From positions 25,299 through 89,298 of the forward strand of contig CAYXLR010000007.1 in the NCBI GenBank assembly GCA_964466035.1: 64,000 nt of DNA, written 5' to 3'. Positions 1 through 64,000 of the stretch are shown one piece after another (position 1 is the stretch's first letter; each line of letters starts with the position of its first letter). The notes beneath the pieces are model-generated. The model made no database searches, was not told where the DNA came from, and worked only from the letters and a program-made list of their open reading frames with translations. The position numbers and the translations under genes were made by a program. The DNA is from an uncultured Thermotogae bacterium. GTDB lineage: Bacteria; Bipolaricaulota; Bipolaricaulia; UBA7950; UBA9294.

Positions 1-27
1 CATCCGGCGCTTCGGCGCTTCGCGCGG

Positions 28-477
28 ATGTTCGTCACCGCGACCTACCTCGGCGACGGATACCTCTGGGGCGGCCTCGGCCTCGGGCTGATCCTGTTCG
101 GGCACTCGGTCGACCGATACAACGTCCTGATCGGCCTCGCGATCACGTTCGTCAACGTCGCCGTATTCCGGCTGATCAAGGTCCTAATCGGGCGGCTCCG
201 CCCGACGGACGACCTGCCGCGGCTCCGATCGCGGATCGTCGACGGCTACTCGTTCCCGTCCGGTCACGCGACGACGTCGTTCGGCCTCGCCTGGGTCGTC
301 GCGCAAAGCTACCCGTACCTCGTGGTGCAGGTGGCCGTCTACGTCGCGGCGGCGACGATCGCATTCTCGCGCGTCTACGTGCGGGAGCACTACCCCCTCG
401 ACGTCTTGGGCGGGGCGATCCTCGGATCGGTCGTTGCCGTCGTCCTTTACCCGCTTCTTTCGTGGATATTCTTTTGA
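28..477 (+). CDS. PAP2-family membrane phosphatase; frame is open to the window edge so the N-terminus may be truncated
   Basis: Complete PAP2 signature KX6RP / PSGH / SRX5HX3D visible (KVLIGRLRP, SFPSGHAT, SRVYVREHYPLD) in a hydrophobic multi-TM protein. Confidence 0.75.
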   Translation: MFVTATYLGDGYLWGGLGLGLILFGHSVDRYNVLIGLAITFVNVAVFRLIKVLIGRLRPTDDLPRLRSRIVDGYSFPSGHATTSFGLAWVVAQSYPYLVVQVAVYVAAATIAFSRVYVREHYPLDVLGGAILGSVVAVVLYPLLSWIFF

Positions 478-543
478 CAGTTCTTTAGGGGATTGCGTAA
501 CATTCGAGGCGCTTGACCGCGCGCAGCAGAGAGGGAGGGTTCG

Positions 544-1773
544 ATGAAACACCACTTCTCAAGCCGGGTGGCCGGAGCGAAACGATCGGCGATTCGCGAG
601 CTTCTCAAACTGACCGAACAACCGGACATCATCTCGTTCGGGGGCGGGCTTCCCGCGCCGGAGACGTTCCCGCACGACGAGATGGCGGAGATCGCGGCGG
701 AGATCATCCGCGAGAACTACGCCAACGTCCTGCAGTACGGACTGACCGAGGGAAGCAAGACGCTCCGCCAGGCGGTCTGCGATTGGCTCGTCCCACAGGG
801 GCTCGAGGTGACGATCGACGAGCTGTTGGTCACGACGGCGTCGCAGCAGGCGCTCGACCTCCTGTGTAAGGCGTTCATCGATCCGGGGGACGTCATTTTC
901 TGCGGCCTGCCGACCTACTTGGGGGCGGTGCAGGCGTTCACCCTCTTCCAGGTCGACCAGATCGGCGTCCCGCTCGAGGACGACGGGATGGACCTCGACG
1001 AGCTCGAACGGCGGATCGAGGGCGCGAAGCGCGAGGGCAAGACGCTGAAGGCGATCTACGTGATCCCCGACTTCCAGAACCCGAGCGGGATCACGATGTC
1101 GCTTGAGAAGAGAAAGCGGCTCCTCGAGATCGCCCGTCGCGAGGACCTGCTGATCTTCGAGGACAACCCGTACGGGTACCTGCGGTTCGCCGGGGAGCCG
1201 GTCCCGTCGATCTGCTCCCTCGACCAGGAGGGGCGGGTCATCATGATGCTCACCTTCTCCAAGACGCTTTGCGCCGGGCTCCGCCTGGCGGTCGTGGTCG
1301 CCCGCGGTGACCTGATGGACGCCCTCGTCCGCGCGAAGCAGGCGACCGATCTGTGCACGTCGAAGCTGACCCAGCATCTGGCGGCGCAGTACATGATTCG
1401 CTACGGACTGGAGAAACACCTCAGGGAGATCCGTCCGATCTATCGGGAGAAGCGGGACGCGATGATCGCCGCGCTCGAGCGGTACATGCCCGAGGACGCG
1501 GGGATCACGTGGACGAACCCGGAGGGCGGCCTGTTCGTCTGGATGCGGCTTCCCGAGGGGATCGATACGACCGACATGCTGCAGGACGCGATCGAGCACA
1601 AGGTCGCGTACGTGCCTGGGGCGTCGTCGTACGTCGACGGCCGGGGACAGAACACGATCCGGCTGTCCTACTCCCTGGTGACGCCCGAAAAGATCGAAGA
1701 GGGGATCCGACGGCTGGCCGGGGTCGTCAAGACGGCGATCGAGGCGAAGCAGGTCGCGGCCGGCGCGCGGTAG
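544..1773 (+). CDS. PLP-dependent aminotransferase, class I/II (2-aminoadipate/aromatic aminotransferase-like)
   Basis: 409 aa; N-terminal KRSAIRELLKL...ISFGGGLP motif typical of LysN/AAT-like aminotransferases; TFSKT lysine motif; RBS gagggaggg upstream. Confidence 0.85.
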   Translation: MKHHFSSRVAGAKRSAIRELLKLTEQPDIISFGGGLPAPETFPHDEMAEIAAEIIRENYANVLQYGLTEGSKTLRQAVCDWLVPQGLEVTIDELLVTTASQQALDLLCKAFIDPGDVIFCGLPTYLGAVQAFTLFQVDQIGVPLEDDGMDLDELERRIEGAKREGKTLKAIYVIPDFQNPSGITMSLEKRKRLLEIARREDLLIFEDNPYGYLRFAGEPVPSICSLDQEGRVIMMLTFSKTLCAGLRLAVVVARGDLMDALVRAKQATDLCTSKLTQHLAAQYMIRYGLEKHLREIRPIYREKRDAMIAALERYMPEDAGITWTNPEGGLFVWMRLPEGIDTTDMLQDAIEHKVAYVPGASSYVDGRGQNTIRLSYSLVTPEKIEEGIRRLAGVVKTAIEAKQVAAGAR

Positions 1774-1799
1774 CAGCGAGAGGCTGACTGAACGAACGC

Positions 1800-1827
1800 G
1801 GGCATCGGGTCGAACGGCTCGATGCCC
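1800..1827. terminator. GC hairpin between convergent genes (possible bidirectional terminator)
   Basis: GGGCATCG-N12-CGATGCCC followed by gatcgtttgtc, between stop codons at 1773 (+) and 1845 (-). Confidence 0.3.
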
Positions 1828-1844
1828 GATCGTTTGTCGACTCG

Positions 1845-2969
1845 CTAGAAGACCGCCTCCGGAAGCGCGTCGACGAGCGCGGTCGTCAGGCGGATCGTGT
1901 TCTCGAGGTCGCCGAGCCGGAGGGTCGAGATCGGCGAGTGGATGTACCGACACGGGACCGAGATCACCCCGGCGAGGACGCCGCCCCGGGTGAGGTGGAT
2001 CGCCCCGGCGTCGGTCCCGCCGTACGTCGGGAGCTTGTACTGATAGGGGATCCCCGCGTTCTCGGCGACCGTCTCCAGGGCGGCGACGATCCTCCTCGAC
2101 ACGACGATCGAGCGGTCGGCGACGGAGATCGCCGGGCCGAGGCCGAGCCGAACCGGCTGGTTTTCGGGGGAGACGCCGGGCATGTCGGCCCCGATCGTCC
2201 CCTCGATCGCGATCGCCAGGTCCGGCTCCAGCTGATACGCCGCCGTCCGGGCGCCGCGGAGGCCGAGCTCTTCGCCGAAGACGAACGAGAAGGCGACGTT
2301 CATCCCGAGCGGTCGCTCGGCGAGCCGGCGGGCCGTCTCGATCAGAACGGTGCAGCCGGCCCGATCGTCGAACGCCTTCCCGGTGACGGTTCCGTTTCGA
2401 AGCTCGGCGAACGGGTAGTGGATCGTGAACGGATCGCCGATCCGGAGGCCCATCTCAGCGGCTTCGTCCTTCGACGTCGCGCCGACGTCGACGAACAGGC
2501 TCTCCATCGGGATCGGCTTCTTCCGCTCCTCGGGAGGGACGATGTGCGGCGGCGCGGTCCCGATGACGCCGTGCAGCTTGGTCCCCTCCCGGGTGAGGAT
2601 CTCGACCCGATGGCCGGGGACGATTCGCTCGTCCCATCCGCCGATCGGCGCGAAGCGCAGGTAGCCGCCCTCGTCGATCCACTTGACGATGAAGCCGACC
2701 TCGTCCGTGTGCGCGTCGAGCATCAGCGTTCGCTCGTCCGCGCGATTCGCCGCGCGGCGAATCGCGAACAGGTTGCCCAGCGCGTCGGTCCTGACCTCGT
2801 CGACGAGCGGCGAGACGAGACCGCGGATCGTCTCCCTCACCTCGTCCTCGAACCCGGAGACGCCGAATCCGTCGGACAGCTCGCGTAGAACGTCGATCGG
2901 TTGCATGGTTCCGAACTCCCTTCTCTGGATCCCTGTCAGATTGGATTGCCTCGATGATCCGCGACGCAC
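1845..2969 (-). CDS. M42-family metallo-aminopeptidase (FrvX/CelM-like)
   Basis: 374 aa; GVSGFEDEV N-terminus and LMLDAHTDEVGF, FGEELGLRG, HSP motifs typical of M42 glutamyl aminopeptidases; 3 nt downstream of uvrC. Confidence 0.85.
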   Translation of the reverse strand: MRRGSSRQSNLTGIQRREFGTMQPIDVLRELSDGFGVSGFEDEVRETIRGLVSPLVDEVRTDALGNLFAIRRAANRADERTLMLDAHTDEVGFIVKWIDEGGYLRFAPIGGWDERIVPGHRVEILTREGTKLHGVIGTAPPHIVPPEERKKPIPMESLFVDVGATSKDEAAEMGLRIGDPFTIHYPFAELRNGTVTGKAFDDRAGCTVLIETARRLAERPLGMNVAFSFVFGEELGLRGARTAAYQLEPDLAIAIEGTIGADMPGVSPENQPVRLGLGPAISVADRSIVVSRRIVAALETVAENAGIPYQYKLPTYGGTDAGAIHLTRGGVLAGVISVPCRYIHSPISTLRLGDLENTIRLTTALVDALPEAVF

Positions 2970-2972
2970 CGG

Positions 2973-4817
2973 TCAGCGTGCAAGATGGTGACGGATCCGC
3001 TCGGCGAGCCCGTCCGGGATTCCGGCCTTCTCCGCGATCTCGTCCGCCGAGGCGTGCTCGAGCCGCGCCACCGAGCCGAACGCCTGGATCAGCGTGCTCT
3101 TCCGCTTCGGGCCGACGCCGGGGATCTCGTCGAGGATCGAGGCGAGGCTCCGCTTCGCGCGAAGCCGCCGGTGGTACGTGACGGCGAACCGGTGCGCCTC
3201 GTCGCGGATCTGGCGCAGCAGCAACAGCGCCGGGCTCTCCGGTTCGAGGACGAGCGGCTCCGATTGACCGGGTCGGAACACCTCCTCGTGCCGCTTCGCC
3301 AGGCCGATCGCCTCGATCCCCTCGATGTTCGCGTCGCGGAGGACGTCGATCGCGACGTTCAGCTGCCCCTTCCCCCCGTCGACGAGGAGGAGGTCGGGGA
3401 GCTCGGAGAACTTCCCCTTGTGGATCGACGGATCGGACAGCTCGGCGAGCCCACGGCGGAAGCGGCGCCCGAGGACCTCGGCCATCATCGCGTAGTCGTC
3501 CGGCTTCCCCGATCTCTGGACCTTGAACCGCCGGTAGGCGTCCCGCCGGGGGCGGCCGTTCTCGAACACGACCATCGAGCCGGTCGCCTCCCCTCCCTGC
3601 GTGTTGGAGACGTCGAACGCCTCGATCCGCTGCGGGAAGACGGACAACGAAAGCGCTTCGGTCAGCTCGACGAGCGCCACGGTCGCCTCCTTCCGGACCG
3701 CCTCGTCCCGCTGCTCCCCCTTCATCGCGAACCGGGCGTTGTCGTTCGCCAGCTCGACCAGCCGGCGCTTCTCGCCGCGCTGGGGGACGCGGGCGTGGAC
3801 CCGCCGACCGCGGAGGTCGGTCAGCCAGGTTTCGAGGCGTTCGGTCTCCTCGATCTCGATCGGGAGGAGGATCTCCCGCGGCACGGACGACGCGTTGGCG
3901 TAGTACTGGGTCAGGAACGCGGAGAGGATCTCGGCTTCGGAGGAGTCGTCCGGGACGCGGAGGTGGTACGACTCCCGTCCGGCCATCCGCCCGCCGCGGA
4001 CGAGGAAGACCTGGGCGGACGCCCGGTCCTCGCCGACCGCCAGGCCGAAGACGTCCCGGTCGATCGTGTCCGGCAGGACGACCGACTGGCGCTCGAGGGT
4101 CCGCAGGAGCGACTCCATCTGATCCCTCAGGTGGGCGGCGCGCTCGAACCGCTGCGCCGCCGCCGCGTCGCGCATCTCCGTTCGGAGGCCGGAGATCAGG
4201 CCGGAGACGCGCCCCTCGAACAGCATCGCCGCCCGATCGACCATCGCCCCGTACTCCTCGAGGCTCACCAGCTCGGCGCACGGCCCGAGGCATCGGCCGA
4301 TGTGGTAGTTGAGGCACGGGCGGCGCGGTGTCTTCAACGGAAGGTCGAGCGTGCAGGTGCGAATCGGGAAGAGCTTCTGGGCGAGCTTCAAGGTCGTGCG
4401 CATCGCCTTGACGCTCGTGTACGGGCCGAAGTAGCGGGCGCCGTCGTCGAACCGTCGCCGGACGACCATCACGTGGGGGAACGGCTCGGCGGTGATCTTC
4501 AGGTACGGATATCGCTTGTCGTCGCGCAGCCGGACGTTGCATCGCGGCTGATGCCGCTTGATCAGCGTGTCCTCGAGGAGGAACGCCTCGGACTCGGTTT
4601 CGGTCTGGATAACCTCGAAGTCGGCGATCTGGGCGACGAGCGACTGCGTCCTCCGCTCCGCCTCGGCCTGCGCCTGGAAGTACGAGCGGACCCGCGATCG
4701 GAGGGAGGCCGCCTTCCCGACGTAGATCACGTCGCCGCGGGCGTCCTTCATCAGGTAGACGCCCGGCGTCGTCGGGAGAGACTTCAGCTTCGCTTCGATC
4801 GAGGGTTCACGTGTCAT
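2973..4817 (-). CDS. uvrC: Excinuclease ABC subunit C
   Basis: 614 aa; N-terminal GIY-YIG (GVYLMKDARGDVIYVGKA), central UvrC family region, C-terminal helix-hairpin-helix (IPGVGPKRKSTLIQAFGS). Confidence 0.95.
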   Translation of the reverse strand: MTREPSIEAKLKSLPTTPGVYLMKDARGDVIYVGKAASLRSRVRSYFQAQAEAERRTQSLVAQIADFEVIQTETESEAFLLEDTLIKRHQPRCNVRLRDDKRYPYLKITAEPFPHVMVVRRRFDDGARYFGPYTSVKAMRTTLKLAQKLFPIRTCTLDLPLKTPRRPCLNYHIGRCLGPCAELVSLEEYGAMVDRAAMLFEGRVSGLISGLRTEMRDAAAAQRFERAAHLRDQMESLLRTLERQSVVLPDTIDRDVFGLAVGEDRASAQVFLVRGGRMAGRESYHLRVPDDSSEAEILSAFLTQYYANASSVPREILLPIEIEETERLETWLTDLRGRRVHARVPQRGEKRRLVELANDNARFAMKGEQRDEAVRKEATVALVELTEALSLSVFPQRIEAFDVSNTQGGEATGSMVVFENGRPRRDAYRRFKVQRSGKPDDYAMMAEVLGRRFRRGLAELSDPSIHKGKFSELPDLLLVDGGKGQLNVAIDVLRDANIEGIEAIGLAKRHEEVFRPGQSEPLVLEPESPALLLLRQIRDEAHRFAVTYHRRLRAKRSLASILDEIPGVGPKRKSTLIQAFGSVARLEHASADEIAEKAGIPDGLAERIRHHLAR

Positions 4818-4887
4818 CGGAGGTCTTGCTCATGGTAGCGACGCCGGGATCGTGCCTCAAATGCCGGTTCAGTGGTTCCTTGGACGG

Positions 4888-4915
4888 TTGATCGGCGCGT
4901 CGACGCCGCTACAAT
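4888..4915 (+). promoter_or_regulatory. Candidate sigma70 promoter for tRNA-Ala
   Basis: TTGATC - 16 nt - TACAAT, -10 ends about 18 nt before tRNA 5' end. Confidence 0.45.
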
Positions 4916-4933
4916 GGCCTCCCGAAGAACCCT

Positions 4934-5010
4934 GGGGGTGTAGCTCTAATTGGGAGAGCGCCCGCCTTGCACGCGGGAGGATGGCGGTTCGAATCCGCTC
5001 GCCTCCACCA
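4934..5010 (+). tRNA. tRNA-Ala (anticodon TGC), CCA encoded
   Basis: Cloverleaf readable by eye: acceptor GGGGGTG/CGCCTCC with G3:U70 Ala identity pair, anticodon loop CTTGCAC, T-arm GGCGGTTCGAATCCGCT, terminal ACCA. Confidence 0.93.
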
Positions 5011-5123
5011 GGACTACGGTACCAAGGTGTGTACACCCGCCGAACTCTTCTGGGGCGTCGCCCGCGAATACACTCACGACGAGGCCTGAGGGGTCAATAC
5101 CATTCCGGAACTGGACAGCCTAA

Positions 5124-5594
5124 GTGTTCGAAACAGAGAAGGAGATTCTGTCTGGGCTTCTTCGATTCTGCCTCAAGCAGCTTGTGGATGCTGGGCGAGT
5201 TGAAGAAGGCAACATAGTCGGCGCGTACCACGTGGACTTCGAGGCAACCGACGAGCTTGCGGGCAGCGGGCAAGCCGCGGCAACTACTCAGGACCGGCTG
5301 GGACATGCTGTTGTTCTATTTGATCCTGCGTGGGGTTCTGAAGCAGCTGCTTGGGCGATCCCCCACGAAGCATTTCACGTAGCTCAGTTCTGCTGCGGAG
5401 ATCTCGTGAACCTAGGAGGGGGCAGGAAGCTCTGGAAGGGAGAAGCATATGAGTCTCTGGCTTCCGATGATCCACATTATTCAGAGCAGCCATGGGAAGC
5501 CGAAGCATTCGCACACGATGAGGAGCTTCGCAGCACCATGAGGAGGCAGTACCCGGATCTCGACTCCCGCTTACAACAAGAGGAGGAGCACTGA
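5124..5594 (+). CDS. Small HExxH protein, ImmA/IrrE (COG2856)-like metallopeptidase candidate; start codon uncertain (GTG at 5124 is first possible)
   Basis: 156 aa; HEAFH zinc motif followed ~37 aa later by PWEAEAFAH, resembling the HExxH...ExEAxxFA layout of ImmA/IrrE peptidases. Confidence 0.5.
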   Translation: MFETEKEILSGLLRFCLKQLVDAGRVEEGNIVGAYHVDFEATDELAGSGQAAATTQDRLGHAVVLFDPAWGSEAAAWAIPHEAFHVAQFCCGDLVNLGGGRKLWKGEAYESLASDDPHYSEQPWEAEAFAHDEELRSTMRRQYPDLDSRLQQEEEH

Positions 5595-5640
5595 CTTCGG
5601 CAGGCCCACCCTGTCAGACAGAGATGAGGTGTCCCCGGGC

Positions 5641-5656
5641 TCTCCAATCGTTCACC
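5641..5656 (+). repeat. Island repeat copy A (TCTCCAATCGTTCACC)
   Basis: 16-nt core identical to copies at 7761 and 11143; lies 47 nt after stop of ORF 5124..5594. Confidence 0.7.
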
Positions 5657-5772
5657 TCGGCTTGATCCTGGACCATCCATGGGTAATTGCTCTGTGTTCT
5701 CAGTTGGTGTCTGCTGAGGGACTTGGCATAGACTAGCTCCACAGACAACGCGACAAACGGGAGCGGATCGGG

Positions 5773-7611
5773 ATGCCTGAGGCGAAGGAGTACCCACACA
5801 CATCTATCAAGTGGAGTGAGACTTACACGAAGACGGGGCTCGTCCGCTACGTCGTTGAGATTCGACATCTTGAGCTAAGCAAGTACCGTGTGATAAAGGA
5901 TCCTGATAGGGGAATCGCTCGCTCGAAGGCAGAGGCCCAGCTGAAGGGATGGCATCAGCAGTGGGAGAAAAGGGAGCACATCCGCAAGCAAAAGGAGGAT
6001 GCTGCGGAGAGAACGACGCTTGCCCAAGAGCGGCTCGCGCAAGTGCAAGGCATACTGCAGACCGGTCTCACAAGAAGGACCAAGATAACGGCTCGCTCGA
6101 AGTGGTACAAGTTCCCGGAGAAGGAGCCGCGGGAGCCCAGGAAGCCGAAGCTTCAGAAGGTCCCCAGGAAGCCATCGCCGAAGAGACGACCGCAAAAGCC
6201 GGAGCCAGATCCTGGCACGAAGCCGACAGAGACAGGCATAGAGTATCAAGTGAAGAGCGGGTTCCTGGCCTGGTTAGCTGGCGGCTCGCGCGCCAAGCGT
6301 GAGGCCGATGCCCGGCAGTGGTTCAGGAGCGATCTGACAGCATGGGAGACTGCCCAGAGGGAGGCGCTTGAGAAGTGGGGATCCCGCTGCCGTGAACTCG
6401 ATTCGGAGGATCAAGCTGCCCTTTCAGCGTGGGAGAAGCGAGTATCCGAAGTGCGGAAGAAGAATGCCGAGAAGCAAGAGACCTACGCGATCGAGAGAGA
6501 GAAGTGGGAAGAGAAAAGGAGCAGGTGGGCTGAGAAGAAAGAGTCGCATGAGGCAGCTGTACGGAGCCTTTTCGAGAACTATCGCGACAGGGAGCCGGAA
6601 GCAGTGTGCAGCTATCTATCAGCTGTTCTGGACGAAAGCTCCTACCCGGAGTGGATTCCCAGGGAACACGACATCTACTACAACACCGAGACGAAGACAG
6701 CAGTCGTAGATTATCGACTGCCAGCCCCATCCGATCTTCCGGCTATCAAGGAAGTCTCGTATGTCCAGGCGCGGGACGAGTTCACAGAAAAGCCCATACC
6801 CGTCCGGGATTGCGAGAAGCTGTACGACTCCGCTATCTACCAAGTGGCCCTCAGGACCTTGCACGAGTGCTTCGAGGCCACGGCCGACAGTGTTCTTACG
6901 TCGGTCGTGTTCAACGGCTATGTCAGGACCAAGGATGCGGCTACTGGCAAGGGGATACGCCCGTGCATTCTCTCTGTCCAGACCCAACGGGGCGAGTTCT
7001 CAGCAATCGATCTTGCATCTGTAGATCCCAAGGAGTGCGTCAGGAAACTGAGAGGTATCGGAAGCTCCAAACTGCATGCACTGGCGCCAATCGCACCGAT
7101 TCTGTCTTTCGACAAGGAAGACTCGAGGTTTGTCGAGGGTCGCGACATTCTGGGGCGTGTGAGCGAAGGCAGCAACCTTGCTGCCATGGACTGGGAGGAC
7201 TTCGAACATCTCATCCGGGGGGTCTTCGAGGGGTATTTCGCCGACATTGACGGGGATGTGAAAGTCACCCAGGCAAGCCGTGACAAGGGCGTCGATGCAG
7301 TGGTATTCGACCCAGATCCTGTTACTGGTGGGAAAATCATCATACAGGCGAAGCGCTACACGAATACGGTGTCCGTAGCAGCGGTCCGGGAGTTGCTCGG
7401 CACTGTCCAGAATGAAGGTGCAAAACTCGGCATCCTTGTCGCGACATCGCAGTTCGGACCGGATGCGATTCAGCTGGCTGCAGAGTGGCCGATTAACCTG
7501 ATTGACGGCGGCAACCTGCTGCACTTGCTGGCAGAGCAGGGCCGCAAAGCCTACATCGACATCCGGGAAGCGCGGGAGATTCTCAAGGAGCGAGAAGGCG
7601 AGGCGAGCTAG
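5773..7611 (+). CDS. Mrr-type (Mrr_cat, PD-(D/E)xK) restriction endonuclease domain fused to a ~440-aa coiled-coil/Lys-Pro-rich N-terminal region
   Basis: 612 aa; C-terminus WEDFEHLIRGVFEGY...DKGVDAVV...IIIQAKRY...VRELLG...GILVATSQF matches the Mrr catalytic-domain pattern (D...(D/E)xK = QAK); N-terminus is charged heptad-like plus PRKPKLQKVPRKPSPKRRPQKPEP. Confidence 0.75.
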   Translation: MPEAKEYPHTSIKWSETYTKTGLVRYVVEIRHLELSKYRVIKDPDRGIARSKAEAQLKGWHQQWEKREHIRKQKEDAAERTTLAQERLAQVQGILQTGLTRRTKITARSKWYKFPEKEPREPRKPKLQKVPRKPSPKRRPQKPEPDPGTKPTETGIEYQVKSGFLAWLAGGSRAKREADARQWFRSDLTAWETAQREALEKWGSRCRELDSEDQAALSAWEKRVSEVRKKNAEKQETYAIEREKWEEKRSRWAEKKESHEAAVRSLFENYRDREPEAVCSYLSAVLDESSYPEWIPREHDIYYNTETKTAVVDYRLPAPSDLPAIKEVSYVQARDEFTEKPIPVRDCEKLYDSAIYQVALRTLHECFEATADSVLTSVVFNGYVRTKDAATGKGIRPCILSVQTQRGEFSAIDLASVDPKECVRKLRGIGSSKLHALAPIAPILSFDKEDSRFVEGRDILGRVSEGSNLAAMDWEDFEHLIRGVFEGYFADIDGDVKVTQASRDKGVDAVVFDPDPVTGGKIIIQAKRYTNTVSVAAVRELLGTVQNEGAKLGILVATSQFGPDAIQLAAEWPINLIDGGNLLHLLAEQGRKAYIDIREAREILKEREGEAS

Positions 7612-7644
7612 GGCGCATGCCTCCAACCGCGTTTCAGCCGGAGG

Positions 7645-7684
7645 TTCTCCAAACGTTTACCTCGGGTCTCCCGTCTTGAGACGG
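7645..7684 (+). repeat. Island repeat copy B1 (degenerate: TTCTCCAAACGTTTACC) plus adjacent GTCTCC..TTGAGACG hairpin
   Basis: 34 nt after stop of 5773..7611; CCGTCTTGAGACGG hairpin also recurs after copy C (GTCTCCTTGAGAC at 11191). Confidence 0.6.
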
Positions 7685-7757
7685 CTGCTTCAGTAGGTAG
7701 TAGGTGGCAAGTAGCGTGTAGGAGAAGACTACAAGCCCAGGTGCACATCAGAACGAA

Positions 7758-7783
7758 GGTTCTCCAATCGTTCACCCAGGCTC
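7758..7783 (+). repeat. Island repeat copy B2 (GGTTCTCCAATCGTTCACCCAGGCTC)
   Basis: 26/26 nt identical, same orientation, to 11140..11165. Confidence 0.85.
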
Positions 7784-8097
7784 CATACGAACTGAAGGCT
7801 AACACCTTCCTCTTCTACGTTACCGCCCGATTTGGAAAACAGACTCGAGGTTCATGAATGAAGAACTACCTCGTACTTCCTTTATCCGTTGGGTCGTCAC
7901 ATCAGGCGGAGGTGGGAAGCACCCTCCTTGTCTACGAAGGGCGAGACAGATCTTCTAGGTTAGAGCGTGTTTTTCCTGAGAACCGGTTTATCCTATAATC
8001 CCCTCAAGGATGACGTGAGGATGGCCTGACGATCGCCTGTCGATGGGGGAATCTAGCGTCTACATGCAGCCCTTGCCGGCTGCTATGGGGGAGTGAG

Positions 8098-11070
8098 ATG
8101 CGGGTTTCGGTAGCGGATTGTGCAGGATGTTGCACGTCCTGGAAGTGCAGGCGTCTGGGCAATGCCTTTGGGTCCTTCCTCCTTGGTGCTTTCCTCTTTC
8201 TTGTCGTGGCTCCACCATCTCTGGCAACGTCGACAGGCTCATGGGTAGAGGTTAGCTTCAATGGGGAAGTAGTTGAAGTTCACACCGGCGCGCCCATCGG
8301 GTGGTTCTGCAAGATTAGAGTAGATCAAGTCATTCATGGGACTATTGATTGCAGCTATGTAGAGATCTGGCCAGTACATTGGGTATCCGCTGAAGGCCAA
8401 TTGTATGAGCCACCTACGGAAGGCGATAGGGTGGAGTTCTTCGGAGAAGTTGGCAAGGCCCCCGAGGTCGTTCGCTGTGCGCTTCGCCTCTCGGAGCCCA
8501 GCCACTACCTTAAGAAGACGGCGGGTGGAACGCCGCAGGCTTCATGCATCGACACTGTCATCACGGGAAAGGTCATCAGTGACGTCGCTTACTCGCCCCA
8601 CAGACGCTTCAGTCTTCGCATCAATGATGTCATCAAGAACGACAGCAATGCACCAAGCATTGCTACTGGGAATAGCATCCTTGTCGTTTTTTCCTCGGCG
8701 TTAGATCACGTCGTCGGACCGCTGCGAGTCGGAGACTGTGTGAGGATAGGTGGCACTTGGGGGAAAGGCGCCGCCCAGGAAGTACCTGGCTTGCGTTGCG
8801 ATCCCGCCACTTGTCGCGATCACTCTTTGGAGGAAGTCGCCTGCTCTTCGATAGCGGAAATCAGATTCCTAGGAACAGTAACGGAGCCGGACAATCAGAT
8901 GCTTGATGATGCTTTTGATTGCAAGGTGAGAATCAAGGAGGTGCTCGAGAAGCCATCCGAAATCGTAGTCAACCAGGGAGACGAGGTGCTCGTCCATATG
9001 TGGATCTGGTGTGGCCTGTGGCAAGGCGGGCTGACTGATCAGCCTGGCGGAAGTATCATTCCCGAAGGCTGGAATCCTGTACAAGGGGACAGCGTCGAAG
9101 TGTATGGGCGTCTCTCCGAAGAGTACACCAGCATCCCTGGGCATTCGCCAAGTTCGCGTTCAGTCGATCTATGTGGTTCAGACGGCTACTACATCATGCA
9201 GCTCTCTGGTGAGGGAGATCGAGACGGCGACGGCCTTCCCGATTGGAAAGAGGAAATAGCCGGAACGGACCCAGACGACCCAGACAGCGATGATGATGGG
9301 CTTTCAGATGGCCAGGAGCTGAACGGGTGGTCCGTGGGAGATCTGCCGGTTTATGACGCCTCATCCAATGGGAACCTCCCTCTAACTGCCTTAGTTGGAT
9401 ACTTGAATGTAGATGGCACATGGGGAGGAGGGTGGGATCTATATCCCGAAGACTTCGACGGAGACGGCGATCACGATCTTCAATTCCCACTTTTTCCACC
9501 ACCCTACCTTGAGCGAGATATCAATGGCGATGGTGTCTGCGATCTGGAGGATGAGGCCGCCATCTGCTACCTGACTCCGACAATCGTGAAGACAGATCCA
9601 AATAACGAAGACACAGACGGCGATCTGAGGATAGATGCTAATGATCCGTTTCCCACGACGTATGTTTCGAAGTGGGAGATCTGCGTTGAAGGGATCAAGA
9701 ACCTTTATGGAGTCCAGCGATACAATGGGCCGGCGCGCTCCGTGCAGACTTGCCTGCAAGCGTGGTATACCTACGGATACGCGATGGATCCACTGCAAGC
9801 CTACGAGGTTAGCGATCCCAAGCAGGTGAACCTTCGTTACGACTACGATGGAGATGGGATCTCGTTGGTCGCGGAGACCTTGTTCGAGACTCTTCCTGGT
9901 CTGGAGCGTCAACCGGGAGGAGAATTCTTCGATGTCAACCCAGTGGAACAAGCGCTGGACACCGACAAAGATGGGATCGATGATCTCAGCGAGATTCTCC
10001 TTCAGTTGAATCCGAATACGTATATCTATCAGCATAAGAAACTGGCGTTTGTTGAGATTGCGCCGATTGACTCGAAACTGGGTGTGGCGGGAACGGTATA
10101 CGTTGACATCGACGACGCTCTCGGATCATCCCTTGATGGTAAAGCCGACCCTTCATGGGTCACACTCTGGATTGGCACCAGCGTAAGCCTCGGGAAATCG
10201 ATTCTGCCATTCATTGATGGGGGATTCACCTATGTGCCGGTCTCAGTCTCAACTGAGGACGATAATTCTTTGCCCTCTGGATGGAATCTACAGCTGGCCG
10301 TATTCGACACGAGCGGTAGCTTTCACTTCAACCCAGCTTTTGCAGTCTCATACGATGTCCAGGTTGCGAAGTTCGATGTTCGTAGGGATGTTTTCGATGC
10401 CCTAGGATTAGATGCGCTAAGGGGAAGGATTACCCCGTTCTTCCCGTTCTTGCACGAGTCCGAGTTCCGAAACTGGCTGATGGATGCCTTAGAAGGCATC
10501 GCTCAAGGGGAGTATCCGGAAGGTGTTCGTCCCGCGGAATTCACTGGTACAGAGAGCGGCTTCGTCGTTACGGCAGTATGTCCTGTGGACATAGCGGTGA
10601 CGGATCCCGAAGGACGCCACATCACTAGGTCGGAGAGCACGATCCCGGGAGCCACATACGTGGAGGCCGATCTTGATGGTGATGACGATCCAGATGACCG
10701 AATTACGATCCCTTATCGCGTTGTAGGAGACTATCAGATACGCGTCTTCCCCGAACCGAGGGCAATGCGTGCGGACTCTTATACACTGAGCGTCTGGGCA
10801 GGTGGAGAGACAACGATTTTGGATGACGACGTTTTGGTACAAGACGTGCCTGAGTCCCCGTACATCGTGAATCTGTCCGAAGACGGGCTCATCCACACCG
10901 AAGAACCCGTTAGCACCACCGACAGCGGAAGGAGCCTGGGGGCAGGAGCGATCGCCGTGCTCGTTGTGGGGAGTCTAGGATTCGTCGCTGGTTGTGTTTG
11001 GGGTTTCCGGTACTTTCGTTCACGTACTGGATCTGGAGGAAAGAGCTCAGGAACCATCTGGCTCAAATGA
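8098..11070 (+). CDS. Large membrane-anchored surface protein with thrombospondin-type-3/dockerin-like Ca-binding Asp repeats
   Basis: 990 aa; N-terminal signal-like segment (FLLGAFLFLVVAPPSLA); DRDGDGLPDWKEEIAGTDPDDPDSDDDGLSDGQE, DFDGDGDHD, DINGDGVCDLEDE, DTDKDGIDDLSE repeats; C-terminal TM helix AIAVLVVGSLGFVAGCVWGF + basic tail. Confidence 0.7.
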   Translation: MRVSVADCAGCCTSWKCRRLGNAFGSFLLGAFLFLVVAPPSLATSTGSWVEVSFNGEVVEVHTGAPIGWFCKIRVDQVIHGTIDCSYVEIWPVHWVSAEGQLYEPPTEGDRVEFFGEVGKAPEVVRCALRLSEPSHYLKKTAGGTPQASCIDTVITGKVISDVAYSPHRRFSLRINDVIKNDSNAPSIATGNSILVVFSSALDHVVGPLRVGDCVRIGGTWGKGAAQEVPGLRCDPATCRDHSLEEVACSSIAEIRFLGTVTEPDNQMLDDAFDCKVRIKEVLEKPSEIVVNQGDEVLVHMWIWCGLWQGGLTDQPGGSIIPEGWNPVQGDSVEVYGRLSEEYTSIPGHSPSSRSVDLCGSDGYYIMQLSGEGDRDGDGLPDWKEEIAGTDPDDPDSDDDGLSDGQELNGWSVGDLPVYDASSNGNLPLTALVGYLNVDGTWGGGWDLYPEDFDGDGDHDLQFPLFPPPYLERDINGDGVCDLEDEAAICYLTPTIVKTDPNNEDTDGDLRIDANDPFPTTYVSKWEICVEGIKNLYGVQRYNGPARSVQTCLQAWYTYGYAMDPLQAYEVSDPKQVNLRYDYDGDGISLVAETLFETLPGLERQPGGEFFDVNPVEQALDTDKDGIDDLSEILLQLNPNTYIYQHKKLAFVEIAPIDSKLGVAGTVYVDIDDALGSSLDGKADPSWVTLWIGTSVSLGKSILPFIDGGFTYVPVSVSTEDDNSLPSGWNLQLAVFDTSGSFHFNPAFAVSYDVQVAKFDVRRDVFDALGLDALRGRITPFFPFLHESEFRNWLMDALEGIAQGEYPEGVRPAEFTGTESGFVVTAVCPVDIAVTDPEGRHITRSESTIPGATYVEADLDGDDDPDDRITIPYRVVGDYQIRVFPEPRAMRADSYTLSVWAGGETTILDDDVLVQDVPESPYIVNLSEDGLIHTEEPVSTTDSGRSLGAGAIAVLVVGSLGFVAGCVWGFRYFRSRTGSGGKSSGTIWLK

Positions 11071-11130
11071 GGGACTTCCGCCTCTCTGCGTACATGATCG
11101 AGCTGTAGCATCTGTTGAGGGTTTGTGTAA

Positions 11131-11571
11131 TTGGGCCCGGGTTCTCCAATCGTTCACCCAGGCTCTACCACGGCAAGCGCTGATGTCGAAGTCTCCTTGA
11201 GACGTCCGGTTGTGGTCTTTCCCGCGAAGGTTCCCTACGCTTGTTTCATCGTGTCCGAGGACGGTGGGTTCGAACGAGAGGCCGGGCCGTTCGTCAAGCT
11301 GTGGGCCGGGGTCTGCTCCGTGACCGGCTGGCGTTGCCGCTGTCCGCGCTGCGGCGGCAAGATGAAGCGGGCGTCCGCCCCCGACGAATCGTACAGACGT
11401 TCGAAACGGGCCGGCCCTCCTGCGGGGTCGGTGAGGATGGCCGGGCAATTGAGCACGCTTCGGAGTTCGGGAAGCGCCTATCGACAGGTCGAGATTACCC
11501 CGACCTACGATGTCTGCGCGGAGTGTGGCCATCGGTTCCGACGTCGAAACATCAAGTCGACCGTCGGCTAG
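11131..11571 (+). CDS. Hypothetical zinc-ribbon protein (true start unknown, TTG at 11131 is only the first possible)
   Basis: Two CxxC pairs ~60 aa apart (CPRCGG ... CAECGH); high-GC third positions; no recognisable family. Confidence 0.3.
   Translation: MGPGSPIVHPGSTTASADVEVSLRRPVVVFPAKVPYACFIVSEDGGFEREAGPFVKLWAGVCSVTGWRCRCPRCGGKMKRASAPDESYRRSKRAGPPAGSVRMAGQLSTLRSSGSAYRQVEITPTYDVCAECGHRFRRRNIKSTVG
11140..11165 (+). repeat. Island repeat copy C (GGTTCTCCAATCGTTCACCCAGGCTC)
   Basis: Identical 26-mer to 7758..7783; 70 nt after stop of 8098..11070; GC content rises shortly downstream. Confidence 0.85.
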
Positions 11572-11617
11572 GAAGCGATTCCCCAGGAGCTTGATAATTG
11601 CAGCGGTGTGACGGATC

Positions 11618-11643
11618 ATGGTGAATGAACGTTCATTCACCAT
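11618..11643. promoter_or_regulatory. Perfect 26-bp palindrome, candidate TetR operator overlapping the tetR start codon
   Basis: ATGGTGAATGAAC|GTTCATTCACCAT; explains why + and - strand ORFs both begin MVNERSFTM. Confidence 0.6.
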
Positions 11644-12259
11644 GACGAACCACGAGCCTCAAGAGACCCAGAACACCCGAGAGCGGATCCGCGAAGCGGC
11701 GGTCCGCGTCTTCTCCCGCGACGGCTTCGATCGATCGGCTGTGAAGTCGATCGCCGAGGAGGCCGGCGTCGCCGTCGGGTCGATCTACAACCACTTCCGC
11801 GACAAGGACGACCTGCTGATCTCGATCTTCGAGGACGAGTTCGACACCCGGATCTCATTCCTCGAGGAGATGAAGAGGGCGCAACTCCCGGTTCGCGATC
11901 AGGTGGAGCGTCTCCTCGCCGATCACTTCGCGAGGATCCGCGAGCACAAGGAGCTCGCCGAGCTCATGCTGTACGAGCGCTTCCACCGCGGCGGTCGCCT
12001 GCGCGAGCGGATCGTCCCGCTGCAGCGGAGAACCGTCGATCGGATCGCCGAGATCCTCCGCGCCGGGATCGCCGAGGGGTGGATCCGCCCCTGCCATCCG
12101 CAGGTCGTCGCCCAGGCGCTGCTCGATCTGGTGCAGACGATGACCGCCTGCCGGGTCCTCTCGGATCCGGACGAGGCCGACGAGATCTTCGGGGCGGCCC
12201 CGAAGGAGCTCGCCGACCTGATGTGGAAGGGACTCCGCCGAAGTGAAGACGACGAATAG
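11642..12259 (+). CDS. TetR/AcrR-family transcriptional regulator (start taken at ATG 11642; ATG 11618 inside palindrome is alternative)
   Basis: N-terminal HTH RERIREAAVRVFSRDGFDRSAVKSIAEEAGVAVGSIYNHFRDKDDL typical of TetR_N. Confidence 0.9.
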   Translation: MTNHEPQETQNTRERIREAAVRVFSRDGFDRSAVKSIAEEAGVAVGSIYNHFRDKDDLLISIFEDEFDTRISFLEEMKRAQLPVRDQVERLLADHFARIREHKELAELMLYERFHRGGRLRERIVPLQRRTVDRIAEILRAGIAEGWIRPCHPQVVAQALLDLVQTMTACRVLSDPDEADEIFGAAPKELADLMWKGLRRSEDDE

Positions 12260-14558
12260 CCGACGATCCGTCTTCGACGCGATCCTCGCTCCGGTCTATC
12301 GCTGGGCGCTCGCGCATCCGATCCTCGTCCTGCTGTTCGCGGCCGCGATCACCGCGGTGTTGGCGGGGTACATCGCGCGGCTCGAGATCGACGTGGACTT
12401 CACCAACTACCTGAACCGCCGGGACCCGGCGGTGGTCGCGGCGGAGGAGGCGTCCGACCGGTACGGCTCCCAGCTTCGGTCGATGGTGCTCATCGAGGCG
12501 CCGGACGGGATCTTCCGGCCAGAGGTGCTGGCCCGGATCGACGCGCTCGAGGGCGAGCTCGAGGAGCTTCCGTTGGTGGCCGAGGTCACCGGACCGTTCA
12601 ACGCGAAGGTGATCCGCGGGACGGAGACCGCCGTGACGATCTCGTCGGTCGGGCCGGGCGGCGCGGCGCCGACGACGCCCGACGAGATCGAGGTGTACCG
12701 TCAGCGGGTCCTCGGGGACCGCACGCTGCGCGACTACGTGGTCTCATCGACCGGAACGGCCGCGGCGATCTACGTCCTGCCGGTCGACAACGACGAGATG
12801 GTGTCGTTCGCCGAGACGATCGAGGAGGTCGCGCTGAAGTACGCGTCGGACGATCTTGAGATCTCGATCGCCGGGTTGGCGTACATGAACCTGACACTCA
12901 GCCGGTCGATGCGCCGGGACCTCGGGCTGTTCATTCCGCTGGTCGTCGTGGCGATCGTCGCGGTGCTCTACGCCGCGTTTCGCTGGCATTGGGGGGTCCT
13001 GATCCCGTTCGCCGTGGTCGGTCTGTCGGTCGTTTGGACGGTCGGGCTGATGGCGATCGCCTCGGTCCCGCTCACCGTGCTTTCGTTCATCCTCCCGGTG
13101 GTGCTGATGGCGATCGGGATCGCCGACGGGATCCACGTACTCAGCCGGTACCGGGAGGAGATCCGAAACGGCAACCAGAAGGAAGAAGCGATTCTGCGGA
13201 CGATGCGGGCGATGCAGCGGCCGGTCGTGATGACGTCGCTGACCACGGCGGCCGGGTTCCTCGCACTGCTCAACGCGTACATGGTCCCCCAGCGGATGTT
13301 CGGGCTGTTCACGACGGCCGGGATCCTGTTCGCGATGGTCCTCTCGCTGGTCCTGATCCCGGCGATCCTCCGGCTCGTCAAGGTGCCCACGATACGCGCG
13401 GCAAAGGCGCCGAAGCACCATCCGGTGGCGTCGTCGCTGGGGGCGATGGTGCGGTTCGTCGTTCGATACCGCTGGTTCGTGCTCGCCGGATGCGTGGCAG
13501 CGGGCGCGGTGCTCGGCAGCGGGATCTCGATGGTTGACATCGAGACGTCCCAGCGGGCCTACGTGGGCGAGGGTCACCCGGCGGTCGCGTCGCTCGATCG
13601 GATGGACGAGCTGTTCTCCGGAGCCGACCAGATCCTGATCGAGATCGACACCGGGGTCCCCGGCAGGCTCAAGAACCCGGAGGTGCTCGACGAGATGGTC
13701 GCCCTGGAGGCGTTCCTGACTGAACACGGGGTGAACAAGACGATCTCGCTCGCCGGGATCGTCCGAGAGATGAACCAGCGGTTTCACGCCGACGACCCGG
13801 CGTACTACGCCGTCCCCGACGATCGGTCGCTGGTGGCCCAGCTGCTCCTCCTGTTCACGTTCCAAGGGGGATCGCTCGACGCGATGGCGTTGGGCGACTA
13901 CTCGGCGGGGGAGGTCATCGGCTTTCACTCGCTGAAGACTGGGGAGGAGCAGGTCGACCTGGTTCGCGATGTCACCGCGTACCTCGACGAGCATTTCGAG
14001 GGCGCCGAGCTCGTCGGCTCGACGCGGATCCAGTCGAGCATGCTCAGCTCGATCGCTCGCAGCCAGATCACCAGCCTGTTCACGTCGATCGGCGCCGCCG
14101 GGATCATCGTCGTTTTGCTGATGTCGTCCGTCGTCGCGGGGCTGATCAGCCTGCTTCCGCTGCTGTTCACGGTGGTGGTCACGTTCGGGGTGATGGCGTA
14201 CGCGGGGATGCCGCTCGACATCGCGACGCTGATGATCTCGTCGATCACGATCGGGATCGGGATCGACTACGGGATCCACTACATCGAGCGGGCCCGAGAA
14301 GAGATGGCGATCGCGGACGACCGCGCGTCGGCGCTGATCCGGGCGGCGCGGACCGCCGGGCGCGGGATCTTCTACAACGCGCTGTCCCTCGCGCTGGGGT
14401 TCGTCATTCTGCTGCTCTCGACGTTCCAGGCGATGCGGCACTTCGGTCTGCTGACGACGATGACGATGCTGATCTCCGCCGGCGCGGCGTTGGTCGTGAT
14501 CCCGGCGATCCTGAGCGCGTTCCGCGTGAGGTTCCGGGCGCGATCCGGCGGTCCGTGA
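12243..14558 (+). CDS. MMPL/RND-superfamily exporter
   Basis: 771 aa; two 6-TM bundles separated by large soluble loops, duplicated architecture typical of MMPL domain transporters; overlaps tetR stop by 17 nt. Confidence 0.85.
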   Translation: MKTTNSRRSVFDAILAPVYRWALAHPILVLLFAAAITAVLAGYIARLEIDVDFTNYLNRRDPAVVAAEEASDRYGSQLRSMVLIEAPDGIFRPEVLARIDALEGELEELPLVAEVTGPFNAKVIRGTETAVTISSVGPGGAAPTTPDEIEVYRQRVLGDRTLRDYVVSSTGTAAAIYVLPVDNDEMVSFAETIEEVALKYASDDLEISIAGLAYMNLTLSRSMRRDLGLFIPLVVVAIVAVLYAAFRWHWGVLIPFAVVGLSVVWTVGLMAIASVPLTVLSFILPVVLMAIGIADGIHVLSRYREEIRNGNQKEEAILRTMRAMQRPVVMTSLTTAAGFLALLNAYMVPQRMFGLFTTAGILFAMVLSLVLIPAILRLVKVPTIRAAKAPKHHPVASSLGAMVRFVVRYRWFVLAGCVAAGAVLGSGISMVDIETSQRAYVGEGHPAVASLDRMDELFSGADQILIEIDTGVPGRLKNPEVLDEMVALEAFLTEHGVNKTISLAGIVREMNQRFHADDPAYYAVPDDRSLVAQLLLLFTFQGGSLDAMALGDYSAGEVIGFHSLKTGEEQVDLVRDVTAYLDEHFEGAELVGSTRIQSSMLSSIARSQITSLFTSIGAAGIIVVLLMSSVVAGLISLLPLLFTVVVTFGVMAYAGMPLDIATLMISSITIGIGIDYGIHYIERAREEMAIADDRASALIRAARTAGRGIFYNALSLALGFVILLLSTFQAMRHFGLLTTMTMLISAGAALVVIPAILSAFRVRFRARSGGP

Positions 14559-14661
14559 GCGAAGGGGGGCCAAGCGAAACGCCGCCGCGCACGCGGCGGT
14601 TACTCCAACCTACGTTATTCGGAGGGTGGATGTCAAGGGCGATCTGCCGGTCCGCCGCGGT

Positions 14662-14690
14662 TTGTCGAAAACCCCGTTTGGTCCTACAAT
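14662..14690 (+). promoter_or_regulatory. Candidate sigma70 promoter for frr-atp transcription unit
   Basis: TTGTCG - 17 nt - TACAAT, 18 nt upstream of frr ATG. Confidence 0.45.
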
Positions 14691-14708
14691 TTCGTTCGAG
14701 GTGTTGTC

Positions 14709-15266
14709 ATGCCAGAACAGGTTCGCCGTGAGATGATCGAGCACATGAAGCAGAGCCTCGACGTGCTGAAGTCGAACTTGGCGAAGGTGCAGACGGGGCG
14801 CGCCAGCCCGGCGATGATCGAGGACGTCGTCGTCGACTACTACGGGACGTCGACCCCCCTGAAGCAGCTGGCGACGATCGCGGCGCCGGACCCGAACCTC
14901 CTCGTCGTCCAGCCGTACGACAAGAGCCAGATGGACGAGTTCGTCAAGGCGATCCTCGGCGCCGATCTCGGCCTGAACCCGGAGAGCGACGGGACCGTCA
15001 TTCGGGTTCGGGTCCCCAAGCTGTCCGAGGAGCGTCGGAACGAGCTGACCAAGCTCATCAAGGCGCGGGGGGAGGAGACGAAGGTCGCGCTGCGGAACAT
15101 CCGGCGCGACGCCAACGACAAGCTCGACCAGATGAAGAAGGACTCGGAGATTTCGGAGGACGAGCATCATCGGTATCGAGAGAAGAGCGACGACGCGATC
15201 CACGAGTACTCCGACAAGGTGGATGAACTGACCGAGGAAAAGGGACGGCAGATCCAGACCATCTAG
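14709..15266 (+). CDS. frr: Ribosome recycling factor
   Basis: 185 aa; LAKVQTGRASPAMIEDVVVDYYGTSTPLKQLA and VRVPKLSEERRNELTK are canonical RRF sequences. Confidence 0.95.
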   Translation: MPEQVRREMIEHMKQSLDVLKSNLAKVQTGRASPAMIEDVVVDYYGTSTPLKQLATIAAPDPNLLVVQPYDKSQMDEFVKAILGADLGLNPESDGTVIRVRVPKLSEERRNELTKLIKARGEETKVALRNIRRDANDKLDQMKKDSEISEDEHHRYREKSDDAIHEYSDKVDELTEEKGRQIQTI

Positions 15267-15282
15267 GTCCGGATCCGATTCG

Positions 15283-15666
15283 ATGACTCCTCCATCGCTG
15301 AGACGGGAGATTCGAGCCTTTCGGCTGGGAAGAAGCGGCCTGATCGCAGCGGGTCTGGCGCTTGCTCTGGCGCTTCTGGGGTACCCCGGGGCGGCGTGCG
15401 GGGTATGGATCGGCGTCGCGCTGTTCATCGGGAATCTCGTGCTCCTTCATGAGGTCGCCCGCTCCCTGCTCGGCGCGCGTAGCCGCCGGACCGGCCGCTC
15501 GATGGCGTTCGGCTCGAGCCTCGGGCGGTTTCTCCTGCTCGGCGTGATGCTCGCGCTCGTCGGGGTCTACCTCGGTCGGGAGGTCCTCCTCGGCGCCTGT
15601 GGAGGGCTTCTGATCACTCAGGTAAACTTGAGCCTTCCTGCAAGAAGGTCCACGGAGGCGGTCTGA
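15283..15666 (+). CDS. Small hydrophobic protein, AtpI-like (ATP synthase protein I)
   Basis: 127 aa, several TM helices, located immediately upstream of atpB with stop adjacent to atpB ATG. Confidence 0.5.
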   Translation: MTPPSLRREIRAFRLGRSGLIAAGLALALALLGYPGAACGVWIGVALFIGNLVLLHEVARSLLGARSRRTGRSMAFGSSLGRFLLLGVMLALVGVYLGREVLLGACGGLLITQVNLSLPARRSTEAV

Positions 15667-15668
15667 CG

Positions 15669-16394
15669 ATGGGCGAAATCTTCGGGCAGCTCAGCGGGTT
15701 GCTCGAGCACCTGGGCGAGAAGCGCATCGGGGTTCTCTCGTTGTTCGGAACCGAGATCCGGTTCGACGTCACGGCGATCGTCATGTCGTGGGTCGTCATC
15801 GTTCTCCTCGTGCTTCTGGCGCTCTGGCTCCGGCGGGGCCTCCGCCAGCCGGTGGAGGAGAAGCCGAGCCGGGTCCAGGCGGCGCTCGACGGACTGATGG
15901 ATCTGCTCCGGACGCAGCTGTCCGGCAACTTCTCGTCGGAGCGGCTCGCGGTCATGATGTTTCCGTTCGTCTCGACGCTCTTCCTGTACGTGCTGCTGTC
16001 GAACTGGCTCGGCGTCGTCCCGTACATGATGTCGCCGACGCAAGACCTGAACGTGACGTTCGGATTGGCGCTTCTCGTCCTCGTTCTGTCGCACGTCTTG
16101 GCGATCCGGTTCAAGGGGGGGCGTCGGTATCTCAAGGGCTACCTCAAGCCATACGCGTTCATGCTGCCGATCAACCTCGTCGGGGAGATCGCCAAACCGC
16201 TGTCGCACGCGTTCCGTCTGTTCGGGAACATCCTCGCGGGGACGATCCTCGTGGCGGTCATCACGGCCAAATTCATGCCGATCATCGTTCCGTCGGCATT
16301 GAGCATCTTCTTTGGGCTGTTTTTCGGGGGGATTCAAGCGTTCGTGTTCGCGATCTTGGCGGTGGCCTACATCAACGTGGCGGTAGAGGACTAG
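15669..16394 (+). CDS. atpB: F0F1 ATP synthase subunit a
   Basis: 241 aa; conserved LSHAFRLFGNILAG with the essential Arg, polytopic. Confidence 0.95.
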   Translation: MGEIFGQLSGLLEHLGEKRIGVLSLFGTEIRFDVTAIVMSWVVIVLLVLLALWLRRGLRQPVEEKPSRVQAALDGLMDLLRTQLSGNFSSERLAVMMFPFVSTLFLYVLLSNWLGVVPYMMSPTQDLNVTFGLALLVLVLSHVLAIRFKGGRRYLKGYLKPYAFMLPINLVGEIAKPLSHAFRLFGNILAGTILVAVITAKFMPIIVPSALSIFFGLFFGGIQAFVFAILAVAYINVAVED

Positions 16395-16404
16395 AGGAGG
16401 GATC

Positions 16405-16680
16405 ATGCTGCAAGAAGCACAGACCGTGGCCAGCGGAATCACAGGTGCCGACATCGCCGAGGCGGCGAAGTACGTCGCGGCGGGGCTTTGCATGGGCATC
16501 GGCGCGATCGGGTCGGCGATCGGAGAAGGCATCGCCGCGGCGCACGCCCTCGACGGGATGGCGCGTCAGCCGGAGATGCAGGGCGCCTTGTTGCGGACGA
16601 TGGTCCTCGGGCAAGCGATCACGGAGACGACCGGGATCTACTCGCTGCTGATCGCGATCGTCCTGCTGTTCGTCATCTAG
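16405..16680 (+). CDS. atpE: F0F1 ATP synthase subunit c
   Basis: 91 aa hairpin proteolipid, ARQPE loop and carboxylate-bearing second helix (AITETTGIYSLLIA). Confidence 0.95.
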   Translation: MLQEAQTVASGITGADIAEAAKYVAAGLCMGIGAIGSAIGEGIAAAHALDGMARQPEMQGALLRTMVLGQAITETTGIYSLLIAIVLLFVI

Positions 16681-16689
16681 GGAGGAACC

Positions 16690-17214
16690 GTGTCGTTCGA
16701 GTGGGGAACGATCGTCAAGAGCATCAACTGGACGCTCGTCATCAACCTGATCAACTTCGCGATCCTCCTCTACCTGCTGAAGCGGCTCCTCTTCAAGCCG
16801 GCGCTCGAGTACCTCGACCGACGTCGGGAGACGATCCACGCCCGGATGCAGGCGGCGCAAGCCGACGAGGAGCGGGCCGCGCAGCTCGTCGCCGAGCAGA
16901 AGGAGGCGCTCGCCGAGGCGCGGAAGCGCGCGGAGGGGATCGCCGAGACCGCGCAGCGGGAAGCCGAGGCGGCGATCGCCGCCGCCAAGGGCGAGGCTCG
17001 CGAAGCGGCGGAGCGGATCCTCGAGGACGGGCGGCGGCAACTGGCGCAGGAGCGCGATCGGATGATCGCGCAGCTGCGCGAGGCGTACGCCGAGATCACC
17101 GTCCTCGGGGCCGAACGGGTTCTCGAGCGGGAGATCCGGATCGAGGACCACCGGAGGCTCCTCGATCAGCTTCTGGAAGAGATCGACGAGGAAAGGCTGA
17201 AGGTCGAGTCGTGA
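16690..17214 (+). CDS. atpF: F0F1 ATP synthase subunit b
   Basis: 174 aa; one N-terminal TM helix then long Ala/Glu/Arg-rich helix; operon position. Confidence 0.9.
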   Translation: MSFEWGTIVKSINWTLVINLINFAILLYLLKRLLFKPALEYLDRRRETIHARMQAAQADEERAAQLVAEQKEALAEARKRAEGIAETAQREAEAAIAAAKGEAREAAERILEDGRRQLAQERDRMIAQLREAYAEITVLGAERVLEREIRIEDHRRLLDQLLEEIDEERLKVES

Positions 17215-17744
17215 GGTCGCAGGAGGTCGCCCGCCGTTACGCCATCGCGCTGTACCAACTGGCCGCCGAACAGGAGGCGGTCGAGGCGACGGAGGAGGAG
17301 CTTCGCGCGGTGGTCGACGAGACGAGGCGGAGCCGCGAGATCGCCCGCTATCTGGCGCACCCGCTCGTGTCGCGCGAGCGGAAGACCGGGTTCGTGGCGA
17401 AGGTCTTTCCGGACCTTTCGGTGCGGACGCGCAACCTCCTCGGGCTGCTGATCCGCAACCGGCGAGAGACGTACCTCGATCTGATCTGCGAGGAGTTCCT
17501 CGTCGCGCGGGCGGAAGCCGAGGGGCTCGTCCCCGTCAGCGTGACGACGGCCCGTCCGATGAGCGACGACGAGCGCGACCGGCTGACCGCGAGGCTGGAG
17601 GACGCGCTGAAGCGGCGCGTCCGACTGGAGGAGCGGATCGACGAGCGGCTTCTTGAAGGCACGCGGATCGAAATGGAAGGGCGAGTGATCGACGGCTCGC
17701 TTCGGGCGCGGTTGGAGGGGCTGCGGGCCCGTCTGGAGACCTAG
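17211..17744 (+). CDS. atpH: F0F1 ATP synthase subunit delta (OSCP)
   Basis: GTG overlapping atpF stop (GTGA); [14 protein letters not shown]-terminus typical of delta; in-frame part of ORF-track 16488..17744. Confidence 0.85.
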
Positions 17745-17752
17745 GGGGAGAC

Positions 17753-19261
17753 GTGGCGAAGACCCGAAAAGACGAGATCACGGCCATCCTGAAGGAGCAG
17801 CTGAAGGGGCTCGAGTACGACCTCGAGATGCAGGAGGTCGGGATGGTCGTCGAGGTCGGGGACGGGATCGCCCGGATCTACGGGCTCGAGCGGGCGATGG
17901 CCTCCGAGATCGTCGAACTGCCCGGCGAGCTGTACGGGCTCGTCCTCAACCTCGAGGAGGAGTCGGTCGGCGTGGCGCTGTTCGGCGACAGCGAGCGGGT
18001 CCAGGAGGGGGACGAGGTCCGGCGGACCGGCCGGGTTCTCGAGACGCTCGCCGGAGAGGGGATGCTCGGCCGGGTCGTCGACCCGCTCGGACGCCCGCTC
18101 GACGGGGGAGATCCGATCGAGTCGGCGGAGACGCGGAAGGCCGAGATCATCGCCCCCGGCGTCGTCAAGCGGCAGCCGGTCGACACGCCGCTCCAGACGG
18201 GGCTGAAGTCGATCGACGCGCTGACGCCGATCGGGCGCGGGCAGCGCGAGCTGATCATCGGCGACCGGAGGACCGGAAAGACGGCGATCGCCCTCGACAC
18301 GATCGTCAACCAGAAGGGCGGGGACGTCGTCTGCGTCTACGTGGCGATCGGCCAGAAGGCGTCGACGGTCGCGCGGATCATCGAGACGCTGAAGAGCCAC
18401 GGAGCGATGGAGTACACGATCGTCGTGGTCGCCGACGCGAACGCGTCGACTCCGATGCAGTACCTCGCGCCGTACGCGGGCTGCACGATGGCCGAGTACT
18501 TCACCTACCAAGGCCGCGACGCGTTCATCGTCTACGACGACCTGTCGAAGCACGCCGTCGCCTATCGAGAGCTGTCGCTCCTCCTCCGGCGGCCGCCGGG
18601 GCGAGAGGCGTATCCGGGCGACATCTTCTACACGCACTCCAGGCTGCTCGAACGGGCGGTCCGGCTCTCCGACGAGCACGGCGGCGGTTCGCTGACCGCC
18701 TTTCCGATCATCGAGACGAAGGCCGGCGACATCACCGCCTACATTCCGACGAACGTGATCTCCATCACGGACGGCCAGATCTACCTCGAGACCGACCTGT
18801 TCAACCAGGGGTTCCGCCCGGCGATCAACGTCGGCTATTCGGTGTCGCGCGTCGGCGGCGAGGCGCAGATCAAGGCGATGTCGCAGATCGCCGGCGAGCT
18901 GCGGCTGGAGCTGTCGCAGTACCGCGAGCTGGAGGCGTTCGCCGAGTTCTCGGCCGACCTCGACGAAGAATCGAAGGCGCAGCTGGCGCGCGGCGACCGG
19001 CTGATGGAGATCCTCAAGCAGGAACAGTACCAGCCGATGCCGGTCGAGGAGCAGGTCGTCTCGCTGTTCGTCGGGGTGGAGAACCACGTGGCGGACATCG
19101 AGGTCGGCGAGGTCCGTCGGTTCGAGCGGGAATGGCTCCGCTTCGTCCGTGAGGAGCACGACGAGATCCTCGCAGCGCTCCGCGACGAGAAGCGGCTGTC
19201 CGACGAGCTGCGGGAGAAGCTCGACGTCGCGGTGGCCGAATTCAAGGAACGGTTTATGTGA
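17753..19261 (+). CDS. atpA: F0F1 ATP synthase subunit alpha
   Basis: 502 aa; Walker [10 protein letters not shown], canonical alpha sequence throughout. Confidence 0.97.
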
Positions 19262-19289
19262 ACCGGTGGTCTCTCCGACCACCGGTTCA
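19259..19289 (+). terminator. 13-bp perfect hairpin spanning the atpA stop codon (no U-tract)
   Basis: TGAACCGGTGGTC-TCTCC-GACCACCGGTTCA. Confidence 0.4.
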
Positions 19290-19412
19290 CGGAGGAGAAC
19301 GCCGCGGGCGGCATTCTCCTGATGGGCGAGCCGCGCGATCTGACGATCGCGGAGAAGAACGCCGACGGACGGCGTTCTTCCGTGGGATGGGAAGCGAACT
19401 GAGGAGCACGAC

Positions 19413-19500
19413 GTGGCACAGCAGGTACGGGCGATTAAGGGACGCATAGGGAATATGGGACTCATCGTGCTCGGGATGTTCGTGCGGCCTGGCGGCCGCG
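19413..19500 (+). repeat. 88-nt repeat unit 1: decoy copy of atpG codons 1-14 (GTG start, RBS GAGGAG) plus shared tail
   Basis: First 42 nt identical to atpG 19727..19768 except at 2 positions (nt 1 G vs A, nt 6 A vs G); differs from unit 2 at 4 of 88 positions. Confidence 0.85.
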
Positions 19501-19555
19501 TAGGAGAATGTCGCGGGGCGGCATTCTCCTGATGGGCGAGCTAAGGAACTGAGGC

Positions 19556-19643
19556 ATGGCACAGCAGGTACGGGCGATTAAGGGACGCATAGGGAATCTG
19601 GGACTCATCGCGCTCGGGATGTTCGCGCGGCCTGGCGGCCGCG
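19556..19643 (+). repeat. 88-nt repeat unit 2: decoy copy of atpG codons 1-14 (ATG start) plus shared tail
   Basis: ATGGCACAGCAGGTACGGGCGATTAAGGGACGCATAGGGAAT then CTGGGACTCATCGCGCTCGGGATGTTCGCGCGGCCTGGCGGCCGCG. Confidence 0.85.
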
Positions 19644-19726
19644 GCGAAGAACGGCGCTTTGCGCCGTTCTTCGGTGGGCGCAGCAGATGTACGATGGAGC
19701 TTGCGAGGGAGTAGGGAAACAGACAC

Positions 19727-22727
<3,001 letters not shown>

Positions 22728-22805
22728 GGGAATCCGACGGCCTTCGTCGGTCGGAAACGTTGAATTGACCCCGTTTCGAGCGGATCGTATAATCGCCCGC
22801 GGTTC

Positions 22806-22880
22806 GGCGGCGTAGCCAAGTGGTAAGGCAAGGGACTGCAAATCCCTGATTCACCGGTTCGAATCCGGTCGCCGCCTCCA
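22806..22880 (+). tRNA. tRNA-Cys (anticodon GCA), CCA encoded
   Basis: Acceptor GGCGGCG/CGCCGCC, anticodon stem-loop GGGA-CTGCAAA-TCCC, T-arm CCGGTTCGAATCCGG, discriminator U + CCA. Confidence 0.9.
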
Positions 22881-22891
22881 GAGAGACGGAT

Positions 22892-22967
22892 GGGTGGTTA
22901 GCTCAGCTGGGAGAGCGCATGCTTGACGTGCATGAGGTCACAGGTTCGAGCCCTGTACCACCCACCA
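22892..22967 (+). tRNA. tRNA-Val (anticodon GAC), CCA encoded
   Basis: Acceptor GGGTGGT/ACCACCC, D-arm TAGCTCAGCTGGGAGAGC, anticodon loop TTGACGT, T-arm CAGGTTCGAGCCCTG, ACCA end. Confidence 0.9.
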
Positions 22968-23019
22968 GCCCGCGAGGGACCTCGCGGGGTTCGTCGTTTC
23001 GGCATCCCGGAGGTCGATC

Positions 23020-23817
23020 GTGGAACGCGCGCGCGAACTGATTCGACCGTACTTCGAGAAGGACGGCGTCATCGGGATCTACCTGCTCGGGTCGGTGACC
23101 CGCCCGTATCGGGACGGCCTCTCCGACTACGACATCGAGGTGGTCGTCGAGGACGCCGTCTACGAGGCGACGCCGGACGAGGAGCGCCAGGTCTTTTTCT
23201 ACAAGGACGGGGTCGAGGACGGTGGACGGCCGGTCGTCGACTACGAGTTCTACCTCGTCCCGTGGTCCGACTTCGTCGGGCTGGTCGAATCGACGCACGA
23301 TCTGTTCCACCAACCGTACCAGCACGCGGTGGTCCTCCACGACCCGGACGGTCGGATCGCCCCGATCGTTGCGAAGCTCGCCGAGCTGCCCGGGGACGTC
23401 CGCCGCGATCGGATGATCGTCCACTACCTCGAGTTCCTGTATCGGCTCGGCCGGGCGCGGAAGACGGCGGTCCGAGCGGACGGAAGCGACCCCGCGCTCA
23501 ACCTTCGACTCCTCTACGGCGACGCGCTGTCCGCGCTGGTCAAGCTGCTCTTCCTGGTGAACGGTTCGTGGGCGTCGGTCAAGCACTGGAGCGAGGAGGA
23601 GCTGCGGCTGCTCGGCGTCCCGGACGATCTCTTGGCGCGTACGGCGTGCCTCTTGGGCACGCCGTCCCCTGATGATGCGAAGGGCCTCGTCGAGGCGGTC
23701 CGTGCGTACCTCGACGGCTGCGGCGAGACGTTTCACCGCGACATGGACGGGATTCAGCGGTGGCTCTTCTTCACCAAGGAGGGGAAGCGGGCGTTCGAGC
23801 GTTGGGGGCTGCGGTAG
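23020..23817 (+). CDS. Nucleotidyltransferase-domain protein (Pol-beta superfamily)
   Basis: 265 aa; GS-x(10)-DxD pattern LGSVTRPYRDGLSDYDIEV near N-terminus; GTG start. Confidence 0.6.
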   Translation: MERARELIRPYFEKDGVIGIYLLGSVTRPYRDGLSDYDIEVVVEDAVYEATPDEERQVFFYKDGVEDGGRPVVDYEFYLVPWSDFVGLVESTHDLFHQPYQHAVVLHDPDGRIAPIVAKLAELPGDVRRDRMIVHYLEFLYRLGRARKTAVRADGSDPALNLRLLYGDALSALVKLLFLVNGSWASVKHWSEEELRLLGVPDDLLARTACLLGTPSPDDAKGLVEAVRAYLDGCGETFHRDMDGIQRWLFFTKEGKRAFERWGLR

Positions 23818-23881
23818 CGGCCCGAAGGGGCCCCTCCGTGTTCGGGCTGCTCTTTCCTCTATCGCAGTCAGGAACAGGTTT

Positions 23882-23939
23882 TTGCCGCTCCGAATGCGGT
23901 TCGGTATACTGCGTGCACGGCCGGACACCGGCCGTGCAC
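23882..23939 (+). promoter_or_regulatory. Candidate promoter (TTGCCG-17-TATACT) immediately followed by a 12-bp-arm perfect inverted repeat
   Basis: GTGCACGGCCGG-ACA-CCGGCCGTGCAC at 23913..23939, 20 nt before ATG 23960. Confidence 0.4.
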
Positions 23940-23959
23940 GGAACGGGAGGACGGAGCGG

Positions 23960-25288
23960 ATGGTCGAACGGATCGGGGTTCGGCGCGAGGACATGTACCA
24001 CTGGGAGCGGCGCGTCCCCCTCGTCCCCGAGGATCTTCGCGAGCTGGTCGACGGCCACGGCCTGACCTTCTCGATCCAGTCCTCGGACAGGCGGGTCTTC
24101 TCCGACGACGCGTACCGCGCCGCCGGGTTGGACGTCGTCGATTCCCTGACCGACTGCCCGATTGTGATCGGCCTGAAGGAGATCCCGCTTCCTGCGCTAC
24201 AGCGGGGCGCGGTTTACGTCTTCTTCTCCCACACGATCAAGGGACAGCCGGCAAACATGCCGATGCTTCGGCGATGCCTCGACCTCGGATGCACGATCAT
24301 CGACTACGAACGGATCGTCGACGATGACGGACGGCGCCTGATCTTCTTCGGCAACTACGCCGGCCTCGCCGGCGCGATCGACACGCTCTGGACGCTCGGG
24401 CGACGGCTGGCGTCGGAGGGGATCCCCACCCCGCTCGCGGAGATCCGCCAGGCGTCGACGTACGCCGACCTTGCCGAGGCGAAAGCGGCGATCGGGAGGG
24501 TCGGCGAGCGGATCGCGTCCGACGGACTGCCGGAGGAGATCTCTCCCCTGGTCCTCGGGATCGCCGGCTACGGAAACGTCTCCAAGGGCGTGCAGGAGAT
24601 CCTCGATCTCCTGCCGATTGAGGAGATCCGCGCTGCGGATCTCCTCGGCGATTCGGAACCGCTTCGCGCCCCGAATCGCGGCCCCATCATGAAGGTCGTC
24701 TTCCGCGAGGAGGACACGGTCCTCCCGCTCGTCGAAGGAAAGCCGTTCGACCTCCGGGAGTACTACGACCATCCGGAGCGGTATCGGGCCGGCTTCGAGC
24801 GGTATCTACCGAGGCTCCACGCGCTGATCAACTGCATCTACTGGGAGCCGAGGTACCCGCGCCTCGTGACCGCGGAGGCGATTCGGAGGCTCTACGCGGA
24901 GGGCCGACCGGCGCTGCGGGTCATCGGCGACATCTCGTGCGACGTGGAGGGCTCGATCGAGGTCACGGTCCGGTCGACCGAGCCGGACGATCCGGTGTAC
25001 GTCTACGATCCGGAGACCGGCTCGATCCGTTTCGGCGTCGAGGGGACCGGCCCGGTGATGATGGCGGTCGAGATCCTGCCGACCGAGCTTCCGCGCGAGG
25101 CGTCGATCTACTTCAGCGGGATCCTGAAGCGGTTCGTCCCCGCGATCGCCGCGGCCGACTACGAGGCGGCCTTCGACGCCCTCGCGCTTCCTCCGGAACT
25201 GAAGCGGGCCGTCATCTGCCACCGCGGCGAGTTGACGCCGGACTACCGGTACCTCGAAGGTCATCTCGCGAAGGCCGATCCGACGTAG
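23960..25288 (+). CDS. Lysine-ketoglutarate reductase-like protein (alanine dehydrogenase/PNT N-domain; saccharopine dehydrogenase, L-lysine-forming type)
   Basis: 442 aa from ATG 23960 (RBS gggagg); IGVRREDMYHWERRVPLVP start, FFSHTIKGQPANMPML and INCIYWEPRYPRLVT resemble the LKR half of LOR/SDH enzymes. Confidence 0.7.
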   Translation: MVERIGVRREDMYHWERRVPLVPEDLRELVDGHGLTFSIQSSDRRVFSDDAYRAAGLDVVDSLTDCPIVIGLKEIPLPALQRGAVYVFFSHTIKGQPANMPMLRRCLDLGCTIIDYERIVDDDGRRLIFFGNYAGLAGAIDTLWTLGRRLASEGIPTPLAEIRQASTYADLAEAKAAIGRVGERIASDGLPEEISPLVLGIAGYGNVSKGVQEILDLLPIEEIRAADLLGDSEPLRAPNRGPIMKVVFREEDTVLPLVEGKPFDLREYYDHPERYRAGFERYLPRLHALINCIYWEPRYPRLVTAEAIRRLYAEGRPALRVIGDISCDVEGSIEVTVRSTEPDDPVYVYDPETGSIRFGVEGTGPVMMAVEILPTELPREASIYFSGILKRFVPAIAAADYEAAFDALALPPELKRAVICHRGELTPDYRYLEGHLAKADPT

Positions 25289-25313
25289 CCCGGCCGCCAC
25301 GAAGGAGGGAACC

Positions 25314-26633
25314 ATGAACCGACTGCTCGTTCTCGGCGCCGGCCTCGTCGCCGGGCCGCTCGTTCGGTATCTGCTGAACGTCGAGGGGTTCCGCGTCACC
25401 GTCGCCAGTCGGACGGTCGAGAAGGCGCGGCGGCTGATCGCCGGGGCGTCGAACGGGGCGGCGCTGTCCCTGGACGTCGGGGACGAGGGCGCGGTCGGGG
25501 CGCTGATCGCCGACCACGACCTGTCGATCAGTCTCCTTCCGTACGTCCGTCACCCGCTCGTCGCCCGGCTGTGCGTGAAGCACCGGAAACCGATGGTGAC
25601 GACCTCGTACGTGAAGGACGAGATGCGCGCGCTCGACGGTGCGGCCCGCGAGGCCGGCGTGATCCTGCTCAACGAGATCGGCGTCGACCCGGGGATCGAC
25701 CACATGTCGGCGATGCGGGTCATCGACCGGATCGCCGAGACCGGCGGTACGCTCGTCTCGTTCACGTCGAACACCGGCGGCCTCCCGGCGCCGGACGCGA
25801 ACGACAACCCGTTCGGGTACAAGTTCTCGTGGGCGCCGCGCGGCGTGATCCTGGCCGGGAAGAACCCGGCGAGGTACCTCGCGGACGGGGAGGTCGTCGA
25901 CGTTCCCGGTCCCGAGCTGTTCGCCCACCACTGGCCGTGTGAGGTGAAGGGGTTCGGTGAGCTGGAGGTGTATCCGAACCGCGACGCGCTTCCGTACATC
26001 GAGGCGTACGGAATCCCGACGGTCCGAAGCATGTTCCGCGGGACGCTTCGCTACCCCGGCTGGTGCGATACGCTGAAGGCGATCGCCGATCTCGGCCTCC
26101 TCGAAGAGTCGGAGCGCGACGATCTGGACGGAGAGACGTTCGCTCGGCTGACCGCGCGGTTGATCGGCTCGGACGGCTCCGATCTGAAGGGGGACCTGGC
26201 GCGCCACCTTGGCGTCGCAGTCGACGCCGAACCGATCATCGACCTCGAGTGGCTCGGTCTGTTCAGCGACGAGCCGCTCCCCGAAGCGGCGAACACGTAC
26301 CTCGACGTCACGGCCCAGCGGATGCTTTCGAAGATGAAGTACGCGCCGGGCGAGCGGGACATGCTCGTGATGCAGCACGAGTTCGTCGTCGAGCGCCCCG
26401 ACCGGAAGGAGAGGATCACCGCGACGATGGTCGACTACGGGATTCCGAACGGCGACTCTTCGATGTCTCGGCTGGTCGGCCTCCCGGCGGCGATCGCCGC
26501 GCGGTCGATCCTCCAGGGAGAGATCGTGCTGACCGGCGTTCGCACCCCGGTGGTCCCGGAGATCTACGAGCCGGTTCTCGCCGAACTGGCCACGCTCGGC
26601 GTCTCGTTCCGCGAGACGGTCGAGACGGTGTAG
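25314..26633 (+). CDS. Saccharopine dehydrogenase family protein (NADP+, L-glutamate-forming type)
   Basis: 439 aa; Rossmann start LLVLGAGLVAGPLVRYL, GVDPGIDHM and YKFSWAPRGV motifs of Sacchrp_dh N/C domains. Confidence 0.85.
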   Translation: MNRLLVLGAGLVAGPLVRYLLNVEGFRVTVASRTVEKARRLIAGASNGAALSLDVGDEGAVGALIADHDLSISLLPYVRHPLVARLCVKHRKPMVTTSYVKDEMRALDGAAREAGVILLNEIGVDPGIDHMSAMRVIDRIAETGGTLVSFTSNTGGLPAPDANDNPFGYKFSWAPRGVILAGKNPARYLADGEVVDVPGPELFAHHWPCEVKGFGELEVYPNRDALPYIEAYGIPTVRSMFRGTLRYPGWCDTLKAIADLGLLEESERDDLDGETFARLTARLIGSDGSDLKGDLARHLGVAVDAEPIIDLEWLGLFSDEPLPEAANTYLDVTAQRMLSKMKYAPGERDMLVMQHEFVVERPDRKERITATMVDYGIPNGDSSMSRLVGLPAAIAARSILQGEIVLTGVRTPVVPEIYEPVLAELATLGVSFRETVETV

Positions 26634-26650
26634 CGCGAGGGGGCGTTCCG

Positions 26651-27454
26651 ATGACCGAGCCCGGCTTCCGACTCGGCGCGAGCGTCTGGGGGTACTACGG
26701 GCGCGTGCCCCCGGAGGATTGGCCGACGCTCCCCGACGCCGTCCGGGCGATCCTGTCGATCGATCCGGATCTTGGGGTCGAGGTGTGGGGATCGAAGTCC
26801 CTCGACGCCCCGGCGGCGCCCGAGGCGGAATGGACCGAGCTGGTGGAAGTCTGCCGAGAGGCGAGCTTCGTCACGGTCCACGTCCGCGGAGCCTTCTGGG
26901 CGTGGGATCCGACGGGCCTCCGGCGCGAGATCGACTTCGCAGGGCGCGTCCACGCGTCGGTTCTCGTCCTCCATCCGATCTGCCTCGGGTTGACCAGGCC
27001 GAGCGACCGGCTGGACGTCCCCGAGATCCGGCGCCTGGCCGAGTACGCCGCCGAGCGCGGGGTCCGGCTCGCGCTGGAAAACCTGGAGGACACGGTCTGG
27101 CTCCTCGACCGCGTGCTGGAGGAGATCGGCGGCGATCCGGAGGAGACGAACCTCGGGATCTGCATCGACACCGGACACGCGCACATGTCGCACGACGCCG
27201 GTCGCGAGCCGGTGACGGACTATCTCGAGCGGTACGCCGGGCAGCTCGAGCACGTCCATCTCCACGACAACCACGGCGCCTCGGACGAGCACCTCCTCCC
27301 CGGAGACGGGACGATCGACTGGTCGCGCGCCCTTCGAACGCTTGAAGGGATCGGCTTCGAAAAGACCGCCGTCCTCGAAGTCCATCCGGAAAGCGTCTCA
27401 ATCACGGAAGGGATTCGGCGCGGTCTGGCGTACCTGGCGCGGCGGTCTGCGTAG
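26651..27454 (+). CDS. Sugar phosphate isomerase/epimerase (xylose-isomerase-like TIM barrel)
   Basis: 267 aa from ATG 26651; LENLED...IDTGHAH...HLHDN metal-ligand pattern of AP endonuclease 2/TIM-barrel family. Confidence 0.75.
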   Translation: MTEPGFRLGASVWGYYGRVPPEDWPTLPDAVRAILSIDPDLGVEVWGSKSLDAPAAPEAEWTELVEVCREASFVTVHVRGAFWAWDPTGLRREIDFAGRVHASVLVLHPICLGLTRPSDRLDVPEIRRLAEYAAERGVRLALENLEDTVWLLDRVLEEIGGDPEETNLGICIDTGHAHMSHDAGREPVTDYLERYAGQLEHVHLHDNHGASDEHLLPGDGTIDWSRALRTLEGIGFEKTAVLEVHPESVSITEGIRRGLAYLARRSA

Positions 27455-27576
27455 GCGAAAGTCCCTCACGCCTTCTGCCTTTTGTGCGCGATCGGGCAAC
27501 GGGCGGCACCGTGCGCGCCGGCTTGTTGGGAACAGTTGCTCCAAGGTATGATAAGGCGCTTCGGCAGGGGGAGAAC

Positions 27577-28320
27577 GTGACAGTGAGGTCATCGGAACCG
27601 GTGGACAAGAACGAGCTCCTCACTCACATCTTTCCGTCGCTCGATTCCGCTGCGATCGACGAACTTGCCGCGATGTGCCTCGAGGTCCGCCACGACACGG
27701 GAGAGCTGATCGCACAGGAGGAGTCCTACGCGTCGGGCGTGTACATCGTTCGATCCGGGTTGGTCAAGATCGGGAAGTACGGAAGCACAGGAGCCGAAAA
27801 GCGGATTCTTCGTTTTCTCGGCGTAGGGGAGATGTTCGGCCTTGAAGCCGTGGTCCTGGATCACTCCACGCACGTACAGTACGCCAAGACCCTCATGGAG
27901 ACGTACCTTTTGTTCATCGAGAGGCACAACCTCCTCGCGTTTCGGAACCAGTATCCCGAGTTGTGTACCGACTTCACCCGCTGGCTCGCGCGGGATGTGG
28001 TGATGCTCGAGCTCAAGTTGACCCGCGACGCGGTCGAATCGGTTGATCGGAACCTCGCCCTTCTCCTGTTGGCCTTGGCGCACAACTACGGAAGCGGCAC
28101 CGAGAAGGGAGTCGTCCTCGACCTGCCGGTTCCCCGGAGAACCCTTGCCGAGATGCTCGGCGTGTCCGTGGAATCCCTCATGCGCGCCCTGAAGCGCTTC
28201 CGGGATCGGAAGCTCCTCGAGACCTCCGGAAGGCGCGTGACGATTACGGATGTCGAAAGCCTAAAGGAGCGCGCGAGAATCACCCCGTTCTACCTCTCCA
28301 TCGTCGAGGAGACCCTCTAG
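27577..28320 (+). CDS. Crp/Fnr-family transcriptional regulator (start GTG 27577 or 27583)
   Basis: cNMP-binding beta-roll (GVYIVRSGLVKIGK...GEMFGLEA) plus C-terminal HTH (RRTLAEMLGVSVESLMRALKRF); RBS gggggag. Confidence 0.8.
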   Translation: MTVRSSEPVDKNELLTHIFPSLDSAAIDELAAMCLEVRHDTGELIAQEESYASGVYIVRSGLVKIGKYGSTGAEKRILRFLGVGEMFGLEAVVLDHSTHVQYAKTLMETYLLFIERHNLLAFRNQYPELCTDFTRWLARDVVMLELKLTRDAVESVDRNLALLLLALAHNYGSGTEKGVVLDLPVPRRTLAEMLGVSVESLMRALKRFRDRKLLETSGRRVTITDVESLKERARITPFYLSIVEETL

Positions 28321-29041
28321 CCGGTCTTCGAACCTGCAAGACCGTTCATCGACGAGCGATGTGCGGCCCTCCACGTTCGTCTTCCTACTCGGGCATTGTC
28401 AGATGACCGTGCCTTCCTTAACGAAGGACAGACAGCAAAGCGAATCCTGCCACCTGAGCCGTTGTGGAATGGTTTCTTCGTACGCTTCGGATGGCGTTTC
28501 TACTCTGTTCATAGGCCCTAGGGAGCGGCGCTACGGAGTCCTATGGTTGCGATGATCGAAGGTTGAGGTGGTGAGATCGGCAAGAAACGGAGAAGAAGCG
28601 GCAAGTGTGTTGGAGCGTTTCGAGACGGAGGTTCGTAAGCAGGAGCCCGTTCCGGTGTAGGGATCCGGCGGATGCGTAAATGCGGTTTCCCGTACGACGG
28701 AGGTGATCGGAATGCGCGGCGTCACGAAACAGCTACTCCCTGAGCAAGTTTGGATCGCCAGGCTCTTCCGAGCGGCGTGCGCTGATGAGAGAGTCCTAGG
28801 AAGGCTCGGGATTTCGGTCGATCCCGCGGCCAACCGGCGTCCTTCTCCCGACGGCACCGCGAGAGGGCTCAACCCCTCTGCCTTGGCGAAAAGCAAGGCA
28901 CGATCCGAGTCCGCGGTCGAGAAGCCGGAGGACTGCGGTGTGCCCGTGTGAGACTCGATGCGGTCACGGCTCCGCTCTTCCAGATTCGCTGACTGTGTGA
29001 AGCCGATCTTCACGCGCTTCCAGCCGGACAGGGAGGGTACG

Positions 29042-29317
29042 ATGCTCTACCGAGTCTGGAACGTGGTCAATCGGCCGCTCGATGCTGAAGAGAAAGAGAC
29101 GCGTCGTCTCTTGTTCTCAGTCTGTTCGCCGAGTGAGGCGTGTACCGTGATTCGACTCCTCCAGGCACGCCGGTCGGAAGATCCCACCGTTCTGACGAGC
29201 GAGTACGGGCTGGAAGTCTTCGCAGCGGGCCGCTGGACGGAGTGGCGCGACCGGCGTGGGCGCAACGTGATGGAGTCCTTCCGGTCACTGCTCGTCGAGA
29301 CGGGCCCGCGAATCTAG
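29042..29317 (+). CDS. Hypothetical 91-aa protein
   Basis: ATG preceded by GGGAGGG RBS at ideal spacing; no recognisable motif. Confidence 0.35.
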   Translation: MLYRVWNVVNRPLDAEEKETRRLLFSVCSPSEACTVIRLLQARRSEDPTVLTSEYGLEVFAAGRWTEWRDRRGRNVMESFRSLLVETGPRI

Positions 29318-29432
29318 CCGGAGTGAGCCATTCCCCGGCCCCGGAACGACCCCACGCTGTCCCTCCGAATTCTTGGTTGTCTGGATAGATGCTGTCCGAC
29401 TGCCTTGTCGCTGACCTTCCTGGGGGTGATAA

Positions 29433-30218
29433 ATGGGCTTCAAGATGGACCTCACGGCGGTATGGGTTGGAATGCTGGCCTTCTTCTGTGAGCTCGTCGA
29501 CTCCTCGCTCGGGATGGGCTACGGGACGACCCTGACTCCGGTTCTGCTCCTTCTCGGGTTCCCCGCGAGTCTCGTCGTCCCCAGCGTCCTTCTCTCGGAA
29601 TTGATGAGCGGTCTGACCGCGGGTGCATTCCATCACGGATGCGGCAACATCTCGCTCAGGAAGGGAAGCTCCGATCGGGGGGTCGCGCTCGTCCTTGTGG
29701 CGACCGGCGTGGTCGGGGCCGTCGCGGCGGTCCATGTCGCGCTCAACATCCCGATGCAGGTCCTGAAGGGATACATCGGCGCGATGGTTCTCGCGATGGG
29801 AATTCTCGTCCTGGTCTTTCGCAAGTACAGGATTCGTTTCTCGTGGCCGCGGATCGTCTCGCTCGGGATCGTCTCCGCCTTCAACAAAGGGATCTCGGGC
29901 GGTGGATACGGCCCCCTGGTCGTGTCGGGACAGATCCTCTCGGGGAGCGACACACGAAGCGCGATCGGAGTGACCTCGCTGGCGGAGGGGTTCATTTGCA
30001 TGGCCGCCTTCTCCCTCTATCTCGTGATGAACGACGGACGGGCCTGGCTCGCGGGCAACTGGCGGTTCTACGTCCCGATGGTGGCCGGGGCGTTGCTTGC
30101 CGCTCCCGCGGCCGCGCGGGTGACGAAGCTCGCTTCAAGGAAGGTCGATCTGCGACTCGTTGTCGGGCTCCTAACGTGCGTGTTGGGGGCGTGGACCCTG
30201 ATCAGGACCTTCGGATGA
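29433..30218 (+). CDS. TauE/SafE-family anion exporter (sulfite exporter-like membrane protein)
   Basis: 261 aa polytopic; LGMGYGTTLTPVLLLLG start and internal duplication typical of TauE/SafE. Confidence 0.8.
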   Translation: MGFKMDLTAVWVGMLAFFCELVDSSLGMGYGTTLTPVLLLLGFPASLVVPSVLLSELMSGLTAGAFHHGCGNISLRKGSSDRGVALVLVATGVVGAVAAVHVALNIPMQVLKGYIGAMVLAMGILVLVFRKYRIRFSWPRIVSLGIVSAFNKGISGGGYGPLVVSGQILSGSDTRSAIGVTSLAEGFICMAAFSLYLVMNDGRAWLAGNWRFYVPMVAGALLAAPAAARVTKLASRKVDLRLVVGLLTCVLGAWTLIRTFG

Positions 30219-30287
30219 GGTCCGGGTAGCGGCCGAGCTCATGCGGGGGATGCGCCGTGGTTCTTCGTTCCACGATCGGCGGGACGT

Positions 30288-31064
30288 TCACTGGGGCGAT
30301 GGCTCGCCGCACGCGGGGCAATCTGCGTTCCGCTGAAGCGCAATGATCTCAAATCGCATGGCAGCCGCGTCGTAGACGAGGAGCCGGCCGACGAGCGGCG
30401 TGCCGATGCCGACGATCCACTTGATTGTCTCGGTCGCCTGGAGCGTTCCGATCGTCCCGGGGACGGCTCCGAGGATCCCGGCTTGCTCGCCGGTCAGGAC
30501 GGTCTCCGGCGCAGGTGGCTCGGGGAAGAGACAGCGATAGCACGGGCCGTCGTCGGCGCACAGGAGACTCACCTGACCCTCGAGGCGGAAGACGGCGCCG
30601 TAGACGTAGGGGATCCCGAGGGCGAGGCAGACGTCGTTGATCGCGTAGCGCGTCTCGAAGTTGTCGGTCCCGTCGACGATCAGGTCGTAGCCGCGGGCGA
30701 TCCGCCGGCCGAGGTCGGGCTCGAAGCGCTCGGGGAACGTCTCGACGGCGACGTCCCGGTTCAGATCGGCGAGGCGCGACGCGGCGCTCTCGACCTTCGG
30801 GCGGCCGAGCGTCCTCTTCCCGTGGAGGACCTGGCGTTGGAGGTCGGGGAGGCCGACGACGTCTTCGTCGACGATCCCGATCCGGCCGACGCCGGCTCCT
30901 GCGAGGTAGAGCGCGATGGCGCTGCCGAGCCCGCCGACCCCGACGATCAGGGCGCGGGCCGCCTTCAACTTCCTTTGTCCCGCCTCGCCGATCTGGGGAA
31001 GGACGAGGTGGCGCGCGTACCGCGCCCGCTCCTGCTCCGAGAGGTCCGGCCGTCGGTCGTTCAT
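30288..31064 (-). CDS. ThiF/MoeB/HesA-family adenylyltransferase
   Basis: 258 aa; RYARHLVLPQIGEAGQRKL, nucleotide loop GVGGLGS, two CxxC pairs (CYRC, CPAC). Confidence 0.85.
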   Translation of the reverse strand: MNDRRPDLSEQERARYARHLVLPQIGEAGQRKLKAARALIVGVGGLGSAIALYLAGAGVGRIGIVDEDVVGLPDLQRQVLHGKRTLGRPKVESAASRLADLNRDVAVETFPERFEPDLGRRIARGYDLIVDGTDNFETRYAINDVCLALGIPYVYGAVFRLEGQVSLLCADDGPCYRCLFPEPPAPETVLTGEQAGILGAVPGTIGTLQATETIKWIVGIGTPLVGRLLVYDAAAMRFEIIALQRNADCPACGEPSPQ

Positions 31065-31112
31065 CGTTTTCCCCCCTGAGAAAACGCCTCCGGCCTCATC
31101 ATAGTCGATCGG

Positions 31113-32015
31113 TCAGCCTCCGACCTCCGGCGCTTCCAGGGGGAGCTCGTAGAGGAAGACGTCGGGATCGCCGTCGGCCCACAGCGCGAACCCGTGCTCG
31201 TCCAACAGGGGATCGACGGCGGCGATCCGCCCCTCAGCGGCCGGGACCATGAACGCGATCTCGGCGCCCGGATAGAGGGCGAGCGCGTGGCGGAGGAGGC
31301 CGCGCATCGCCTCGGGCTCGCCGTCGAGGAAATTGACGATGGTCTTCGGGGCCCCGGGCGGCCACCGCGAGCAAAGAAGGGCCTCGAGGCGGTCGCCGCT
31401 TCGCCATCCGAGGCGCGCGCCCATCCGGGCGACGGCCGCAGCGGGATCGTGGTCGAACGGGAAGAACCGCCACCCGCGGGGGAAGCGCCGGTTGGCCAAT
31501 CGGAGGAACGGGGAATCGGCGACGAAGTCGATCGTCTCTTCTTCGCCGGCGGTCACGATGTGCGGATCGGATTGAAGGCCCGCCTCGACCGGCGGCGCGC
31601 CCGCGGGGCGCTCGCGGTAGACGAACGTCGCGACCCGCTCGAAGCCGTAGGACTCGATGATATGGATCGACGCTTCGTTGTCGACGTACGTCGAGAGACT
31701 GATCCGTTCCGCCCCGGCCGTCCGCGCCCGGTCGATCAGGTGCTCGGTGATGGCTCGGCCGACGCCGCGGCCGCGGTAGGCCGGATCGGTCCGGATCCCC
31801 TCGAGCCACGCGAGGCGGGGCGCGAGCCACGTCCGCCGAGCGAAGCCGACGAGTCCGCCGTCGAGGACCGCCCCGACGACCTCGCCGTCCGCGTCGGCGA
31901 ACCAGTCGTCGAGCAGCCCGGGGACGTAGTCGTGGCCGCCCCAGATCTGCGACGAGATCTCGACGATTCGCGGTCGATCCTCGGGGGTGACGGTCCGCAG
32001 CTCGATCGGTGCCAT
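31113..32015 (-). CDS. GNAT-family N-acetyltransferase
   Basis: 300 aa; acetyl-CoA motif A RGRGVGRAITEHL. Confidence 0.75.
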   Translation of the reverse strand: MAPIELRTVTPEDRPRIVEISSQIWGGHDYVPGLLDDWFADADGEVVGAVLDGGLVGFARRTWLAPRLAWLEGIRTDPAYRGRGVGRAITEHLIDRARTAGAERISLSTYVDNEASIHIIESYGFERVATFVYRERPAGAPPVEAGLQSDPHIVTAGEEETIDFVADSPFLRLANRRFPRGWRFFPFDHDPAAAVARMGARLGWRSGDRLEALLCSRWPPGAPKTIVNFLDGEPEAMRGLLRHALALYPGAEIAFMVPAAEGRIAAVDPLLDEHGFALWADGDPDVFLYELPLEAPEVGG

Positions 32016-32070
32016 GGTGCGTCGATACTAGTCGAAGGAGCGCGGGGCTCCCAACGAGCGGAGCCGACCG

Positions 32071-32760
32071 CTATCCGAACAGGGCGTCGAAGACCCGAAA
32101 GACGAAGACGAGGTAGTAGACCGAGATGCCGAGCATCGCCAGGCCGGCGATCCGGTTGATCGAGGATTTGTAGCGCGTCAGGAACCGGATGACGACGCCG
32201 GACGCGGCGGTCGAAACGGCGGCGAGGGCGAGCAACGGCGCGGCGATCCCGACCCCGAACGCGAGGAACCGAAGGACGTTCGCTCCAAATCCGAGGACGG
32301 AGACCGAGCGGGTGAAGAAGACGGCGATGAACAGGGGGTTGCACGGGACGACGATCGCTCCGAAGAAGAACCCGTAAAGGAACGCGGTCCACCAGGGGCT
32401 CTTCGATTTCGGGACCTTCGCCTTCGGGAGCAGCCGGCCGACGTCGACATCGAACAGGAGCAGGACGCTGAGGACGAAGAGGATTCCGAACGCGACCGGC
32501 GAGACGACGCCGATCACGCGGGTGAGCGAGACTTGGAGGATCGTCGTGAAGATCAGCCCGAGGAGGAACATGAACGCGACCACGCCGCCGGTCACGTTCG
32601 CGGCGAAGAGGAGAATCGTCCCCCGCTTCGCCTCCCTCCCGGCGAGCCGGTTGGACAGGTAGGCGAGAAACCCGGGGTAGAGCGGAAGGACGCAGACCGC
32701 GCCGAGCGGCGTGAGGACGCCGAGGACGAACGATTCGGCCAGGTCGGCGAGGAGAGGCAT
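32071..32760 (-). CDS. ccdA: Cytochrome c biogenesis/thiol-disulfide electron transporter CcdA (DsbD-family TM domain)
   Basis: Start ATG 32760 overlaps upstream stop (ATGA); LGVLTPLGAVCVLPLYPGF and VVPCNPLF Cys-Pro motifs. Confidence 0.85.
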   Translation of the reverse strand: MPLLADLAESFVLGVLTPLGAVCVLPLYPGFLAYLSNRLAGREAKRGTILLFAANVTGGVVAFMFLLGLIFTTILQVSLTRVIGVVSPVAFGILFVLSVLLLFDVDVGRLLPKAKVPKSKSPWWTAFLYGFFFGAIVVPCNPLFIAVFFTRSVSVLGFGANVLRFLAFGVGIAAPLLALAAVSTAASGVVIRFLTRYKSSINRIAGLAMLGISVYYLVFVFRVFDALFG

Positions 32761-33341
32761 CAGCCGGTCCCCGCGATTTCCTCGAGCAGTTCCTCGGCCG
32801 ATTTCACCCCGCGCGGCAGCAGCCGCGCCGAACCGTCGACGTCGATGAGAATGACCGGAGCGCTCGGGGGGTTGGCCACGGTCAGCCCGAATGCGTCGAT
32901 CAGCATCTGCGTCATCTCGAACGGCGCCACGGCGAAGCGCCACGTGAACCCGTGCTCCTCGGCGTGCAGCCTCACCGCGACGACGTCCTCGTTCGGATCG
33001 GAATCAAGGGAGACGTGGACGATCGAATCGCCTTCGAGCTCGAGCAACCTCGCCATCTCCTTCTGCTGACGAAGGCAGATCGGGCACCAGACGGCGAAGC
33101 TCTCGACGAGGATCGGTCGGCCGGCGAAGTCGGCGATCCTAAACGGCGCGCCGGTGACCGCGTCGACGAGTTCGATGCTCGCCCACTCGGGCACCAGGAT
33201 CGTCTCTTCCGCCTCCCCTTCCTCCGATTCCTGCGCCATTCCGGGCCTCGCCGTGATCCGGTCGAAGGCGAAGAACAGCGACAGGCCCAACGCCACCGTT
33301 GCGACCAGCGACAGCGCGATGCGAAGTGCTTTGCGACTCAT
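32760..33341 (-). CDS. TlpA/ResA-like periplasmic thioredoxin-fold thiol-disulfide oxidoreductase
   Basis: Start ATG 33341 (RBS GAGGAGG); signal-anchor then WCPIC redox motif. Confidence 0.8.
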   Translation of the reverse strand: MSRKALRIALSLVATVALGLSLFFAFDRITARPGMAQESEEGEAEETILVPEWASIELVDAVTGAPFRIADFAGRPILVESFAVWCPICLRQQKEMARLLELEGDSIVHVSLDSDPNEDVVAVRLHAEEHGFTWRFAVAPFEMTQMLIDAFGLTVANPPSAPVILIDVDGSARLLPRGVKSAEELLEEIAGTG

Positions 33342-33490
33342 GACGGCCTCCTCTCGTTCTTCCGCCTTCGGGCGGAAGTTCTTTTCCAACGAACGTTTCG
33401 CTTTTCATCACGGTTCCGTCGTAGATCCCGTCGGTGGAGGTCCGGTGAGCGGACCGTGCGGTTTCGGTGAGGGCGCGTTCGGGGATACGG

Positions 33491-34351
33491 CTAGCCGCTC
33501 CGAAGCCTGCCGAGGAGGCCGCGGCGCGGCGACAGGAGAAGGGCCAGGAAGAAGAACGCGATCGCGACGAGGACGATCGACGCCCCCGACGCGACGCTCC
33601 AATGGAACGAGAGGTAGAGGCCGATCGCGCCGGAGAGGACGCCGAGGAGCGCGCCGATCGCCATCATTTGGGGGAGGCGGCGTGCGACCAGGAACGCCGT
33701 GGACGCGGGGACGATCAGCATGGCGAGCATCAGCCCGACGCCCACCGTCTGCAGCGACACGACGACGGTAACCGCGACGAGGACGAAGAGGAGGTATCGG
33801 TACGCCGACGTCGGCAGGCGGAGCGTTCGCGCCAGCGTCGGGTCGAACGAAACGGCGACCAGCTCCTTGTAGAAGACCAGCAGCAGGAGGAGGACGGCGC
33901 CGCCGAACGCGCCGATCAGGACAAGATCGGCGTTCGAGACCCCGAGGACGTTGCCGAACAGAAAATGGACGAGGTCGACGGCGAACCCGCGGACGGTGGA
34001 GATGAGGGCGATTCCGAGGGCGAACATCCCGGCGAAGACGATGCCGATCGCGGTGTCCTCGCGGACGCGCTCCCGCTCGCTGATCCATCCGATTCCGAGG
34101 GCGACGAGGATCGCCGTGCCGAGGGCCCACCAGAAGAGCGCCCGGCGGTCCCCGCGTCCCGCGGTCAGGACGCCGCCGGCCAGGCCGGGCAGGATCGAGT
34201 GGGCGATCGCGTCCCCCATGAACGCCATCCCCCGGAGGACGACGAACGAGCCGACGACGGCGCAGAGCCCTCCGACCGACGTGGCGGCGATCAGGCCTCG
34301 GATCATGAACGGGTAGCGGAACGGCTCGACGATCGCCTCAACGAAGCTCAT
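33491..34351 (-). CDS. Metal (Zn/Mn/Fe-type) ABC transporter permease, ZnuB/TroD family
   Basis: Start ATG 34351 (RBS GGAGGAGGGG); polytopic with AGMFALGI and GVGLMLAMLIVPA segments typical of ABC-3 family. Confidence 0.85.
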   Translation of the reverse strand: MSFVEAIVEPFRYPFMIRGLIAATSVGGLCAVVGSFVVLRGMAFMGDAIAHSILPGLAGGVLTAGRGDRRALFWWALGTAILVALGIGWISERERVREDTAIGIVFAGMFALGIALISTVRGFAVDLVHFLFGNVLGVSNADLVLIGAFGGAVLLLLLVFYKELVAVSFDPTLARTLRLPTSAYRYLLFVLVAVTVVVSLQTVGVGLMLAMLIVPASTAFLVARRLPQMMAIGALLGVLSGAIGLYLSFHWSVASGASIVLVAIAFFFLALLLSPRRGLLGRLRSG

Positions 34352-35207
34352 CGTCCCCTCCTCCGCAGGCCGTATCGTGGACGACGAACGTTCCTGATTC
34401 TCCTTCAACCACGTGGAGGCAGCTTCCGTACGCCTCGCGCAGGTTCGCCTCGGAGAACACCGCGCGGGCCGGTCCGTGGCCGATCATCCTCCGGTTGAGG
34501 AGAAGGACTTCATCGAACGACGCGGCGGCGATCCCCAGATCGTGGAGGGCGACGATCGCGCTCACGCTTCGATCTCGAAGGCCGGCGATCAATTTGAGGA
34601 CCTCGTTTCGGGAATGGAGGTCGAGTCCGGCGAGCGGCTCGTCGAGCAGGGCGAGGTCCGCCTCCTGCGCGAGGGCCCGCGCGAGGAACATCCGCTGCTG
34701 TTGGCCGCCGGAGAGCTCCTCGATCTGCCGATGGGCCAGGTCGGTGAGTTCAACCGCGGCGAGCGCCTCCCGGACGATCCGGCGGTCGCTCGCCCCGGCG
34801 CGGCGGAACGGCCCGATCCGCTGGATCCGCCCCATCATGACGACGTCGTGGACCGTGACCGGAAACCGCCAGTCGATCCTGCTTCTCTGCGGGACGTAGG
34901 CGATGCAGATGTGGCCGGAGGGGCCGTGCCCGTGGACGCGGACCTCACCGCTCGACGGCGGAACGAGCCCGGCGAGGGTCCGCAGGAGCGTCGTCTTCCC
35001 GGCGCCGTTCGGTCCGACGACGGCCAGCTGCGCGCCGGCGGCCAGTTCGAACGTGACACCGGTCAGCGCCGTTCGTCCGCCGAGGGTCACGGAGAGCCCC
35101 GAGACCGCGACGGCCGGGGCGTCGGCCAGATGGACGGCGCGGGCACGCCGCCCGAAGGGAGATCGACGCGATCCGCCCTGGCGTTTTCGAGATTCACGGT
35201 TTGTCAC
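34338..35207 (-). CDS. Metal ABC transporter ATP-binding protein, ZnuC/TroB family
   Basis: GTG 35207 overlaps SBP stop (GTGA); Walker A GPNGAGKTT, signature LSGGQQQR, Walker B LALLDEP. Confidence 0.85.
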   Translation of the reverse strand: MTNRESRKRQGGSRRSPFGRRARAVHLADAPAVAVSGLSVTLGGRTALTGVTFELAAGAQLAVVGPNGAGKTTLLRTLAGLVPPSSGEVRVHGHGPSGHICIAYVPQRSRIDWRFPVTVHDVVMMGRIQRIGPFRRAGASDRRIVREALAAVELTDLAHRQIEELSGGQQQRMFLARALAQEADLALLDEPLAGLDLHSRNEVLKLIAGLRDRSVSAIVALHDLGIAAASFDEVLLLNRRMIGHGPARAVFSEANLREAYGSCLHVVEGESGTFVVHDTACGGGDDELR

Positions 35208-36103
35208 GGCGCCTCCGACAGCCCGTTTACGATGGCCATCACATCGTAGCGCATCAGGTCGAGGTAGCTGGAGGCCGGCCCGTCCGGGCCGCTCAGCGAG
35301 CCGGTGTAGACGACGACGATCTCCGTTCCGGTGTCGGCCGCGACCCGCTCGGTCAACGATGGGTTGACCGTCGTCCCGACGAAGAGGACCGGGACGCCGA
35401 GCGACGCGATCGCCTCCTCCAGCGCCGCGAGGTCTCGGGCCGACGGCTCGGAGAGGCTGCTCAGCCCCGGGAAGACCGTCCCGACTTGGTCGAATCCGTA
35501 CCGCGCTGCGAAGTAACCGAAGACGGCGTGATCGGTGACGAGGAGACGCCGCTCCACCGGGAGCCGTCCCACCTCCTCCTCGATCCACGCGTCGAGTTCG
35601 GCCAGTTCCGAGCGGTAGGCCGCGGCGCGCGCGCGGTATCCTGGTTCCCCCGCGGGGTCCAGGTCGCTCAGCACGGCGGCGATTCGGTCGACCCAGGCGC
35701 CGACGTTGGCCGGATCGAACCAGACGTGCGGATCGGCTTCCTCGTGATCGTGTTCCTCGCCTTCGTGGTCCGGCCCGTCGGCTCCGAGGAGATCGAGCCC
35801 GTCGGAGAGGGCCACGACGCGCCCCGTGGCGGCCCCCAGGATCGGATCGAGGTTCCATTCCAATCCGGCTCCGCTCAGGAAGACGACGTCCGCGCGCGCG
35901 ATCGCGACGAGGTCCTGCGGCGTCGGCTCGAACCCGTGGGGATCGGCGTCGATCGGAAGGAGGACCGTCGCTTCGTTTCCGGCCCCGGCGACCCGCGCGA
36001 CGACGTCCCCGACGATCGTCGTCGTGCAGACGATCCGAAGCGACGTCGCCGGCCACGAGCACGCAGCGATCAAGGCGAGGGCCAGCCATCCGGCCTTCTT
36101 CAT
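35204..36103 (-). CDS. Metal ABC transporter substrate-binding lipoprotein, ZnuA/TroA family
   Basis: 299 aa; lipobox LIAAC; His/Asp/Glu-rich loop GPDHEGEEHDHEEADPHVWFDP typical of ZnuA-type proteins. Confidence 0.85.
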   Translation of the reverse strand: MKKAGWLALALIAACSWPATSLRIVCTTTIVGDVVARVAGAGNEATVLLPIDADPHGFEPTPQDLVAIARADVVFLSGAGLEWNLDPILGAATGRVVALSDGLDLLGADGPDHEGEEHDHEEADPHVWFDPANVGAWVDRIAAVLSDLDPAGEPGYRARAAAYRSELAELDAWIEEEVGRLPVERRLLVTDHAVFGYFAARYGFDQVGTVFPGLSSLSEPSARDLAALEEAIASLGVPVLFVGTTVNPSLTERVAADTGTEIVVVYTGSLSGPDGPASSYLDLMRYDVMAIVNGLSEAP

Positions 36104-36270
36104 ACCCGCTTCCTTTCATCGATGAGGCCGCGGCGCAAGTTTGCCGCAGCCGCGCCACCCCGTCCAACCGGTCGGACTCTTCACACCCCCGCCACAGGTT
36201 TGGACCGACCCGTTCACCGCCGCTTCGTACCGTACGGGCGACCGTGTGACGAACAAAGGAGGAATCGGAT

Positions 36271-36951
36271 ATGAGAGGGAAACGACTCCGGATCGCATCG
36301 GTGGTGATTCTGTTGGGACTGATCGCGGCGATTCCGGCGAGCACGCAGGGCCTGCTCGGGTCGGAGGACGACGTAAGCGAAGCGACCCATCTCCCGCTTC
36401 TCGTCCTCGTCAACCGCATGGAGCTGACGCCCGAGCAGATGGAGGAAATCCACGGGCTTCTCGTGGGGCTTCTCGAGGAGCGCGACGCGCTCGAGCTTCG
36501 CAGGGTCGAGCTCGAGCAGGACATGATCGCGTTCAACGGGACGGCGGAGGAGCTCGACGAGATCCTCGATGCGTTCCGCGCCGAGACCGAAGCGCAGGCT
36601 CAAGCGGCGTACGAGCACGTGGAGGACGCGATCGATCGGATCAAGGGGATCCTGACGCTGAAGCAGGGCGAGATTCTCGCCGAGTTCCTCCCCGGCTTCC
36701 TGGGGGATCGTGGCGCGTCCTTCCTGCCGCGGGGCGGCGCCGGAGGGACCCTCGGGCGGCGTGGTACGGGAGCGTCCTCCCCCCTTCGCGAGCAGATTCT
36801 CGGACGGCTGGAGGAGCGGCTCGGCGGCGCCACGTCGGGTGGAGGCTTCTCCGGGCGGATGCAAGTCGGTCGCGGGACGACGCCCCGAGGCCTCGATTGG
36901 ATCGAGCAGCTCGTCGAAGTCCTCGAGCTGAAGTTGGAAGCGATCGAGTAG
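36271..36951 (+). CDS. Secreted LTXXQ-motif protein (CpxP/Spy/ZraP-like periplasmic stress or metal-associated protein)
   Basis: 226 aa; signal peptide, two LTXXQ motifs (LTPEQ, LTLKQ), helical Glu/Leu-rich body, Gly/Arg-rich tail; strong RBS aaaggagg. Confidence 0.6.
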   Translation: MRGKRLRIASVVILLGLIAAIPASTQGLLGSEDDVSEATHLPLLVLVNRMELTPEQMEEIHGLLVGLLEERDALELRRVELEQDMIAFNGTAEELDEILDAFRAETEAQAQAAYEHVEDAIDRIKGILTLKQGEILAEFLPGFLGDRGASFLPRGGAGGTLGRRGTGASSPLREQILGRLEERLGGATSGGGFSGRMQVGRGTTPRGLDWIEQLVEVLELKLEAIE

Positions 36952-37052
36952 CGGGTGAGACGGCCCTCTCGGTCACCGTTGGAGTCCGTGCCGCCGTCCC
37001 TCGGGAGGGCGGCACGCTCCTTTTCGGAGCGGCGTGTCGATGCGGCGTCGGG

Positions 37053-38390
37053 CTACTCCGTCGGCAGGAGGACATGGAAGCACGCCCCGCCGGCCGGCCG
37101 GTTCTCCGCCCAGATGCTCCCTCCCTGCGCGTCGACGAGCGCCTTGGCGATCGAGAGGCCGAGCCCCGCTCCGCCGTCGCTCGTCCGCGCGTCGTCGGCC
37201 CGGTAGAACCGGTCGAAGACGTGGGCGAGATCGGTCTCCGTCAGCCCCGGGCCGGTGTCGCAGATGCTCGTCAGGACTCCCCCGCGATGCTCGGCGGCGG
37301 AGATCGAAATCGTTCCTCCTTCGGGCGTGTGGCGGATCGCGTTGGCGAGGAGGTTGAGAAAGACCTGCTCGATCCGCTGGCGGTCGACGACGACCGGCGG
37401 GAGGTCGTCGTCGATCCTCCGGTCGAGCCGGAGGCTCGAGTCCTCGAGCTGGACGCCGATCGTCTCGCCGATCGTGTCGACGATCGCGTCGATCCGGCAC
37501 GGAGCCGGCCGGATCGACAGCCGGCCGGCGTCGGCGAGCGTCAGCTGGTGGAGGTCGTGCACCAGCCGGGTCGTCAGAAGGATCTTGTCGTGCAACGAGG
37601 CGAGGGTCTCCGGCGTCGGTTCGATCAGCCCGTCCCGGAGGCCCTCGAGGGCGCTGCGGACGGCGGCGAGCGGGGTTCGAAGCTCGTGGGAAACGTCGGC
37701 GATCATCCGCTTCTTCGTCCGCTCGGCCCGATCGAGGCTCTCGGCCATCTCGTCGAACGACTGAGCGAGGCGCCCGATCTCGTCGGACGTGGAGATCCCG
37801 ACCCGTTCGTCGAACTCCCCCCGTGCGATCCGTCGGGTCGCCGCGTCGAGGCGTCGGAGCGGCCGGGTGACCTGGCGAAGGAGGAGGACCGAGAGGAGGA
37901 TCGCGACGGCCATCGCGACGAGACCGGCGAGCCAGAGCGATCGGCGGGTGGTCCGGAGGAATCCCTCTTCGAGGATCTCCTGGCCGAGGACGACGCGGGA
38001 CGGGATCACCGTCCAGACCTCCCCGTCGGTCAGCTCGATCGTCACCCCTTCCTCCAGCTGGTCCAACGACAGCCGGCGGCCGACGGTTCGGGGATCCGGG
38101 GCGTAGACGACGGTGCGATCCGAATCGACGAGGAGGACCGGGACCTCGCGCCGCCCCCTCTCGAGGAACGCGATGACGACGTCGAGGCTCCCCGTCTGCT
38201 CGTAGAACGCGCGGACGAGCTGAAGGACGGCCCGCTCCTGCGGCGTGTACGTCGTGACCGTGAACTCGGAGAAGGCCCGCTTCACCGACTGGTTGATGAA
38301 CAGATACCCAGCCAGCGACGTCAGGAGAACGATCAGGACGAACGCGACGAGGAGCTTCGCCTGGAAGGACATCCGCCCGAGGAACCGCAT
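37053..38390 (-). CDS. Sensor histidine kinase (2 TM, HAMP, HisKA, HATPase_c)
   Basis: 445 aa from ATG 38390; H-box DVSHELRTPLAAV, N/G boxes NLLANAIRHTP, DTGPGL, GGAGLGLSI. Confidence 0.9.
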   Translation of the reverse strand: MRFLGRMSFQAKLLVAFVLIVLLTSLAGYLFINQSVKRAFSEFTVTTYTPQERAVLQLVRAFYEQTGSLDVVIAFLERGRREVPVLLVDSDRTVVYAPDPRTVGRRLSLDQLEEGVTIELTDGEVWTVIPSRVVLGQEILEEGFLRTTRRSLWLAGLVAMAVAILLSVLLLRQVTRPLRRLDAATRRIARGEFDERVGISTSDEIGRLAQSFDEMAESLDRAERTKKRMIADVSHELRTPLAAVRSALEGLRDGLIEPTPETLASLHDKILLTTRLVHDLHQLTLADAGRLSIRPAPCRIDAIVDTIGETIGVQLEDSSLRLDRRIDDDLPPVVVDRQRIEQVFLNLLANAIRHTPEGGTISISAAEHRGGVLTSICDTGPGLTETDLAHVFDRFYRADDARTSDGGAGLGLSIAKALVDAQGGSIWAENRPAGGACFHVLLPTE

Positions 38391-39073
38391 TATCCCTCCT
38401 CTTTCGCCAGCTTGTAGCCGACGCCGAAGACCGTCAGGACGAACCGCGGATTCCGCGGATCCGGCTCGATCTTCTGGCGGAGCCGCTTGATGTGCGAGTC
38501 GACCGACCGCTCGAAGCTCTCGTAGGTCTCGCCGCGGACCGCCTCGAGGAGCTCGAGCCGGGTGAACACGCGGCCTGGGTACGTCATCAGGAACGCGAGG
38601 AGGTCGAACTCCATCGCCGTCAGCTCGACCGGTTCCCCGAGGACCCACAGCCGTCGCTGCGCCTGGTCCAGCCGGAGGTCGCCGACCTCCAGGACCGGCG
38701 GCGTTTTTCCGGTCGAGCGTCGGAGGACGGCGCGGACGCGGGCCTCCAGCTCCCTGGCGGAGAACGGCTTGACGACGTAGTCGTCGGCGCCGGTCTCCAG
38801 CCCCTCGATCCGATCCTCCTCGTCGACCCTCGCGGTCAGCATGATGATCGGGACGTTCGAGATCTCTCGAACCCGCTGCGCCACGGAGAGGCCATCCATC
38901 TCGGGGAGCATCCAATCGAGGATGACCAGGTCCGGCTGGTGCCGGCCGAACTGCGCGAGCGCCTCCGATCCGTCGTACGCGCTGACCACCTCGAAGTGGG
39001 CCTCCTCGAGGTAGCTCCGGATCGCCTGAACGACCCACGGTTCGTCGTCGACCACCAGGATCTTCGTCGCCAT
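38390..39073 (-). CDS. OmpR/PhoB-family response regulator
   Basis: 227 aa; receiver ILVVDDE...DLVILDWMLPEMDG, winged-helix C-terminus VFGVGYKL; stop overlaps HK start. Confidence 0.92.
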   Translation of the reverse strand: MATKILVVDDEPWVVQAIRSYLEEAHFEVVSAYDGSEALAQFGRHQPDLVILDWMLPEMDGLSVAQRVREISNVPIIMLTARVDEEDRIEGLETGADDYVVKPFSARELEARVRAVLRRSTGKTPPVLEVGDLRLDQAQRRLWVLGEPVELTAMEFDLLAFLMTYPGRVFTRLELLEAVRGETYESFERSVDSHIKRLRQKIEPDPRNPRFVLTVFGVGYKLAKEEG

Positions 39074-39085
39074 GGCCTTTGGGGC

Positions 39086-39115
39086 AGTATAGGCCGTTGG
39101 CGATCGGCGTCTCAA
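39086..39115 (-). promoter_or_regulatory. Candidate promoter of the RR-HK operon (near-leaderless)
   Basis: TTGAGA - 18 nt - TATACT on minus strand; -10 ends 12 nt before ATG 39073. Confidence 0.4.
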
Positions 39116-39213
39116 CTTCCGGTTCGGCGCCGGGCTCGAAGGAAAGCTTGGACGAACGCAGAGAACGCGTGGCCTGCACGAGGTGGTCATGCGGCAGGCA
39201 GCGAACCGGCGGC

Positions 39214-40002
39214 TCAGACCACCCGCTCGAGGAGGAGCTCGTCGTCGACGACGTGGTGGCGCGAGAAGAGGTCGAAGAGCTGGGGAACGGTCGCCTGCGC
39301 TTTCTCCTCGCCGCGCAGCTCCTCGATGATCTCGCCCTTGTGCATCATGATCAGTCGCGTCCCGGCTTCGATCGCCTGCTCCATGTTGTGGGTCACCATT
39401 AGCGTCGTCAGGCCGAGCCGCTCGACGAACGATCGGGTCATTCGGACGATCATCGCGGCGTTGCTCGGATCGAGCGCCGCGGTGTGCTCGTCGAGGAGGA
39501 GGACCTCGGGCGGGACGAGGGTCACCATCAGCACCGCCAGCGCCTGGCGCTCGCCGCCGGAGAGGAGATCGACGCGGCATCGGAGGCGATCCTCCAGGCC
39601 GACGTTCAGCACGGCGAGCCGTTCGCGGAATCTCTTGCGGAGATACCGAGGAAGCGCCGAGCGAAGGCCGCGCCGCCCTCGTTTCATCGCCAGCGCGAGG
39701 TTTTCGGCCACCGTCATCGACGGCGCCGTCCCGGCCAGGGGATCCTGGACGATCCGGCCGATCCGCCGGGCTCGGCGGTGCGCGGGGACGCCGGTCAGGT
39801 CGGCCCCCTTCAGCAGGATCCGTCCGGAGGTCGGCGGGTACGACCCGGCGATCAGATTGAGCAGTGTGCTCTTTCCCGCGCCGTTCGAGCCGATGATCGT
39901 CAGGAAGTCGCCCTGTTCGAGGGACAGGTCGGTCTCCCGGATCGCGACGACCCGGTCGGCGCCGGCGTGGAAGCTCTTCGAGACGCGCTCGAGCCTCAGC
40001 AT
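39214..40002 (-). CDS. ABC transporter ATP-binding protein (COG1101-type, partner of COG2984/COG4120 systems)
   Basis: 262 aa; Walker A GSNGAGKST, LSGGERQ signature, LLLDEHTAALD Walker B characteristic of this subfamily. Confidence 0.85.
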   Translation of the reverse strand: MLRLERVSKSFHAGADRVVAIRETDLSLEQGDFLTIIGSNGAGKSTLLNLIAGSYPPTSGRILLKGADLTGVPAHRRARRIGRIVQDPLAGTAPSMTVAENLALAMKRGRRGLRSALPRYLRKRFRERLAVLNVGLEDRLRCRVDLLSGGERQALAVLMVTLVPPEVLLLDEHTAALDPSNAAMIVRMTRSFVERLGLTTLMVTHNMEQAIEAGTRLIMMHKGEIIEELRGEEKAQATVPQLFDLFSRHHVVDDELLLERVV

Positions 40003-40895
40003 GCGCTCACCTTCCTCATCCGACGCTCCCGGAGGTACGGGACGACGAGCGCGAGGATCACGAGCAGCGACGTGATCAACTTCAGGTCGCTCGCCTGGAA
40101 TCCGATCACGTATCCGTACCGCAATGCCAGGATGACCGCGATCCGGTAGACGAGGGAGCCGAGAAGGACGCTCGCCGTCATCCATCCGACGCGGTTCGAC
40201 CGGATCAGCGTACCGCCGATGATCACGGCGGCCAGCCCGGTGACGATCGTCCCGAGCCCCATGCCCACGTCGGCGAACCCGGAGTACTGCGCCACGAGCG
40301 CCCCGGAGAGGGCGACCAGCCCGTTGGAGAGGGCCAACCCGAGGATCTTCATCGTCTTGGTGTTGACCCCCTGCGCGGTGATCATCCGCTCGCTGTCGCC
40401 GGTGGCCCGGAGGGCGAAGCCGATCTCCGTGCGGAGGAACGCGTCGAGGAGCAGCTTGATCGCGATCGTCAGGATCCCGATGAACGCGAGGACGGAGAAC
40501 GGACCGAGCGGCGACCAGGCCGCGTCGACCACCCGCGTCGCCGTCGAGACGCGAAGGAGCGACAGGTTCGGCCGGCCCATGATCCTCAGGTTGATCGAGT
40601 AGAGCATGATCATCGTCAGCACGCCGGCGAGGAGGTTCGTAATCCCGAGCCGCGTGTTCAGAAGCCCGGTGATCAGACCGGCGATCCCCCCGGCGACGAA
40701 CGCCACCAGGAGGACCGTGAACGGGTCGACGCCGTACTGTACGAGGAGGACGGAAGCGATGGCCGCCCCGGTCACGAAGCTCCCGTCGACCGTCAGGTCG
40801 GGGAACTTCAGGACGCGATACGTCAGGAAGACCCCGAGCGCGGCGATGCCGTACGCGAGCCCCTGTTCGACCGCGTGAATCCATAGGGCAGCCAT
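39996..40895 (-). CDS. ABC transporter permease (COG4120-type)
   Basis: 299 aa polytopic; operon position between SBP and ATPase with overlapping stops/starts. Confidence 0.85.
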   Translation of the reverse strand: MAALWIHAVEQGLAYGIAALGVFLTYRVLKFPDLTVDGSFVTGAAIASVLLVQYGVDPFTVLLVAFVAGGIAGLITGLLNTRLGITNLLAGVLTMIMLYSINLRIMGRPNLSLLRVSTATRVVDAAWSPLGPFSVLAFIGILTIAIKLLLDAFLRTEIGFALRATGDSERMITAQGVNTKTMKILGLALSNGLVALSGALVAQYSGFADVGMGLGTIVTGLAAVIIGGTLIRSNRVGWMTASVLLGSLVYRIAVILALRYGYVIGFQASDLKLITSLLVILALVVPYLRERRMRKVSAC

Positions 40896-40923
40896 CGTAG
40901 CTCCTCCGTCGGTTGCCTCGGAC

Positions 40924-41925
40924 CTAGGGCGCCTGCCGCTCCCAGACGATTCCGCCGTACAAAACGGCCGACGCCTGCTCGATCACGTCCGTCGGGAAGA
41001 CGAAGCCGATCCGCCCGGCGGCGTCGAGGTTCAGATGGACCTCGGCGCGCGGTTGATACGTCACCGGGATCTCATCCGTTCCCACACCGGAGAGGACGTT
41101 GAGGACGACCTGTCCGACGGTCAACCCGTGCTCGTAGTAGTCGAATCCGGCCGCGAGCGTCGCCTGCGCGAGGCTCGTCGGGTCGGCCATCAGGAACGGG
41201 ACGCCCGCCTCCTCGGACGCGGCGAGGACGGAGTCGATCGCCGAAACGACTGTGTTGTCCGTGGTCACGTAGAACGCGTCGACCCGCCCGATCAACGACT
41301 GCGCGGCGAGCGGCACGTTCGCCGTCGAGTCGGCCGTCGCCGTGACGACGGCGACGCCGACGCTCGGTGCGGCGGCGAGGGCCATGTCCGTCAGGATGGC
41401 CGAGTTCGCCTCCCCGGGGTTGTAGACGATTCCGATCGTGACGATCTCCGGAGACAGCGCCTTCAAGAGCCGGAGGTGCGCCGCGACGGGGATCATGTCC
41501 GAGACCCCGGTCACGTTCTCGTTCCCGCTCGGGTCGGTGGCGCTCGGTACGAGCTCGGCCCCGACCGGATCCGTCACGGCGCCGTAGACGATCGGTGTGT
41601 CGCTCCCACGGAAGACCTCGACCGCCGCCTGTGCCGTCGGTGTCGCGATGGCGACGACGAGATCGACGTTCTGCGCTTGGAAGTTCTGAGCGATCGAGAT
41701 CGCCGTACCGAAGTCGCCCTGTGCGCTGGCGATCAGGTACTCGACGTCGACGCCCTCCTCGTATCCGGCGGCGGTCAGGGTGTCGATGACCCCCTGTTCG
41801 ACCGCGTCGAGCGCCGGATGCTCGACGATCTTCGTGATCCCTATCTTGAGCGGCTCCGATGCCGCCGCGAATCCGATGACGACAACAACCCATGCCAGCA
41901 ATGCAACCGCAATGGACCGTTTCAC
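40924..41925 (-). CDS. ABC transporter substrate-binding protein (COG2984 / ABC_sub_bind family); start taken at GTG 41925
   Basis: RBS GGAAGGAGAAAAA then GTG; signal peptide VKRSIAVALLAWVVVVIGFAAA; LKIGITKIVEHPALDAV typical of family. Confidence 0.8.
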   Translation of the reverse strand: MKRSIAVALLAWVVVVIGFAAASEPLKIGITKIVEHPALDAVEQGVIDTLTAAGYEEGVDVEYLIASAQGDFGTAISIAQNFQAQNVDLVVAIATPTAQAAVEVFRGSDTPIVYGAVTDPVGAELVPSATDPSGNENVTGVSDMIPVAAHLRLLKALSPEIVTIGIVYNPGEANSAILTDMALAAAPSVGVAVVTATADSTANVPLAAQSLIGRVDAFYVTTDNTVVSAIDSVLAASEEAGVPFLMADPTSLAQATLAAGFDYYEHGLTVGQVVLNVLSGVGTDEIPVTYQPRAEVHLNLDAAGRIGFVFPTDVIEQASAVLYGGIVWERQAP

Positions 41926-42088
41926 TTTTTCTCCTTCCGCGTTATCCTTGCGGTGGTCCGCTTGGACCGAACCAGGACGATCGACCCTGATCGTCCGACC
42001 GTGCTCGCTCGCGAGAAGCTCGCCGTCGACGTGCGCTCGCGGGCGGGCCACTTTTTCGACGCATGCACCGCCTCCTGTCACCTCCTCG

Positions 42089-42122
42089 CAAAAGAAAACG
42101 ACCGCGGTTTCCCGCAGTCGTC
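42089..42122 (-). terminator. Intrinsic terminator inside the 5' leader of the ABC operon
   Basis: Minus strand GACGACTGCGG-GAAA-CCGCGGTCGT followed by TTTTCTTTT. Confidence 0.6.
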
Positions 42123-42262
42123 TCCCGGCCTCTTGCTGCTTGTGTGATCGCTAGTCGTGCCTAGCGCGCAGCGGAGAAGCCGGGCTCGAACCAAAACCAA
42201 TAGAAGCAGACGCCGTTCGATTCCAACAAACAGGTTCGGCGACTCGCTGCTTCTATCATGAC
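42089..42262 (-). ncRNA. ~175-nt structured leader or small RNA (candidate riboswitch/attenuator, class unknown)
   Basis: Bounded by consensus promoter and intrinsic terminator; contains 10-bp P1-like helix AUAGAAGCAG...CUGCUUCUAU and nested stems. Confidence 0.45.
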
Positions 42263-42268
42263 TCGGTC

Positions 42269-42297
42269 ACTATAGGACGGCACCGGAGGCTTGTCAA
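42269..42297 (-). promoter_or_regulatory. Near-consensus sigma70 promoter
   Basis: Minus strand TTGACA - 17 nt - TATAGT. Confidence 0.65.
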
Positions 42298-42651
42298 GAG
42301 CGCGACTCCTACGGAGTCGCGGAGGCGAAGGCACAAAGCGCCTTCGCCGGTGGGTGAGGAATAGGAACCCAACGGTGTTACGTCCTTATCTGGGAGAAGG
42401 CTTGTGACACGCCTTCTCCGACGCGACGGCGCAAGCCGTCGCGCGGCCGTCGCGCAGAACACAGCGGCGACACCATCGATTCACAGTGCCTCCACGCGAA
42501 CGGGATACGGTCTCTTCACGCTGAGGAGTCACGAGGGCCCGGGACCCGCACCGTGCGGCCCGGGCCCTCACCTTCGATACGTCGCCGGACACGAAGGTCC
42601 GAGGAGCGCCTTGGCCCTCGACCGTTTCCGCTCGTTCCGCACCCCGAACCC

Positions 42652-42712
42652 TTGCACCCGAGATCGAAGGAGCGTATCCTTTGCGGTGTTACGAATTCAT
42701 GAGGAGTGTTAC
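42652..42712 (+). promoter_or_regulatory. Candidate nikR promoter (TTGCAC-17-TATCCT) followed by two direct GTGTTAC motifs flanking the RBS
   Basis: GTGTTAC at 42686 and 42706 (20-nt spacing); a third GTGTTAC at 42375. Confidence 0.4.
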
Positions 42713-42715
42713 TCG

Positions 42716-43132
42716 ATGGCCAGGACGGTCCGCTTCAGCGTGTCGATCGAGGAGGATCTCATCGAAGCGTTCGACGCGCTCTGCAAGCAACGGGGGTGGA
42801 CCAACCGGTCCGAGGCGATCCGCGACGCCATCCGCCGTCAACTGGTCGAGCGCGAGTGGGAGGCCGGCGAGGAGGTCGTCGGCGTGATCACCCTCCTCTA
42901 CGACCACCACAGACCCGCGTTGACGGAGAAGCTGACCGAGATCCAGCACCACGCGCTCGACGCCGTCATCTCGACGACGCACGTCCACATCGACAAGGAG
43001 AACTGCCTCGAATTCCTCGCGGTGCGCGGCGAGGCGAGGGAGATCGAGCGGCTCGCCCATCGGTTGATCGGCCTCAAGGGAGTCAAGCACGGGGAGCTGA
43101 CCGGGACGTCGACGGGGAAGAAGATCCGGTAA
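42716..43132 (+). CDS. nikR: Nickel-responsive regulator NikR (ribbon-helix-helix + ACT-like metal-binding domain)
   Basis: 138 aa from ATG 42716; RFSVSIEEDLIEAFD RHH start, HHxxxxxxxxxxTTHVH...C metal-site pattern. Confidence 0.9.
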   Translation: MARTVRFSVSIEEDLIEAFDALCKQRGWTNRSEAIRDAIRRQLVEREWEAGEEVVGVITLLYDHHRPALTEKLTEIQHHALDAVISTTHVHIDKENCLEFLAVRGEAREIERLAHRLIGLKGVKHGELTGTSTGKKIR

Positions 43133-43148
43133 GAGAGAAAGGAGGAGC

Positions 43149-43952
43149 ATGAAGCGTATCGCAATGCTTGTCGGGATCGGGGTTCTGTTGCTCGGTGCTG
43201 CGGCCGGAGCCGAGACGGTCGTGTCGACGCACGCCGTGCTCGGCGAGTTCGCGCGGATCGTCGGGGGGGACGCGATCGAGGTGGTGACGATCATTCCGTC
43301 CGGCTTCTGCCCTTCGCACTACGACCTGTCCCCGAGCGATCTGAGGGCCGTGATGGGCGCCTCGGTCATCCTGTACTCGGGGTTCGAGCCGTGGATCGAG
43401 ACGCTGGCCGACGCGGCGGGGAGCGCCGCCTTGGTGATCCAGCTACCGGGCGAGTGGAACACGCCGGAGACCGCCGCCGCGAAGGTCGAGACGATCCGGG
43501 ACGTGCTCTCCGAGCGGATCCCGACCGAGGCGGAGGGATTCGATGCGAACGCGGCCGCGTACATCGACGAGCTCCGATCGCTCGGCGGCGGGCTGAAGGA
43601 GCGGGCCGAGGCGCTCGGGGTTTCCGAGATCGCGGTCGTCTCCATGGCCTGGCAGGCCGACTTCGTCGCCTGGCTCGGCTTCGACGTGGCGGTCACCTAC
43701 GGGCTCCCGGAGGGGCTCTCTCTGCAGGACCTCGTGGCGCTGGCGGAGGCGGGCAGAACGGCCGGTGCGCGGCTCGTGATCGACAACCTCCAGAGCGGGG
43801 TCGACTTCGGGGCGAAGCTGGCGCGAGAGATCGGGGCGGTCCACGTCGTCCTGTCGAACTTTCCCGGGGCGATGCCGGGCACCGCGACGTTCGGCGACCT
43901 GCTGACGCGGAACGCCGAGGCGCTCTTCTCGGCGATCGAGCCGATCGAGTAG
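43149..43952 (+). CDS. Metal ABC transporter substrate-binding protein, TroA/ZnuA family
   Basis: 267 aa; signal peptide; FCPSHYDLSPSDL and YSGFEPWIE resemble cluster A-I SBP metal-ligand regions. Confidence 0.85.
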   Translation: MKRIAMLVGIGVLLLGAAAGAETVVSTHAVLGEFARIVGGDAIEVVTIIPSGFCPSHYDLSPSDLRAVMGASVILYSGFEPWIETLADAAGSAALVIQLPGEWNTPETAAAKVETIRDVLSERIPTEAEGFDANAAAYIDELRSLGGGLKERAEALGVSEIAVVSMAWQADFVAWLGFDVAVTYGLPEGLSLQDLVALAEAGRTAGARLVIDNLQSGVDFGAKLAREIGAVHVVLSNFPGAMPGTATFGDLLTRNAEALFSAIEPIE

Positions 43953-43961
43953 GGGGACCGA

Positions 43962-44399
43962 GTGGAAACGTTGACGATCGATCCGAAGGGCGCCGACCTC
44001 CGGGCGATGATCGACCGCGGGACGCTGCTGCACGGTCACCTCGGTCCGTACCTCGTCGCCGGGATCCGGATCGGCCTCCTCGCCCTTCGCCTGCTGGACA
44101 GCTCCGGCTACTTCGGACTTCGGGCCGAGTCGGAGGCCGGTCGGACGACCCCGCTCTCCTGTCTCAACGACGGCGTGCAGATCGGCTCGGGCTGCACCAT
44201 CGGGAAGGGGAACCTGCGCGTCGTCGGGGAGGAGAAGCCGCGCGTCCGGTTCATCGCCGACGACGGCCACGCGGTCACGATCGAGCTCCGGCCCGAGATC
44301 GAGCGCTCCTTTCGCGACTCGGACACGATCGCGAAGGCTCGCGAACTCGAGACGATCCCCGACGAGGAGCTGTTCGAATGGACGATGTCGTCTCCCTGA
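43962..44399 (+). CDS. FmdE-domain protein (formylmethanofuran dehydrogenase subunit E-like)
   Basis: 145 aa; GHLGPYLVAGIRIG and CLNDGVQIGSGCTIGKGNL match FmdE family core; GTG start. Confidence 0.7.
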   Translation: METLTIDPKGADLRAMIDRGTLLHGHLGPYLVAGIRIGLLALRLLDSSGYFGLRAESEAGRTTPLSCLNDGVQIGSGCTIGKGNLRVVGEEKPRVRFIADDGHAVTIELRPEIERSFRDSDTIAKARELETIPDEELFEWTMSSP

Positions 44400-45091
44400 T
44401 CGACGTTCGGGCGACCTACGAGGGAGAGCGGCACGCGACGCTTGCCGGGGTGACGCTGTCCGTCGCGGCGACGGAGCAGCTGGCGATCACCGGGCCGAAC
44501 GGGGCGGGGAAGACGACGATCCTCGAAGTGATCAACGGCTTGCTTCCCATTGCGTCCGGGACCGTCCGGACCCTCGGTCAGGAGGTGACGCTCGCGAGTC
44601 ACCGGCTCCGCACGCAGATCGCGTACGTCCCTCAGAATCTGTTCTTCCCCCCGGACACGCCGTTTCTCGTGCGGGACGTGGTCTTCACCGCGCGATTCGG
44701 GAAGACGGGCACGCGGCGTCTCTCTTCCGCAGAGGAAAGGCGTCGTATCAACCGGTCACTCAAGGCCATCGGGATCTCCGACTTAGGAGGGAGGCCCGTG
44801 GGACGCCTGTCGGGCGGCCAGCAGCGGAAGACGCTGCTGGCCCGTGCCCTGGCGCAAGAAGCGAAACTCCTTCTGCTCGACGAGCCGACGGCGAACCTCG
44901 ATCCCGAGGCGAAGGAAGACGTGTCCGCCTTGGTCGCGCTCGTCCGGCGGGAGCTCGGTGCAGCGGCCGTCGTCGTCAGCCACGAAACGGGGCCGCTGCT
45001 CGACGCGTCGGACCGCACCGTCGCCGTCGATTCGGGGCGGGTCGTCGCGGAGACGCGACTCGGTGACCGGGTCTCGACCTCGTCCCGTTAG
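44378..45091 (+). CDS. Metal ABC transporter ATP-binding protein
   Basis: 237 aa from ATG 44378 (overlaps fmdE-like stop); Walker A GPNGAGKTT, LSGGQQRK, LLLLDEP. Confidence 0.85.
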   Translation: MDDVVSLIDVRATYEGERHATLAGVTLSVAATEQLAITGPNGAGKTTILEVINGLLPIASGTVRTLGQEVTLASHRLRTQIAYVPQNLFFPPDTPFLVRDVVFTARFGKTGTRRLSSAEERRRINRSLKAIGISDLGGRPVGRLSGGQQRKTLLARALAQEAKLLLLDEPTANLDPEAKEDVSALVALVRRELGAAAVVVSHETGPLLDASDRTVAVDSGRVVAETRLGDRVSTSSR

Positions 45092-45103
45092 GAGCCTCAC
45101 GCG

Positions 45104-45931
45104 ATGTTCGGACTCCCCTGGCACATCGTCCTGCCGACCCTGCTGGGAAGCCTTCTCGTCGGAGCGATGTGCAGCGCGGTCGGGACGTTCGTGGTCCGGA
45201 TGAAACTCTCGTCTCTTGGCTTCGCGATGTCCCACGCGGCGTTCGCCGGCGCCGCCCTCGGCCTGATGGTCTCGGTGATCGATCCGATCTGGACGGCGAT
45301 CCTGTTCGCCGTGCTGATGGCGGCCGCCCTCGGCCCGATCGCGGATCTCTCCCGCCTCCAGGTCGACACCGTCGTCGGAGCGACCTTTCCCCTGACGATG
45401 GCCCTCGGGCTGATCTTCATCAACAAGGCGCCGAGCGCGGGCATCGGAAGCGGCGCCCTCTCCCTCCTCTGGGGGAGCGTGCTTGGGATCACGATGGGGC
45501 AGGTGTACGTCCTCGTTGGGGTCTTCGTGGCGACGCTCGGCGTCCTCGTCCTGTTCGGCAGGGACTTCTTCGCGCTGCTGCTCGATCGGAAGCTCGCCAG
45601 AGCCTCGGGGGTCAACACGGCCCGAGCGTTCTACGTCCTGCTGTTTCTCGTCGCGATCATCGTCGCCGTCTCCCTGCGGGTGACCGGTGGGCTCCTGATC
45701 TATGCGCTGATGATCCTTCCGGCCTCCGCGGCGTTCCAGTGGGCGTACGACATCAAGAAGGTCTTCCTCATCGCACCGCTGTTGGGGATTCTCGCTTCGT
45801 TGTCGGGCTTCCTCCTCTCGCTTTGGGCGGATCTGCCGATCGGGGCGTCGATCGCGCTCTGCTGCGCGGCGGTCTTCTTCGGCTCGGTCGCCCTTTCTCC
45901 GAAGCGCCGTCGCGGCTCGCGCGGCTCCTGA
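45104..45931 (+). CDS. Metal ABC transporter permease (ABC-3/ZnuB family)
   Basis: 275 aa polytopic; RBS aggag; similar layout to 33491..34351 product. Confidence 0.85.
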   Translation: MFGLPWHIVLPTLLGSLLVGAMCSAVGTFVVRMKLSSLGFAMSHAAFAGAALGLMVSVIDPIWTAILFAVLMAAALGPIADLSRLQVDTVVGATFPLTMALGLIFINKAPSAGIGSGALSLLWGSVLGITMGQVYVLVGVFVATLGVLVLFGRDFFALLLDRKLARASGVNTARAFYVLLFLVAIIVAVSLRVTGGLLIYALMILPASAAFQWAYDIKKVFLIAPLLGILASLSGFLLSLWADLPIGASIALCCAAVFFGSVALSPKRRRGSRGS

Positions 45932-46093
45932 AGGAGCCACGAAAGGGAAGCGGCGGACCGCTTCCCTTGGCTGTACGACGGATAGCCATCGCGCTCTGAT
46001 GCGTCACGTGCCAGACGAAGGAGTCGCGGCTCCTTCGTCTGCGCGTCGCGCAGTAGACTAGCGAGCGACACCACGGCCGGAGGTGCGGCGCGC

Positions 46094-46843
46094 GTGAGGA
46101 TCGAAGGACCTGTCGGGGGTTGGGATCGGCTCGGACTGCCGGTCCTGTTCGCCAGCGAGCACGAGCTCGCCGTGGTCAAGCCGGCCGGGATGGCGGCCGA
46201 GCTGACGAGCGATCCGAAGGGCGTCTCGCTGATCTCCCGAGTCCGGAGCGCCGCCCCGAGCGGCGTGACGCCGAAGCTCCCGCACCGGCTCGATCGGGTG
46301 ACCCGCGGGATCGTCGTCGTCGCCCTCTCGGAGGACGCGATCCGGTTTCACAGCGAGCAGCTCCGGGCCGGCGCGTGGGGGAAGATCTACCTGGCGCGGT
46401 TGGACGCGCCGCACGTGGAAGGGCTCGTCGGGCTGCACAAGCTTCACCTTCGCACGCGGGGCGGCCGGGCGAGCGTCGTCCGAAGCGGCGGGAAACGGGC
46501 GATCACCGAGGTCCTGGCCGTGGCGCCCACCGTGGATCGGGACGACGAGGCGCACGCCCTCCTCCGGCTCCACACAGGACGGTATCATCAGATTCGCGCG
46601 ACGATGGCGCATCTCGGCGTGCCGTTGGTCGGCGACTGGCTGTACGGCGAGGCCCCGCGGCGGGACGAAGCGCGGTTCTACCTTGAGCACGCCGCGCTGC
46701 GCTTCGCGCCGTACGGGGCGAACGGAACGCTGGCGCTCCATCGGCGCGACGACCCGGAGCGCGAGGCGATCGATCCGGCGCTTCGCGCGACGCTCGACCG
46801 GATCCTCGCGGGTTGGGAGGCGGAGAATGGCGCGAAACGTTGA
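46094..46843 (+). CDS. RluA-family pseudouridine synthase
   Basis: 249 aa; catalytic motif HRLDRVTRGIVVVA, HQIRATMAHLGVPLVGDWLYG. Confidence 0.85.
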   Translation: MRIEGPVGGWDRLGLPVLFASEHELAVVKPAGMAAELTSDPKGVSLISRVRSAAPSGVTPKLPHRLDRVTRGIVVVALSEDAIRFHSEQLRAGAWGKIYLARLDAPHVEGLVGLHKLHLRTRGGRASVVRSGGKRAITEVLAVAPTVDRDDEAHALLRLHTGRYHQIRATMAHLGVPLVGDWLYGEAPRRDEARFYLEHAALRFAPYGANGTLALHRRDDPEREAIDPALRATLDRILAGWEAENGAKR

Positions 46844-47345
46844 GGTCAAGGCGCGGGTTCGGGACGCCGGTGCGTTCCGTCGGCGCGTCGAGTCGATGAG
46901 CGACGCGGCCGTGCAGATCCTCGATCAGCGGGACACATTCTTCGTCGTCCCGCGTGGGCGGCTGAAGCTCCGCGTCCTCGGGCCCGATGCCTGCGAGCTG
47001 ATCTACTACGAGCGACCGGACGACGCGGGGGCGACGCTGTCGGAGTACTTCGTCGTCCGCTCCTCCGATCCCGAGGCGTTCCTGGAGATCCTCTCGGCCG
47101 TCCTCGGCGTGAGGGGGGTGGTCGCCAAGCGCCGGTTCCTCTACCGTATCGGTCGTACGCGCGTCCACCTCGACGAGGTCGAGGGCCTCGGCACGTTCGC
47201 GGAGTTGGAGGTGGTTCTCGACGACGGGGAATCGCCCGAGGAGGGACGGGCCGTCGCGGAGAGGCTGTCGGCCGCGTTGGGGATCGGGGAGGAGGATCGC
47301 GTGCGCGGCGCGTACATCGACCTGCTGGAGGTGGGCGAAGGATGA
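46827..47345 (+). CDS. CYTH-domain protein (class IV adenylate cyclase CyaB-like / triphosphatase)
   Basis: 172 aa from ATG 46827; EVKAR start (ExExK-type), RTRVHLDEVEGLGTFAELEV. Confidence 0.8.
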   Translation: MARNVEVKARVRDAGAFRRRVESMSDAAVQILDQRDTFFVVPRGRLKLRVLGPDACELIYYERPDDAGATLSEYFVVRSSDPEAFLEILSAVLGVRGVVAKRRFLYRIGRTRVHLDEVEGLGTFAELEVVLDDGESPEEGRAVAERLSAALGIGEEDRVRGAYIDLLEVGEG

Positions 47346-48199
47346 ACGTGAGGGCGTATCCGGACGCGAGGTCGTTTCTCGACGGGGCCGAGGCGCCCCT
47401 GCTGCGCAACGAGGCGAGGAACGGCCTGATCCTCGGGATCGCGGATCGGGTGCGCGCCGGCCGGTCCTACGGGGGCGATCCACCGTACTTCCTGACCGTC
47501 GAAGAGGACGGAGCGCTCGTCGCGGCGGCGATCCGGACGCCTCCGTTCCCTCTGATCGTCCACTGTGTCGAGGACCGTCTCGACGCGCTCGACCCGCTCG
47601 TCGATCACCTTTTCACCGCCGACCCGGGGCTTCCGGCGGTGAACGGGGAGGCCCGGGCGGCCGCCGCGTTCGCGAACCGGTGGGCGGAGCGGTCGAGCGG
47701 GCGGGTGGAGGTCGGGATGCGGATGCGCGTCTACGCTCTGTACGACGTCGATCCGCCGATCGGGGTTCCCGGTCGGATGCGCCTCGCGCGGGCCGAGGAC
47801 GTGGACCTCCTCGCGGAGTGGATGCTCGGCTTCCACGAGGAAGCGGTCTCCGGCGATCCGCCGGGCGATCCACGGGAGACCGTGCGCCGGTTCATGCAGT
47901 CGGGGACCTTGGCCGTCTGGGACCGCGACGGACCGGTGTCGATGGCCGGGAGTTCGCGGGGGTCGAGGAACGGTGCGGCGGTCAGCGCGGTCTACACGCC
48001 GCCGGAGCACCGTAGGAACGGGTACGCCTCGGCCTGCGTCGCGGCGCTCTGTCGGAGGCTGCTCGATGAGGGAAACGCGTTCTGCACCCTGTACGCCGAC
48101 CTGGCGAACCCGACGTCGAACAAGATCTACCGGCGGATCGGGTTCCGCCCGGTGGCCGAAGCGGCGGTCTACCGGTTCACCCCCGGAGCGAGGGCATAG
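47342..48199 (+). CDS. GNAT-family acetyltransferase
   Basis: 285 aa; C-terminal HRRNGYASACVAALCRRLL and NPTSNKIYRRIGF; ATGA overlap with upstream stop. Confidence 0.7.
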   Translation: MNVRAYPDARSFLDGAEAPLLRNEARNGLILGIADRVRAGRSYGGDPPYFLTVEEDGALVAAAIRTPPFPLIVHCVEDRLDALDPLVDHLFTADPGLPAVNGEARAAAAFANRWAERSSGRVEVGMRMRVYALYDVDPPIGVPGRMRLARAEDVDLLAEWMLGFHEEAVSGDPPGDPRETVRRFMQSGTLAVWDRDGPVSMAGSSRGSRNGAAVSAVYTPPEHRRNGYASACVAALCRRLLDEGNAFCTLYADLANPTSNKIYRRIGFRPVAEAAVYRFTPGARA

Positions 48200-48201
48200 G
48201 C

Positions 48202-49638
48202 ATGGTCCGTTACGCGTCGGAGACGAAGACGAAGATCGTCTGCACGATCGGCCCCGCGTCGAGCGATCGAGCGACCGTTCGCGCGTTGATCCGTGCCGGG
48301 ATGGACGTGGCGCGGATCAACCTCTCGTACGGAACGCGGGAGGCTCACGAGGAGGCGATCCGCGCCGTCCGCGAGGTCGCGGAGGAGGAAGGCGCCGTCG
48401 TCGCGGTGATGGCCGACCTGCAGGGACCGAAGCTTCGAATCGGCCGGCTGGCCGCCCCGATCGACCTCTCCCCCGGCGGCTGGATCGCATTCACGACGCT
48501 GGAATCCGACGGATCCGATCGCGTCGTCCCCCTCCCGCATCCGGAGCTGATCGCCGGGGCGCACACGGGCGACCGCCTCCTCCTCGACGACGGCATGCTC
48601 GAGGTCGAGGTTCGCGAGGTTCGCCCGGACGTGTTGATCGGGAAGATCCTCGTCGGTGGCGAGCTGTCGTCCTGTAAGGGGGTCGCCGCGCCGGGCGGGA
48701 CGTCGAAGGTCGCCGCCCTGACGGAGAAGGATCGAGAGGACGCGCGATTCGCCGCCGAGGCGGGCGTCGACTTCCTCGCCCTCTCGTTCGTCCGTACCGC
48801 CGAGGACCTCCGCGAGCTTCGAGGGCTGCTCGACGAGCGCGCGCCGGGCCTCGAGATCGGGATCGTCGCCAAGATCGAGAAGCGCGAGGCGCTCGATCAT
48901 CTGTCGGAGATCCTCCGTGCCTCCGACGCGGTGATGGTCGCCCGCGGCGACCTCGGCGTGGAGACGTCGCCGCAGCGGGTTCCGATCCTTCAGAAGGAGA
49001 TCATCCGGCGCTGCAACCGGCTGGGGATCCCTGTGATCACCGCGACGCAGATGCTCCAGTCGATGGTCGAGGCCCCGCGGCCGACCCGCGCCGAGGCGAG
49101 CGACGTGGCGAACGCGATCCTCGACGGGACCGACGCGGTGATGCTCTCGGCCGAGACGGCCGTCGGGCGGCACCCGGTCGAGGCAGTGGCGATGATCCGG
49201 GAGATCTCGGCGATCGCCGAGCGGGAGATGATCCACCGGGAGGAGGACGGGCCCTCCGATCCGATCGAGCACACCCACCCGGTCACCGACGCCATCGGAC
49301 GGGCGACCGTGCGCGTCGCTCGAGAGATCGACGCGTCGCTCATCGTCACGTCGACGCACAGCGGCTACACGGCGCGGCAGGTCGCGCGGGAGCGTCCGAT
49401 GCGCCCGATCGTCGCGTTCACGCCGCGGGAGTCGACGCTCCGCCGGCTCGCCCTCGTCTGGGGGATCACGCCGGTCCTCGTTCCGGCCCACCGATCGACG
49501 GACGAGATGCTGGAGACGGTCGGAAGGCTCCTCGTCGAGCGCGGTGAGGCCCGCCCCGGCGACGCGGTCGTCGTCACCGGCGGGATCCCGGCCGGGAGCG
49601 AGGGGACGACCAACTTCATCAAGGTCCATCGAATCTGA
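48202..49638 (+). CDS. pyk: Pyruvate kinase
   Basis: 478 aa; KIVCTIGPAS, MDVARINLSYG, MVARGDLGVE, canonical PK motifs. Confidence 0.95.
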   Translation: MVRYASETKTKIVCTIGPASSDRATVRALIRAGMDVARINLSYGTREAHEEAIRAVREVAEEEGAVVAVMADLQGPKLRIGRLAAPIDLSPGGWIAFTTLESDGSDRVVPLPHPELIAGAHTGDRLLLDDGMLEVEVREVRPDVLIGKILVGGELSSCKGVAAPGGTSKVAALTEKDREDARFAAEAGVDFLALSFVRTAEDLRELRGLLDERAPGLEIGIVAKIEKREALDHLSEILRASDAVMVARGDLGVETSPQRVPILQKEIIRRCNRLGIPVITATQMLQSMVEAPRPTRAEASDVANAILDGTDAVMLSAETAVGRHPVEAVAMIREISAIAEREMIHREEDGPSDPIEHTHPVTDAIGRATVRVAREIDASLIVTSTHSGYTARQVARERPMRPIVAFTPRESTLRRLALVWGITPVLVPAHRSTDEMLETVGRLLVERGEARPGDAVVVTGGIPAGSEGTTNFIKVHRI

Positions 49639-49863
49639 AAGCGAGGCCCGGCCGCTCCTCGTTCGCCTCGGCCCGAGCGCTTCTTCGGCCGTCACGATCG
49701 AAATGAGTTCTCGTCGGGAGACCGTTCGGCGTGCGGACGGTTCGGCCGCGGCCTTGATCGGATCGGCGGGGCTCTGGTAGGCTGAGCGGAGAGAGGACCC
49801 TCGACTCAAGTTTCGGCGCCGTCTCGCGCCGACGGCGGACACGCATCGTAAGGAGGGATCAGC

Positions 49864-51357
49864 ATGCGCGAAAAAACTGTCCTCGTCTTGTTTCTGTCGG
49901 CCGTGCTTCTGGCGACGGTTTCCGGAGCGGCGCTCGGCCAGTCGGTCTTCCGCGCCGCGATGCAGCCGATCGTCCAGATCGATCCGGCGCTGATCTCGTC
50001 GGACGCCGAGGTCGCGGTGGCGAACGCGGTGTACGACTACCTCGTCGACGTCGACGCAGGCAGCCGCGTCGTCCCACGGCTGGCCCGATCTTGGGAGGTC
50101 AGCGCCGACGGAACGGAGTACACGTTCGTCCTCGCCGAGGGGGTTCGGTTCCACGACGGGAGTGCCCTCGTCCCCGGAGACGTCGTCTGGACGTTCGATC
50201 GGCTCCGCGACCCGGCCAACGGCTTCGCGACGGAATCCGTCTACGCGAACATCGAGCGGATCGACGTCACCGGTCCGAACGAGGTGACGTTCCGCCTGAC
50301 GGAGCCGAACCCGTTCTTCCTCTACGACCTGAGCGACAACCACGCGCTCGTCGTGAAGCGTGGGACGACCGACTTCTCGACGTTCAACGGGACCGGACCG
50401 TTCGTCGTCGAGGAGTACCGGCCCGAGGACCGGATCGTCATGCGGGCGAACCCGGACTACTTCCTCGAGGGGCTGCCGGCGCTCGATCGCCTGGAGTTCA
50501 TCTTCTTCGGCGACCAGGTCGCGGCCGTCGACGCGCTGCGCGGCGGACAGGTCGACATGGCGTGGCGGATGTCCTCGGCGCTCTTCCTGATGCTGCAGAG
50601 CGAGCCGGGGATCGTCGCCGTCGACGTCCCGACGAACGGGTTCGACCTCGTCCGCCTCCGCTCCGACGTGCCGCCCGGAAACGACCCGGCCGTCCTCGAG
50701 GCGATGAAGCGGGCGACCGACCGGGAGGCGATCTTCCAGATCGTCCAGCTCGGCCTCGGCGCCGTCGGGCGGGACAGCCCGATCGGCCCGCTGTACGCCG
50801 ACTACTACGACGAGTCGACGCCGATCCCAACGCGGGATCCGGACGCGGCGCGAGACGTCCTGGCGGACGCTGGCTACCCGGACGGCCTGACGATCGACCT
50901 GTACACCCCGGACACCGGCGGTCGACCGGACCTCGCGGTTGTCCTGAAGGAGCAGTGGGCCGACGCCGGGATCACCGTCAACGTGATCGTCGAGCCGGAG
51001 TCCGTCTACTACGGCGAGAACCACTGGCTGGACAAGGAGCTCGGGATCACCGGTTGGGGGTCGCGCCCGTACCCGCAGTTCTACATGAACACGATGCTGA
51101 CCTGCGACGCAGTCTGGAACGAGTCGCGCTTCTGCGACGCCGAGTTCGACGCGCTCGCCCAGACCGCCGGGACAACCCTCGACGAGGCGGAGCGGGTCGC
51201 CGCCTACGCCGAGATCCAGCGGATCCTGATCGAGCGCGGCCCGGTCGTCGTCCCGTACTTCTTCGCCGCGGTCGCCGCGTACTCCGATCGGTTCGACGGG
51301 CTGGAGCTGAAGGCGTTCCCCGGCCGGACCGACTTCCGGATGGTGTACGAGAAATAG
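49864..51357 (+). CDS. ABC transporter substrate-binding protein, family 5 (peptide/nickel, DppA/OppA-like)
   Basis: 497 aa; signal peptide; LARSWEVSADGTEYTFVLAEGVRFHDG is the SBP_bac_5 signature region. Confidence 0.9.
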   Translation: MREKTVLVLFLSAVLLATVSGAALGQSVFRAAMQPIVQIDPALISSDAEVAVANAVYDYLVDVDAGSRVVPRLARSWEVSADGTEYTFVLAEGVRFHDGSALVPGDVVWTFDRLRDPANGFATESVYANIERIDVTGPNEVTFRLTEPNPFFLYDLSDNHALVVKRGTTDFSTFNGTGPFVVEEYRPEDRIVMRANPDYFLEGLPALDRLEFIFFGDQVAAVDALRGGQVDMAWRMSSALFLMLQSEPGIVAVDVPTNGFDLVRLRSDVPPGNDPAVLEAMKRATDREAIFQIVQLGLGAVGRDSPIGPLYADYYDESTPIPTRDPDAARDVLADAGYPDGLTIDLYTPDTGGRPDLAVVLKEQWADAGITVNVIVEPESVYYGENHWLDKELGITGWGSRPYPQFYMNTMLTCDAVWNESRFCDAEFDALAQTAGTTLDEAERVAAYAEIQRILIERGPVVVPYFFAAVAAYSDRFDGLELKAFPGRTDFRMVYEK

Positions 51358-51420
51358 TGCGTGGAGGGGGGCGATGCACAGGCCTCGCCCCCCTGACTTC
51401 GAACTAAGGACGGCAACTCG

Positions 51421-54387
51421 GTGAAGCCACACCGTCGACCGACCAGTCGGGTTCTGCGTGATCTGTACCGCAAGCCGGCCTCGGCGTTCGGGGCGACCGT
51501 CGTCCTCCTCTTCGTCCTCCTGGCGATCCTCGCCCCGTGGATCGCTCCCTACGGGCCGACCGAGCAGATCTACACGGACGCTCGACAGCCGCCGTCGGCG
51601 ACGCATTGGTTCGGCACCGATCACCTCGGGCGCGACGTCTTCAGCCGGATCGTCCACGGCGCCCGCAGCATCCTCTCGCTGGCCGGCCTCGGGGCCCTCC
51701 TGGCCGTCGGGGCCGGGACCGTCTTCGGGCTACTCTCCGGGTACCTCGGAGGATGGTTCGACGAGCTGTTGATGCGGGTCTTCGACTCCGTCCTCGCGAT
51801 CCCTGCCCTGTTGCTCGCCCTCGTCCTCCTCGGGACCGTCGGGCCATCCCGCGCGTCCGTCCTCGCGGTCATCGCCGTGGTCTACACGCCGATCGTCGCC
51901 CGCGTCGTGCGGAGCGAGACCCTGGCGATCAAGTCGCAGGGGTTCGTCGAGACGGCGCGCCTCCAGGGGGAGCGGCTCCCGCGGATCCTCCTTCGCGAGA
52001 TCCTCCCCTCGGTCCTCCCGGCGCTGTCGGTCGAGGCGGCGCTCCGGTTCTCGTACGGGATCTTCCTTGTCGCGTCGCTCGGCTTCCTCGGCGTCGGGGT
52101 GCAGCCGCCGAGCCCGGACTGGGGGCTGATGGTCAAGGAGGCGAGGACCTACATTCGGCTCGCCCCGTGGTCGCTCTACTTCCCGGTCGGCGCGATCTCC
52201 CTTCTCGTTATCGGAGTCAACCTGACCGCCGACGGCCTGAAGCGGGCGCTGCGTCCGTCGACCGAGGAGCTGTCTCCGCGCGCCCGCCGTCGGATCCTCC
52301 GCGCTCGGAAGACGGCCGGTGGAGCGAACAACGCGGATGGCTCCGAGGGCGCGCTCGCGTCGCTCGACGGCGTGACCGTCTCCTATTACCAGGACGGAGA
52401 GTGGCTCGACGCGGTCCGCGACGTCTCCCTCGAGATCCTCCCCGGCGAGACCCTCGGCCTGGTCGGCGAGTCCGGGTCGGGGAAGTCGACGCTCGCCCTC
52501 GCCGTCGCCCAGTACCTGGCCGCCAACGGGGCCGTCCGCGCCGGGCGGATCCGATTCGGAGGGAGGGACCTGCTCGGCCTCTCGCCCCGGGACTTGCGGG
52601 AGATCCGCGGCGCGCAGATCGGCCTCGTCCCGCAGAACCCGCTCGCCTCGCTCAACCCGTCGATCCGGGTCGGGGAGCAAATCGCCGAGATCGTCCGACG
52701 ACACGCCGGGGCGTCGATCGGCGCGGCGAGGGCCTCCGCGATCGAGCTCCTCCGTCGCGTCCGGATCGCGGATCCGGAGCGGGTCGCCCGTCGGTATCCG
52801 CATCAACTCTCGGGAGGGATGCAGCAGCGCGTCATGATCGCGATGGGCCTGTCGACGTCCCCGCGGCTCCTCCTCTTCGACGAGCCGACGACCGGTCTCG
52901 ACGTGACGACGGAGGCGGCGATCCTCGATCTCGTCTTCGATCTCCTCGGATCGGGGGACCGGGGGAGCCTCTACATCACCCACGACCTCGGCGTCGTCTC
53001 GCGCGTCGCCACCCGGGTGGCCGTCCTCTACGCCGGAGAGCTCGTCGAGACCGGCCCGACCGACGGGCTCCTTCGCGCTCCGCGACACCCGTACACGCGC
53101 GGCCTGCTGGCCAGCCTGCCGAAGCTGGAGAGGAGAGGGACGGCGCTTACGTCGATGAGCGGCTCGATCCCCGCCCTCGACGCGATCCCGACCGGCTGCG
53201 TCTTCCGGCCCCGCTGTCCGTGGGCCGCCGAGGTCTGCGAGGAGAGGCCGCCGATCGAGGCGATCGAGGGGGATCGCACGATCCGATGCCATCGATGGAC
53301 CGAGATCGGGGCGCCGCAGGAAGCGCAGCGAACCGTGGACACCGCGGCCGAGGACCGAGGCCGGAGGGTCGTGGTCCGTGCCGAGGACGTCGAGACGGCC
53401 TTCCCGATCCCGCGGTCGTTGGTCGAGATCCTCCAGAGGAAAGCACGGCTGGCCGTTCGCGCCGTCGACGGCGTCACGCTGTCGATCGATGAGGGGCGGA
53501 CGCTCGGCCTGGTCGGCGAGAGCGGGTGCGGGAAGACGACGCTCGCCCGGACGATCCTCGGCCTCGATGCGCTCCGTGCGGGGTCGATCCGCCTCGATGG
53601 CGAGAATCTCCCGCCGACGCTCCGGGGAAGGAAACGCGGAACGCTCAGACGGATCCAGGCGGTCGCACAGGATCCGGACCAGGCGCTCAACCCGCATGTG
53701 TCCGTCGCCGCCGCGGTGGCGCGCCCGCTGATCACGCTCGCCGGTTTCCGTCGGTCCGAGGCGCGGGCCGAGGCGCTCCGGATGCTCGAGCGGGTCGGGC
53801 TCTCCGCGTCGTACGCGTCGCGCCTTCCGGGGCAGCTCTCCGGCGGGGAGAAGCAGCGGGTCGCGATCGCACGAGCGGTCGCCGCGGGGCCCGATCTCGT
53901 CCTCTTCGACGAGGCGACGTCGTCGCTCGACGTGTCGGTCCAGGCGCGGATCCTCAACCTGCTCGCCGAGCTGCAGTCTGGCGGCGCCGGGGCGTACCTG
54001 TTCATCACCCACGATCTGGCCGTCGTCTCGCACCTCTCCGACGGCATCGGCGTCCTGTATCTCGGAAGGCTGATGGAGATCGGATCGACCGACGAGGTGC
54101 TCGCGCCGCCGTACCACCCGTACACCGAGGCGCTCCTGTCGGCCTTCCCGTCCCTCGGGCGGACGGAAGGACGCGCGCGCGTCCGACTCGAGGGGGAGAT
54201 CCCGAGCCCGATCGACCGCCCGAGCGGCTGTCCGTTCCACACCCGCTGCCCGAGGACGCTGGGGGCGGTCTGCGTCGAACGCGAACCGCCGTGGCGTCTG
54301 ACCGAGACCGGGCACGCGATAACCTGCCACATCCCGCTCGAAGAGCTCCGCCGGATCCAGGCGCCGCTGCTCGGAGGCGATGCGTGA
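51421..54387 (+). CDS. Triple fusion: DppC-type permease + two Dpp/Opp-type ATPase domains (DppD-like and DppF-like) in one 988-aa polypeptide
   Basis: N-terminal ~290 aa polytopic BPD_transp_1 permease ending GLKRALRP; then Walker A GESGSGKST / LSGGMQQR / LLLFDEPT + oligo_HPY C-domain; then second GESGCGKTT / LSGGEKQR / LVLFDEAT + second C-domain; no stop in between. Confidence 0.85.
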   Translation: MKPHRRPTSRVLRDLYRKPASAFGATVVLLFVLLAILAPWIAPYGPTEQIYTDARQPPSATHWFGTDHLGRDVFSRIVHGARSILSLAGLGALLAVGAGTVFGLLSGYLGGWFDELLMRVFDSVLAIPALLLALVLLGTVGPSRASVLAVIAVVYTPIVARVVRSETLAIKSQGFVETARLQGERLPRILLREILPSVLPALSVEAALRFSYGIFLVASLGFLGVGVQPPSPDWGLMVKEARTYIRLAPWSLYFPVGAISLLVIGVNLTADGLKRALRPSTEELSPRARRRILRARKTAGGANNADGSEGALASLDGVTVSYYQDGEWLDAVRDVSLEILPGETLGLVGESGSGKSTLALAVAQYLAANGAVRAGRIRFGGRDLLGLSPRDLREIRGAQIGLVPQNPLASLNPSIRVGEQIAEIVRRHAGASIGAARASAIELLRRVRIADPERVARRYPHQLSGGMQQRVMIAMGLSTSPRLLLFDEPTTGLDVTTEAAILDLVFDLLGSGDRGSLYITHDLGVVSRVATRVAVLYAGELVETGPTDGLLRAPRHPYTRGLLASLPKLERRGTALTSMSGSIPALDAIPTGCVFRPRCPWAAEVCEERPPIEAIEGDRTIRCHRWTEIGAPQEAQRTVDTAAEDRGRRVVVRAEDVETAFPIPRSLVEILQRKARLAVRAVDGVTLSIDEGRTLGLVGESGCGKTTLARTILGLDALRAGSIRLDGENLPPTLRGRKRGTLRRIQAVAQDPDQALNPHVSVAAAVARPLITLAGFRRSEARAEALRMLERVGLSASYASRLPGQLSGGEKQRVAIARAVAAGPDLVLFDEATSSLDVSVQARILNLLAELQSGGAGAYLFITHDLAVVSHLSDGIGVLYLGRLMEIGSTDEVLAPPYHPYTEALLSAFPSLGRTEGRARVRLEGEIPSPIDRPSGCPFHTRCPRTLGAVCVEREPPWRLTETGHAITCHIPLEELRRIQAPLLGGDA

Positions 54388-55331
54388 TGGGACGGATTTT
54401 GCTCCGGCGGCTCGGCTTCCTCTTTCTGACCCTGCTTTTGACCTCGGCGCTGATCTTCTCGGCGACGCAGTTCCTCCCCGGCGACGTCGCGCGGGTGATC
54501 CTCGGCCGCGAGGCCGGCGAAGAGGCGGTCGCCGCGCTGCGCGGGGAGCTCGGCCTCGACCGCCCGGCGATCGTGCAGTACGGGACGTGGCTCGGCCGGT
54601 TCGTTCGCGGAGACTGGGGAAAGTCGTTCGGGACCGGCCTGCCCGTCCGTTCGCTGGTTGTTGAGCGGCTGCGCAACTCGCTGATGCTCGCGGTCGTGGC
54701 GCTCGTTCTTGCTGTGCCGTTCTCGATCCTCCTCGGCGTCTGGGCCGGCTTGCGGGAACACGGGATCGCCGATTCCGCGATCAGTCTCGCGAGCCTCGCC
54801 GTCGTCGGGCTGCCTGAGTTCGTCACCGGCGTCCTGCTGATCGAGCTGCTCGCCCACCGTTGGGACCTGCTGCCGGCGAGCTCGCCGATCGCGCCGGGGA
54901 CCGGCTTCTGGGAGGCGCTGCCGTCGCTGATCCTGCCTGCATTGACCGCGACGCTCGTCCTCCTCGCCTACGTCGCCCGGCTAACGCGGGCCGAGGTCGC
55001 CGAGCAGATGCGCCGTCCGTACGTCCGGACGGCGGTGCTGAAAGGACTGCCCCGGCGGACCGTCGTGTTCAAACACGTCCTGCGGAACGCCCTGTTGCCG
55101 ACGATCACCGTGGTCGCGATCAGCTTCGGCTGGTTGATCGGCGGGATCATCGTGATCGAGAACGTGTTCAACTACCCCGGGCTCGGACGGTTGCTGCTGT
55201 TCGCGATCGACCGGCGCGACGTCCCGCTGATGCAGGCGATCGCGATCGTCGTCGTGATCGGCGTCGTCCTCGCCAACCTGATCGCCGATTTGCTGTACGC
55301 AGCCGTCAACCCGCGGATCCGGTACAGGTAG
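54387..55331 (+). CDS. DppB/OppB-type ABC permease
   Basis: 314 aa from ATG 54387 (GTGATG overlap with upstream stop); MGRILLRRLGFLFLTLLLTSALIF start and NPRIRYR end are typical. Confidence 0.9.
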   Translation: MGRILLRRLGFLFLTLLLTSALIFSATQFLPGDVARVILGREAGEEAVAALRGELGLDRPAIVQYGTWLGRFVRGDWGKSFGTGLPVRSLVVERLRNSLMLAVVALVLAVPFSILLGVWAGLREHGIADSAISLASLAVVGLPEFVTGVLLIELLAHRWDLLPASSPIAPGTGFWEALPSLILPALTATLVLLAYVARLTRAEVAEQMRRPYVRTAVLKGLPRRTVVFKHVLRNALLPTITVVAISFGWLIGGIIVIENVFNYPGLGRLLLFAIDRRDVPLMQAIAIVVVIGVVLANLIADLLYAAVNPRIRYR

Positions 55332-55338
55332 GGGGAGG
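55233..55338 (+). repeat. Gene-end repeat copy 0 (authentic 3' end of dppB-like gene plus ~7 nt after stop)
   Basis: ...GTCGTCCTCGCCAACCTGATCGCCGATTTGCTGTACGCAGCCGTCAACCCGCGGATCCGGTACAGGTAGGGGGAGG. Confidence 0.85.
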
Positions 55339-55485
55339 ACAAGCCGGGCGTCCAGACCTAGCGGAAGCTGGATACGTAGACGGCCAAGGAACGAGCTGCG
55401 AGTGCGCAAGCGAGATCCGTCCTCGTGAGCGACTTCAATGCGTGATTACTTGCTGTGAAGGCAGGTTCTGTAGTACGTATCGTGC

Positions 55486-56550
55486 ATGGTGTTCGAAGAA
55501 CTGAGCGATGATGACCTCTTGACGGCGCTCAACGAGGTAGTCAGTTGCGTCGGAGTGAGAGACGAAGAGCCACTTGCGGATTTTCTGCAGTTTCTCGAGA
55601 GGAGCGATGCACATGGCTGTGCACAGGAGATCTCGGCCCGCCTTGGGTTGCCCGTCCACATCAGTCTGTCCTCTCTTGAAGCGGGTAACGCTGAAGGGTT
55701 CGGAAGCGTCTTGCTGGCGCCCAGAGGACGGCCGCAGCAGAGCATAGCAGCACGAATCGAAATGCCACAACATCCGCCGATGATCGGGACTCAAGGTCTT
55801 CAGGGTTACCCGGTCCGTATTCGAGTTAGCTCGAACTGCTACCAATCCCCGGAGACCTTCGTCGCGGTACTGGCCCACGAGCTCTCTCACCTTCTCCTAG
55901 CCTGCCTGTACCATCCGAAAGGAGACAGCGAGCTATACGTCGATCTTGTTCCCATAGCGCTTGGCTTTCGTGACATCATCCGAAGAGGCCGGAAGGTCAC
56001 ACGTGGAATCATGGACGGAACACTGGGCAGCACACAGACGACAACGTATGGCTATCTCACCGATTCCCAGTTCGAGTATGCCTGTGACCACGTAGAGGCC
56101 ATCTTGCAGGCCCATCGGAAATCGTACGATCACCTTGCGGAGGTACTGGCACAGGTCCAACGCAAGCTTCGCGTTGTTACGCGAAGGTTGACGGCGTTCA
56201 ATCGATACCTCAAGCACCTAGACAGGCACCCAGTCGGGAGGATGAAAGAAGCCGATGCTAGACACATGGTGCGATACCATGACACGGGCTATTGCCGTGA
56301 CTGGAACGCCGATATCATGTCAACCCGAACCGCTGTCCAGGACGCGAGGCTGTCTGCACGCAACCCGAATCGCTACACGCATGAAGAAGCCGACCTGATG
56401 CAGGGGCACATCCAAGCAATCGAGCTTGCATGTCAGAGACTGAACGCGGTTGATTCCAGTATCAGAGAAGATCTAAAGATCCTGAGGCATTACGTCCCTC
56501 TTCTTCGCCGATTGCAGGTCTGGGTATCCATACATCGCGTGCGCGATTGA
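55486..56550 (+). CDS. Orphan 354-aa protein with HExxH zinc-peptidase motif and helical C-terminal domain
   Basis: AVLAHELSHLLLACLYHP; no signal peptide or TM; lower GC than flanks; family not recognised. Confidence 0.55.
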   Translation: MVFEELSDDDLLTALNEVVSCVGVRDEEPLADFLQFLERSDAHGCAQEISARLGLPVHISLSSLEAGNAEGFGSVLLAPRGRPQQSIAARIEMPQHPPMIGTQGLQGYPVRIRVSSNCYQSPETFVAVLAHELSHLLLACLYHPKGDSELYVDLVPIALGFRDIIRRGRKVTRGIMDGTLGSTQTTTYGYLTDSQFEYACDHVEAILQAHRKSYDHLAEVLAQVQRKLRVVTRRLTAFNRYLKHLDRHPVGRMKEADARHMVRYHDTGYCRDWNADIMSTRTAVQDARLSARNPNRYTHEEADLMQGHIQAIELACQRLNAVDSSIREDLKILRHYVPLLRRLQVWVSIHRVRD

Positions 56551-56666
56551 CAGAAGCGAATGCGGTTCGAGATCCTGCGGTCAGAGCTTCTGAACGCGTG
56601 GGCACGTGGGTCTGGCGGAGGCATAAGCGTCGGCAGCAAGGTGCGGAATCCATCTCACGCTTTCCT

Positions 56667-56765
56667 CAAGCGATCGCGATCGTCGTTGTCCTCGCCAACC
56701 TCGTGGCCGATCTCCTGTACGCCGCCGTCAATCCACGGATTCGGTGCAAGGTGTACGAGGGGAGG
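56667..56765 (+). repeat. Gene-end repeat copy 1 (degenerate dppB 3' end; stop codon lost, 12-nt deletion)
   Basis: Encodes QAIAIVVVLANLVADLLYAAVNPRIRCK vs authentic QAIAIVVVIGVVLANLIADLLYAAVNPRIRYR. Confidence 0.8.
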
Positions 56766-56900
56766 CGTCCGCTTGCCCGGGAACCGCCTACGAGCTGAAT
56801 GGCCAGGAGGATTGACGAGTCGCTCGCGAGAATTCGCACCAAGATCAGCCACCGGCGCTGGATGAGGCGTCTATGTCGGTGGTCTGAGGCCAGGTGACAG

Positions 56901-57248
56901 CTACTCAGCCTGTTCATGCAGGACGCTGTGGAGCATGGGCGCGAGAGGAGGAAGGTCGTGCTGAATCGTCTCCCAGAGGATGTCAGCATCGATACCGAAG
57001 TACTCGTGAACGGCAAGATTGCGCAGTCCGCGCATCTTCTCCCAGGCGATCTCCGGATGCCGCTCTGCGATCTCATCAGGAACGAGGCGAGCTGCTTCAC
57101 CGATGACGATCAGGTTGCGGACCACCGCGTCGATGGTCTTCTCGTCTTCGTGGAACTGGGTGTGCGAGAGTCCCTTCGCGTAGCGCTCGATCTTCGCGAT
57201 CCCTCCAAGCATGTCCTCAATCCGGATACGCCAGTCCCTAGCGTGCAT
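56901..57248 (-). CDS. hepT: HepT (DUF86) RNase toxin of a type VII HepT/MntA toxin-antitoxin pair
   Basis: 115 aa; Rx4HxY motif RNLAVHEY; overlaps upstream mntA by 11 nt. Confidence 0.85.
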   Translation of the reverse strand: MHARDWRIRIEDMLGGIAKIERYAKGLSHTQFHEDEKTIDAVVRNLIVIGEAARLVPDEIAERHPEIAWEKMRGLRNLAVHEYFGIDADILWETIQHDLPPLAPMLHSVLHEQAE

Positions 57249-57528
57249 AGACAGCCTCGCTGAGAATCTTGTCTCGCAGCCGCGGATGCAGGGCCTTTCG
57301 GGTCACCAGGTCGACAGGACAGCCGAGAAGCTTCTCAAGGCGCTCCTTGACTTCGAGGAATGCGAAGAAACCCACTGGCTTTGCGAACTCTACGAGGATG
57401 TCTACGTCGCTGTCCGGCCCAGCTTCCTCGTGGACTACCGATCCGAACACGGCAAGAGACTGGACTCCAAGAGCTTGCAGCTCCTTCGTTTGTGTAGCTA
57501 GCAGCTTCAGCACTCCGTCCTGCTTCAT
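57238..57528 (-). CDS. mntA: MntA nucleotidyltransferase antitoxin
   Basis: 96 aa; GS-x(9-10)-DxD: LAVFGSVVHEEAGPDSDVDILVEF. Confidence 0.85.
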   Translation of the reverse strand: MKQDGVLKLLATQTKELQALGVQSLAVFGSVVHEEAGPDSDVDILVEFAKPVGFFAFLEVKERLEKLLGCPVDLVTRKALHPRLRDKILSEAVYAR

Positions 57529-57693
57529 TCAGCTCACCCTTCACCATTCTACCGGGATGTCGAGCTTCCACATAGGTTGGCAAGGCGCCTGGGCCTGGGT
57601 CCAGCATTGACCGCTTTCTGCGGCTGCGGCAGGGGCAAGTCCCGGAATCTCGGAGGCACCGGCTTCTCGAAAGCGTGGCAAGACTCCTGTCGG

Positions 57694-57795
57694 ATGATCG
57701 CCATCGGCGTGGTCGTCGGCGTCGTCTTCGCCAACCTGATCGCCGATCTACCGTACGCTGCCGTCAACCCGCGGATCCGGTACAGGTAAGGGAGG
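57694..57795 (+). repeat. Gene-end repeat copy 2 (dppB 3' end including stop)
   Basis: Encodes MIAIGVVVGVVFANLIADLPYAAVNPRIRYR*; last ~45 nt nearly identical to copy 0. Confidence 0.85.
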
Positions 57796-58191
57796 AGCCG
57801 ATCGGTTGCTCGTCGTGCGGCCGTTCGAGCACCGATCCTGTGATCCGGTTGCTTACTGGGAGCGAAGCGTTTGAAGAAAAATACCTCGACGGCGTGAGAC
57901 GGAATCGAGACGTGGGTGGGCAGCCTCTGGTCGAGTATCTGGAGCTTCAGGGCTGCTCCAATGCTAAGGAGGAACATGAACATCGTCTTGCGGATCACGA
58001 TAGGACCGACGGGCTGGAGCGTACGGGTCGACCTCGGGCCGGTGAAGCTCTCCTTCCGATAGATCCCGTCGGGCGGTCGATCCCATCTGGCGGCCTGGAA
58101 CCGGGTCGACGCACCGGGAACGCCGAATCGCGTCGCCTTGTCTCGATGGAATCGGATCGCTACGCTCCCGGCGGACACGGAGGTGGTTCCG

Positions 58192-58902
58192 ATGCGAGCT
58201 TCTGTCTTGATTCTTGCGATAGCGATGCTGTGGGCGGTTTCGTGCGCGGTCGGGGCGAACGGCCCGGAAGACGGAGTTTGGGGTGGCGGTCCGATGCCGT
58301 CGGTCCTGTTCCTGGACCTCGGCGGGCTGAACGCCGCGGTGACGGCCGCCGGCTACCCCCGCATCAGCGAAGTGCTGTTCACGATGGGGGGAGCCAGCTA
58401 CGGCGGGCGGTTGTCCGACGGCGTTCGATTCGGAGGGACGGGCAGCAGCGGCGCGACGATCTCGAGGGACGGCGAGCGGAGCGCTCGCTTCGGTCTCGAA
58501 ACCTACGGTCTCATGGTCGAGAAGATCGCCGCGAGCGACGCCGGATTGACGATCGCCCTCGGCACCGTACTGGGAGGAGGGTCCCTCGATTTGCGGCTGA
58601 TCGATCGGTTTCCGGACTCGTTCGAAGACGCCGTCGGCGCGCCGTACGTCGCGTCGATGACCAAGTGTTTCTACGCGCTGCAGCCGTACGTCGCGTTCGA
58701 GGCGAGGCCGTTCCGCTGGATGACCGCTCGATTCCAGCTGGGATTCCTGTGGGCGCTGACCGACCGGTGGGCGTTCGAAGAGGTCGAGTTCTCCGGACCT
58801 CCTCGGACGCTGACCGGGCTGGTGGCCTCGTTGACGATGCGGTTCGGTTGGCATGAGGGGGACGACGAAGACACCCCCGCCGAAGAGGACGTCGAGGAGT
58901 AG
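58192..58902 (+). CDS. Hypothetical secreted Gly-rich protein with acidic tail
   Basis: Start ATG 58192 (RBS GGAGG); signal peptide MRASVLILAIAMLWAVSCAVGA; alternating-pattern beta-like segments; no family recognised. Confidence 0.5.
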   Translation: MRASVLILAIAMLWAVSCAVGANGPEDGVWGGGPMPSVLFLDLGGLNAAVTAAGYPRISEVLFTMGGASYGGRLSDGVRFGGTGSSGATISRDGERSARFGLETYGLMVEKIAASDAGLTIALGTVLGGGSLDLRLIDRFPDSFEDAVGAPYVASMTKCFYALQPYVAFEARPFRWMTARFQLGFLWALTDRWAFEEVEFSGPPRTLTGLVASLTMRFGWHEGDDEDTPAEEDVEE

Positions 58903-58951
58903 CTTCTTCCTGTCACGGCTCCGTGGCCCGAGGAGCTGCCGAAGCCGACGT

Positions 58952-60700
58952 TCAGTCGCGCGGTCCCGAACGGCTCGTGAGCTGCCGCGCCGGTGTCGTC
59001 TCCTCCACGAAGATGAGGAGGTCGTAGTTCGACCGAAGCGGCGTCGGATAGAACTGCCGGTCCATGGCCCTGGCGCCGATCGACCGGAACAAGCGGGTTT
59101 CGCAGAGCCAGCCCGATTCCTCGTTTCCCGGCTCGCCCGAACGCAGATCGAGGGCGAACAACGGGACCTCACCGGTCGCGAAGATCGCCTCGAAGCTGCT
59201 CTCCGGCGGCGCCTGGAGATCGTGCGATCCCAAGCCGCCGTCGCCCACGGCGGAGTACCGACCCCGGGCGGTCGCGAAGGCCACCGGGACGTAGTCCTCC
59301 CCGAAGCGATCGGCCAAGTGTTGGCCCATCGCGCCGGTCGCCCGGCTGACGTGGCCGTTGTGGGCCCACAGCACGAGGCGAGCGTCGGGATACTGCTCGG
59401 CGAGCCAGATCACGTTCTCGGCCATCGACGCGTCGCGGACGATCCCCCCCTGAGGGCTGGCGTGCATCTGCATGCACTGGACCACGATCCGGGCGTTCAG
59501 AAGCGCCCGCTCGACCTCCTCGGCGGGGAGGAGTCCGAGCCACTCATCCCGCGCGGCCTGCATCTCGGTCAGGATCGCCTTGGCCAGGATCGCCGCCTCC
59601 GCAGCAGCAGGCGCGTCGGGTTGGCCCGGAACGCTCGCCATCCGCAGGCTCTGCCGGCCCGCATACGCGACGGTCCCGTCGAGCCGGCTGGTATACGCGT
59701 CGTCGGTGTGATAGTACCCAGCGATCCCGGTGCCCTCGAAGCCGAGGTCGAACGACGTCGCGTCGTAGGCAACGCCGTCCAGCTCGATGTTTGCCGCGTC
59801 GATCCACGCCGTGCCCTGGCCGGTCATGAGAAACCCGAAGTTGATGTTGGTCGCCTCCGTAGCCACCGGCAGCTCGATGGCGTACTCGGTCCAGTCGGTG
59901 GTTCCGCTCGGGCCGCGGTACGCCATGTTGTCGAACGCGAGGACTTCTCCGTCCGGCCCGTCGACCCGCCACCAGAGACCCGCGTACCCGTCTTGTAGAT
60001 CGTCGGTCTTGATCCAGCCGCTGAACCGGACCGTCTTGCCGCGGGCCTCTGCGACCGGGAATGCATAGGTCGCGGTCGCGAACGATGGGCCGCCGATGGC
60101 CTTCACAATCACTGGATATCGGGCGCCCGCAGTTTCGGCCAGCGGGGACGAGACGGCTTCGAGGAACTCCACCACCTCCTCGGCAGCGACGTCCGGCGTC
60201 TGCATGTCGAAGCCGGTGAAGTGGACCTTCCGGTCGCTGCGCGCGTTGTGGGCGCGCATCCATTCCACCATGGCGAGCACTTCCTCGGTGTTCCACGTCC
60301 AGAAGTACATGCCGCCGATCAGCGCGGCCGGGTCGTCCTCGCCGCCGAGCACGTAGGCGTCGAGCCGGTGGGCCTCCGGCGTGCTCGCCTCGATGGCGAA
60401 CCAGGTGAATCCCAGCTCCTCGACCAAGTACTCCACCAGACGGTGCTTCATCTGGAAGTGCTCGCGCGTGCCGTGCGTCGACTCGCCGAGACCGACGATG
60501 CGGGCATCGCCGATCATCGCCCCGACCGGCGCGAGGTCCGCGAAGCCGTGCCCGGCTTCGCAGGTCGCGAGCGGCGCGGCCTGCTCATCGAGCCAAGCGA
60601 TCCGGGCGTCGAGGTCTCCGCTCGCGATCTCGACGCCGAGCGAAGCAACGAGGACGACGCCGACGATCGGCAGGACGACGATCCGCAGGATCCGGTTCAT
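58952..60700 (-). CDS. Erythromycin esterase (Ere/ChaN-like) family protein with signal anchor and an inserted beta-sandwich-like domain
   Basis: 582 aa from ATG 60700 (RBS AAGGAGAG); GLGESTHGTREHFQMKHRL and FWTWNTEEV, WAHNGHV motifs of the family; ~150-aa insert (RFSGWIKTDDLQDGYAGLWWRVDG...). Confidence 0.75.
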   Translation of the reverse strand: MNRILRIVVLPIVGVVLVASLGVEIASGDLDARIAWLDEQAAPLATCEAGHGFADLAPVGAMIGDARIVGLGESTHGTREHFQMKHRLVEYLVEELGFTWFAIEASTPEAHRLDAYVLGGEDDPAALIGGMYFWTWNTEEVLAMVEWMRAHNARSDRKVHFTGFDMQTPDVAAEEVVEFLEAVSSPLAETAGARYPVIVKAIGGPSFATATYAFPVAEARGKTVRFSGWIKTDDLQDGYAGLWWRVDGPDGEVLAFDNMAYRGPSGTTDWTEYAIELPVATEATNINFGFLMTGQGTAWIDAANIELDGVAYDATSFDLGFEGTGIAGYYHTDDAYTSRLDGTVAYAGRQSLRMASVPGQPDAPAAAEAAILAKAILTEMQAARDEWLGLLPAEEVERALLNARIVVQCMQMHASPQGGIVRDASMAENVIWLAEQYPDARLVLWAHNGHVSRATGAMGQHLADRFGEDYVPVAFATARGRYSAVGDGGLGSHDLQAPPESSFEAIFATGEVPLFALDLRSGEPGNEESGWLCETRLFRSIGARAMDRQFYPTPLRSNYDLLIFVEETTPARQLTSRSGPRD

Positions 60701-60901
60701 GGCTCTCCTTTGTGGCACCGTCTCGGAGAATCCCTCTGAACTACCGACCACATGATATCGCGCAGGCGCAGTGTACGGCGTGCTCTCCGTCCGGGTCAAC
60801 CTCGCGTGGGTCCGTCCACTGCGAGTGTCTGTGCCGCATCCCCGCTGCTCGGGATCGCGCGCGGCGGCGATGAGTCGAAGAGACTCCTTCAGGGATCCCC
60901 C

Positions 60902-60932
60902 TTGACCTAGAGCGCGCTCGAACTTGTATAGT
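60902..60932 (+). promoter_or_regulatory. MerR-type promoter with 19-bp spacer containing a dyad
   Basis: TTGACC - 19 nt (TAGAGCGCGCTCGAACTTG, dyad GAGCGCGCTC) - TATAGT; -10 ends 8 nt before merR ATG. Confidence 0.55.
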
Positions 60933-60940
60933 GCGTCGGA

Positions 60941-61348
60941 ATGCCTTCGGAACTGACCATCCGCCAGGTTGCCGCGAGGACCGGGCTCACCGTCCACACC
61001 TTGCGCTACTACGAACGCGCCGGCCTGATCCCCGCGGTCGAGCGCGCGGGGAACGGGCACCGGCGCTACTCCGAGGAGGACCTCGCCTGGATCGAGTTCG
61101 TGAAGTGCCTCCGATCGACGGGGATGCCGATCTCCGACGTCCAGCGGTACGTCGAACTGCAGCAGCGGGGAGACGCGACGTTCGCCGAGCGGCTGGAGAT
61201 CATGGAGTCGCACCGGCGGGCACTGAAGGCCAAGATCGAGGAGCTGAGCGGCTTCCTGAACCGGATCGAGGGGAAGGTCGAGCGGTACCGGGAGCGCGTC
61301 GCGCGGGAGAGGAGCGCATCGCGGGGGCAGCCGGTGCGGCCCGGATAG
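60941..61348 (+). CDS. MerR-family transcriptional regulator
   Basis: 135 aa; HTH LTIRQVAARTGLTVHTLRYYERAGLI, coiled-coil dimerisation helix. Confidence 0.9.
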   Translation: MPSELTIRQVAARTGLTVHTLRYYERAGLIPAVERAGNGHRRYSEEDLAWIEFVKCLRSTGMPISDVQRYVELQQRGDATFAERLEIMESHRRALKAKIEELSGFLNRIEGKVERYRERVARERSASRGQPVRPG

Positions 61349-61493
61349 CGGTCCCTCGGGTGGACGGTGAGTCGGTGCTCGATCCGTTCGATCCCTGCCG
61401 GACGTTCGCATGCACTTGTATCGATCCGCTCGTCGCATCGCACGCGATGCGTCGGGCCGAGCGGCACGTACGGTGTACGCCAAGGAGCAACGC

Positions 61494-62546
61494 ATGAACA
61501 CGGTGAGACTGGGAAAGTCGGAGCTGATGGTTTCCCGAGTGGGGATGGGCGGCATTCCGATCCAGCGTCCGCCTTTCGATGAGGCCGTCCGCGTGATCCG
61601 CCGCGCGCTCGACCTGGGCGTGAGCCTGATCGACACTTCCCGCGGCTACGGCGACAGCGAAGAGCGGATCGGGGTGGCGATCGCCGGTCGCCGAAACGAC
61701 GTGGTCATCGCCACGAAGGGGGGATGGGGAGACAAGGCGATCGCGGCGGAGCACATCGACCAGAGCCTCGAGCGGCTGCGGACGGACTTTATCGATCTCT
61801 GGCAGTTCCACGGCGTGAACACGCTGGAGGGGTACGAGGGGTTGTTCGGCCCCGACGGCGCGATGGAGGCGGCGCAGGCGGCCCTTCAGGCCGGCAAGAT
61901 CCAACACGTCGGCCTGTCGAGCCACTCGCCGGACGTCGTCAGGAAGGCGATCGAAGACGGCCACGTCGAGACGATCCAGTTCCCGTTCAACTTCGTCGCC
62001 CGGGAGTTCGCCGAGGAGCTGGCTCCCCTGGCGCGCGAGCACGACGTCGGATTCATCGCGATGAAGCCGTTCGCCGGTGGGATGCTTCGGAAGGCCGATC
62101 TGACGATCCGCTACCTCCTGCAGTTCGAGAACGTCGTGCCGATCCCGGGCATCGAACGGACGACCGAGATCGAGGAGATCGCGGCGATCGTCGAAGGCGG
62201 ACCTCGGCCGCTGACGGCCGAGGAGCGGAAGGAGATCGAGGAGATCCGGGAGCGCGTCGGAACGCGGTTCTGCCGACGGTGTCGGTACTGCATGCCGTGC
62301 CCGCAGGGCGTGGAGATCCAGCCGCTGATGACCCTGCCCGTCCTGTGGGAGCTGTGGCCCCCCGAGGTCACCTTCTCCGAGGAGTCGATCGGCGGCTACG
62401 CGAAACGGACCGTGGAGAGCGCCGCGAACTGCATCCAATGCGGCGAGTGCGAGGCGAAGTGCCCGTACGAGCTTCCGATTCGGGAGATGATCGTCGAGCA
62501 CGTCGAGCTGTATCGGCGCGAGATCGCGAAGCGCCGCACTGGATAG
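61494..62546 (+). CDS. Aldo/keto reductase with C-terminal 4Fe-4S ferredoxin-type cluster motifs
   Basis: Start ATG 61494 (RBS aaggag); LGKSELMVSRVGMGG, DTSRGYGDSE AKR core; CRRCRYCMPCP and CIQCGECEAKCP. Confidence 0.85.
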   Translation: MNTVRLGKSELMVSRVGMGGIPIQRPPFDEAVRVIRRALDLGVSLIDTSRGYGDSEERIGVAIAGRRNDVVIATKGGWGDKAIAAEHIDQSLERLRTDFIDLWQFHGVNTLEGYEGLFGPDGAMEAAQAALQAGKIQHVGLSSHSPDVVRKAIEDGHVETIQFPFNFVAREFAEELAPLAREHDVGFIAMKPFAGGMLRKADLTIRYLLQFENVVPIPGIERTTEIEEIAAIVEGGPRPLTAEERKEIEEIRERVGTRFCRRCRYCMPCPQGVEIQPLMTLPVLWELWPPEVTFSEESIGGYAKRTVESAANCIQCGECEAKCPYELPIREMIVEHVELYRREIAKRRTG

Positions 62547-62629
62547 TGTCGGACGGCTCGGGACCGCGCCTCCGACCGATCGGATCGTGCGGCCGGGGCC
62601 GCGAGAGCGTTGGAGAGGAGGACGTAACC

Positions 62630-63088
62630 ATGGGAACCCTGCTGGTTCTCTACCATTCCCAGGAGTACGGAAACACGAGGACGATGGCGGAAGCCATTGA
62701 GGAGGGTGCCGAGGCCGCCGGCGCGGAGGTCACCTCGATCAACACGAACGAGCGGCGACTGGACATCGAGGCGTACCGACGGTTCGATGCGGTCGCCTTC
62801 GGCTCGCCCGACTACTTCGGCTACATCGCCGGTGGACTGAAGGTCTTCATGGACGACTGGTACATCGCCCGGAAGGCGAACGACGACGGTCTCATGGACA
62901 AACCCTACGGGCTTTTCTATTCTCACGGAGGGGGCGGGGCGGTTCGCCGACCGCTGGAGGAACTGTTCGGCCGGATGGGTACGCAGGTCGGTGAGACGAT
63001 CGAATCGGTCGGACGACCGAGCGCCTCCGTGCTCGAAGCTTGCCGCGATCTGGGGCGAGAACTGGCGGCCGCCTCGAAGGGACAGTGA
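62630..63088 (+). CDS. Flavodoxin-like fold protein (WrbA/NAD(P)H:quinone oxidoreductase-like)
   Basis: 152 aa from ATG 62630; LLVLYHSQEYGNTRTMAEAI FMN-loop; in-frame part of ORF-track 61724..63088. Confidence 0.8.
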   Translation: MGTLLVLYHSQEYGNTRTMAEAIEEGAEAAGAEVTSINTNERRLDIEAYRRFDAVAFGSPDYFGYIAGGLKVFMDDWYIARKANDDGLMDKPYGLFYSHGGGGAVRRPLEELFGRMGTQVGETIESVGRPSASVLEACRDLGRELAAASKGQ

Positions 63089-63134
63089 CCCATCCGGCTG
63101 AGGTGGAGGCATCGAAAAGCAGGAGGTACGGGAC

Positions 63135-63629
63135 ATGAACGACGCGGACGTGGAGAGAAAAGAACTCGACTTCGACGCCAAGAGGCGAGAGATCGTCTCC
63201 TTCCTTGCGTCGTCCGACAACGCGATCGTGGCCCTGGCGACGGCCGCCTCCGATCGCGTGCTCGCACGAATGATCCTCGTCCTCTGCGACGGCCTCGATG
63301 TCTACTTCTTCACGTGGGGAGGCTCGCGCAAGTGCGAGCAGATCCGCGCCAATCCGCGCGTCGCGCTGTGCAAGGACAGGACGCAGATCGAGGGGACGGC
63401 CGAGATCCTCGGCGGCCTGTTCGATCCGACCAACGCCGCGATCCTGCAGCTGTTCGAGGAGCGATTCCCCGAAGCGGTCGACAACTGGCGCGACCGACCC
63501 GGAATGGTCCTGGTGAAGATCACACCGACGTCGGTCGTCCTCGCCGGAGCGCCGGGCGAGGAGCTGCACCTGCAGTTCGTCGATCTGGAGAACGGGATCG
63601 CCTACGCCGAACCGTGGGCCGACCGGTGA
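63135..63629 (+). CDS. Pyridoxamine 5'-phosphate oxidase-family FMN-binding protein
   Basis: 164 aa; split-barrel pattern VALATAASDRVLARMI...FFTWGGSRKCEQIRANPRVAL. Confidence 0.7.
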   Translation: MNDADVERKELDFDAKRREIVSFLASSDNAIVALATAASDRVLARMILVLCDGLDVYFFTWGGSRKCEQIRANPRVALCKDRTQIEGTAEILGGLFDPTNAAILQLFEERFPEAVDNWRDRPGMVLVKITPTSVVLAGAPGEELHLQFVDLENGIAYAEPWADR

Positions 63630-63852
63630 GATCGGCCGTCGTTCGCTCGGCGTGAGACGGTCGTGACCAGGTCGCGCCGAGGTCCGAGTTCGAGCTGACC
63701 CCGTCGCACAGACGACGAACCGGCTCCACAGAGGCGGCTCAGCCGACCTGAATGACTCGAATCGTTGGACGAGTCCTCCACTTGGAAAGCGCTCTTCGCG
63801 AGGATACCATAGATACCAAATCGGTATTCATGAGTTCCGAAGGGGTAACGCC

Positions 63853-64000
63853 GTGCCTTCACAAGATCGTATCCTGGACGCCGGACGGGAGATCCTGCTC
63901 TCCGAGGGGCTGCGCGCGATCACGACGAACGAGATCGCGCGGCGCGCCCGCGTCAGCAAGAAAACGCTCTACAACCTGTTTCCCGACAAGGACGCGCTGG
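63853..64000 (+). CDS. TetR/AcrR-family regulator, 3'-truncated by window end
   Basis: GTG 63853; ILDAGREILLSEGLRAITTNEIARRARVSKKTLYNLFPDKDAL HTH; upstream GATACC-ATA-GATACC-AAATC-GGTATT operator-like motif at 63803..63828. Confidence 0.75.
   Translation, partial: MPSQDRILDAGREILLSEGLRAITTNEIARRARVSKKTLYNLFPDKDAL

Follow-up and report, generated by a model that had tools for sequence, protein, structure and literature searches.

The 64-kb stretch of uncultured Bipolaricaulota DNA analyzed here (the window) contains a 6.1-kb islet that begins at the last base of a tRNA-Ala(TGC) gene and carries three open reading frames, all on the forward strand (Table 1). The GC content of the islet (positions 5011 to 11139) was 55.5%, compared with 66.9% for the remainder of the window (left flank, 67.4%; right flank, 65.9%), and was the lowest of any stretch of this length in the 64 kb. 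Likewise, GC3 values were 0.56 to 0.68 in the three islet genes and 0.87 to 0.93 in the genes for UvrC, TetR, and MMPL. On the left, homology to two close relatives (loci L160 and L161, 91 to 95% identical) ended at 5007/5008, the end of the tRNA-Ala gene. On the right, homology to L161 (86%) and L064 (79%) resumed from 11140/11141 on, exactly at a copy of a repeat described below, and the conserved flank beyond encodes a Zn-ribbon ORF, TetR, and MMPL. To the left of 11140, the window, L161, and L064 were mutually unrelated. The three ORFs fill the islet and contain no integrase or transposase domain, and no phage genes were found in it. Searches by phmmer/hmmsearch that used XerC, XerD, lambda Int, and IntA as seeds gave zero matches across the whole window; the same seeds recovered integrases in control viral contigs. 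A preliminary description of this DNA had reported a lower-GC island that abuts the 3' end of tRNA-Ala and has three forward-strand ORFs but no recombinase. All of this was borne out, except that the right edge, which it placed at 11165, is better set at 11140.

Table 1. Features of the islet and its left anchor
Feature	Positions	Strand	Remarks
tRNA-Ala(TGC)	4934-5010	+	ARAGORN and Rfam; left anchor of the islet, attB/attL-like
ORF1, 156 aa	5124-5594	+	Minimal HExxH...WExEA zincin-like protein; candidate cassette 1
Solo repeat copy	5634-5662	+	Candidate ORF1/Mrr cassette junction
ORF2, 612 aa	5773-7611	+	Probable stand-alone Mrr-family (Type IV-like) restriction endonuclease; candidate cassette 2
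Full composite repeat	7643-7866	+	A, 7643-7667; B, 7758-7782; inverted C, 7850-7866
ORF3, 990 aa	8098-11070	+	Secreted/surface protein (translation and motifs); candidate cassette 3
Terminal solo B-type copy	11136-11164	+	Right junction of the islet; homology to L161 and L064 starts here

Proteins encoded in the islet

Judging from its sequence, ORF2 has an intact catalytic core and belongs, as a full-length member, to a very large single-gene family. We found more than 1,300 homologs, and the 120 listed were almost all full length. The protein contains an Mrr_cat domain (amino acids 470 to 586; E value, 3.6e-28) in which the PD-(D/E)xK residues E478, Q525, and K527 were invariant and D508 was almost so. 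The preliminary description could not assign the ORF1-ORF2 pair to any named system; ORF2 maps nearly full length to the cataloged single-gene PADLOC system mREase_IV (PDLC03663; amino acids 227 to 592; E value, 3.8e-69). No solved structure was detectable by sequence for ORF2, and the best Foldseek matches of its AF2 model (pLDDT, 89) were MspJI and AspBHI. ORF2 shares its core with Type IV enzymes (Mrr, MspJI, AspBHI, and mREase_IV) and, as in Type IV restriction, has no methyltransferase partner. In contrast to these enzymes, the model includes an additional beta-sheet at the N terminus as well as a coiled coil of about 100 residues, and specificity for modified DNA is a prediction. ORF2 alone is probably a Type IV-like restriction endonuclease that cuts invading DNA, presumably in a modification-dependent manner.

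ORF1 had no match in Pfam, PADLOC, or NCBIfam. H81, E82, H85, W124, and E125 were invariant across 92 relatives, of which 28 matched DUF6782, 8 matched SprT-like, and 4 weakly matched Peptidase_M78. The top PDB profile match was the minigluzincin MJ1213/projannalysin (E value, 0.005), and ORF1 also matched phrog_16532 and phrog_10499. The earlier label "ImmA-like" applies only in the broad sense of the zincin superfamily. ORF1 resembles ImmA/IrrE (Peptidase_M78) and minimal gluzincins in its HExxH motif and in the conserved downstream Glu of WExEA. The label does not hold at the family level, where the nearest families are DUF6782 and SprT-like, the best PDB match is not ImmA/IrrE, and ORF1 has neither an M78 match nor an HTH repressor partner. 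We regard ORF1 as a small putative zinc peptidase, unrelated to ORF2.

ORF3 encodes a variable protein of the cell surface. A hydrophobic segment lies at its N terminus and a membrane anchor at its C terminus, and it contains DxDxDG repeats of the thrombospondin-type-3-like kind. It had no match in a Pfam search, and its database matches came down to a weak one to a CglD repeat. Secreted proteins were the commonest cargo beside the repeat units elsewhere too.

ORF1 and ORF2 had been proposed to form one immunity or toxin-control module in which, for example, the peptidase would activate or restrain the nuclease. The two genes are neighbors on one strand, 178 nt apart, and both families occur in mobile or defense contexts: the more distant ORF1 relatives lie beside other genes, including PemK and PIN, and some are in phages, while Mrr homologs also sit in defense islands. 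However, a neighborhood comparison found the pair together only in the population of the window, and each gene has homologs without the other. No Mrr gene follows the ORF1 homologs in L001 and L201, and Mrr homologs with 66 to 77% identity (L003 and L013-15) have no ORF1 homolog next door. In L010, just 496 nt are available upstream of the Mrr gene, and these correspond to a repeat composite, not to an ORF1 homolog. The families also differ in size, with 244 representatives for ORF1 against the >1,300 members for Mrr, and ORF2 already fits a single-gene system. Because a repeat unit lies between the two genes and breaks the homology between strains, they appear to be separate cassettes. We therefore consider the two-gene module very improbable; what stands of the proposed immunity content is one defense-type nuclease gene.

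The composite repeat and its junctions

A copy of a 17- to 25-nt motif is present in each intergenic gap of the islet, a repeat family overlooked by the preliminary description. The full repeat is a composite of about 220 bp, composed of two direct copies (A and B) and an inverted copy (C). The window contains four direct copies and one inverted copy, all within the gaps of the islet, where zero were expected by chance; the motif occurs nowhere else in the 64 kb. We detected it on at least 120 metagenome contigs and on about 20 contigs of Bipolaricaulota and mislabeled "Thermotogae" MAGs, counts that are partly nonindependent because related populations may be the source of many of the contigs. 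The 51 distinct full composites, including the one in the window, were 219 to 235 nt long (nearly all 219 to 223 nt) and had sharp edges, with A and C forming imperfect terminal inverted repeats and with no visible target-site duplication. Some composites lie beside housekeeping genes. RNAalifold predicted just 7 bp of end pairing.

Homology between strains tended to stop at the repeats. The ORF1 locus L201 was homologous to the window over 5129 to 5656, ending at the solo copy, and the Mrr loci L010 and L087 were homologous only to the left of the full composite. Overall, 117 pairs of units shared one flank only, and 25 shared both. In 43 of 50 cases, neighboring units pointed in the same direction (P = 2e-7), and units were co-oriented with tRNA-Ala at all eight loci compared (the window, L040, L080, L095, L133, L145, L160, and L161). 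The orientation of genes relative to the units was inconsistent (45 versus 35).

The trailer and C block that come after B recur after the tRNA 3' end in L160, L161, L133, and L040. Two variants of the trailer were swapped among strains with 91 to 95% flank identity; together with the tRNA-trailer-C layout, this exchange is indicative of crossing over at the 3' end of the tRNA. Taken alone, the direct sequence similarity of B to the 3' end of tRNA-Ala is weak (P of about 0.02 versus shuffles), and the short core common to the tRNA end and the neighborhood of B is CTCCACCAG. The array in the window is degenerate: it lacks a C block next to the tRNA, and two of its three junctions are solo copies.

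The tRNA-Ala site is variable among strains, each relative having its own cargo: 1.67 kb with one unknown gene in L161, >9.8 kb with Big_9/PKD/dockerin proteins in L160, a STAND NTPase and a TPR protein in L080, and a ParA-like ATPase in L040. The cargo of L010 comprises Mrr, a 181-aa gene, a hydrolase, and a trypsin. No integrase was found at the nine loci examined, and tyrosine-recombinase seeds had no match in 1.23 Mb of repeat-bearing loci. A Pfam census turned up only a single Mutator transposase. Neither circular intermediates nor empty sites were seen.

Possible origins of the islet

We lean toward an explanation in which the islet consists of three single-gene cassettes, arranged in a strain-variable array between tRNA-Ala and the conserved flank. 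Each of ORF1, Mrr, and the surface protein gene would form a cassette with one repeat, and the cassettes would be gained and shuffled independently, with the repeat copies as joining points. The composite may be laid out like an attP, in which B adjoins the core common to the tRNA-Ala 3' end and A and C would be arm-site-like. A circle integrating at the tRNA would generate tRNA-trailer-C, the cargo, and then A-spacer-B-flank, and later integrations would restore whole A-B-C units at the cassette boundaries. The recombinase would be unlinked and work in trans; alternatively, cassettes could be joined by homologous recombination through the conserved B block of about 60 nt after DNA uptake from relatives. 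Counting against a cassette array are the missing linked recombinase, the weak B-tRNA similarity, genes that are not oriented with the units, the degenerate window array, the failure to see circles or empty sites, and the partial nonindependence of the counts.

Tyrosine integrases build tRNA-docked genomic islands, including by tandem accretion at one tRNA. The islet likewise abuts a tRNA 3' end, has foreign GC content, and consists of segments bounded by direct repeats; the layout of tRNA-trailer-C and A-B-flank is what attL and attR would be expected to look like, and in size the composite is close to a classical attP, with protein-binding-like sites repeated in both orientations. It differs in its single-gene units, its only weakly tRNA-like repeat, and the absence of an integrase from the loci searched. 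Integron arrays and CALINs (attC clusters without an integrase) also consist mostly of single-gene units with a conserved, co-oriented site, lie in varied neighborhoods, carry defense or unknown cargo, and have their recombinase outside the array. For chromosomal integrons, one account (PMC12614218) describes cassette shuffling via homologous recombination after transformation. Unlike integrons, the composite lacks RYYYAAC/GTTRRRY cores and an attC-like palindrome, the cassette genes have no common orientation relative to the site, and docking occurs at a tRNA gene rather than at attI beside intI. In Acinetobacter plasmids, pdif modules rely on Xer-dependent dif sites and a recombinase that the modules do not encode. 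They resemble the islet in having short sites that bound gene modules and a recombinase encoded elsewhere, whereas our motif lacks a dif-like 6-bp spacer flanked by two inverted arms of 11 bp, and its units are direct rather than alternating.

Modular intergenic repeats, such as BOX (A-B-C), REP/BIME, Correia, and other MITEs, are well known, and the composite could be a selfish or regulatory family of this kind, merely abundant in the foreign or lower-GC DNA of the lineage and with no role in joining cassettes. Whole segments would then be swapped between relatives by ordinary homologous recombination acting on the conserved flanks, which comprise uvrC and tRNA-Ala to the left and the Zn-ribbon ORF and TetR to the right; hot spots flanked by tRNA genes often occur between core genes. 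The composite is indeed discrete, noncoding, modular, near constant in length, sharply edged, and dispersed in intergenic DNA, with terminal inverted repeats; its occurrence near housekeeping genes, the indifference of gene orientation, and the lack of a linked recombinase also fit. Such a family would not be expected to show the strong co-orientation of neighboring units and of units with the tRNA, the excess of one-sided over two-sided homology, the missing target-site duplications, or the tie to the tRNA-Ala trailer, whose variants are exchanged between near-identical strains. We consider it unlikely on these grounds. Still less probable, in our judgment, is a single classical tRNA-integrated genomic island or prophage that decayed, losing its integrase and leaving the repeats as immobile, degraded att scars. 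Docking at a tRNA, foreign GC content, the absent integrase, and the degenerate junctions of the window would all suit this history, but phage genes are absent, and across dozens of contigs single genes of different kinds are bordered by the same units. This, and a cargo that differs even among strains with 91 to 95% identical flanks, argues for ongoing turnover rather than one old insertion. With a cassette array as the favored reading, the repeat of about 220 bp is apparently new to description and apparently marks recombination junctions in uncultured Bipolaricaulota.

Composition and variable content of the tRNA-Ala site

The islet, i.e., the stretch from 5011 to 11139 that follows the tRNA-Ala, has a GC content of 55.5%, compared with 67.4% in its left flank, 65.9% in its right flank, and 66.9% in the window minus the islet; no other 6.1-kb stretch within the 64 kb has a lower value. 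GC3 was 0.56 to 0.68 in the three islet genes versus 0.87 to 0.93 in the UvrC, TetR, and MMPL genes. The compositional drop after the tRNA-Ala, the three plus-strand open reading frames, and the absence of a recombinase, all reported in the preliminary description, were confirmed, the last by domain searches of the islet and an integrase-seed search of the window. Genes for UvrC (uvrC), an M42 peptidase, and an aminotransferase make up the left flank, and those for a small CxxC protein, a TetR regulator, and an MMPL exporter make up the right flank.

Features of the islet, its right flank, and the L080 comparison locus (positions in the window unless stated)
Feature	Position	Strand	Remarks
tRNA-Ala(TGC)	4934-5010	+	
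ORF1	5124-5594	+	156 aa
ORF2	5773-7611	+	612 aa
Full composite repeat	7643-7866		
ORF3	8098-11070	+	990 aa
Small ORF	11131-11571 (start approximate)	+	two CxxC pairs; weak zinc-ribbon matches including Zn_ribbon_recom
L080 STAND gene	3626-7018 (in L080)	-	nSTAND3/nSTAND5 NTPase, 1130 aa; tRNA-Ala site
L080 TPR protein	865-3123 (in L080)	-	752 aa; adjoins the nSTAND NTPase

The small ORF was considered as a recombinase remnant and rejected: it is a small CxxC protein kept in the conserved right flank (70% protein identity in the related locus L064). A perfect 30-bp palindrome (TCATGGTGAATGAAC and GTTCATTCACCATGA), probably the operator of TetR, spans the TetR start codon at 11616-11645; L161 and L064 conserve all of it (100%), against 79 to 86% identity in its surroundings.

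The source of the window falls within the uncultured Bipolaricaulota, and the DNA inserted at this site differs among its relatives. Two of the related loci, L160 and L161, are 91 to 95% identical to the left flank of the window up to the last tRNA bases and then diverge completely. L161 carries a 1.67-kb segment with one uncharacterized gene, after which homology to the window resumes exactly at 11141, and the cargo of L160 exceeds 9.8 kb and encodes Big_9/PKD/dockerin proteins. Differing cargo also lies between tRNA-Ala and TetR in more distant relatives. A ParA-like ATPase is encoded at the site in L040, and an Mrr homolog, a 181-aa protein, a hydrolase, and a trypsin are encoded in L010; the nSTAND NTPase and TPR pair of L080 looks like another defense-type cargo. 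Strain-variable content of deviant GC at tRNA-Ala was thus borne out, and no empty tRNA-Ala site was seen among the relatives compared. The tRNA-Ala gene of L161 lacks a genomically encoded CCA (it ends in CTCCATACGAAC), whereas those of the window and L160 have CCACCAG or CCACAG.

Predicted functions of the three islet genes

ORF2 encodes an Mrr-family nuclease. Residues 470 to 586 match Mrr_cat (PF04471) with 98.4 bits against a cutoff of 21 (E value, 3.6e-28), and residues 227 to 592 match the PADLOC model PDLC03663 ("Type IV methyl-directed restriction enzyme") with 231.8 bits (E value, 3.8e-69) over 365 of 544 model positions. E478, Q525, and K527 are invariant, and D508 nearly so, in 83 homologs, and all four residues are present in ORF2. 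The more than 1,300 homologs are spread across many phyla, including those of Verrucomicrobia, Ignavibacteria, Nitrosomonas, and Methanobacterium, and among the 120 matches listed, almost all span 92 to 100% of the protein. The nuclease "fusion" of the preliminary description is therefore the usual architecture of a large family; the Mrr assignment stood, and the fusion as a special feature did not. In the AlphaFold model (pLDDT, 89), a small sheet at the N terminus precedes a very long coiled coil, followed by a middle domain of alpha/beta type (aa 275 to 430, predicted with high confidence) and then the nuclease. Its top Foldseek matches were the modification-dependent enzymes MspJI and AspBHI, aligned over 290 to 390 columns, with TM-scores that were low because the query is multidomain; a sequence search of the PDB returned no match. 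As is typical of the Type IV/Mrr family (PADLOC mREase_IV), ORF2 stands alone with an intact catalytic core and without a cognate methyltransferase; no methyltransferase was found in the islet or its flanks. Its domain content and fold make it a new member of an already known kind of nuclease, most likely a stand-alone modification-dependent restriction nuclease (a specificity that we infer) acting on incoming DNA. It is a routine Type IV-like enzyme of the sort already cataloged by defense finders.

ORF1 had no match in Pfam (E value of ≤0.01), PADLOC, or NCBIfam. A word-indexed search recovered 4 homologs, and an exhaustive profile search recovered 244 cluster representatives, mostly small proteins. 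H81, E82, H85, W124, and E125 are invariant in 92 sequences of the family, and E127 is nearly so; like the zincin superfamily, the family keeps an HExxH motif and a downstream Glu ligand. Of these 92 relatives, 28, 8, and 4 matched DUF6782, SprT-like, and Peptidase_M78 (weakly; best E value, 0.003), respectively. The best hit of a PDB profile search was the minigluzincin MJ1213/projannalysin, at a borderline E value of 0.005, and IrrE scored 1.3. The AF2 model was too poor (pLDDT, 49) and therefore unsuited to a fold search; the order of secondary-structure elements is compatible with a zincin fold. Unlike ImmA/IrrE (Peptidase_M78), ORF1 has no PF06114 match and no ImmR-like neighbor, as no HTH repressor gene was found beside it in the window or beside its homologs. 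The family matches and conserved residues thus describe a minimal zincin-like protein; this part of the earlier "ImmA-like peptidase" label is upheld, and ImmA/IrrE membership is not demonstrable. We accordingly regard ORF1 as a small putative peptidase of the zinc-dependent kind that could not be tied to ORF2 in the genomic contexts compared. The ORF1 family of small HExxH...WExEA proteins extends to phages, with matches to two phage protein families of unassigned function (phrog_16532 and phrog_10499; E value, about 2e-8) and to a hypothetical protein of Caulobacter phage Cr30 (KF301602.1, 40774-41115). An anti-defense role for the phage members is conceivable.

The preliminary description had joined ORF1 and ORF2 in a two-gene immunity module not assignable to any named system. 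The second half of this proposal failed on the match of ORF2 to the cataloged mREase_IV, and the first on gene neighborhoods, because the pair was seen only in contigs of the window's own population and each homolog was found without the other. An ORF1 homolog with 66% identity is followed by unrelated genes in L001. In L201 (ORF1 with 75% identity), homology to the window spans ORF1 and ends at about 5656, at the repeat copy near 5634; the 500 nt past this end are unrelated to the window and contain no Mrr start. Distant ORF1 relatives adjoin other small genes, PemK or PIN. Conversely, Mrr homologs with 66 to 77% identity occur in other contexts without an adjoining ORF1 homolog: in L003, a defense island with SIR2 and a type I restriction-modification system; in L013 to L015 (e.g., L013 10001-15218), a region where the homolog (75% identical) lies beside another, shorter Mrr_cat gene of 392 aa along with genes for an Endonuclease_NS-LTD protein and an IS1595 transposase; and in L010, other neighbors at the equivalent chromosomal site, where the comparison covered 496 nt upstream of the Mrr gene. 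These comparisons indicate that the two-gene system as proposed does not exist and that the putative peptidase is not the partner of the nuclease.

ORF3 begins with a hydrophobic segment and ends with a membrane anchor, and it contains several DxDxDG repeats of the calcium-binding type; it has no family assignment. We regard it as a strain-specific envelope protein.

A tripartite repeat at gene boundaries

The repeat architecture of the islet matters more than the nuclease/peptidase pair. The motif GGTTCTCCAATCGTTCACCCAGGCT is present in every intergenic gap of the islet (copies at about 5634, 7639, 7754, and 11136), and no copy was found in the rest of the 64 kb (chance expectation, none). 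In its full form, the repeat is a composite of an A copy, a spacer of ~97 nt, a directly repeated B copy with ~35 conserved bases upstream and CTCCACCAGAAC downstream, a trailer of ~73 nt, and an inverted C copy. Its two ends, A and C, form an imperfect inverted repeat. We collected 51 distinct full composites of 219 to 235 nt (nearly all 219 to 223 nt), which have unrelated flanks and are not bounded by a consistent target-site duplication.

At least 120 metagenome contigs carry the motif; among species-representative genomes, it was seen almost only in Bipolaricaulota MAGs, several of which are labeled "uncultured Thermotogae" (including that of a close relative, GCA_964523545.1). On five high-GC Bipolaricaulota contigs (L182, L185, L186, L190, and L192), the repeat lies in local low-GC patches (55 to 60% versus 64 to 69%), which suggests further such islets at loci other than tRNA-Ala. 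The 17-mer had 24 single matches in viral contigs, which we read as chance level and thus as uninformative. The most recurrent genes beside repeat units (L040 to L159) encode large secreted proteins (PKD/BNR, trypsin plus beta-helix, and caspase plus Ig), some of them paralogous across contigs, and ORF3 resembles this commonest cargo. A degenerate copy of the motif follows the stop codon of the Mrr homolog in L013 to L015. Separately, an AT-richer stretch of L201 (600-1101), downstream of the ORF1 homolog and its repeat, contains several copies of a short CTTTGCGAGAG-like motif.

Two functions were considered for the repeat and dropped. An Rfam search of 4500-12000 (E value of ≤1) matched only the tRNA, and the repeat is therefore not a known RNA family; single copies folded with nonsignificant z-scores except one at -2.5, and the RNAalifold consensus of the 51 full copies (13 pairs, -3.98 kcal/mol) has essentially no conserved structure, which removed a structured RNA. 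A terminator or an attC-like site would be expected to show a bias in gene orientation relative to the repeat, and none was found (45 versus 35 for composites and 46 versus 30 for solo copies).

The units coincide with breaks in homology. The window, L161, and L064 are unrelated to one another on the left of the repeat copy at 11140, a B-type copy that forms the distal boundary of the islet, and homologous from the first base of this copy rightwards. Among pairs of units on different contigs with both flanks testable, 117 had just one flank in common and 25 had both, counts that derive from fragmented metagenome contigs, some of them from related populations. Neighboring units on the same contig share their orientation in 43 of 50 cases (P = 2e-7), and at all eight loci with tRNA-Ala (8/8), they point in the tRNA direction. 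In L160, L161, L133, and L040, the 3' end of tRNA-Ala leads into the same trailer and C block as B does in the composite; the tRNA end and B are therefore positional equivalents. Two trailer variants exist, each found after B blocks and after the tRNA, and L160 (9700-9890) and L161 (9715-9890) differ in the variant after tRNA-Ala despite their 91 to 95% identical flanks. B and the tRNA-Ala end have GGTTC and CTCCACCAG in common, in a marginal alignment (P of about 0.02). The ORF1 and Mrr cassettes were each found elsewhere with other neighbors.

Possible origin of the cassette array

We tentatively propose that Bipolaricaulota, to our knowledge a candidate phylum without cultured members, may carry an undescribed integron-like gene-capture system, in which co-oriented single-gene cassettes (for defense nucleases, STAND NTPases, and a wide set of surface or secreted proteins) dock primarily at the 3' end of tRNA-Ala(TGC). 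Recombination would take place at the ~220-bp attP-like composite, in which a 17-nt motif is present in two direct copies and a third, inverted one, alongside a core akin to the acceptor end of tRNA-Ala; the recombinase would be encoded elsewhere in the genome. The size of the composite and its three motif copies recall an attP with arm-type sites. The observed pattern fits small circles, each with such a composite, that integrate serially. If B and the end of the tRNA crossed over near CTCCACCAG, the product would be tRNA-trailer-C, cargo, and A-spacer-B followed by the flank, which is the layout observed in relatives; the next integration, into either hybrid site, would restore a full A-B-C unit between cassettes and so produce co-oriented arrays. 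The array in the window is partly decayed, with no C block after the tRNA and solo copies at two junctions.

The recombining enzyme is the weak point of this integration model. Searches with a box-II regular expression and four seeds recovered no tyrosine recombinase, IntI included, from the window or from 1.23 Mb of loci with the repeat, whereas the seeds did find integrases in control contigs. No integrase was found at sister tRNA-Ala loci, and a Pfam census of 136 ORFs of repeat loci revealed no recurrent recombinase (apart from a single Mutator transposase, it recovered housekeeping genes of the flanks and genes for secreted proteins). The enzyme might act in trans, or RecA might act on the ~60-nt conserved B block after DNA uptake from relatives. 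Natural transformation is reported to drive cassette shuffling in chromosomal integrons (PMC12614218).

The main rival explanation, which we consider rather unlikely, treats the repeats as MITE/BOX-like passengers and attributes turnover of the islet to homologous recombination from flank to flank. The composite resembles MITEs in its terminal inverted repeats and in its discrete, constant size; however, it lacks a consistent target-site duplication, and most comparisons revealed one-sided homology rather than insertion polymorphism in syntenic DNA. A classical tRNA-integrated island resembles the islet in its deviant composition and strain-variable content but carries an integrase gene at one end. 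Half of the features of each of these two classes are thus present. As in an integron or CALIN, sites that share one orientation lie between cassettes, mostly of a single gene each, that turn up in varied contexts, but no IntI was found beside the array, and the motif GTTCTCCAAWCGTTCAC departs from the cores of attC (an imperfect palindrome, R''/L''-L'/R', with RYYYAAC...GTTRRRY cores). A cassette array that is anchored at a tRNA, has a ~220-bp tripartite repeat, and lacks a recombinase therefore appears to match none of the families tested. The evidence is comparative and comes from fragmented metagenome contigs, in which no recombination intermediate was observed; no paper on such an array was found in literature searches aimed at subjects other than the repeat, a silence that weighs little.

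The motif GTTCTCCAAWCGTTCAC provides a simple sequence handle for retrieving the variable gene pool of these organisms from metagenomes. If the ~220-bp units are recombination sites, they would represent a second bacterial way, besides integrons, to bank and shuffle single-gene cassettes, in this case anchored at a tRNA gene, and would account for the turnover of strain-specific surface proteins and defense genes in Bipolaricaulota.

Follow-up and report, generated by a model that had tools for sequence, protein, structure and literature searches.

The 64-kb stretch of DNA analysed here (the window) carries a tRNA-Ala(UGC) gene on its + strand (4934..5010; ARAGORN, Rfam) and, behind it, a low-GC island to which the window's four copies of a conserved repeat are confined. 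The tRNA gene, the likely chromosomal attachment gene (attB side), has a 3′ end reading CCTCCACCA, with a CTCCA crossover core at 5003-5007 and an encoded CCA at 5008-5010; the island features that follow lie on the same strand unless stated otherwise. Cargo ORF A (5124..5594) encodes 156 aa with an HExxH motif and no family match. The stretch ahead of it (5011..5123) is tentatively read, by comparison with the attL of locus L258, as a degenerate left end of the first cassette, and it bears a weak resemblance to the compact left end found beside recombinase genes (CCAGG.., reverse strand ..SPGGGE). Repeat copy 1 (5638..5662), an apparent a-type right-end half-site, reads GGCTCTCCAATCGTTCACC plus TCGGCT; no CTCCA core lies 3′ of the half-site, the next cassette lacks its canonical left end, and this first island junction, judged against that cassette's homologues in loci L230, L228 and L147, is decayed.

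Cargo ORF B (5773..7611) encodes an Mrr-like type IV methyl-directed restriction enzyme (Pfam Mrr_cat, 3.6e-28; PADLOC mREase_IV, 3.8e-69) and is followed by a two-copy right-end unit. Its copy a is repeat copy 2 (7643..7671; GGTTCTCCAAACGTTTACC plus TCGGGTCTCC), its spacer (7672..7757) is variable in sequence and fixed in length, and its copy b is repeat copy 3 (7758..7785), made up of a P-type half-site (7758-7776), CAGG and the core CTCCA (7781-7785). Immediately beyond lies the left end of the third cassette, a 'TAC' variant beginning TACGAACTGAAGGCTAAC (7786..7866), which contains an inverted copy, c (GGTTCATGAATGAAGAAC, 7849-7866), to which repeat copy 2 is the inverted-repeat partner. 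Cargo ORF D (8098..11070; 990 aa), with DxDxDG repeats and a C-terminal membrane helix, encodes a probable surface protein. Repeat copy 4 (11140..11170) is a short-form right end, in which a half-site (11140-11158) is followed by CAGG, by a core reading CTCTA (11163-11167), one change from CTCCA, and by CCA (11168-11170). The flank 3′ of copy 4 is homologous to loci L040, L135 and L005, and copy 4 appears to be an attR junction with a displaced tRNA 3′ end and chromosomal flank beyond. As read from these features, the island comprises three recombinase-less cassettes, partly decayed.

The repeats themselves are beyond chance. An initial annotation of this DNA had reported an identical repeat at two sites and a 16-nt core in four copies just past stop codons, and this description stands: exact matches to GGTTCTCCAATCGTTCACCCAGGCTC lie at 7758-7783 and 11140-11165 on the + strand, where shuffles predict none, and the core is found, always on the + strand, at 5641, 7646 (2 mismatches), 7761 and 11143. 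The stops at 5594, 7611 and 11070 precede the copies by 32-147 nt. The core has no further match in the 64 kb at ≤3 mismatches (0.68 expected; 0 shuffles reached 4), and the repeat family extends to a length of 29 nt (family D1). All four copies are real, but they do not delimit four modules: those at 7643 and 7758 form a single conserved two-copy unit, and the island therefore holds three modules. A GTCTC..GAGAC hairpin had also been noted after two of the copies; it is present at ~7667 and ~11191, but the latter falls in the chromosomal flank, which is conserved in L040, and there its stem is broken. The claim that the motif has no similarity to the tRNA-Ala 3′ end is contradicted by the sequence that follows it, copy 3 continuing into CAGG and CTCCA (7781-7785) and copy 4 into CTCTACCA (11163-11170). 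In relatives, CTCCACCA directly follows the motif in ~100 of 315 copies, and comparison of the 19-mer with the tRNA T-arm gives GGTTC-18 nt-CTCCA in the motif and GGTTC-12 nt-CTCCA in the tRNA.

Those 315 copies come from a motif scan of metagenomes, of the kind the initial annotation had proposed, and they fall at 127 loci, with up to 7 per contig and mostly on one strand, tied to arrays at tRNA-Ala and tmRNA genes. Arrays run on the tRNA strand, beginning at the tRNA-Ala or tmRNA gene. Complete cassettes with the motif on both sides (n=54) span 216-9225 bp (median 2359 bp) and mostly hold one gene, in either orientation; the apparent rule that the motif follows every gene is incidental, since of 48 cassettes elsewhere, 26 have their largest ORF on the motif strand and 22 on the opposite one. 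Among 17 tRNA-Ala/tmRNA genes in these loci (plus the window's tRNA-Ala), 13 have the conserved left end, inverted copy c included, directly 3′ of them. Only the right half of the unit stands at the tRNA, and only the left half is found at the array end. A degenerate 16-mer scan of genome contigs, for which ~1000 chance matches are expected, yielded six related loci, recognised by flank matching, among the matches listed (at least 120). Scans of IMG/VR viral contigs with the 18-mer, copy c and b plus core returned only chance or coding-sequence matches, so the array family is absent from IMG/VR. The array system is widespread in uncultured sediment bacteria, and its hosts are of a Bipolaricaulota-like lineage.

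Across these arrays, junctions follow a common design of ~240 nt: copy a, 113/114 nt, copy b, CAGG, CTCCA and a left end with inverted copy c. Measured start to start, a and b are 115 nt apart in the window and 113/114 nt apart in 95 other units; the two are direct repeats of conserved sequence, and a and c are 26-nt imperfect inverted repeats at the ends of the unit. Half-sites and spacings are very strongly conserved over more than 100 cassettes with unrelated cargo. Comparison with L040, which shares 90% identity with the window in the uvrC flank, brackets the crossover. Its tRNA-Ala reads ..CGCCTCCA|TACGAACGGAAGGCTAAC.., with the same left end as the window's third cassette, and its island, 1.7 kb with other cargo, has the right end ..TTCTCCAATCGTTCACCCGG|CTCCACCA|flank; at 7781 the window has the junction CTCCA|TACGAACTGAAGGCTAAC. 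Taken with the tRNA and island ends of L040, this window junction places the exchange within CTCCA. The crossover region stands as a direct repeat at both island ends, in the window (5003-5010, 7781-7785, 11163-11170) and in L040, and the pattern recurs at 13 of the 17 tRNA-Ala/tmRNA junctions considered.

Textbook attP sites of large serine recombinases (LSRs) are ~50 bp long, with two imperfect inverted half-sites around a short central crossover, and attB half-sites are ~5-6 bp shorter. A compact form of the junction, b(19)+4+CTCCA+5-6+c′(19), spans ~52 bp with 14-17 of 19-23 positions symmetric, and reads as an imperfect palindrome sized and shaped like an LSR attP. In 69 of the 71 junctions with a detectable c, however, this copy is not 5-6 nt but 61-76 nt from the core (almost always 62-63), a distance that a textbook LSR attP does not tolerate; simple attP × attB recombination is therefore not the whole mechanism for these cassettes.

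Only two LSR genes lie inside motif-bearing arrays: one in L143 (Resolvase, Recombinase and Zn_ribbon_recom domains), accompanied by a D5 primase and an a-b right end, and a second, in L239, positioned like it. There are ~36 close relatives, with all three Pfam domains as in L143 and L239, and comparison with PDB matches the TP901-1, SPbeta and A118 integrases. In all eight LSR contexts read, the gene's 3′ end runs antisense through c, 5-6 nt and CTCCA, and beyond the core lies either a tRNA-Ala (GGC, CGC or UGC) 3′ end or an array junction. One of these LSR cases, L258, has the window's own synteny (PAP2, aminotransferase, M42, UvrC, tRNA-Ala). The window itself yielded no LSR by tblastn across its 64 kb, nor a recombinase among its housekeeping genes in the best 25 Pfam families listed (a weak check), and no right end of a tRNA-adjacent LSR element was seen within the L254-L256 sequence examined.

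Taken together, we consider it probable that the repeat GGTTCTCCAATCGTTCACC is the P-type right-end half-site of integrative cassettes that insert at tRNA-Ala and tmRNA genes, most likely through an LSR. What was observed directly is the repeat architecture, the array organisation, the core, the reshuffling of cassettes between genomes and the association of LSRs with att sites; we infer that this LSR clade is most likely the enzyme, and that the window's cassettes may still be movable. Cassettes would insert site-specifically at the last bases of the tRNA-Ala or tmRNA gene, in the CTCCA core ahead of CCA, with the T-arm and acceptor end acting as a shorter attB half-site (GGTTC-12 nt-CTCCA, as against GGTTC-18 nt-CTCCA). 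Every new cassette would land between the tRNA and the previous occupant, and because each insertion falls directly behind the tRNA, a same-strand array would result, of the form tRNA - [left end, cargo, right end - CAGG - CTCCA] × n - flank. Autonomous elements would carry the LSR gene antisense at their left end, its last codons crossing inverted copy c and the core, while the window's cassettes would be non-autonomous passengers moved by an LSR in trans or along with a neighbouring element. The initial suggestion of att-like sites bounding serially captured modules is thereby borne out by the comparative data: arrays start at tRNA-Ala or tmRNA genes, the crossover is bracketed to CTCCA, the Mrr cassette has different neighbours in different arrays, and one contig from a single run joins the tRNA to the third cassette. 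The term 'scars', by contrast, does not fit sites that are conserved, functional-looking half-sites related to the tRNA 3′ end, and the alternative of a protein-binding site is compatible with this reading, the recombinase being the protein.

A further step, which we regard as speculative and rather improbable, is that recombinase-less cassettes have a distinct lifestyle, in which serine-integrase chemistry is reversed and the recombinase C-terminus is rewritten by recombination. The long left end would set a B′-like sequence by the core, with the P′ copy c 62-63 nt off; given such a B′-like sequence, tRNA plus cassette would form an attB-like entry site and cassette-cassette junctions would be attR-like. 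Under this scheme, cassettes between the tRNA and an LSR element would be excised by integrase alone (attP × attB), and insertion would take integrase plus a directionality factor (attL × attR). Because the LSR ORF spans the crossover, its last ~17 residues would be tRNA-derived when the element is integrated (..GGERIRT.. or ..GGA*); when it is circular or behind another cassette, the tail would be derived from the right end (..GGAWVNDWRTFVLSCSWA*) and could act as a built-in integration-state sensor.

Whether anything moves in this genome is a separate matter. It is possible, if somewhat doubtful, that the array is a fossil, the inert remnant of LSR elements whose recombinase modules were deleted: the first junction is decayed, the last core reads CTCTA, the tail ORF described below has lost its stop, the 64 kb lack an LSR, and the main strain has the same array in many runs. 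The population data are assembler contigs from 12 runs of 2019-2020, in which rare forms are hidden, and among them there is no excised circle and no empty-site or clean excision junction. Most apparent contig joints are cross-matches to the conserved units of other arrays. One contig from one run joins 5002 to 7781, taking the tRNA straight to the third cassette, with 21 nt on its short side and a depth of 2, and alternative contig continuations begin exactly after CTCCA at 5007 and 7785. Contig depth in X1 is 32-35 for the cassettes and 45-46 for the flanks; in X3, cassettes A-B have a depth of 31.8 against 47 for the left flank, and the third cassette and right flank form one contig at 41.1. 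These are hints that cassette content differs within samples, and together with the strong conservation of half-sites and spacings over more than 100 cassettes with unrelated cargo, and signs of purifying selection in the tail ORF, they speak against a fossil. The fossil reading bears on present activity alone, not on the identity of the repeats.

Another proposal accepts the repeats as real recombination sites and assigns them to a different enzyme, a host tyrosine recombinase (Xer-like or integron-integrase-like) or some other, with the LSR elements as mere passengers. Almost all cassettes do lack a recombinase, copy c is mostly too distant from the core for a classical LSR attP, and three copies at fixed distances resemble the arm-type sites of lambda-like tyrosine integrases. 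We nevertheless judge this reading distinctly unlikely, given the eight of eight LSR genes, all of one clade, that adjoin and read through copy c and the core, and the ~52-bp imperfect palindrome of the compact junction, which is what an LSR predicts. A regular-expression search for the tyrosine-recombinase box in 1527 ORFs of the 127 loci (740 kb of arrays and flanks) found none, and the lone Phage_integrase gene seen (L256) lies ~4 kb from the att site.

We give very little credence to a transcribed RNA element common to the island genes, whether a 3′ UTR (the initial annotation's other alternative), a terminator or a small RNA ending in a tRNA-like CCA. The motif does lie 3′ of each of the three window genes on the coding strand, and a hairpin, GGAGC..GAACGA..TCGTTC..GCTCC with ACCA after it, can be drawn for the b region. 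In Rfam, however, only the tRNA matched (no match for the repeat at E≤1), and no covariation was found around the repeat; the + strand has no terminator-like site, and 80 aligned units have no consensus structure. Base pairs in the predicted structures are either invariant or broken, with no compensation, and beyond the invariant palindrome the folds of single sequences do not agree. Cargo, moreover, lies in both orientations (26 same, 22 opposite), and the variation pattern fits reverse-strand coding.

A dispersed REP- or MITE-like element, or transposon ends with a CTCCA(CCA) target-site duplication, could account for the 26-nt imperfect inverted repeats a and c around the ~240-nt unit and for CTCCA on both sides of every cassette, but is scarcely credible: the 64 kb hold no copy outside 5638-11170, copies elsewhere cluster in tRNA-Ala/tmRNA arrays, all on the tRNA strand, half units at the tRNA and at the array end are predicted by recombination and not by MITE insertion, the triplet after CTCCA is unequal across one cassette (TAC versus CCA, L040) and leaves no clean duplication, and cassette ends have neither terminal inverted repeats nor a recurring transposase.

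Several narrower candidates were also tried and rejected. Neither a tRNA-like acceptor stem (GGAGTT/GGCTCC-ACCA) that would close the a-b unit, nor a hairpin 3′ of copy a, nor a pairing of b with c yielded a consistent fold or compensatory change. Read as the 3′ half of a tRNA or tmRNA, the motif plus CTCCACCA cannot form a T-stem. For Tn7-like ends, and for a 5-bp or 8-bp target duplication, there are no terminal TGT/ACA or inverted termini, and the triplets in L040 are unequal.

Among known systems, the nearest analogues of the LSR-driven cassettes may be the ssrA-GIs of Dehalococcoides, tandem islands downstream of the tmRNA gene with direct repeats of its 3′ end, in which a CcrB-like LSR (DsiB) lies on the reverse strand at attL, its ORF crossing attL with the stop outside the island, and of which some lack an integration module and were termed cis-mobilizable (McMurdie et al. 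2011, PMC3146451). The likeness would lie in tandem islands behind tRNA-Ala or tmRNA genes, an antisense LSR overlapping attL and recombinase-less members. The targets here, in contrast, are mainly tRNA-Ala (UGC, CGC, GGC) plus tmRNA, with a common core of ~5-8 nt, and the cassettes are mostly single-gene and ~1-4 kb, as against 10-30 kb; the large majority lack a recombinase, and their junctions have the conserved ~240-nt three-copy architecture. The accessory modules differ too, with TPR, HTH and a Cdc6-like ATPase here and DsiA, RecF, ParB and Mom in ssrA-GIs.

In the staphylococcal cassette chromosome (SCC), recombinase-less tandem SCC-like cassettes, many of which carry anti-phage defence genes, are excised and circularised by the CcrAB or CcrC of a neighbouring cassette (PMC11470126). 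LSR insertion at the 3′ end of one conserved gene and composite arrays split by att repeats recall SCCmec, whereas SCC targets rlmH, with much larger cassettes in a different phylum; mobility, experimentally proven for SCC, is a prediction for the cassettes here. We know of no SCC counterpart to the split half-sites, with c 62-63 nt from the core.

Integrons offer a third comparison. Their attC sites are imperfect inverted repeats that fold as hairpins, conserved in structure and variable in sequence, and their cassette ORFs are mostly co-oriented and promoterless, served by IntI with an adjacent attI and cassette promoter. Both have dense arrays made up mostly of single-gene cassettes that lack a recombinase and end in a conserved recombination site, with one fixed entry point and the recombinase gene outside the cassettes. 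No IntI-type tyrosine recombinase or attI was found in the 127 loci, however, and the sites are not attC-like, with no R″/L″-L′/R′ hairpin and no GTTRRRY boxes at the boundary; the entry point is a tRNA or tmRNA 3′ end, and the genes beside it are uvrC and a tRNA. The cassette genes, lying in either orientation, would therefore need their own promoters. The cassette logic appears SCC-like rather than integron-like, given that the enzyme is probably a large serine recombinase that acts in trans.

Tycheposons of Prochlorococcus are cargo elements at specific tRNA or tmRNA genes, tandem and forming islands, with partial-tRNA flanks of ~40 nt, a site-specific integrase encoded in cis at one end (usually a lineage-specific tyrosine recombinase, in a minority an LSR) and, as a further defining trait, a replication module (Hackl et al., bioRxiv 10.1101/2020.12.28.424599). 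The arrays share the tandem cargo elements at tRNA and tmRNA genes, but are overwhelmingly integrase-less and have a common non-tRNA half-site motif; the tycheposon hallmarks of cis integrase and replication genes are absent from the window and almost all cassettes, an LSR plus D5 primase occurring only in L143. CIMEs and accretion-mobilisation (ICESt1 family) likewise involve att-bearing elements without recombination genes that pile up at a single att site and are moved by, or along with, an autonomous neighbour, but the classical cases have tyrosine integrases, the ends of protein-coding genes and one or two large elements. We would accordingly class the window's cassettes as non-autonomous members of SCC-like or ssrA-GI-like LSR islands.

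Cassette cargo is diverse, with 141 Pfam families in 116 ORFs, and clustering of the ORFs revealed no recurrent gene family, recombinase or transposase. Homologues of the Mrr cassette (75-81% nucleotide identity) lie in the L230, L147 and L228 arrays with differing neighbours, and the defence genes represented include mREase IV, PARIS AriA, Gabija GajA, Old, IetA and Mads. Copy c had also been considered as a common ribosome-binding site and start codon (GAGG..ATG) for this cargo, and was rejected: much of the cargo runs antisense, and the frames downstream lack conservation. If the LSR-driven reading is right, an uncultured phylum common in salt-marsh, hypersaline and marine sediments would possess integron-like arrays of small, swappable single-gene cassettes, stocked with large surface proteins and with defence genes of the restriction, PARIS, Gabija and Old types, which would extend the SCC/ssrA-island principle to a much finer grain. 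The half-site, the CTCCA core and the LSR clade would then provide a searchable signature for accessory and defence genes in metagenomes, as well as a set of natural LSR-att pairs that share a universal target in the tRNA-Ala acceptor end.

The right end also has a coding side. It encodes, antisense, a conserved peptide tail whose stop is positionally fixed, with all three stop codons used, and whose variation pattern, that of reverse-strand coding, gives signs of purifying selection. In the window, the final ~28 nt of the a-b spacer, ahead of copy b, are conserved and belong to this reverse-strand ORF, and its stop has been lost. Recombinase genes overlapping attL are an old puzzle in Dehalococcoides, and the antisense tail ORF that spans the attachment site makes it directly testable.

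The initial annotation had proposed that a repeat in the window marks att-like sites delimiting serially captured single-gene modules. The repeat is real: the 26-mer GGTTCTCCAATCGTTCACCCAGGCTC has two exact plus-strand copies in the 64-kb window, at 7758 and 11140, with 0 expected by chance, and its 16-nt core occurs four times on the same strand (5641, 7646 with two mismatches, 7761 and 11143), whereas shuffles gave a mean of 0.68 matches and never four. The family reaches up to 29 nt in length, and the 64 kb held no further core copies at ≤3 mismatches. All copies lie within a stretch of 54–57% GC extending from the end of tRNA-Ala(UGC) (4934–5010) to ~11200, in a surrounding genome of 65–70% GC. 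Its cargo comprises a 156-aa ORF (5124–5594) with an HExxH metalloprotease-like motif (PHEAFHVAQ), for which we found no Pfam or PADLOC match and no DNA homologue among 127 related loci; a 612-aa Mrr-like type IV restriction enzyme (Pfam Mrr_cat, 3.6e-28; PADLOC mREase_IV, 3.8e-69); and, as the third gene between copies, a probable 990-aa surface protein.

A degenerate 16-mer search of genome contigs was too unspecific, returning mostly chance matches; six loci also matched in their flanks, three of them carrying the label Candidatus Bipolaricaulota and two that of 'uncultured Thermotogae'; in these loci CTCCACCA follows the motif. An 18-mer search of metagenome contigs recovered at least 119 loci. 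At ≤4 mismatches, the 127 loci (740 kb) contained 315 motif copies; a contig could carry as many as seven, and its copies almost always shared a strand. At least 24 metagenome runs from salt marsh contained the window itself, and the motif family was absent from the viral sequence collections searched.

Arrays of cassettes extend from tRNA-Ala or tmRNA genes. ARAGORN called 12 tRNA-Ala genes (11 UGC, 1 CGC) and 4 tmRNAs in the loci; with the tRNA-Ala of the window included, 13 of 17 cases have a conserved left end directly after ..CCTCCA(CCA), and motif and tRNA share a strand in every tRNA-Ala or tmRNA case. Both RNA genes share the ending GGTTCGAnTCC......CTCCACCA. The earlier statement that the motif has no similarity to the tRNA-Ala 3′ end was wrong: the copy at 7758 is followed by CAGG and CTCCA and that at 11140 by CTCTACCA, while the tRNA ends in CCTCCACCA. 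Doubly bounded cassettes (n = 54) span 216–9225 bp (median 2359 bp), and 30 carry one ORF of ≥150 aa. Because the largest ORF can lie in either orientation (motif strand in 26 cassettes, opposite in 22), the repeat is part of the cassette rather than a gene 3′ end. Homologues of the Mrr cassette (75–81% nucleotide identity) occur in loci L230, L147 and L228, each with different array neighbors and a canonical left end, and with a right end in two-copy form in L147 and one-copy form in L230. In the window, 70 unrelated nt replace its left end, and the first two cassettes are therefore now fused. Elsewhere the cargo is very diverse, with 116 ORFs matching 141 Pfam families. Defence genes are represented (mREase IV, AriA, GajA, Old, IetA, Mads, PrimPol), as are transporter operons and large surface proteins of the beta-propeller or beta-helix type. 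Comparison across loci supports the cassette-array reading.

Junctions between cassettes have a common anatomy, in which ~95 contain two motif copies 113 or 114 nt apart. The first, a, has the consensus GAGTTCTCCAAaCGTTCACC TCGGgTCTCC and is followed by ~70 variable nt; the second, b (GGTTCTCCAATCGTTCACC), is preceded by TTCAGGCCCAGGAGCAGgTCAGAACGAA and followed by CaGG CTCCA CCA. Beyond the CTCCA core, the left end reads GAactggctgtAAcGctgTtCCtgTCTgcGTTTcc...caGAccCGAgGTtCATGAATGGAGAACc, and its final 19 nt form an inverted motif copy, c; once their TCGGGTCT extensions are included, the a and c copies are imperfect inverted repeats of 26 nt. In 59 of 69 long left ends, c begins 62 or 63 nt past the core, and this distance characterizes most recombinase-less cassettes, in contrast to 5–6 nt in the compact left ends of elements encoding a large serine recombinase (LSR). 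In arithmetic terms, the a-b unit resembles a right end (a + TCTCC) plus a long left end that lacks cargo and is joined to b (5+62+19+4 = ~114), and its final 26 nt are similar to the c region. In the window, a single a-b unit comprises the copies at 7643 and 7758; a short right end of the one-copy form lies at 11140, and the copy at 5638 is a-type, with the core and adjoining left end absent.

We considered whether the repeat is instead a shared RNA element, as the initial annotation had offered as an alternative. Single-sequence folds do concur on an invariant palindrome within b (GAACGA..TCGTTC), but only on that; Rfam matched tRNA alone, RNAalifold on 80 junctions returned no structure, and predicted pairs in ungapped a-b units were invariant or broken rather than compensated, and together these results do not support this reading. 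Evidence against an integron, to which the cassette arrays bear an analogy only, was the absence of any tyrosine-recombinase box in 1527 ORFs and of any gene family recurring among cassettes. A dispersed repeat was rejected, as core copies in the window occur only at the island.

Comparison with a relative, L040, places the crossover within the core. The two loci are 90% identical in the uvrC flank and share the order uvrC, tRNA-Ala, island, Zn-ribbon gene, TetR; the L040 island, of 1.7 kb, carries a different, antisense 475-aa gene. In L040 the tRNA reads ..CGCCTCCA then TACGAACGGAAGGCTAAC.., and the island ends ..TTCTCCAATCGTTCACCCGG, CTCCACCA, then flank; the window junction at 7781 reads ..CACCCAGG, CTCCA, TACGAACTGAAGGCTAAC... 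To the left of CTCCA the tRNA has CGC and the element GG, and to the right the element has TAC.. or CCAGAAC.. where the other side has CCA and flank. Because the sequences differ on both sides, exchange must fall within CTCCA. Salt-marsh contigs are in line with this, although, being assembler contigs, they are suggestive only. One contig joins 5002 to 7781 (five ambiguous letters), placing the tRNA directly onto the third cassette, and several alternative continuations begin exactly past 5007 and past 7785. Runs X1 and X3 cover the window at 30–45×. Contig depth in run X1 was 32–35 for the cassettes against 45–46 for the flanks; in run X3 it was 31.8 for the first two cassettes against 47 for the left flank, with the third cassette and right flank on one contig at 41.1. 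Excision of the third cassette would yield a circle reading ..TCGTTCACCCAGGCTC(T/C)A joined to TACGAACTGAAGGC.. and an empty site reading ..CACCCAGGCTCCA joined to CCACGGCAAGCG..; a further predicted junction joins the tRNA to TACGAACTGAAGG.

The 64-kb window contains no LSR, but the locus that carries its three recombinase-less cassettes is occupied by an LSR element in a relative, L258, whose left flank matches the window's in order (PAP2, aminotransferase, M42 peptidase, UvrC, tRNA-Ala(UGC)) at ~75% nucleotide identity; the intact LSR at this syntenic locus is a 550-aa protein (P0012). The largest cassette, in L143, is autonomous-looking, encoding a D5-type primase-helicase and an LSR whose resolvase domain is separated by a frameshift from the Recombinase and Zn-ribbon domains. 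Its right end is a-b followed by CGGG CTCCA, and its LSR gene lies antisense at the left end (array strand, ..GTTCGAATCCGCTCGCCTCCA CCCGA GGGGACTGATTGTAGAACC), running through the compact left end and core into a tRNA-Ala fragment. A second LSR in L239, 45% identical and N-terminally truncated, is positioned likewise, following the right end of another cassette (b CCGG CTCCA CCAAGC GTGACTCCAGTAAGAACC). In all eight genomic contexts read, the LSR 3′ end overlies copy c, 5–6 nt and CTCCA, and then a tRNA-Ala gene (GGC in L254 and L256, CGC in L257, UGC in L258), a tRNA-Ala fragment (L143, L255, L259) or an array junction (L239). A protein search found ~36 close relatives (518–578 aa) that possess each of the three LSR domains; one of these is annotated as coming from a Bipolaricaulota MAG, and PDB matches were the TP901-1, SPbeta and A118 integrases.

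Several further features accompany these elements. In L143 (11790–11870, array strand), a ~55-nt tRNA-Ala-like fragment adjoins the recombinase gene within the array, with an anticodon-arm-like hairpin, T-arm and acceptor 3′ strand; ARAGORN called no tRNA there, and the fragment is possibly a partial tRNA that was displaced or is carried by the element. L143 also harbors, inside the element, a 287-aa homologue of IS200-like Y1 (HUH) transposases (5141–6004), and weaker relatives lie near motif copies in L082 and L208. A conserved module beside the LSR is common to L257 (4823–10956), L258 (221–3953), L255 (2454–9689) and L256 (1741–7076), consisting of one or two TPR proteins, two small ORFs, an antisense HTH protein and a Cdc6/NB-ARC-like AAA ATPase. 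The cargo of autonomous elements varies, L257 carrying BREX genes, L255 a type I restriction subunit and L254 Cas3/Cas5.

The junctions also carry a coding signal on the opposite strand. Read in reverse, a 57-nt stretch that begins at the core, spans b and ends at the conserved TTCA encodes GGA(W/G)VNDWRTFVL(S/T)CSWA*; in the window this tail ORF lies at 7729–7785 (minus strand), its stop lost in copy b. We read it across 118 distinct right ends (loci L122–L240), most clearly in L239 (3442–3560). Variation falls at synonymous positions, with Leu encoded by CTG, CTC, TTG or CTT, Ser by TCC, TCG, TCT or TCA, Ala by four codons and Ser at one Ser/Thr position by both AGC and TCC; entropy at third positions is 0.355 bits higher than at the rest (permutation p = 0.011), and a stop occupies the fixed codon in 109 of 118 (TGA 87, TAG 17, TAA 5). 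In L239 the LSR frame runs in phase into the tail, as it does at compact junctions that retain LSR remnants (L019, L157, L125, L171, L181), whereas tRNA-adjacent LSR proteins end in ..SGGA or ..GGERIRT.., encoded antisense in the tRNA. The recombinase C-terminus therefore depends on the sequence across the crossover.

Serine-integrase attP sites are imperfect palindromes of about 50 bp, and attB half-sites are shorter than those of attP. Joined, b, the core and compact c give GGTTC-18 nt-CTCCA-19 nt-GAACC, a ~52-bp imperfect palindrome of attP-like form, and the tRNA/tmRNA side, GGTTC-12 nt-CTCCA, is six bases shorter, as would be expected for attB. Integration at a tRNA would generate tRNA-CTCCA-c..element..b-CTCCA-flank, later insertions beside the tRNA would push older cassettes outward, and recombinase-less cassettes would need a trans-acting LSR or joint excision with a neighbor. 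Such dependence has been demonstrated experimentally for defence cassettes resembling the staphylococcal cassette chromosome (SCC), which lack a recombinase and are mobilised by Ccr (PMC11470126), and proposed for Dehalococcoides tmRNA-linked (ssrA) islands, whose recombinase gene likewise lies antisense, adjoining and overlapping attL (PMC3146451). Beyond the established architecture, core, arrays, cassette reshuffling and LSR-att linkage, we infer that the LSR of this clade is the probable catalyst of cassette recombination and that the window's cassettes may still be mobile. A classical attP × attB reaction does not explain the 62–63-nt spacing of c or the a-b unit. The long left end might offer a B′-like half-site. 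The tRNA junction would then remain attB-like, internal junctions would be of attR type, and the inserting and excising reactions would be swapped for these cassettes. The family is most suitably classed with LSR-driven tandem islands at a tRNA/tmRNA gene, as a new and finer-grained form nearest to the Dehalococcoides ssrA islands and SCC composite islands; the window array consists of three non-autonomous, partly decayed cassettes.

A second low-GC island in the window (~55000–58000, 58–60% GC) encodes a HepT-like toxin (56901–57248, minus strand) and several small ORFs, with no repeat copies and no recombinase match among six ORFs scanned. After the array, a small CxxC..CxxC zinc-ribbon gene is single in the window (11241–11594) and present as two tandem paralogues in L040 (3256–3576 and 3658–4017, both minus strand). 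It is followed by a TetR-family gene (11618–12259), whose N-terminus, MVNERSFTM, also occurs in L040 and which lies upstream of an MMPL transporter gene. A perfect 30-nt palindrome (TCATGGTGAATGAAC abutting GTTCATTCACCATGA, 11616–11645) spans the TetR start codon and is probably the repressor's own operator.

Follow-up and report, generated by a model that had tools for sequence, protein, structure and literature searches.

Reiterated ends of a dppB-like gene point to an insertion hotspot that stacks small cassettes without a recombinase gene

The 3′ end of a dppB-like permease gene, found within a 64-kb stretch of DNA (64,000 nucleotides, referred to here as the window), is reiterated downstream of the gene itself, and comparison of the sequence with related loci points to a recurrent insertion hotspot at which small cassettes that include no recombinase gene have been stacked. 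The reading we favour, to which we would give about an even chance of being right, is tandem site-specific accretion of att-flanked, recombinase-less cassettes that are now fixed in this species. It draws on the repeats, on the arms adjoining them, on the recurrence of those arms beside other cargo, on variation between lineages, and on the lack of a recombinase in the 64 kb.

The anchor for the reiterated ends is a dppB-like ABC permease gene of 314 aa (54387..55331; features are on the plus strand unless stated otherwise), an ORF matching Pfam BPD_transp_1 (1.5e-37) and BPD_transp_1_N, whose orthologues share 66–97 % identity and retain the upstream synteny. Three copies of its end, all in direct orientation, delimit two modules. 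Copy 0 (55233..55338) is the functional gene end with approximately 8 nt of post-stop sequence and is attL-like in position, copy 1 (56667..56765) is a degenerate copy at the junction of modules 1 and 2, and copy 2 (57694..57795), attR-like, has an intact frame that includes the stop. These positions, proposed previously in a reading made from the sequence alone (the sequence-only reading), agree with a repeat search (family D1, with 55238–55334 as the reference, 56660–56756 at 69 % ungapped and 57696–57792 at 89 %) and with gapped BLAST within the window, which paired copies 0 and 2 over 102 nt (88.2 %, E=1.7e-29), copies 0 and 1 over 75 nt (82.7 %, E=2.7e-14) and copies 1 and 2 over 69 nt (81.2 %, E=4.8e-11). 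The repeats are far beyond chance. Copy 0 is the real gene end, as claimed, and copy 2, which translates as MIAIGVVVGVVFANLIADLPYAAVNPRIRYR, keeps the stop and the GGGAGG that follows it. Copy 1 does have the 12-nt deletion and has lost the stop codon, but the deletion is absent from contigs L012 and L013 and is hence a polymorphism within the population rather than a fixed feature. In all, copy 1 varies by this 12-nt indel, five substitutions and a 1-nt indel inside an otherwise near-clonal population. In copy 0, 6 of the 22 sites at positions 55280–55301 differ from copy 0 of the second lineage (that of L010), which suggests a conversion patch.

Module 1 (1328 nt, 1.33 kb) and module 2 (928 nt, 0.93 kb) have a GC content of 0.53–0.60, confirming that they are lower in GC than the flanks (~0.65–0.75). 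The only genes found in them, using ORFs, Pfam, PADLOC and NCBIfam, are those for an HExxH protein, HepT and MntA, and the cargo sequence is present once, consistent with the earlier argument that a local duplication would have duplicated the cargo as well. The left part of module 1 (55339..55476) is non-coding. It is not P′-like (z<2 against the P′ arms described below), bears a weak likeness to the post-stop spacer of the cargo-free relative L018 (z=3.7–3.9 against L018 10909–10995), and differs between the two lineages by approximately 10 % and a 33-nt indel. The module 1 cargo is a 354 aa protein (55486..56550) with an invariant HELSH motif (invariant residues H131, E132 and H135). Though it was previously called an orphan, 143 homologues were found across several phyla; it has no family match in Pfam, NCBIfam or PADLOC, and its AF2 model (pLDDT 87.6) has no PDB fold match at E≤0.001.

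Both genes of module 2 are on the minus strand and overlap by 11 nt. One encodes a HepT-like RNase toxin of 115 aa (56901..57248; Pfam HepT-like, 4.7e-29) and the other an MntA-like nucleotidyltransferase antitoxin of 96 aa (57238..57528; Pfam NTP_transf_2, 6.2e-17; PADLOC PDC-S09, 6.9e-27). The pair has the features of a HepT/MntA type VII toxin-antitoxin system, namely the HEPN motif Rx4HxY (RNLAVHEY in the HepT translation), the MNT motif GSx10DxD (GSVVHEEAGPDSDVD is seen in the module 2 translation) and overlapping genes. Matches to NCBIfam HepT_toxin and MntA_antitoxin score under the curated cut-offs, and the pair is therefore a family member with no assigned equivalog. The description of the cargo as defence-type holds for HepT/MntA but not for the HExxH protein, with its lack of a family or fold match.

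Module 2 is bounded by two element-specific arms. The P′ arm (~90 nt, 56754..56855) directly follows copy 1 and forms the left end of the module, and the non-coding P arm (~100 nt, 57587..57696) directly precedes copy 2. The P′ arm is similar to sequence in L029 (z=11.6) and L023 (z=5.6), and by BLAST 56669–56824 matches L029 over 168 nt (75.6 %, E=1.6e-29); the L029 P′ sequence in turn matches the DNA after the stop codon where dppB ends are occupied, both in L017 (z=22.7) and in L023 (z=8.6). The P arm is kept in L026 (two copies), L029 and L034, with 78–80 % conservation in L026 r1, L029 and L034 (z=10–28), and its reading frame is broken in L029. It includes two direct CCGGAWTCYCGRAG motifs, the second within an imperfect hairpin, though it matches no Rfam family and shows no convincing covariation. 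The P arm has nothing in common with the part of dppB that precedes copy 0 (z from −0.9 to 0.3), and dppB homology begins abruptly at the left edge of copy 2. A crossover core had been proposed at the right end of the repeat, but nothing specific supports that position, and the jump in homology, from none to ~88 %, is instead at this left edge.

Neither arm was detected in L018 using nhmmer, and module 1 lacks both. In other genomes, P and P′ recur beside dppB-end mimics with unrelated cargo, the arms being known from five independent sequences only. The L029 unit (P-mimic-P′) is in a contig of 56 % GC with no dppB within 9.6 kb, indicating that the unit travels with cassettes and giving an indirect hint that cassettes may excise as circles with a single att site. 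Element-specific sequence on either side of a core and absent from the unoccupied target, which defines a lambda-type attP, was found for module 2 only, and the P-core-P′ layout of module 2 resembles such a site.

Look-ups with the exact proteins covered contigs of JGI and Logan assemblies, numbering 12, 21 and 23. Every place shown in them has the same arrangement, and with more than 20 independent contigs in agreement the repeats are the real layout and not an assembly artefact. Both modules are present in all contigs of both lineages (this window's and that of L010), neither a circular junction nor polymorphism in cargo content within the species was seen among these contigs, and the exact HepT protein was found at this locus only. 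Core DNA of the two lineages is ~94–95 % identical, yet there are only two differences across 55477–57735; divergence in that interval is confined to the edges, with the right breakpoint within copy 2, at 57736. To the right of copy 2, a lineage-variable spacer (57796..58132, unstranded) does not align with the 170 nt that take its place in the L010 lineage; its first 35 nt match L018 11040–11073 (29/35, z=4.0) at a point ~150 nt into the L018 spacer. The native right flank of the hotspot is a conserved gene of no family (236 aa, 58192..58902) that was called in all contigs.

The site varies among relatives, as the sequence-only reading anticipated. In L018 the dppB locus is cargo-free, with a 290-nt spacer only, and a homologue of the downstream gene (82 % identical) starts ~350 nt past the dppB stop. 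Other cargo lies downstream of dppB in L017 (an HD-CE/HATPase protein) and L026 (DUF3800 and two ORFs, and a 7-kb block of amidohydrolase, ABC-transporter and nitroreductase genes), other arrangements are found in L025, L027, L044 and L045, and one orthologous dppB locus carries two further degenerate dppB-end copies. The L029 unit is associated with a 265 aa ORF and a TIR protein. The proposal of an accretion hotspot is thus partly supported, by this variation and by the arms bounding module 2, but not by module 1, which is without arms.

That no integrase or transposase would be present was confirmed for the 64-kb window, in which no integrase, transposase or recombinase gene was found. Nor was a recombinase found at eight other dppB loci, where up to 10 kb downstream of the gene was examined, nor an integrase in the L029 island. 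Approximately 11 gene-bearing cassettes (two at dppB here, three in Island 1, two in L026 and four in L041) contain no integrase gene or identifiable fragment of one, and no pseudogene remnants were found. The arms, the genes and spacers of 46–116 nt account for every base of the modules, leaving no room for a lost integrase.

From these observations we infer that the cassettes were moved by a site-specific reaction, through a circular intermediate and by an enzyme acting in trans, and we infer the order of events. A module 2 circle would carry an attP-like unit of ~270–300 nt, in which a ~105-nt dppB-end mimic, able to stand in for the native gene end, lies between the P and P′ arms. If the circle recombined with a dppB-end copy already in place, the cassette would come to lie between two copies, P′ to its left and P to its right, and this is the arrangement found between copies 1 and 2. 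Tandem site-specific accretion also predicts that the module 2 arms should recur beside unrelated cargo, and module 2 shows every part expected of an element acquired by site-specific recombination. Module 1, between copies 0 and 1, would have arrived earlier, as a cassette that is either of another kind or decayed, and the recombinase would have to come from outside, whether from the host or from a transient helper element. However, module 1 is without arms, and the cargo-free relative L018 seems to retain the first ~110 nt of it, given their weak match to the L018 spacer, so the simplest two-step integration is incomplete as an account. The matches of the sequences after copy 0 and after copy 2 to the L018 spacer are likewise not predicted by simple integration into a virgin dppB end. 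In addition, homologous recombination also acts on the repeats, as shown by the patchy identity of the two lineages and by the conversion-like changes within copies 0 and 1.

Island 1, an array at tRNA-Ala in the same window, and the triplication at atpG had been said to follow the same logic as the dppB array, and this was upheld. At atpG, the repeats contain a genuine tandem step of 143 nt, 89 % identical over 114 nt. A further array, in L041, has the tmRNA gene (ssrA) as its anchor and adjoins comEC and dprA. Units of Island 1 and of the L041 array carry an invariant 17-mer, and these arrays share only ~9–12 nt with their anchor genes. The 3′ ends of tRNA-Ala and tmRNA have only CCTCCACCA in common, which is too short for homologous recombination through it. 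The two closest homologues of the HExxH protein (L040 and L041) each precede a unit of the tRNA/tmRNA type; here the gene is in the dppB array. It is conceivable, though we think it unlikely, that all of these, far from being remnants of ordinary islands, belong to a somewhat integron-like system of one-gene or one-operon cassettes with terminus-mimicking units of ~250–300 nt, one or more recombinases encoded elsewhere that insert and shuffle the cassettes, parallel arrays, and cargo families shared between anchor types. The anchors would then be the 3′ ends of dppB, tRNA-Ala, tmRNA and, in L029, ruvX, and the 5′ end of atpG.

The array might instead have spread by homology. Cassettes would loop out via the direct dppB-end copies or be released as DNA, be taken up by a relative, for example by natural transformation, and be inserted by general recombination (Campbell-type or ends-in) over ~100–200 nt of homology, with the arms hitch-hiking and no need for a dedicated recombinase. 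The absence of a recombinase throughout the window suits this explanation, as do repeats of ~105 nt, which are long for an att core, the near identity of 55477–57735 in lineages otherwise ~94–95 % identical with a breakpoint inside copy 2, the conversion-like patches, and the position of comEC and dprA next to the L041 array. However, with 29 nt as the longest perfect match between copies 0 and 2 and 82–88 % identity overall, the copies are poor RecA substrates. The arms are 75–80 % identical across genomes that differ in GC while the cargo between them is unrelated, one contig of 56 % GC has the unit but no dppB in the vicinity, the arrays at tRNA-Ala and tmRNA have only ~9–12 nt in common with their anchors, and the origin of the first duplication is left unexplained, and on balance we regard spread by homology as improbable.

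Equally doubtful, in our estimation, is that the modules are remnants of an autonomous prophage, ICE or IME from which the integrase was deleted, with nothing mobile now. In the literature, CIMEs and growing islands are as a rule derived from decay with subsequent accretion (PMC5704250; bioRxiv 10.1101/2020.12.28.424599), copy 1 is degenerate, and the array is fixed in both lineages, the exact cargo having no other context. Against this, the ~11 cassettes and the L029 island include no integrase or fragment of one, modules 1 and 2 are fully explained by arms and intact genes, and the arms, which lie right against the cargo, are conserved even where the cargo differs from genome to genome. For a local tandem duplication of the gene end, or for replication slippage there, the tandem step at atpG offers a precedent, but the dppB copies are separated by unrelated, unique DNA of low GC and the arms are foreign to the locus, while an assembly artefact would have to be shared by more than 20 contigs from independent assemblies; these possibilities are effectively refuted and we give them almost no credence.

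If such small cassettes without mobility genes are indeed inserted and exchanged at gene termini, this would explain how defence and niche genes are gained by streamlined uncultivated bacteria, in which few recognisable mobile elements are seen (the present lineage appears to be a relative of Bipolaricaulota), and the P arm, the P′ arm and the 17-mer would be defined DNA sites with which to hunt for the missing recombinase. Even as a fossil only, the array would be a clean and well-delimited example of tandem accretion at a protein-coding gene, of which we found no report in this lineage.

Among known systems, integrons have attC sites (imperfect palindromes, R″/L″-L′/R′, with a GTTRRRY core) where their cassettes meet, and intI/attI heads the array. 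The dppB array resembles integrons and CALINs in its promoter-poor cassettes, which contain one gene or a few, run mostly in the direction of the anchor and have one conserved recombination unit each, in the location of the recombinase, which is not inside the cassettes, and in having a toxin-antitoxin cassette in reverse orientation. However, the consensus fold of six units includes no attC-like hairpin (the covariation term is unfavourable), inspection of the module boundaries revealed no GTTRRRY, no IntI or attI is adjacent (the upstream neighbour is the dpp operon), and the unit mimics a host gene terminus; these points set the dppB array apart from integrons and CALINs.

The small microcin H47 island of Escherichia coli also has extensive imperfect flanking direct repeats and no recombinase genes of its own, and excises and integrates RecA-independently via host functions, yielding several hybrid att products (PMC3191183). 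It is a solitary 13-kb island instead of an array, with repeats that are no imitation of a gene end, and its mobility was shown by experiment, whereas the array here is known from its sequence. Tycheposons of Prochlorococcus carry their own tyrosine or serine recombinase, and integrase-less material in their islands is explained as degenerated elements with unclear boundaries (bioRxiv 10.1101/2020.12.28.424599). Repeated integration at one site (a tRNA gene there), scattered partial copies of the target, and defence or niche-adaptation cargo are common to both, but the boundaries here are sharp and conserved.

In Dehalococcoides, tandem islands likewise lie behind one essential gene (ssrA) and are split by 3′-end repeats. 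These islands are large, the repeat is 20 bp, and approximately half have a CcrB-like serine recombinase module by attL; 15 of 31 have no integration module and were proposed to be cis-mobilizable, and a conserved non-ssrA motif abuts each repeat and marks the insertion point (PMC3146451). The L041 array is likewise at the tmRNA gene, yet is without the DsiA/DsiB module. The anchor here is a protein-coding permease gene and no serine recombinase module was found, which sets the dppB array apart from ssrA islands with their ssrA anchor, 20-bp repeat and DsiA/DsiB module by attL.

A further close parallel is with CIMEs of the ICESt1/ICESt3 type, which have no integration or transfer genes and stack in tandem at a gene 3′ end by successive site-specific integrations, but by definition are ICEs or IMEs that have decayed and that a neighbouring element with an integrase mobilises in cis (PMC5704250). 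The dppB array shares the tandem stack, the bounding repeat copies and the lack of integrase, excisionase and transfer genes. It differs in that no integrase-bearing neighbour is present in the 64-kb window or in up to 10 kb at related loci, and no remnants of decay were seen. Moreover, its direct repeat is ~105 nt, compared to the 8–60 bp quoted for IMEs (PMC5704250), and its cassettes are only 0.9–1.3 kb, with a single gene or a single toxin-antitoxin operon each. The dppB array would thus represent an already familiar kind of event on an unusually small scale.

The sequence-only reading had described the 3′ end of the dppB-like permease gene as present in three copies (copies 0, 1 and 2 at 55233-55338, 56667-56765 and 57694-57795, respectively), and repeat search and gapped BLAST confirmed that these are real. 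The repeat search of the window delimited a family of three members at 55238-55334, 56660-56756 and 57696-57792, and gapped BLAST within the window aligned copy 0 with copy 2 at 88.2 % over 102 nt (E=1.7e-29), copy 0 with copy 1 at 82.7 % over 75 nt (E=2.7e-14) and copy 1 with copy 2 at 81.2 % over 69 nt. A 314 aa BPD_transp_1 permease terminates in copy 0. As that reading also stated, copy 1 contains a 12 nt gap and lacks a stop codon, copy 2 is still in frame and retains both its stop and the GGGAGG after it, and the two modules between the copies are low in GC (0.53-0.60 versus about 0.65-0.75 in the flanks). Module 1, the 1328 nt between copies 0 and 1, contains the gene for a 354 aa HExxH protein, and module 2, the 928 nt between copies 1 and 2, contains a HepT/MntA pair whose genes overlap and lie on the minus strand. 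The frame and stop codon are retained in three of seven element-borne copies, and the ratio of synonymous to non-synonymous codon changes in these mimics does not separate selection from recent origin.

Upstream of the permease gene lie those for an SBP_bac_5 binding protein and a fused permease/double-ATPase protein, in which a single 988 aa ORF (51421-54387) combines a dppC-like permease with both ATPases (dppD/dppF-like). The dpp gene order in the window is A, CDF, B, and the CDF fusion is kept in relatives (974-999 aa). Three contigs from other assemblies break at or near the repeats (the end of L007, the start of L016 and the end of L054). In window coordinates the breaks fall at 55331 (the dppB stop), 55239 (copy 0, left edge) and about 56610 (shortly before copy 1), a pattern that could stem from heterogeneity at the repeats or simply from low coverage.

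The main new result is that the repeats belong to a larger conserved unit, in which the dppB-end copy or mimic forms a core flanked by two arms, P and P′. The P arm, approximately 100 nt to the left of copy 2 (57587-57696), shows no relationship to the part of dppB that precedes copy 0 (z between -0.9 and 0.3). It matches the left flanks of the dppB-end copies in the related contig L026 at 78-80 %, and a pattern scan detected it in the metagenome contigs L029 and L034 as well; across these three contigs the z scores are 10-28. Because the frame is broken in L029, the P arm is non-coding. It carries two direct CCGGAWTCYCGRAG motifs, the second inside an imperfect hairpin. The P′ arm, approximately 90 nt to the right of copy 1 (56754-56855), matches the right flank of the L029 mimic (BLAST 75.6 % over 168 nt, z=11.6), and the same L029 flank matches the sequence following the stop codon at occupied dppB ends (z=22.7 for L017 and 8.6 for L023). 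Profiles of the two arms gave zero matches in L018, a related contig free of cargo. Hence, module 2 has the layout core-P′-cargo-P-core.

In L029, P-core-P′ is in one piece. Together, these layouts match what would be expected if a circle with an attP of the form P-core-P′ integrates. The L029 contig is a chromosomal fragment of 56 % GC that carries ruvA and ruvX among other housekeeping genes, and the unit is flanked by a 265 aa ORF and a TIR-domain gene. As there is no dppB within 9.6 kb, the unit travels with cassettes rather than belonging to the dppB locus alone. The scan of metagenome DNA recovered two new unit-bearing contigs but not the window's own contigs, so the count of two says little on the rarity of the unit. 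A P-arm pattern scan of viral contigs gave zero matches, searches of PLSDB and INPHARED with the module DNA gave no match, and a protein search via called antisense ORFs revealed no further units. In L034, an extra copy of only the first approximately 28 nt of the P arm (GGGTCTTGCATTGCCACATTCTC) is present at 2296-2330 (reverse-complement coordinates), exactly at the point where synteny with L029 breaks, a hint that the unit may have a discrete boundary on its left side.

Several other roles for the repeats and arms were rejected. For a structured RNA, Rfam identified only three tRNAs window-wide and gave no hit of any kind in 55200-58200 at E≤1, and the covariation term was unfavourable when six units were folded with RNAalifold. 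The P arm is not a decayed continuation of dppB (z about 0), the P′ arm shows no similarity to the start of an ancestral downstream gene (e.g. DUF885 in L044), integron attC sites were ruled out, and a scan for promoters and terminators showed no signal above the shuffled expectation.

Orthologues of dppB share the upstream synteny (pseudouridine synthase, CYTH, GNAT, pyruvate kinase and dpp genes) and all sequence past the dppB stop codon is variable among them. The two closest genome records (91-92 % dppB identity) are labelled 'uncultured Thermotogae', and uncultured MAGs labelled Candidatus Bipolaricaulia and Candidatus Acetothermia share 71 % and 68 % identity, respectively. The L010 lineage (dppB 97 % aa identity, core nucleotide identity about 94-95 %) has the same two modules after the stop. 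Sites without cargo or with alternative cargo, which the sequence-only reading had proposed to look for, are present in relatives. L018 (92 % aa identity) has only 290 nt before a homologue of the window's downstream gene, L017 (91 %) has a low-GC gene for an HD-CE/HATPase protein followed by the contig end, and L026 (92 %) has DUF3800 and two ORFs, a degenerate dppB-end copy, a 7 kb block (amidohydrolase, ABC-transporter and nitroreductase) and a second copy at the contig end. In L025, L027, L044 and L045 (81-89 %), other neighbours follow the stop and repeats are absent. Given this variability between relatives, the position behind dppB is a hotspot in the closest clade. A second indel polymorphism lies nearby, as a MerR, aldo-keto reductase, flavodoxin and PNPOx block between the erythromycin-esterase and TetR genes (about 60900-64000) is missing from the L010 lineage (cf. 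L010 15044-15356).

Comparison of the window with the L010 lineage over 46-61 kb revealed about 5-6 % divergence, with only two differing positions in 55477-57735. The near-identity stops at 57736, within copy 2; beyond this point divergence rises to about 17 %, and the spacers that come next (337 and 170 nt) cannot be aligned. In copy 0, 6 of 22 positions (55280-55301) differ between the lineages. Outside copy 1, contigs L012 and L013 show only five SNPs relative to the window in about 6 kb; within copy 1, however, they have a 12 nt indel, five substitutions and a 1 nt indel. Recombination clearly acts on the repeats, in patterns that resemble homologous exchange and gene conversion and do not pinpoint a fixed crossover. 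The hybrid copies do not locate one either, because the CTGATCGCC and CTCGTSGC variants are seen also in genuine dppB genes.

Two points do not fit the simplest model: module 1 has no arms, and the sequences past copies 0 and 2 resemble the L018 spacer. Neither the left flank of copy 1 (z 0.3-1.7 against P) nor the right flank of copy 0 (z<2 against P′) resembles an arm. The approximately 110 nt past copy 0 weakly match the beginning of the L018 spacer (z=3.7-3.9), and the 35 nt past copy 2 match it at 29 of 35 positions about 150 nt in (z=4.0). If these matches are real, L018 keeps the start of module 1 and would be a cleared array, not a virgin site. A candidate decayed dppB-end copy in this spacer (z=2.4) is below statistical support.

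The cargo had been described as defence-type, and this holds for only one of the modules. By domains and motifs HepT/MntA matches the type VII toxin-antitoxin family, and MntA additionally hits the PADLOC candidate PDC-S09. The HExxH protein belongs to a sporadically distributed family of approximately 357 aa in which the HELSH motif is invariant and the C-terminal half is long and helical, and the description is only half supported because this protein has no family in Pfam, NCBIfam or PADLOC and its AF2 model, although confident, has no significant PDB neighbour. In exact-protein look-ups, the exact HepT and HExxH proteins were confined to this locus in the two lineages, that of the window and that of L010.

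Similar arrays were found at other anchors, and the suggestion that Island 1 and atpG follow the same logic was upheld. Island 1 (about 5011-11165) is a low-GC array that begins at tRNA-Ala (4934-5010) and includes cassettes with a 156 aa HExxH ORF, a 612 aa Mrr_cat protein and a 990 aa orphan. The units between them bear the 17-mer GTTCTCCAATCGTTCAC (at 5639, 7644, 7759 and 11141), and an inverted GGTTCATGAATGAAGAAC lies near 7846. In the compared contig L041, an array that begins at the tmRNA gene has four integrase-free cassettes set apart by the same unit, with two 17-mers and an inverted GGTTCATGAATGGAGAAC. The HExxH protein has its two closest homologues in L040 (59 %) and L041 (48 %), and each of them is followed by this tRNA/tmRNA-type unit; hence, related cargo is found in arrays of both types. 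The Mrr_cat protein (5773-7611) and the first L041 cassette protein (5985-7769) also have a common 330 aa region (27 %, E=4e-30). At atpG (19404-19784), the first approximately 50 nt are present in two extra copies between atpA and the real start at 19727, each followed by a shared non-atpG arm (GGGACTCATCGYGCTCGGGATGTTCGYGCGGCCTGGCGGCCGCG) and GC-rich hairpins, and the first two copies form a 143 nt tandem step (89 % identical). In L029, the island with the dppB-type P-mimic-P′ unit and TIR-domain gene also has the 3′ part of ruvX duplicated over 326 nt at 81 % identity (4388-4713 and 7387-7712 in forward coordinates); the duplication brackets about 2.6 kb of other genes and has further short repeats alongside. 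A further low-GC stretch of the window (27400-29450) has 278 aa and 119 aa ORFs, neither assigned to a family and the latter with no Pfam match, and about 600 nt free of ORFs; repeated gene termini and recombinase are both absent from it.

For the origin of the array, the explanation that we favour, at about even odds, is that recombinase-less cassettes accreted in tandem by site-specific integration, with the recombinase provided in trans. The crossover would most likely lie near the left edge of the repeat, around GATCGCGATC (55238-55247), because the homology to dppB starts abruptly there, a logic applied to the Dehalococcoides ssrA islands (PMC3146451); the candidate core proposed earlier, at the right end, is less likely. 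Consistent with an earlier statement, a coarse Pfam scan of all large ORFs found no recombinase in the window, and none was found in up to 10 kb downstream of dppB at eight related loci. Decay of once-autonomous elements could likewise leave cassettes of this kind, though we think it unlikely.

Insertion driven by homology after DNA uptake would suit the signs of homologous exchange at the repeats, but the 3′ ends of tmRNA and tRNA-Ala have only CCTCCACCA in common, so homology alone cannot explain the targeting of both, and we regard this origin too as improbable. Local duplication or an artefact is very improbable indeed; the same arrangement was found in every contig matched by exact proteins (12, 21 and 23 contigs read, from JGI and Logan assemblies), which excludes misassembly. 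Neither a circular junction nor an empty-site variant was seen within the species, so that any current mobility is putative, and the array itself looks fixed.

The finding is real and broader than the sequence-only reading saw. A literature search on genomic islands and integrases in Bipolaricaulota gave no paper. Tandem stacks of att-flanked elements behind gene ends, including members without an integrase, are established, as in CIMEs and their accretion (PMC5704250), the Dehalococcoides ssrA islands, where the integration module is missing in 15 of 31 (PMC3146451), the H47 island, which is mobilized by host functions and does not need RecA (PMC3191183), and Tycheposon-shaped islands (bioRxiv 10.1101/2020.12.28.424599). 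In contrast to these, no integrase was found in any of the cassettes examined here, and several anchor types occur within 64 kb of an uncultivated lineage. The array also differs from such stacks in the very small size of the cassettes (a single gene or single operon each), the long repeat (about 105 nt) and the arms conserved on both sides.
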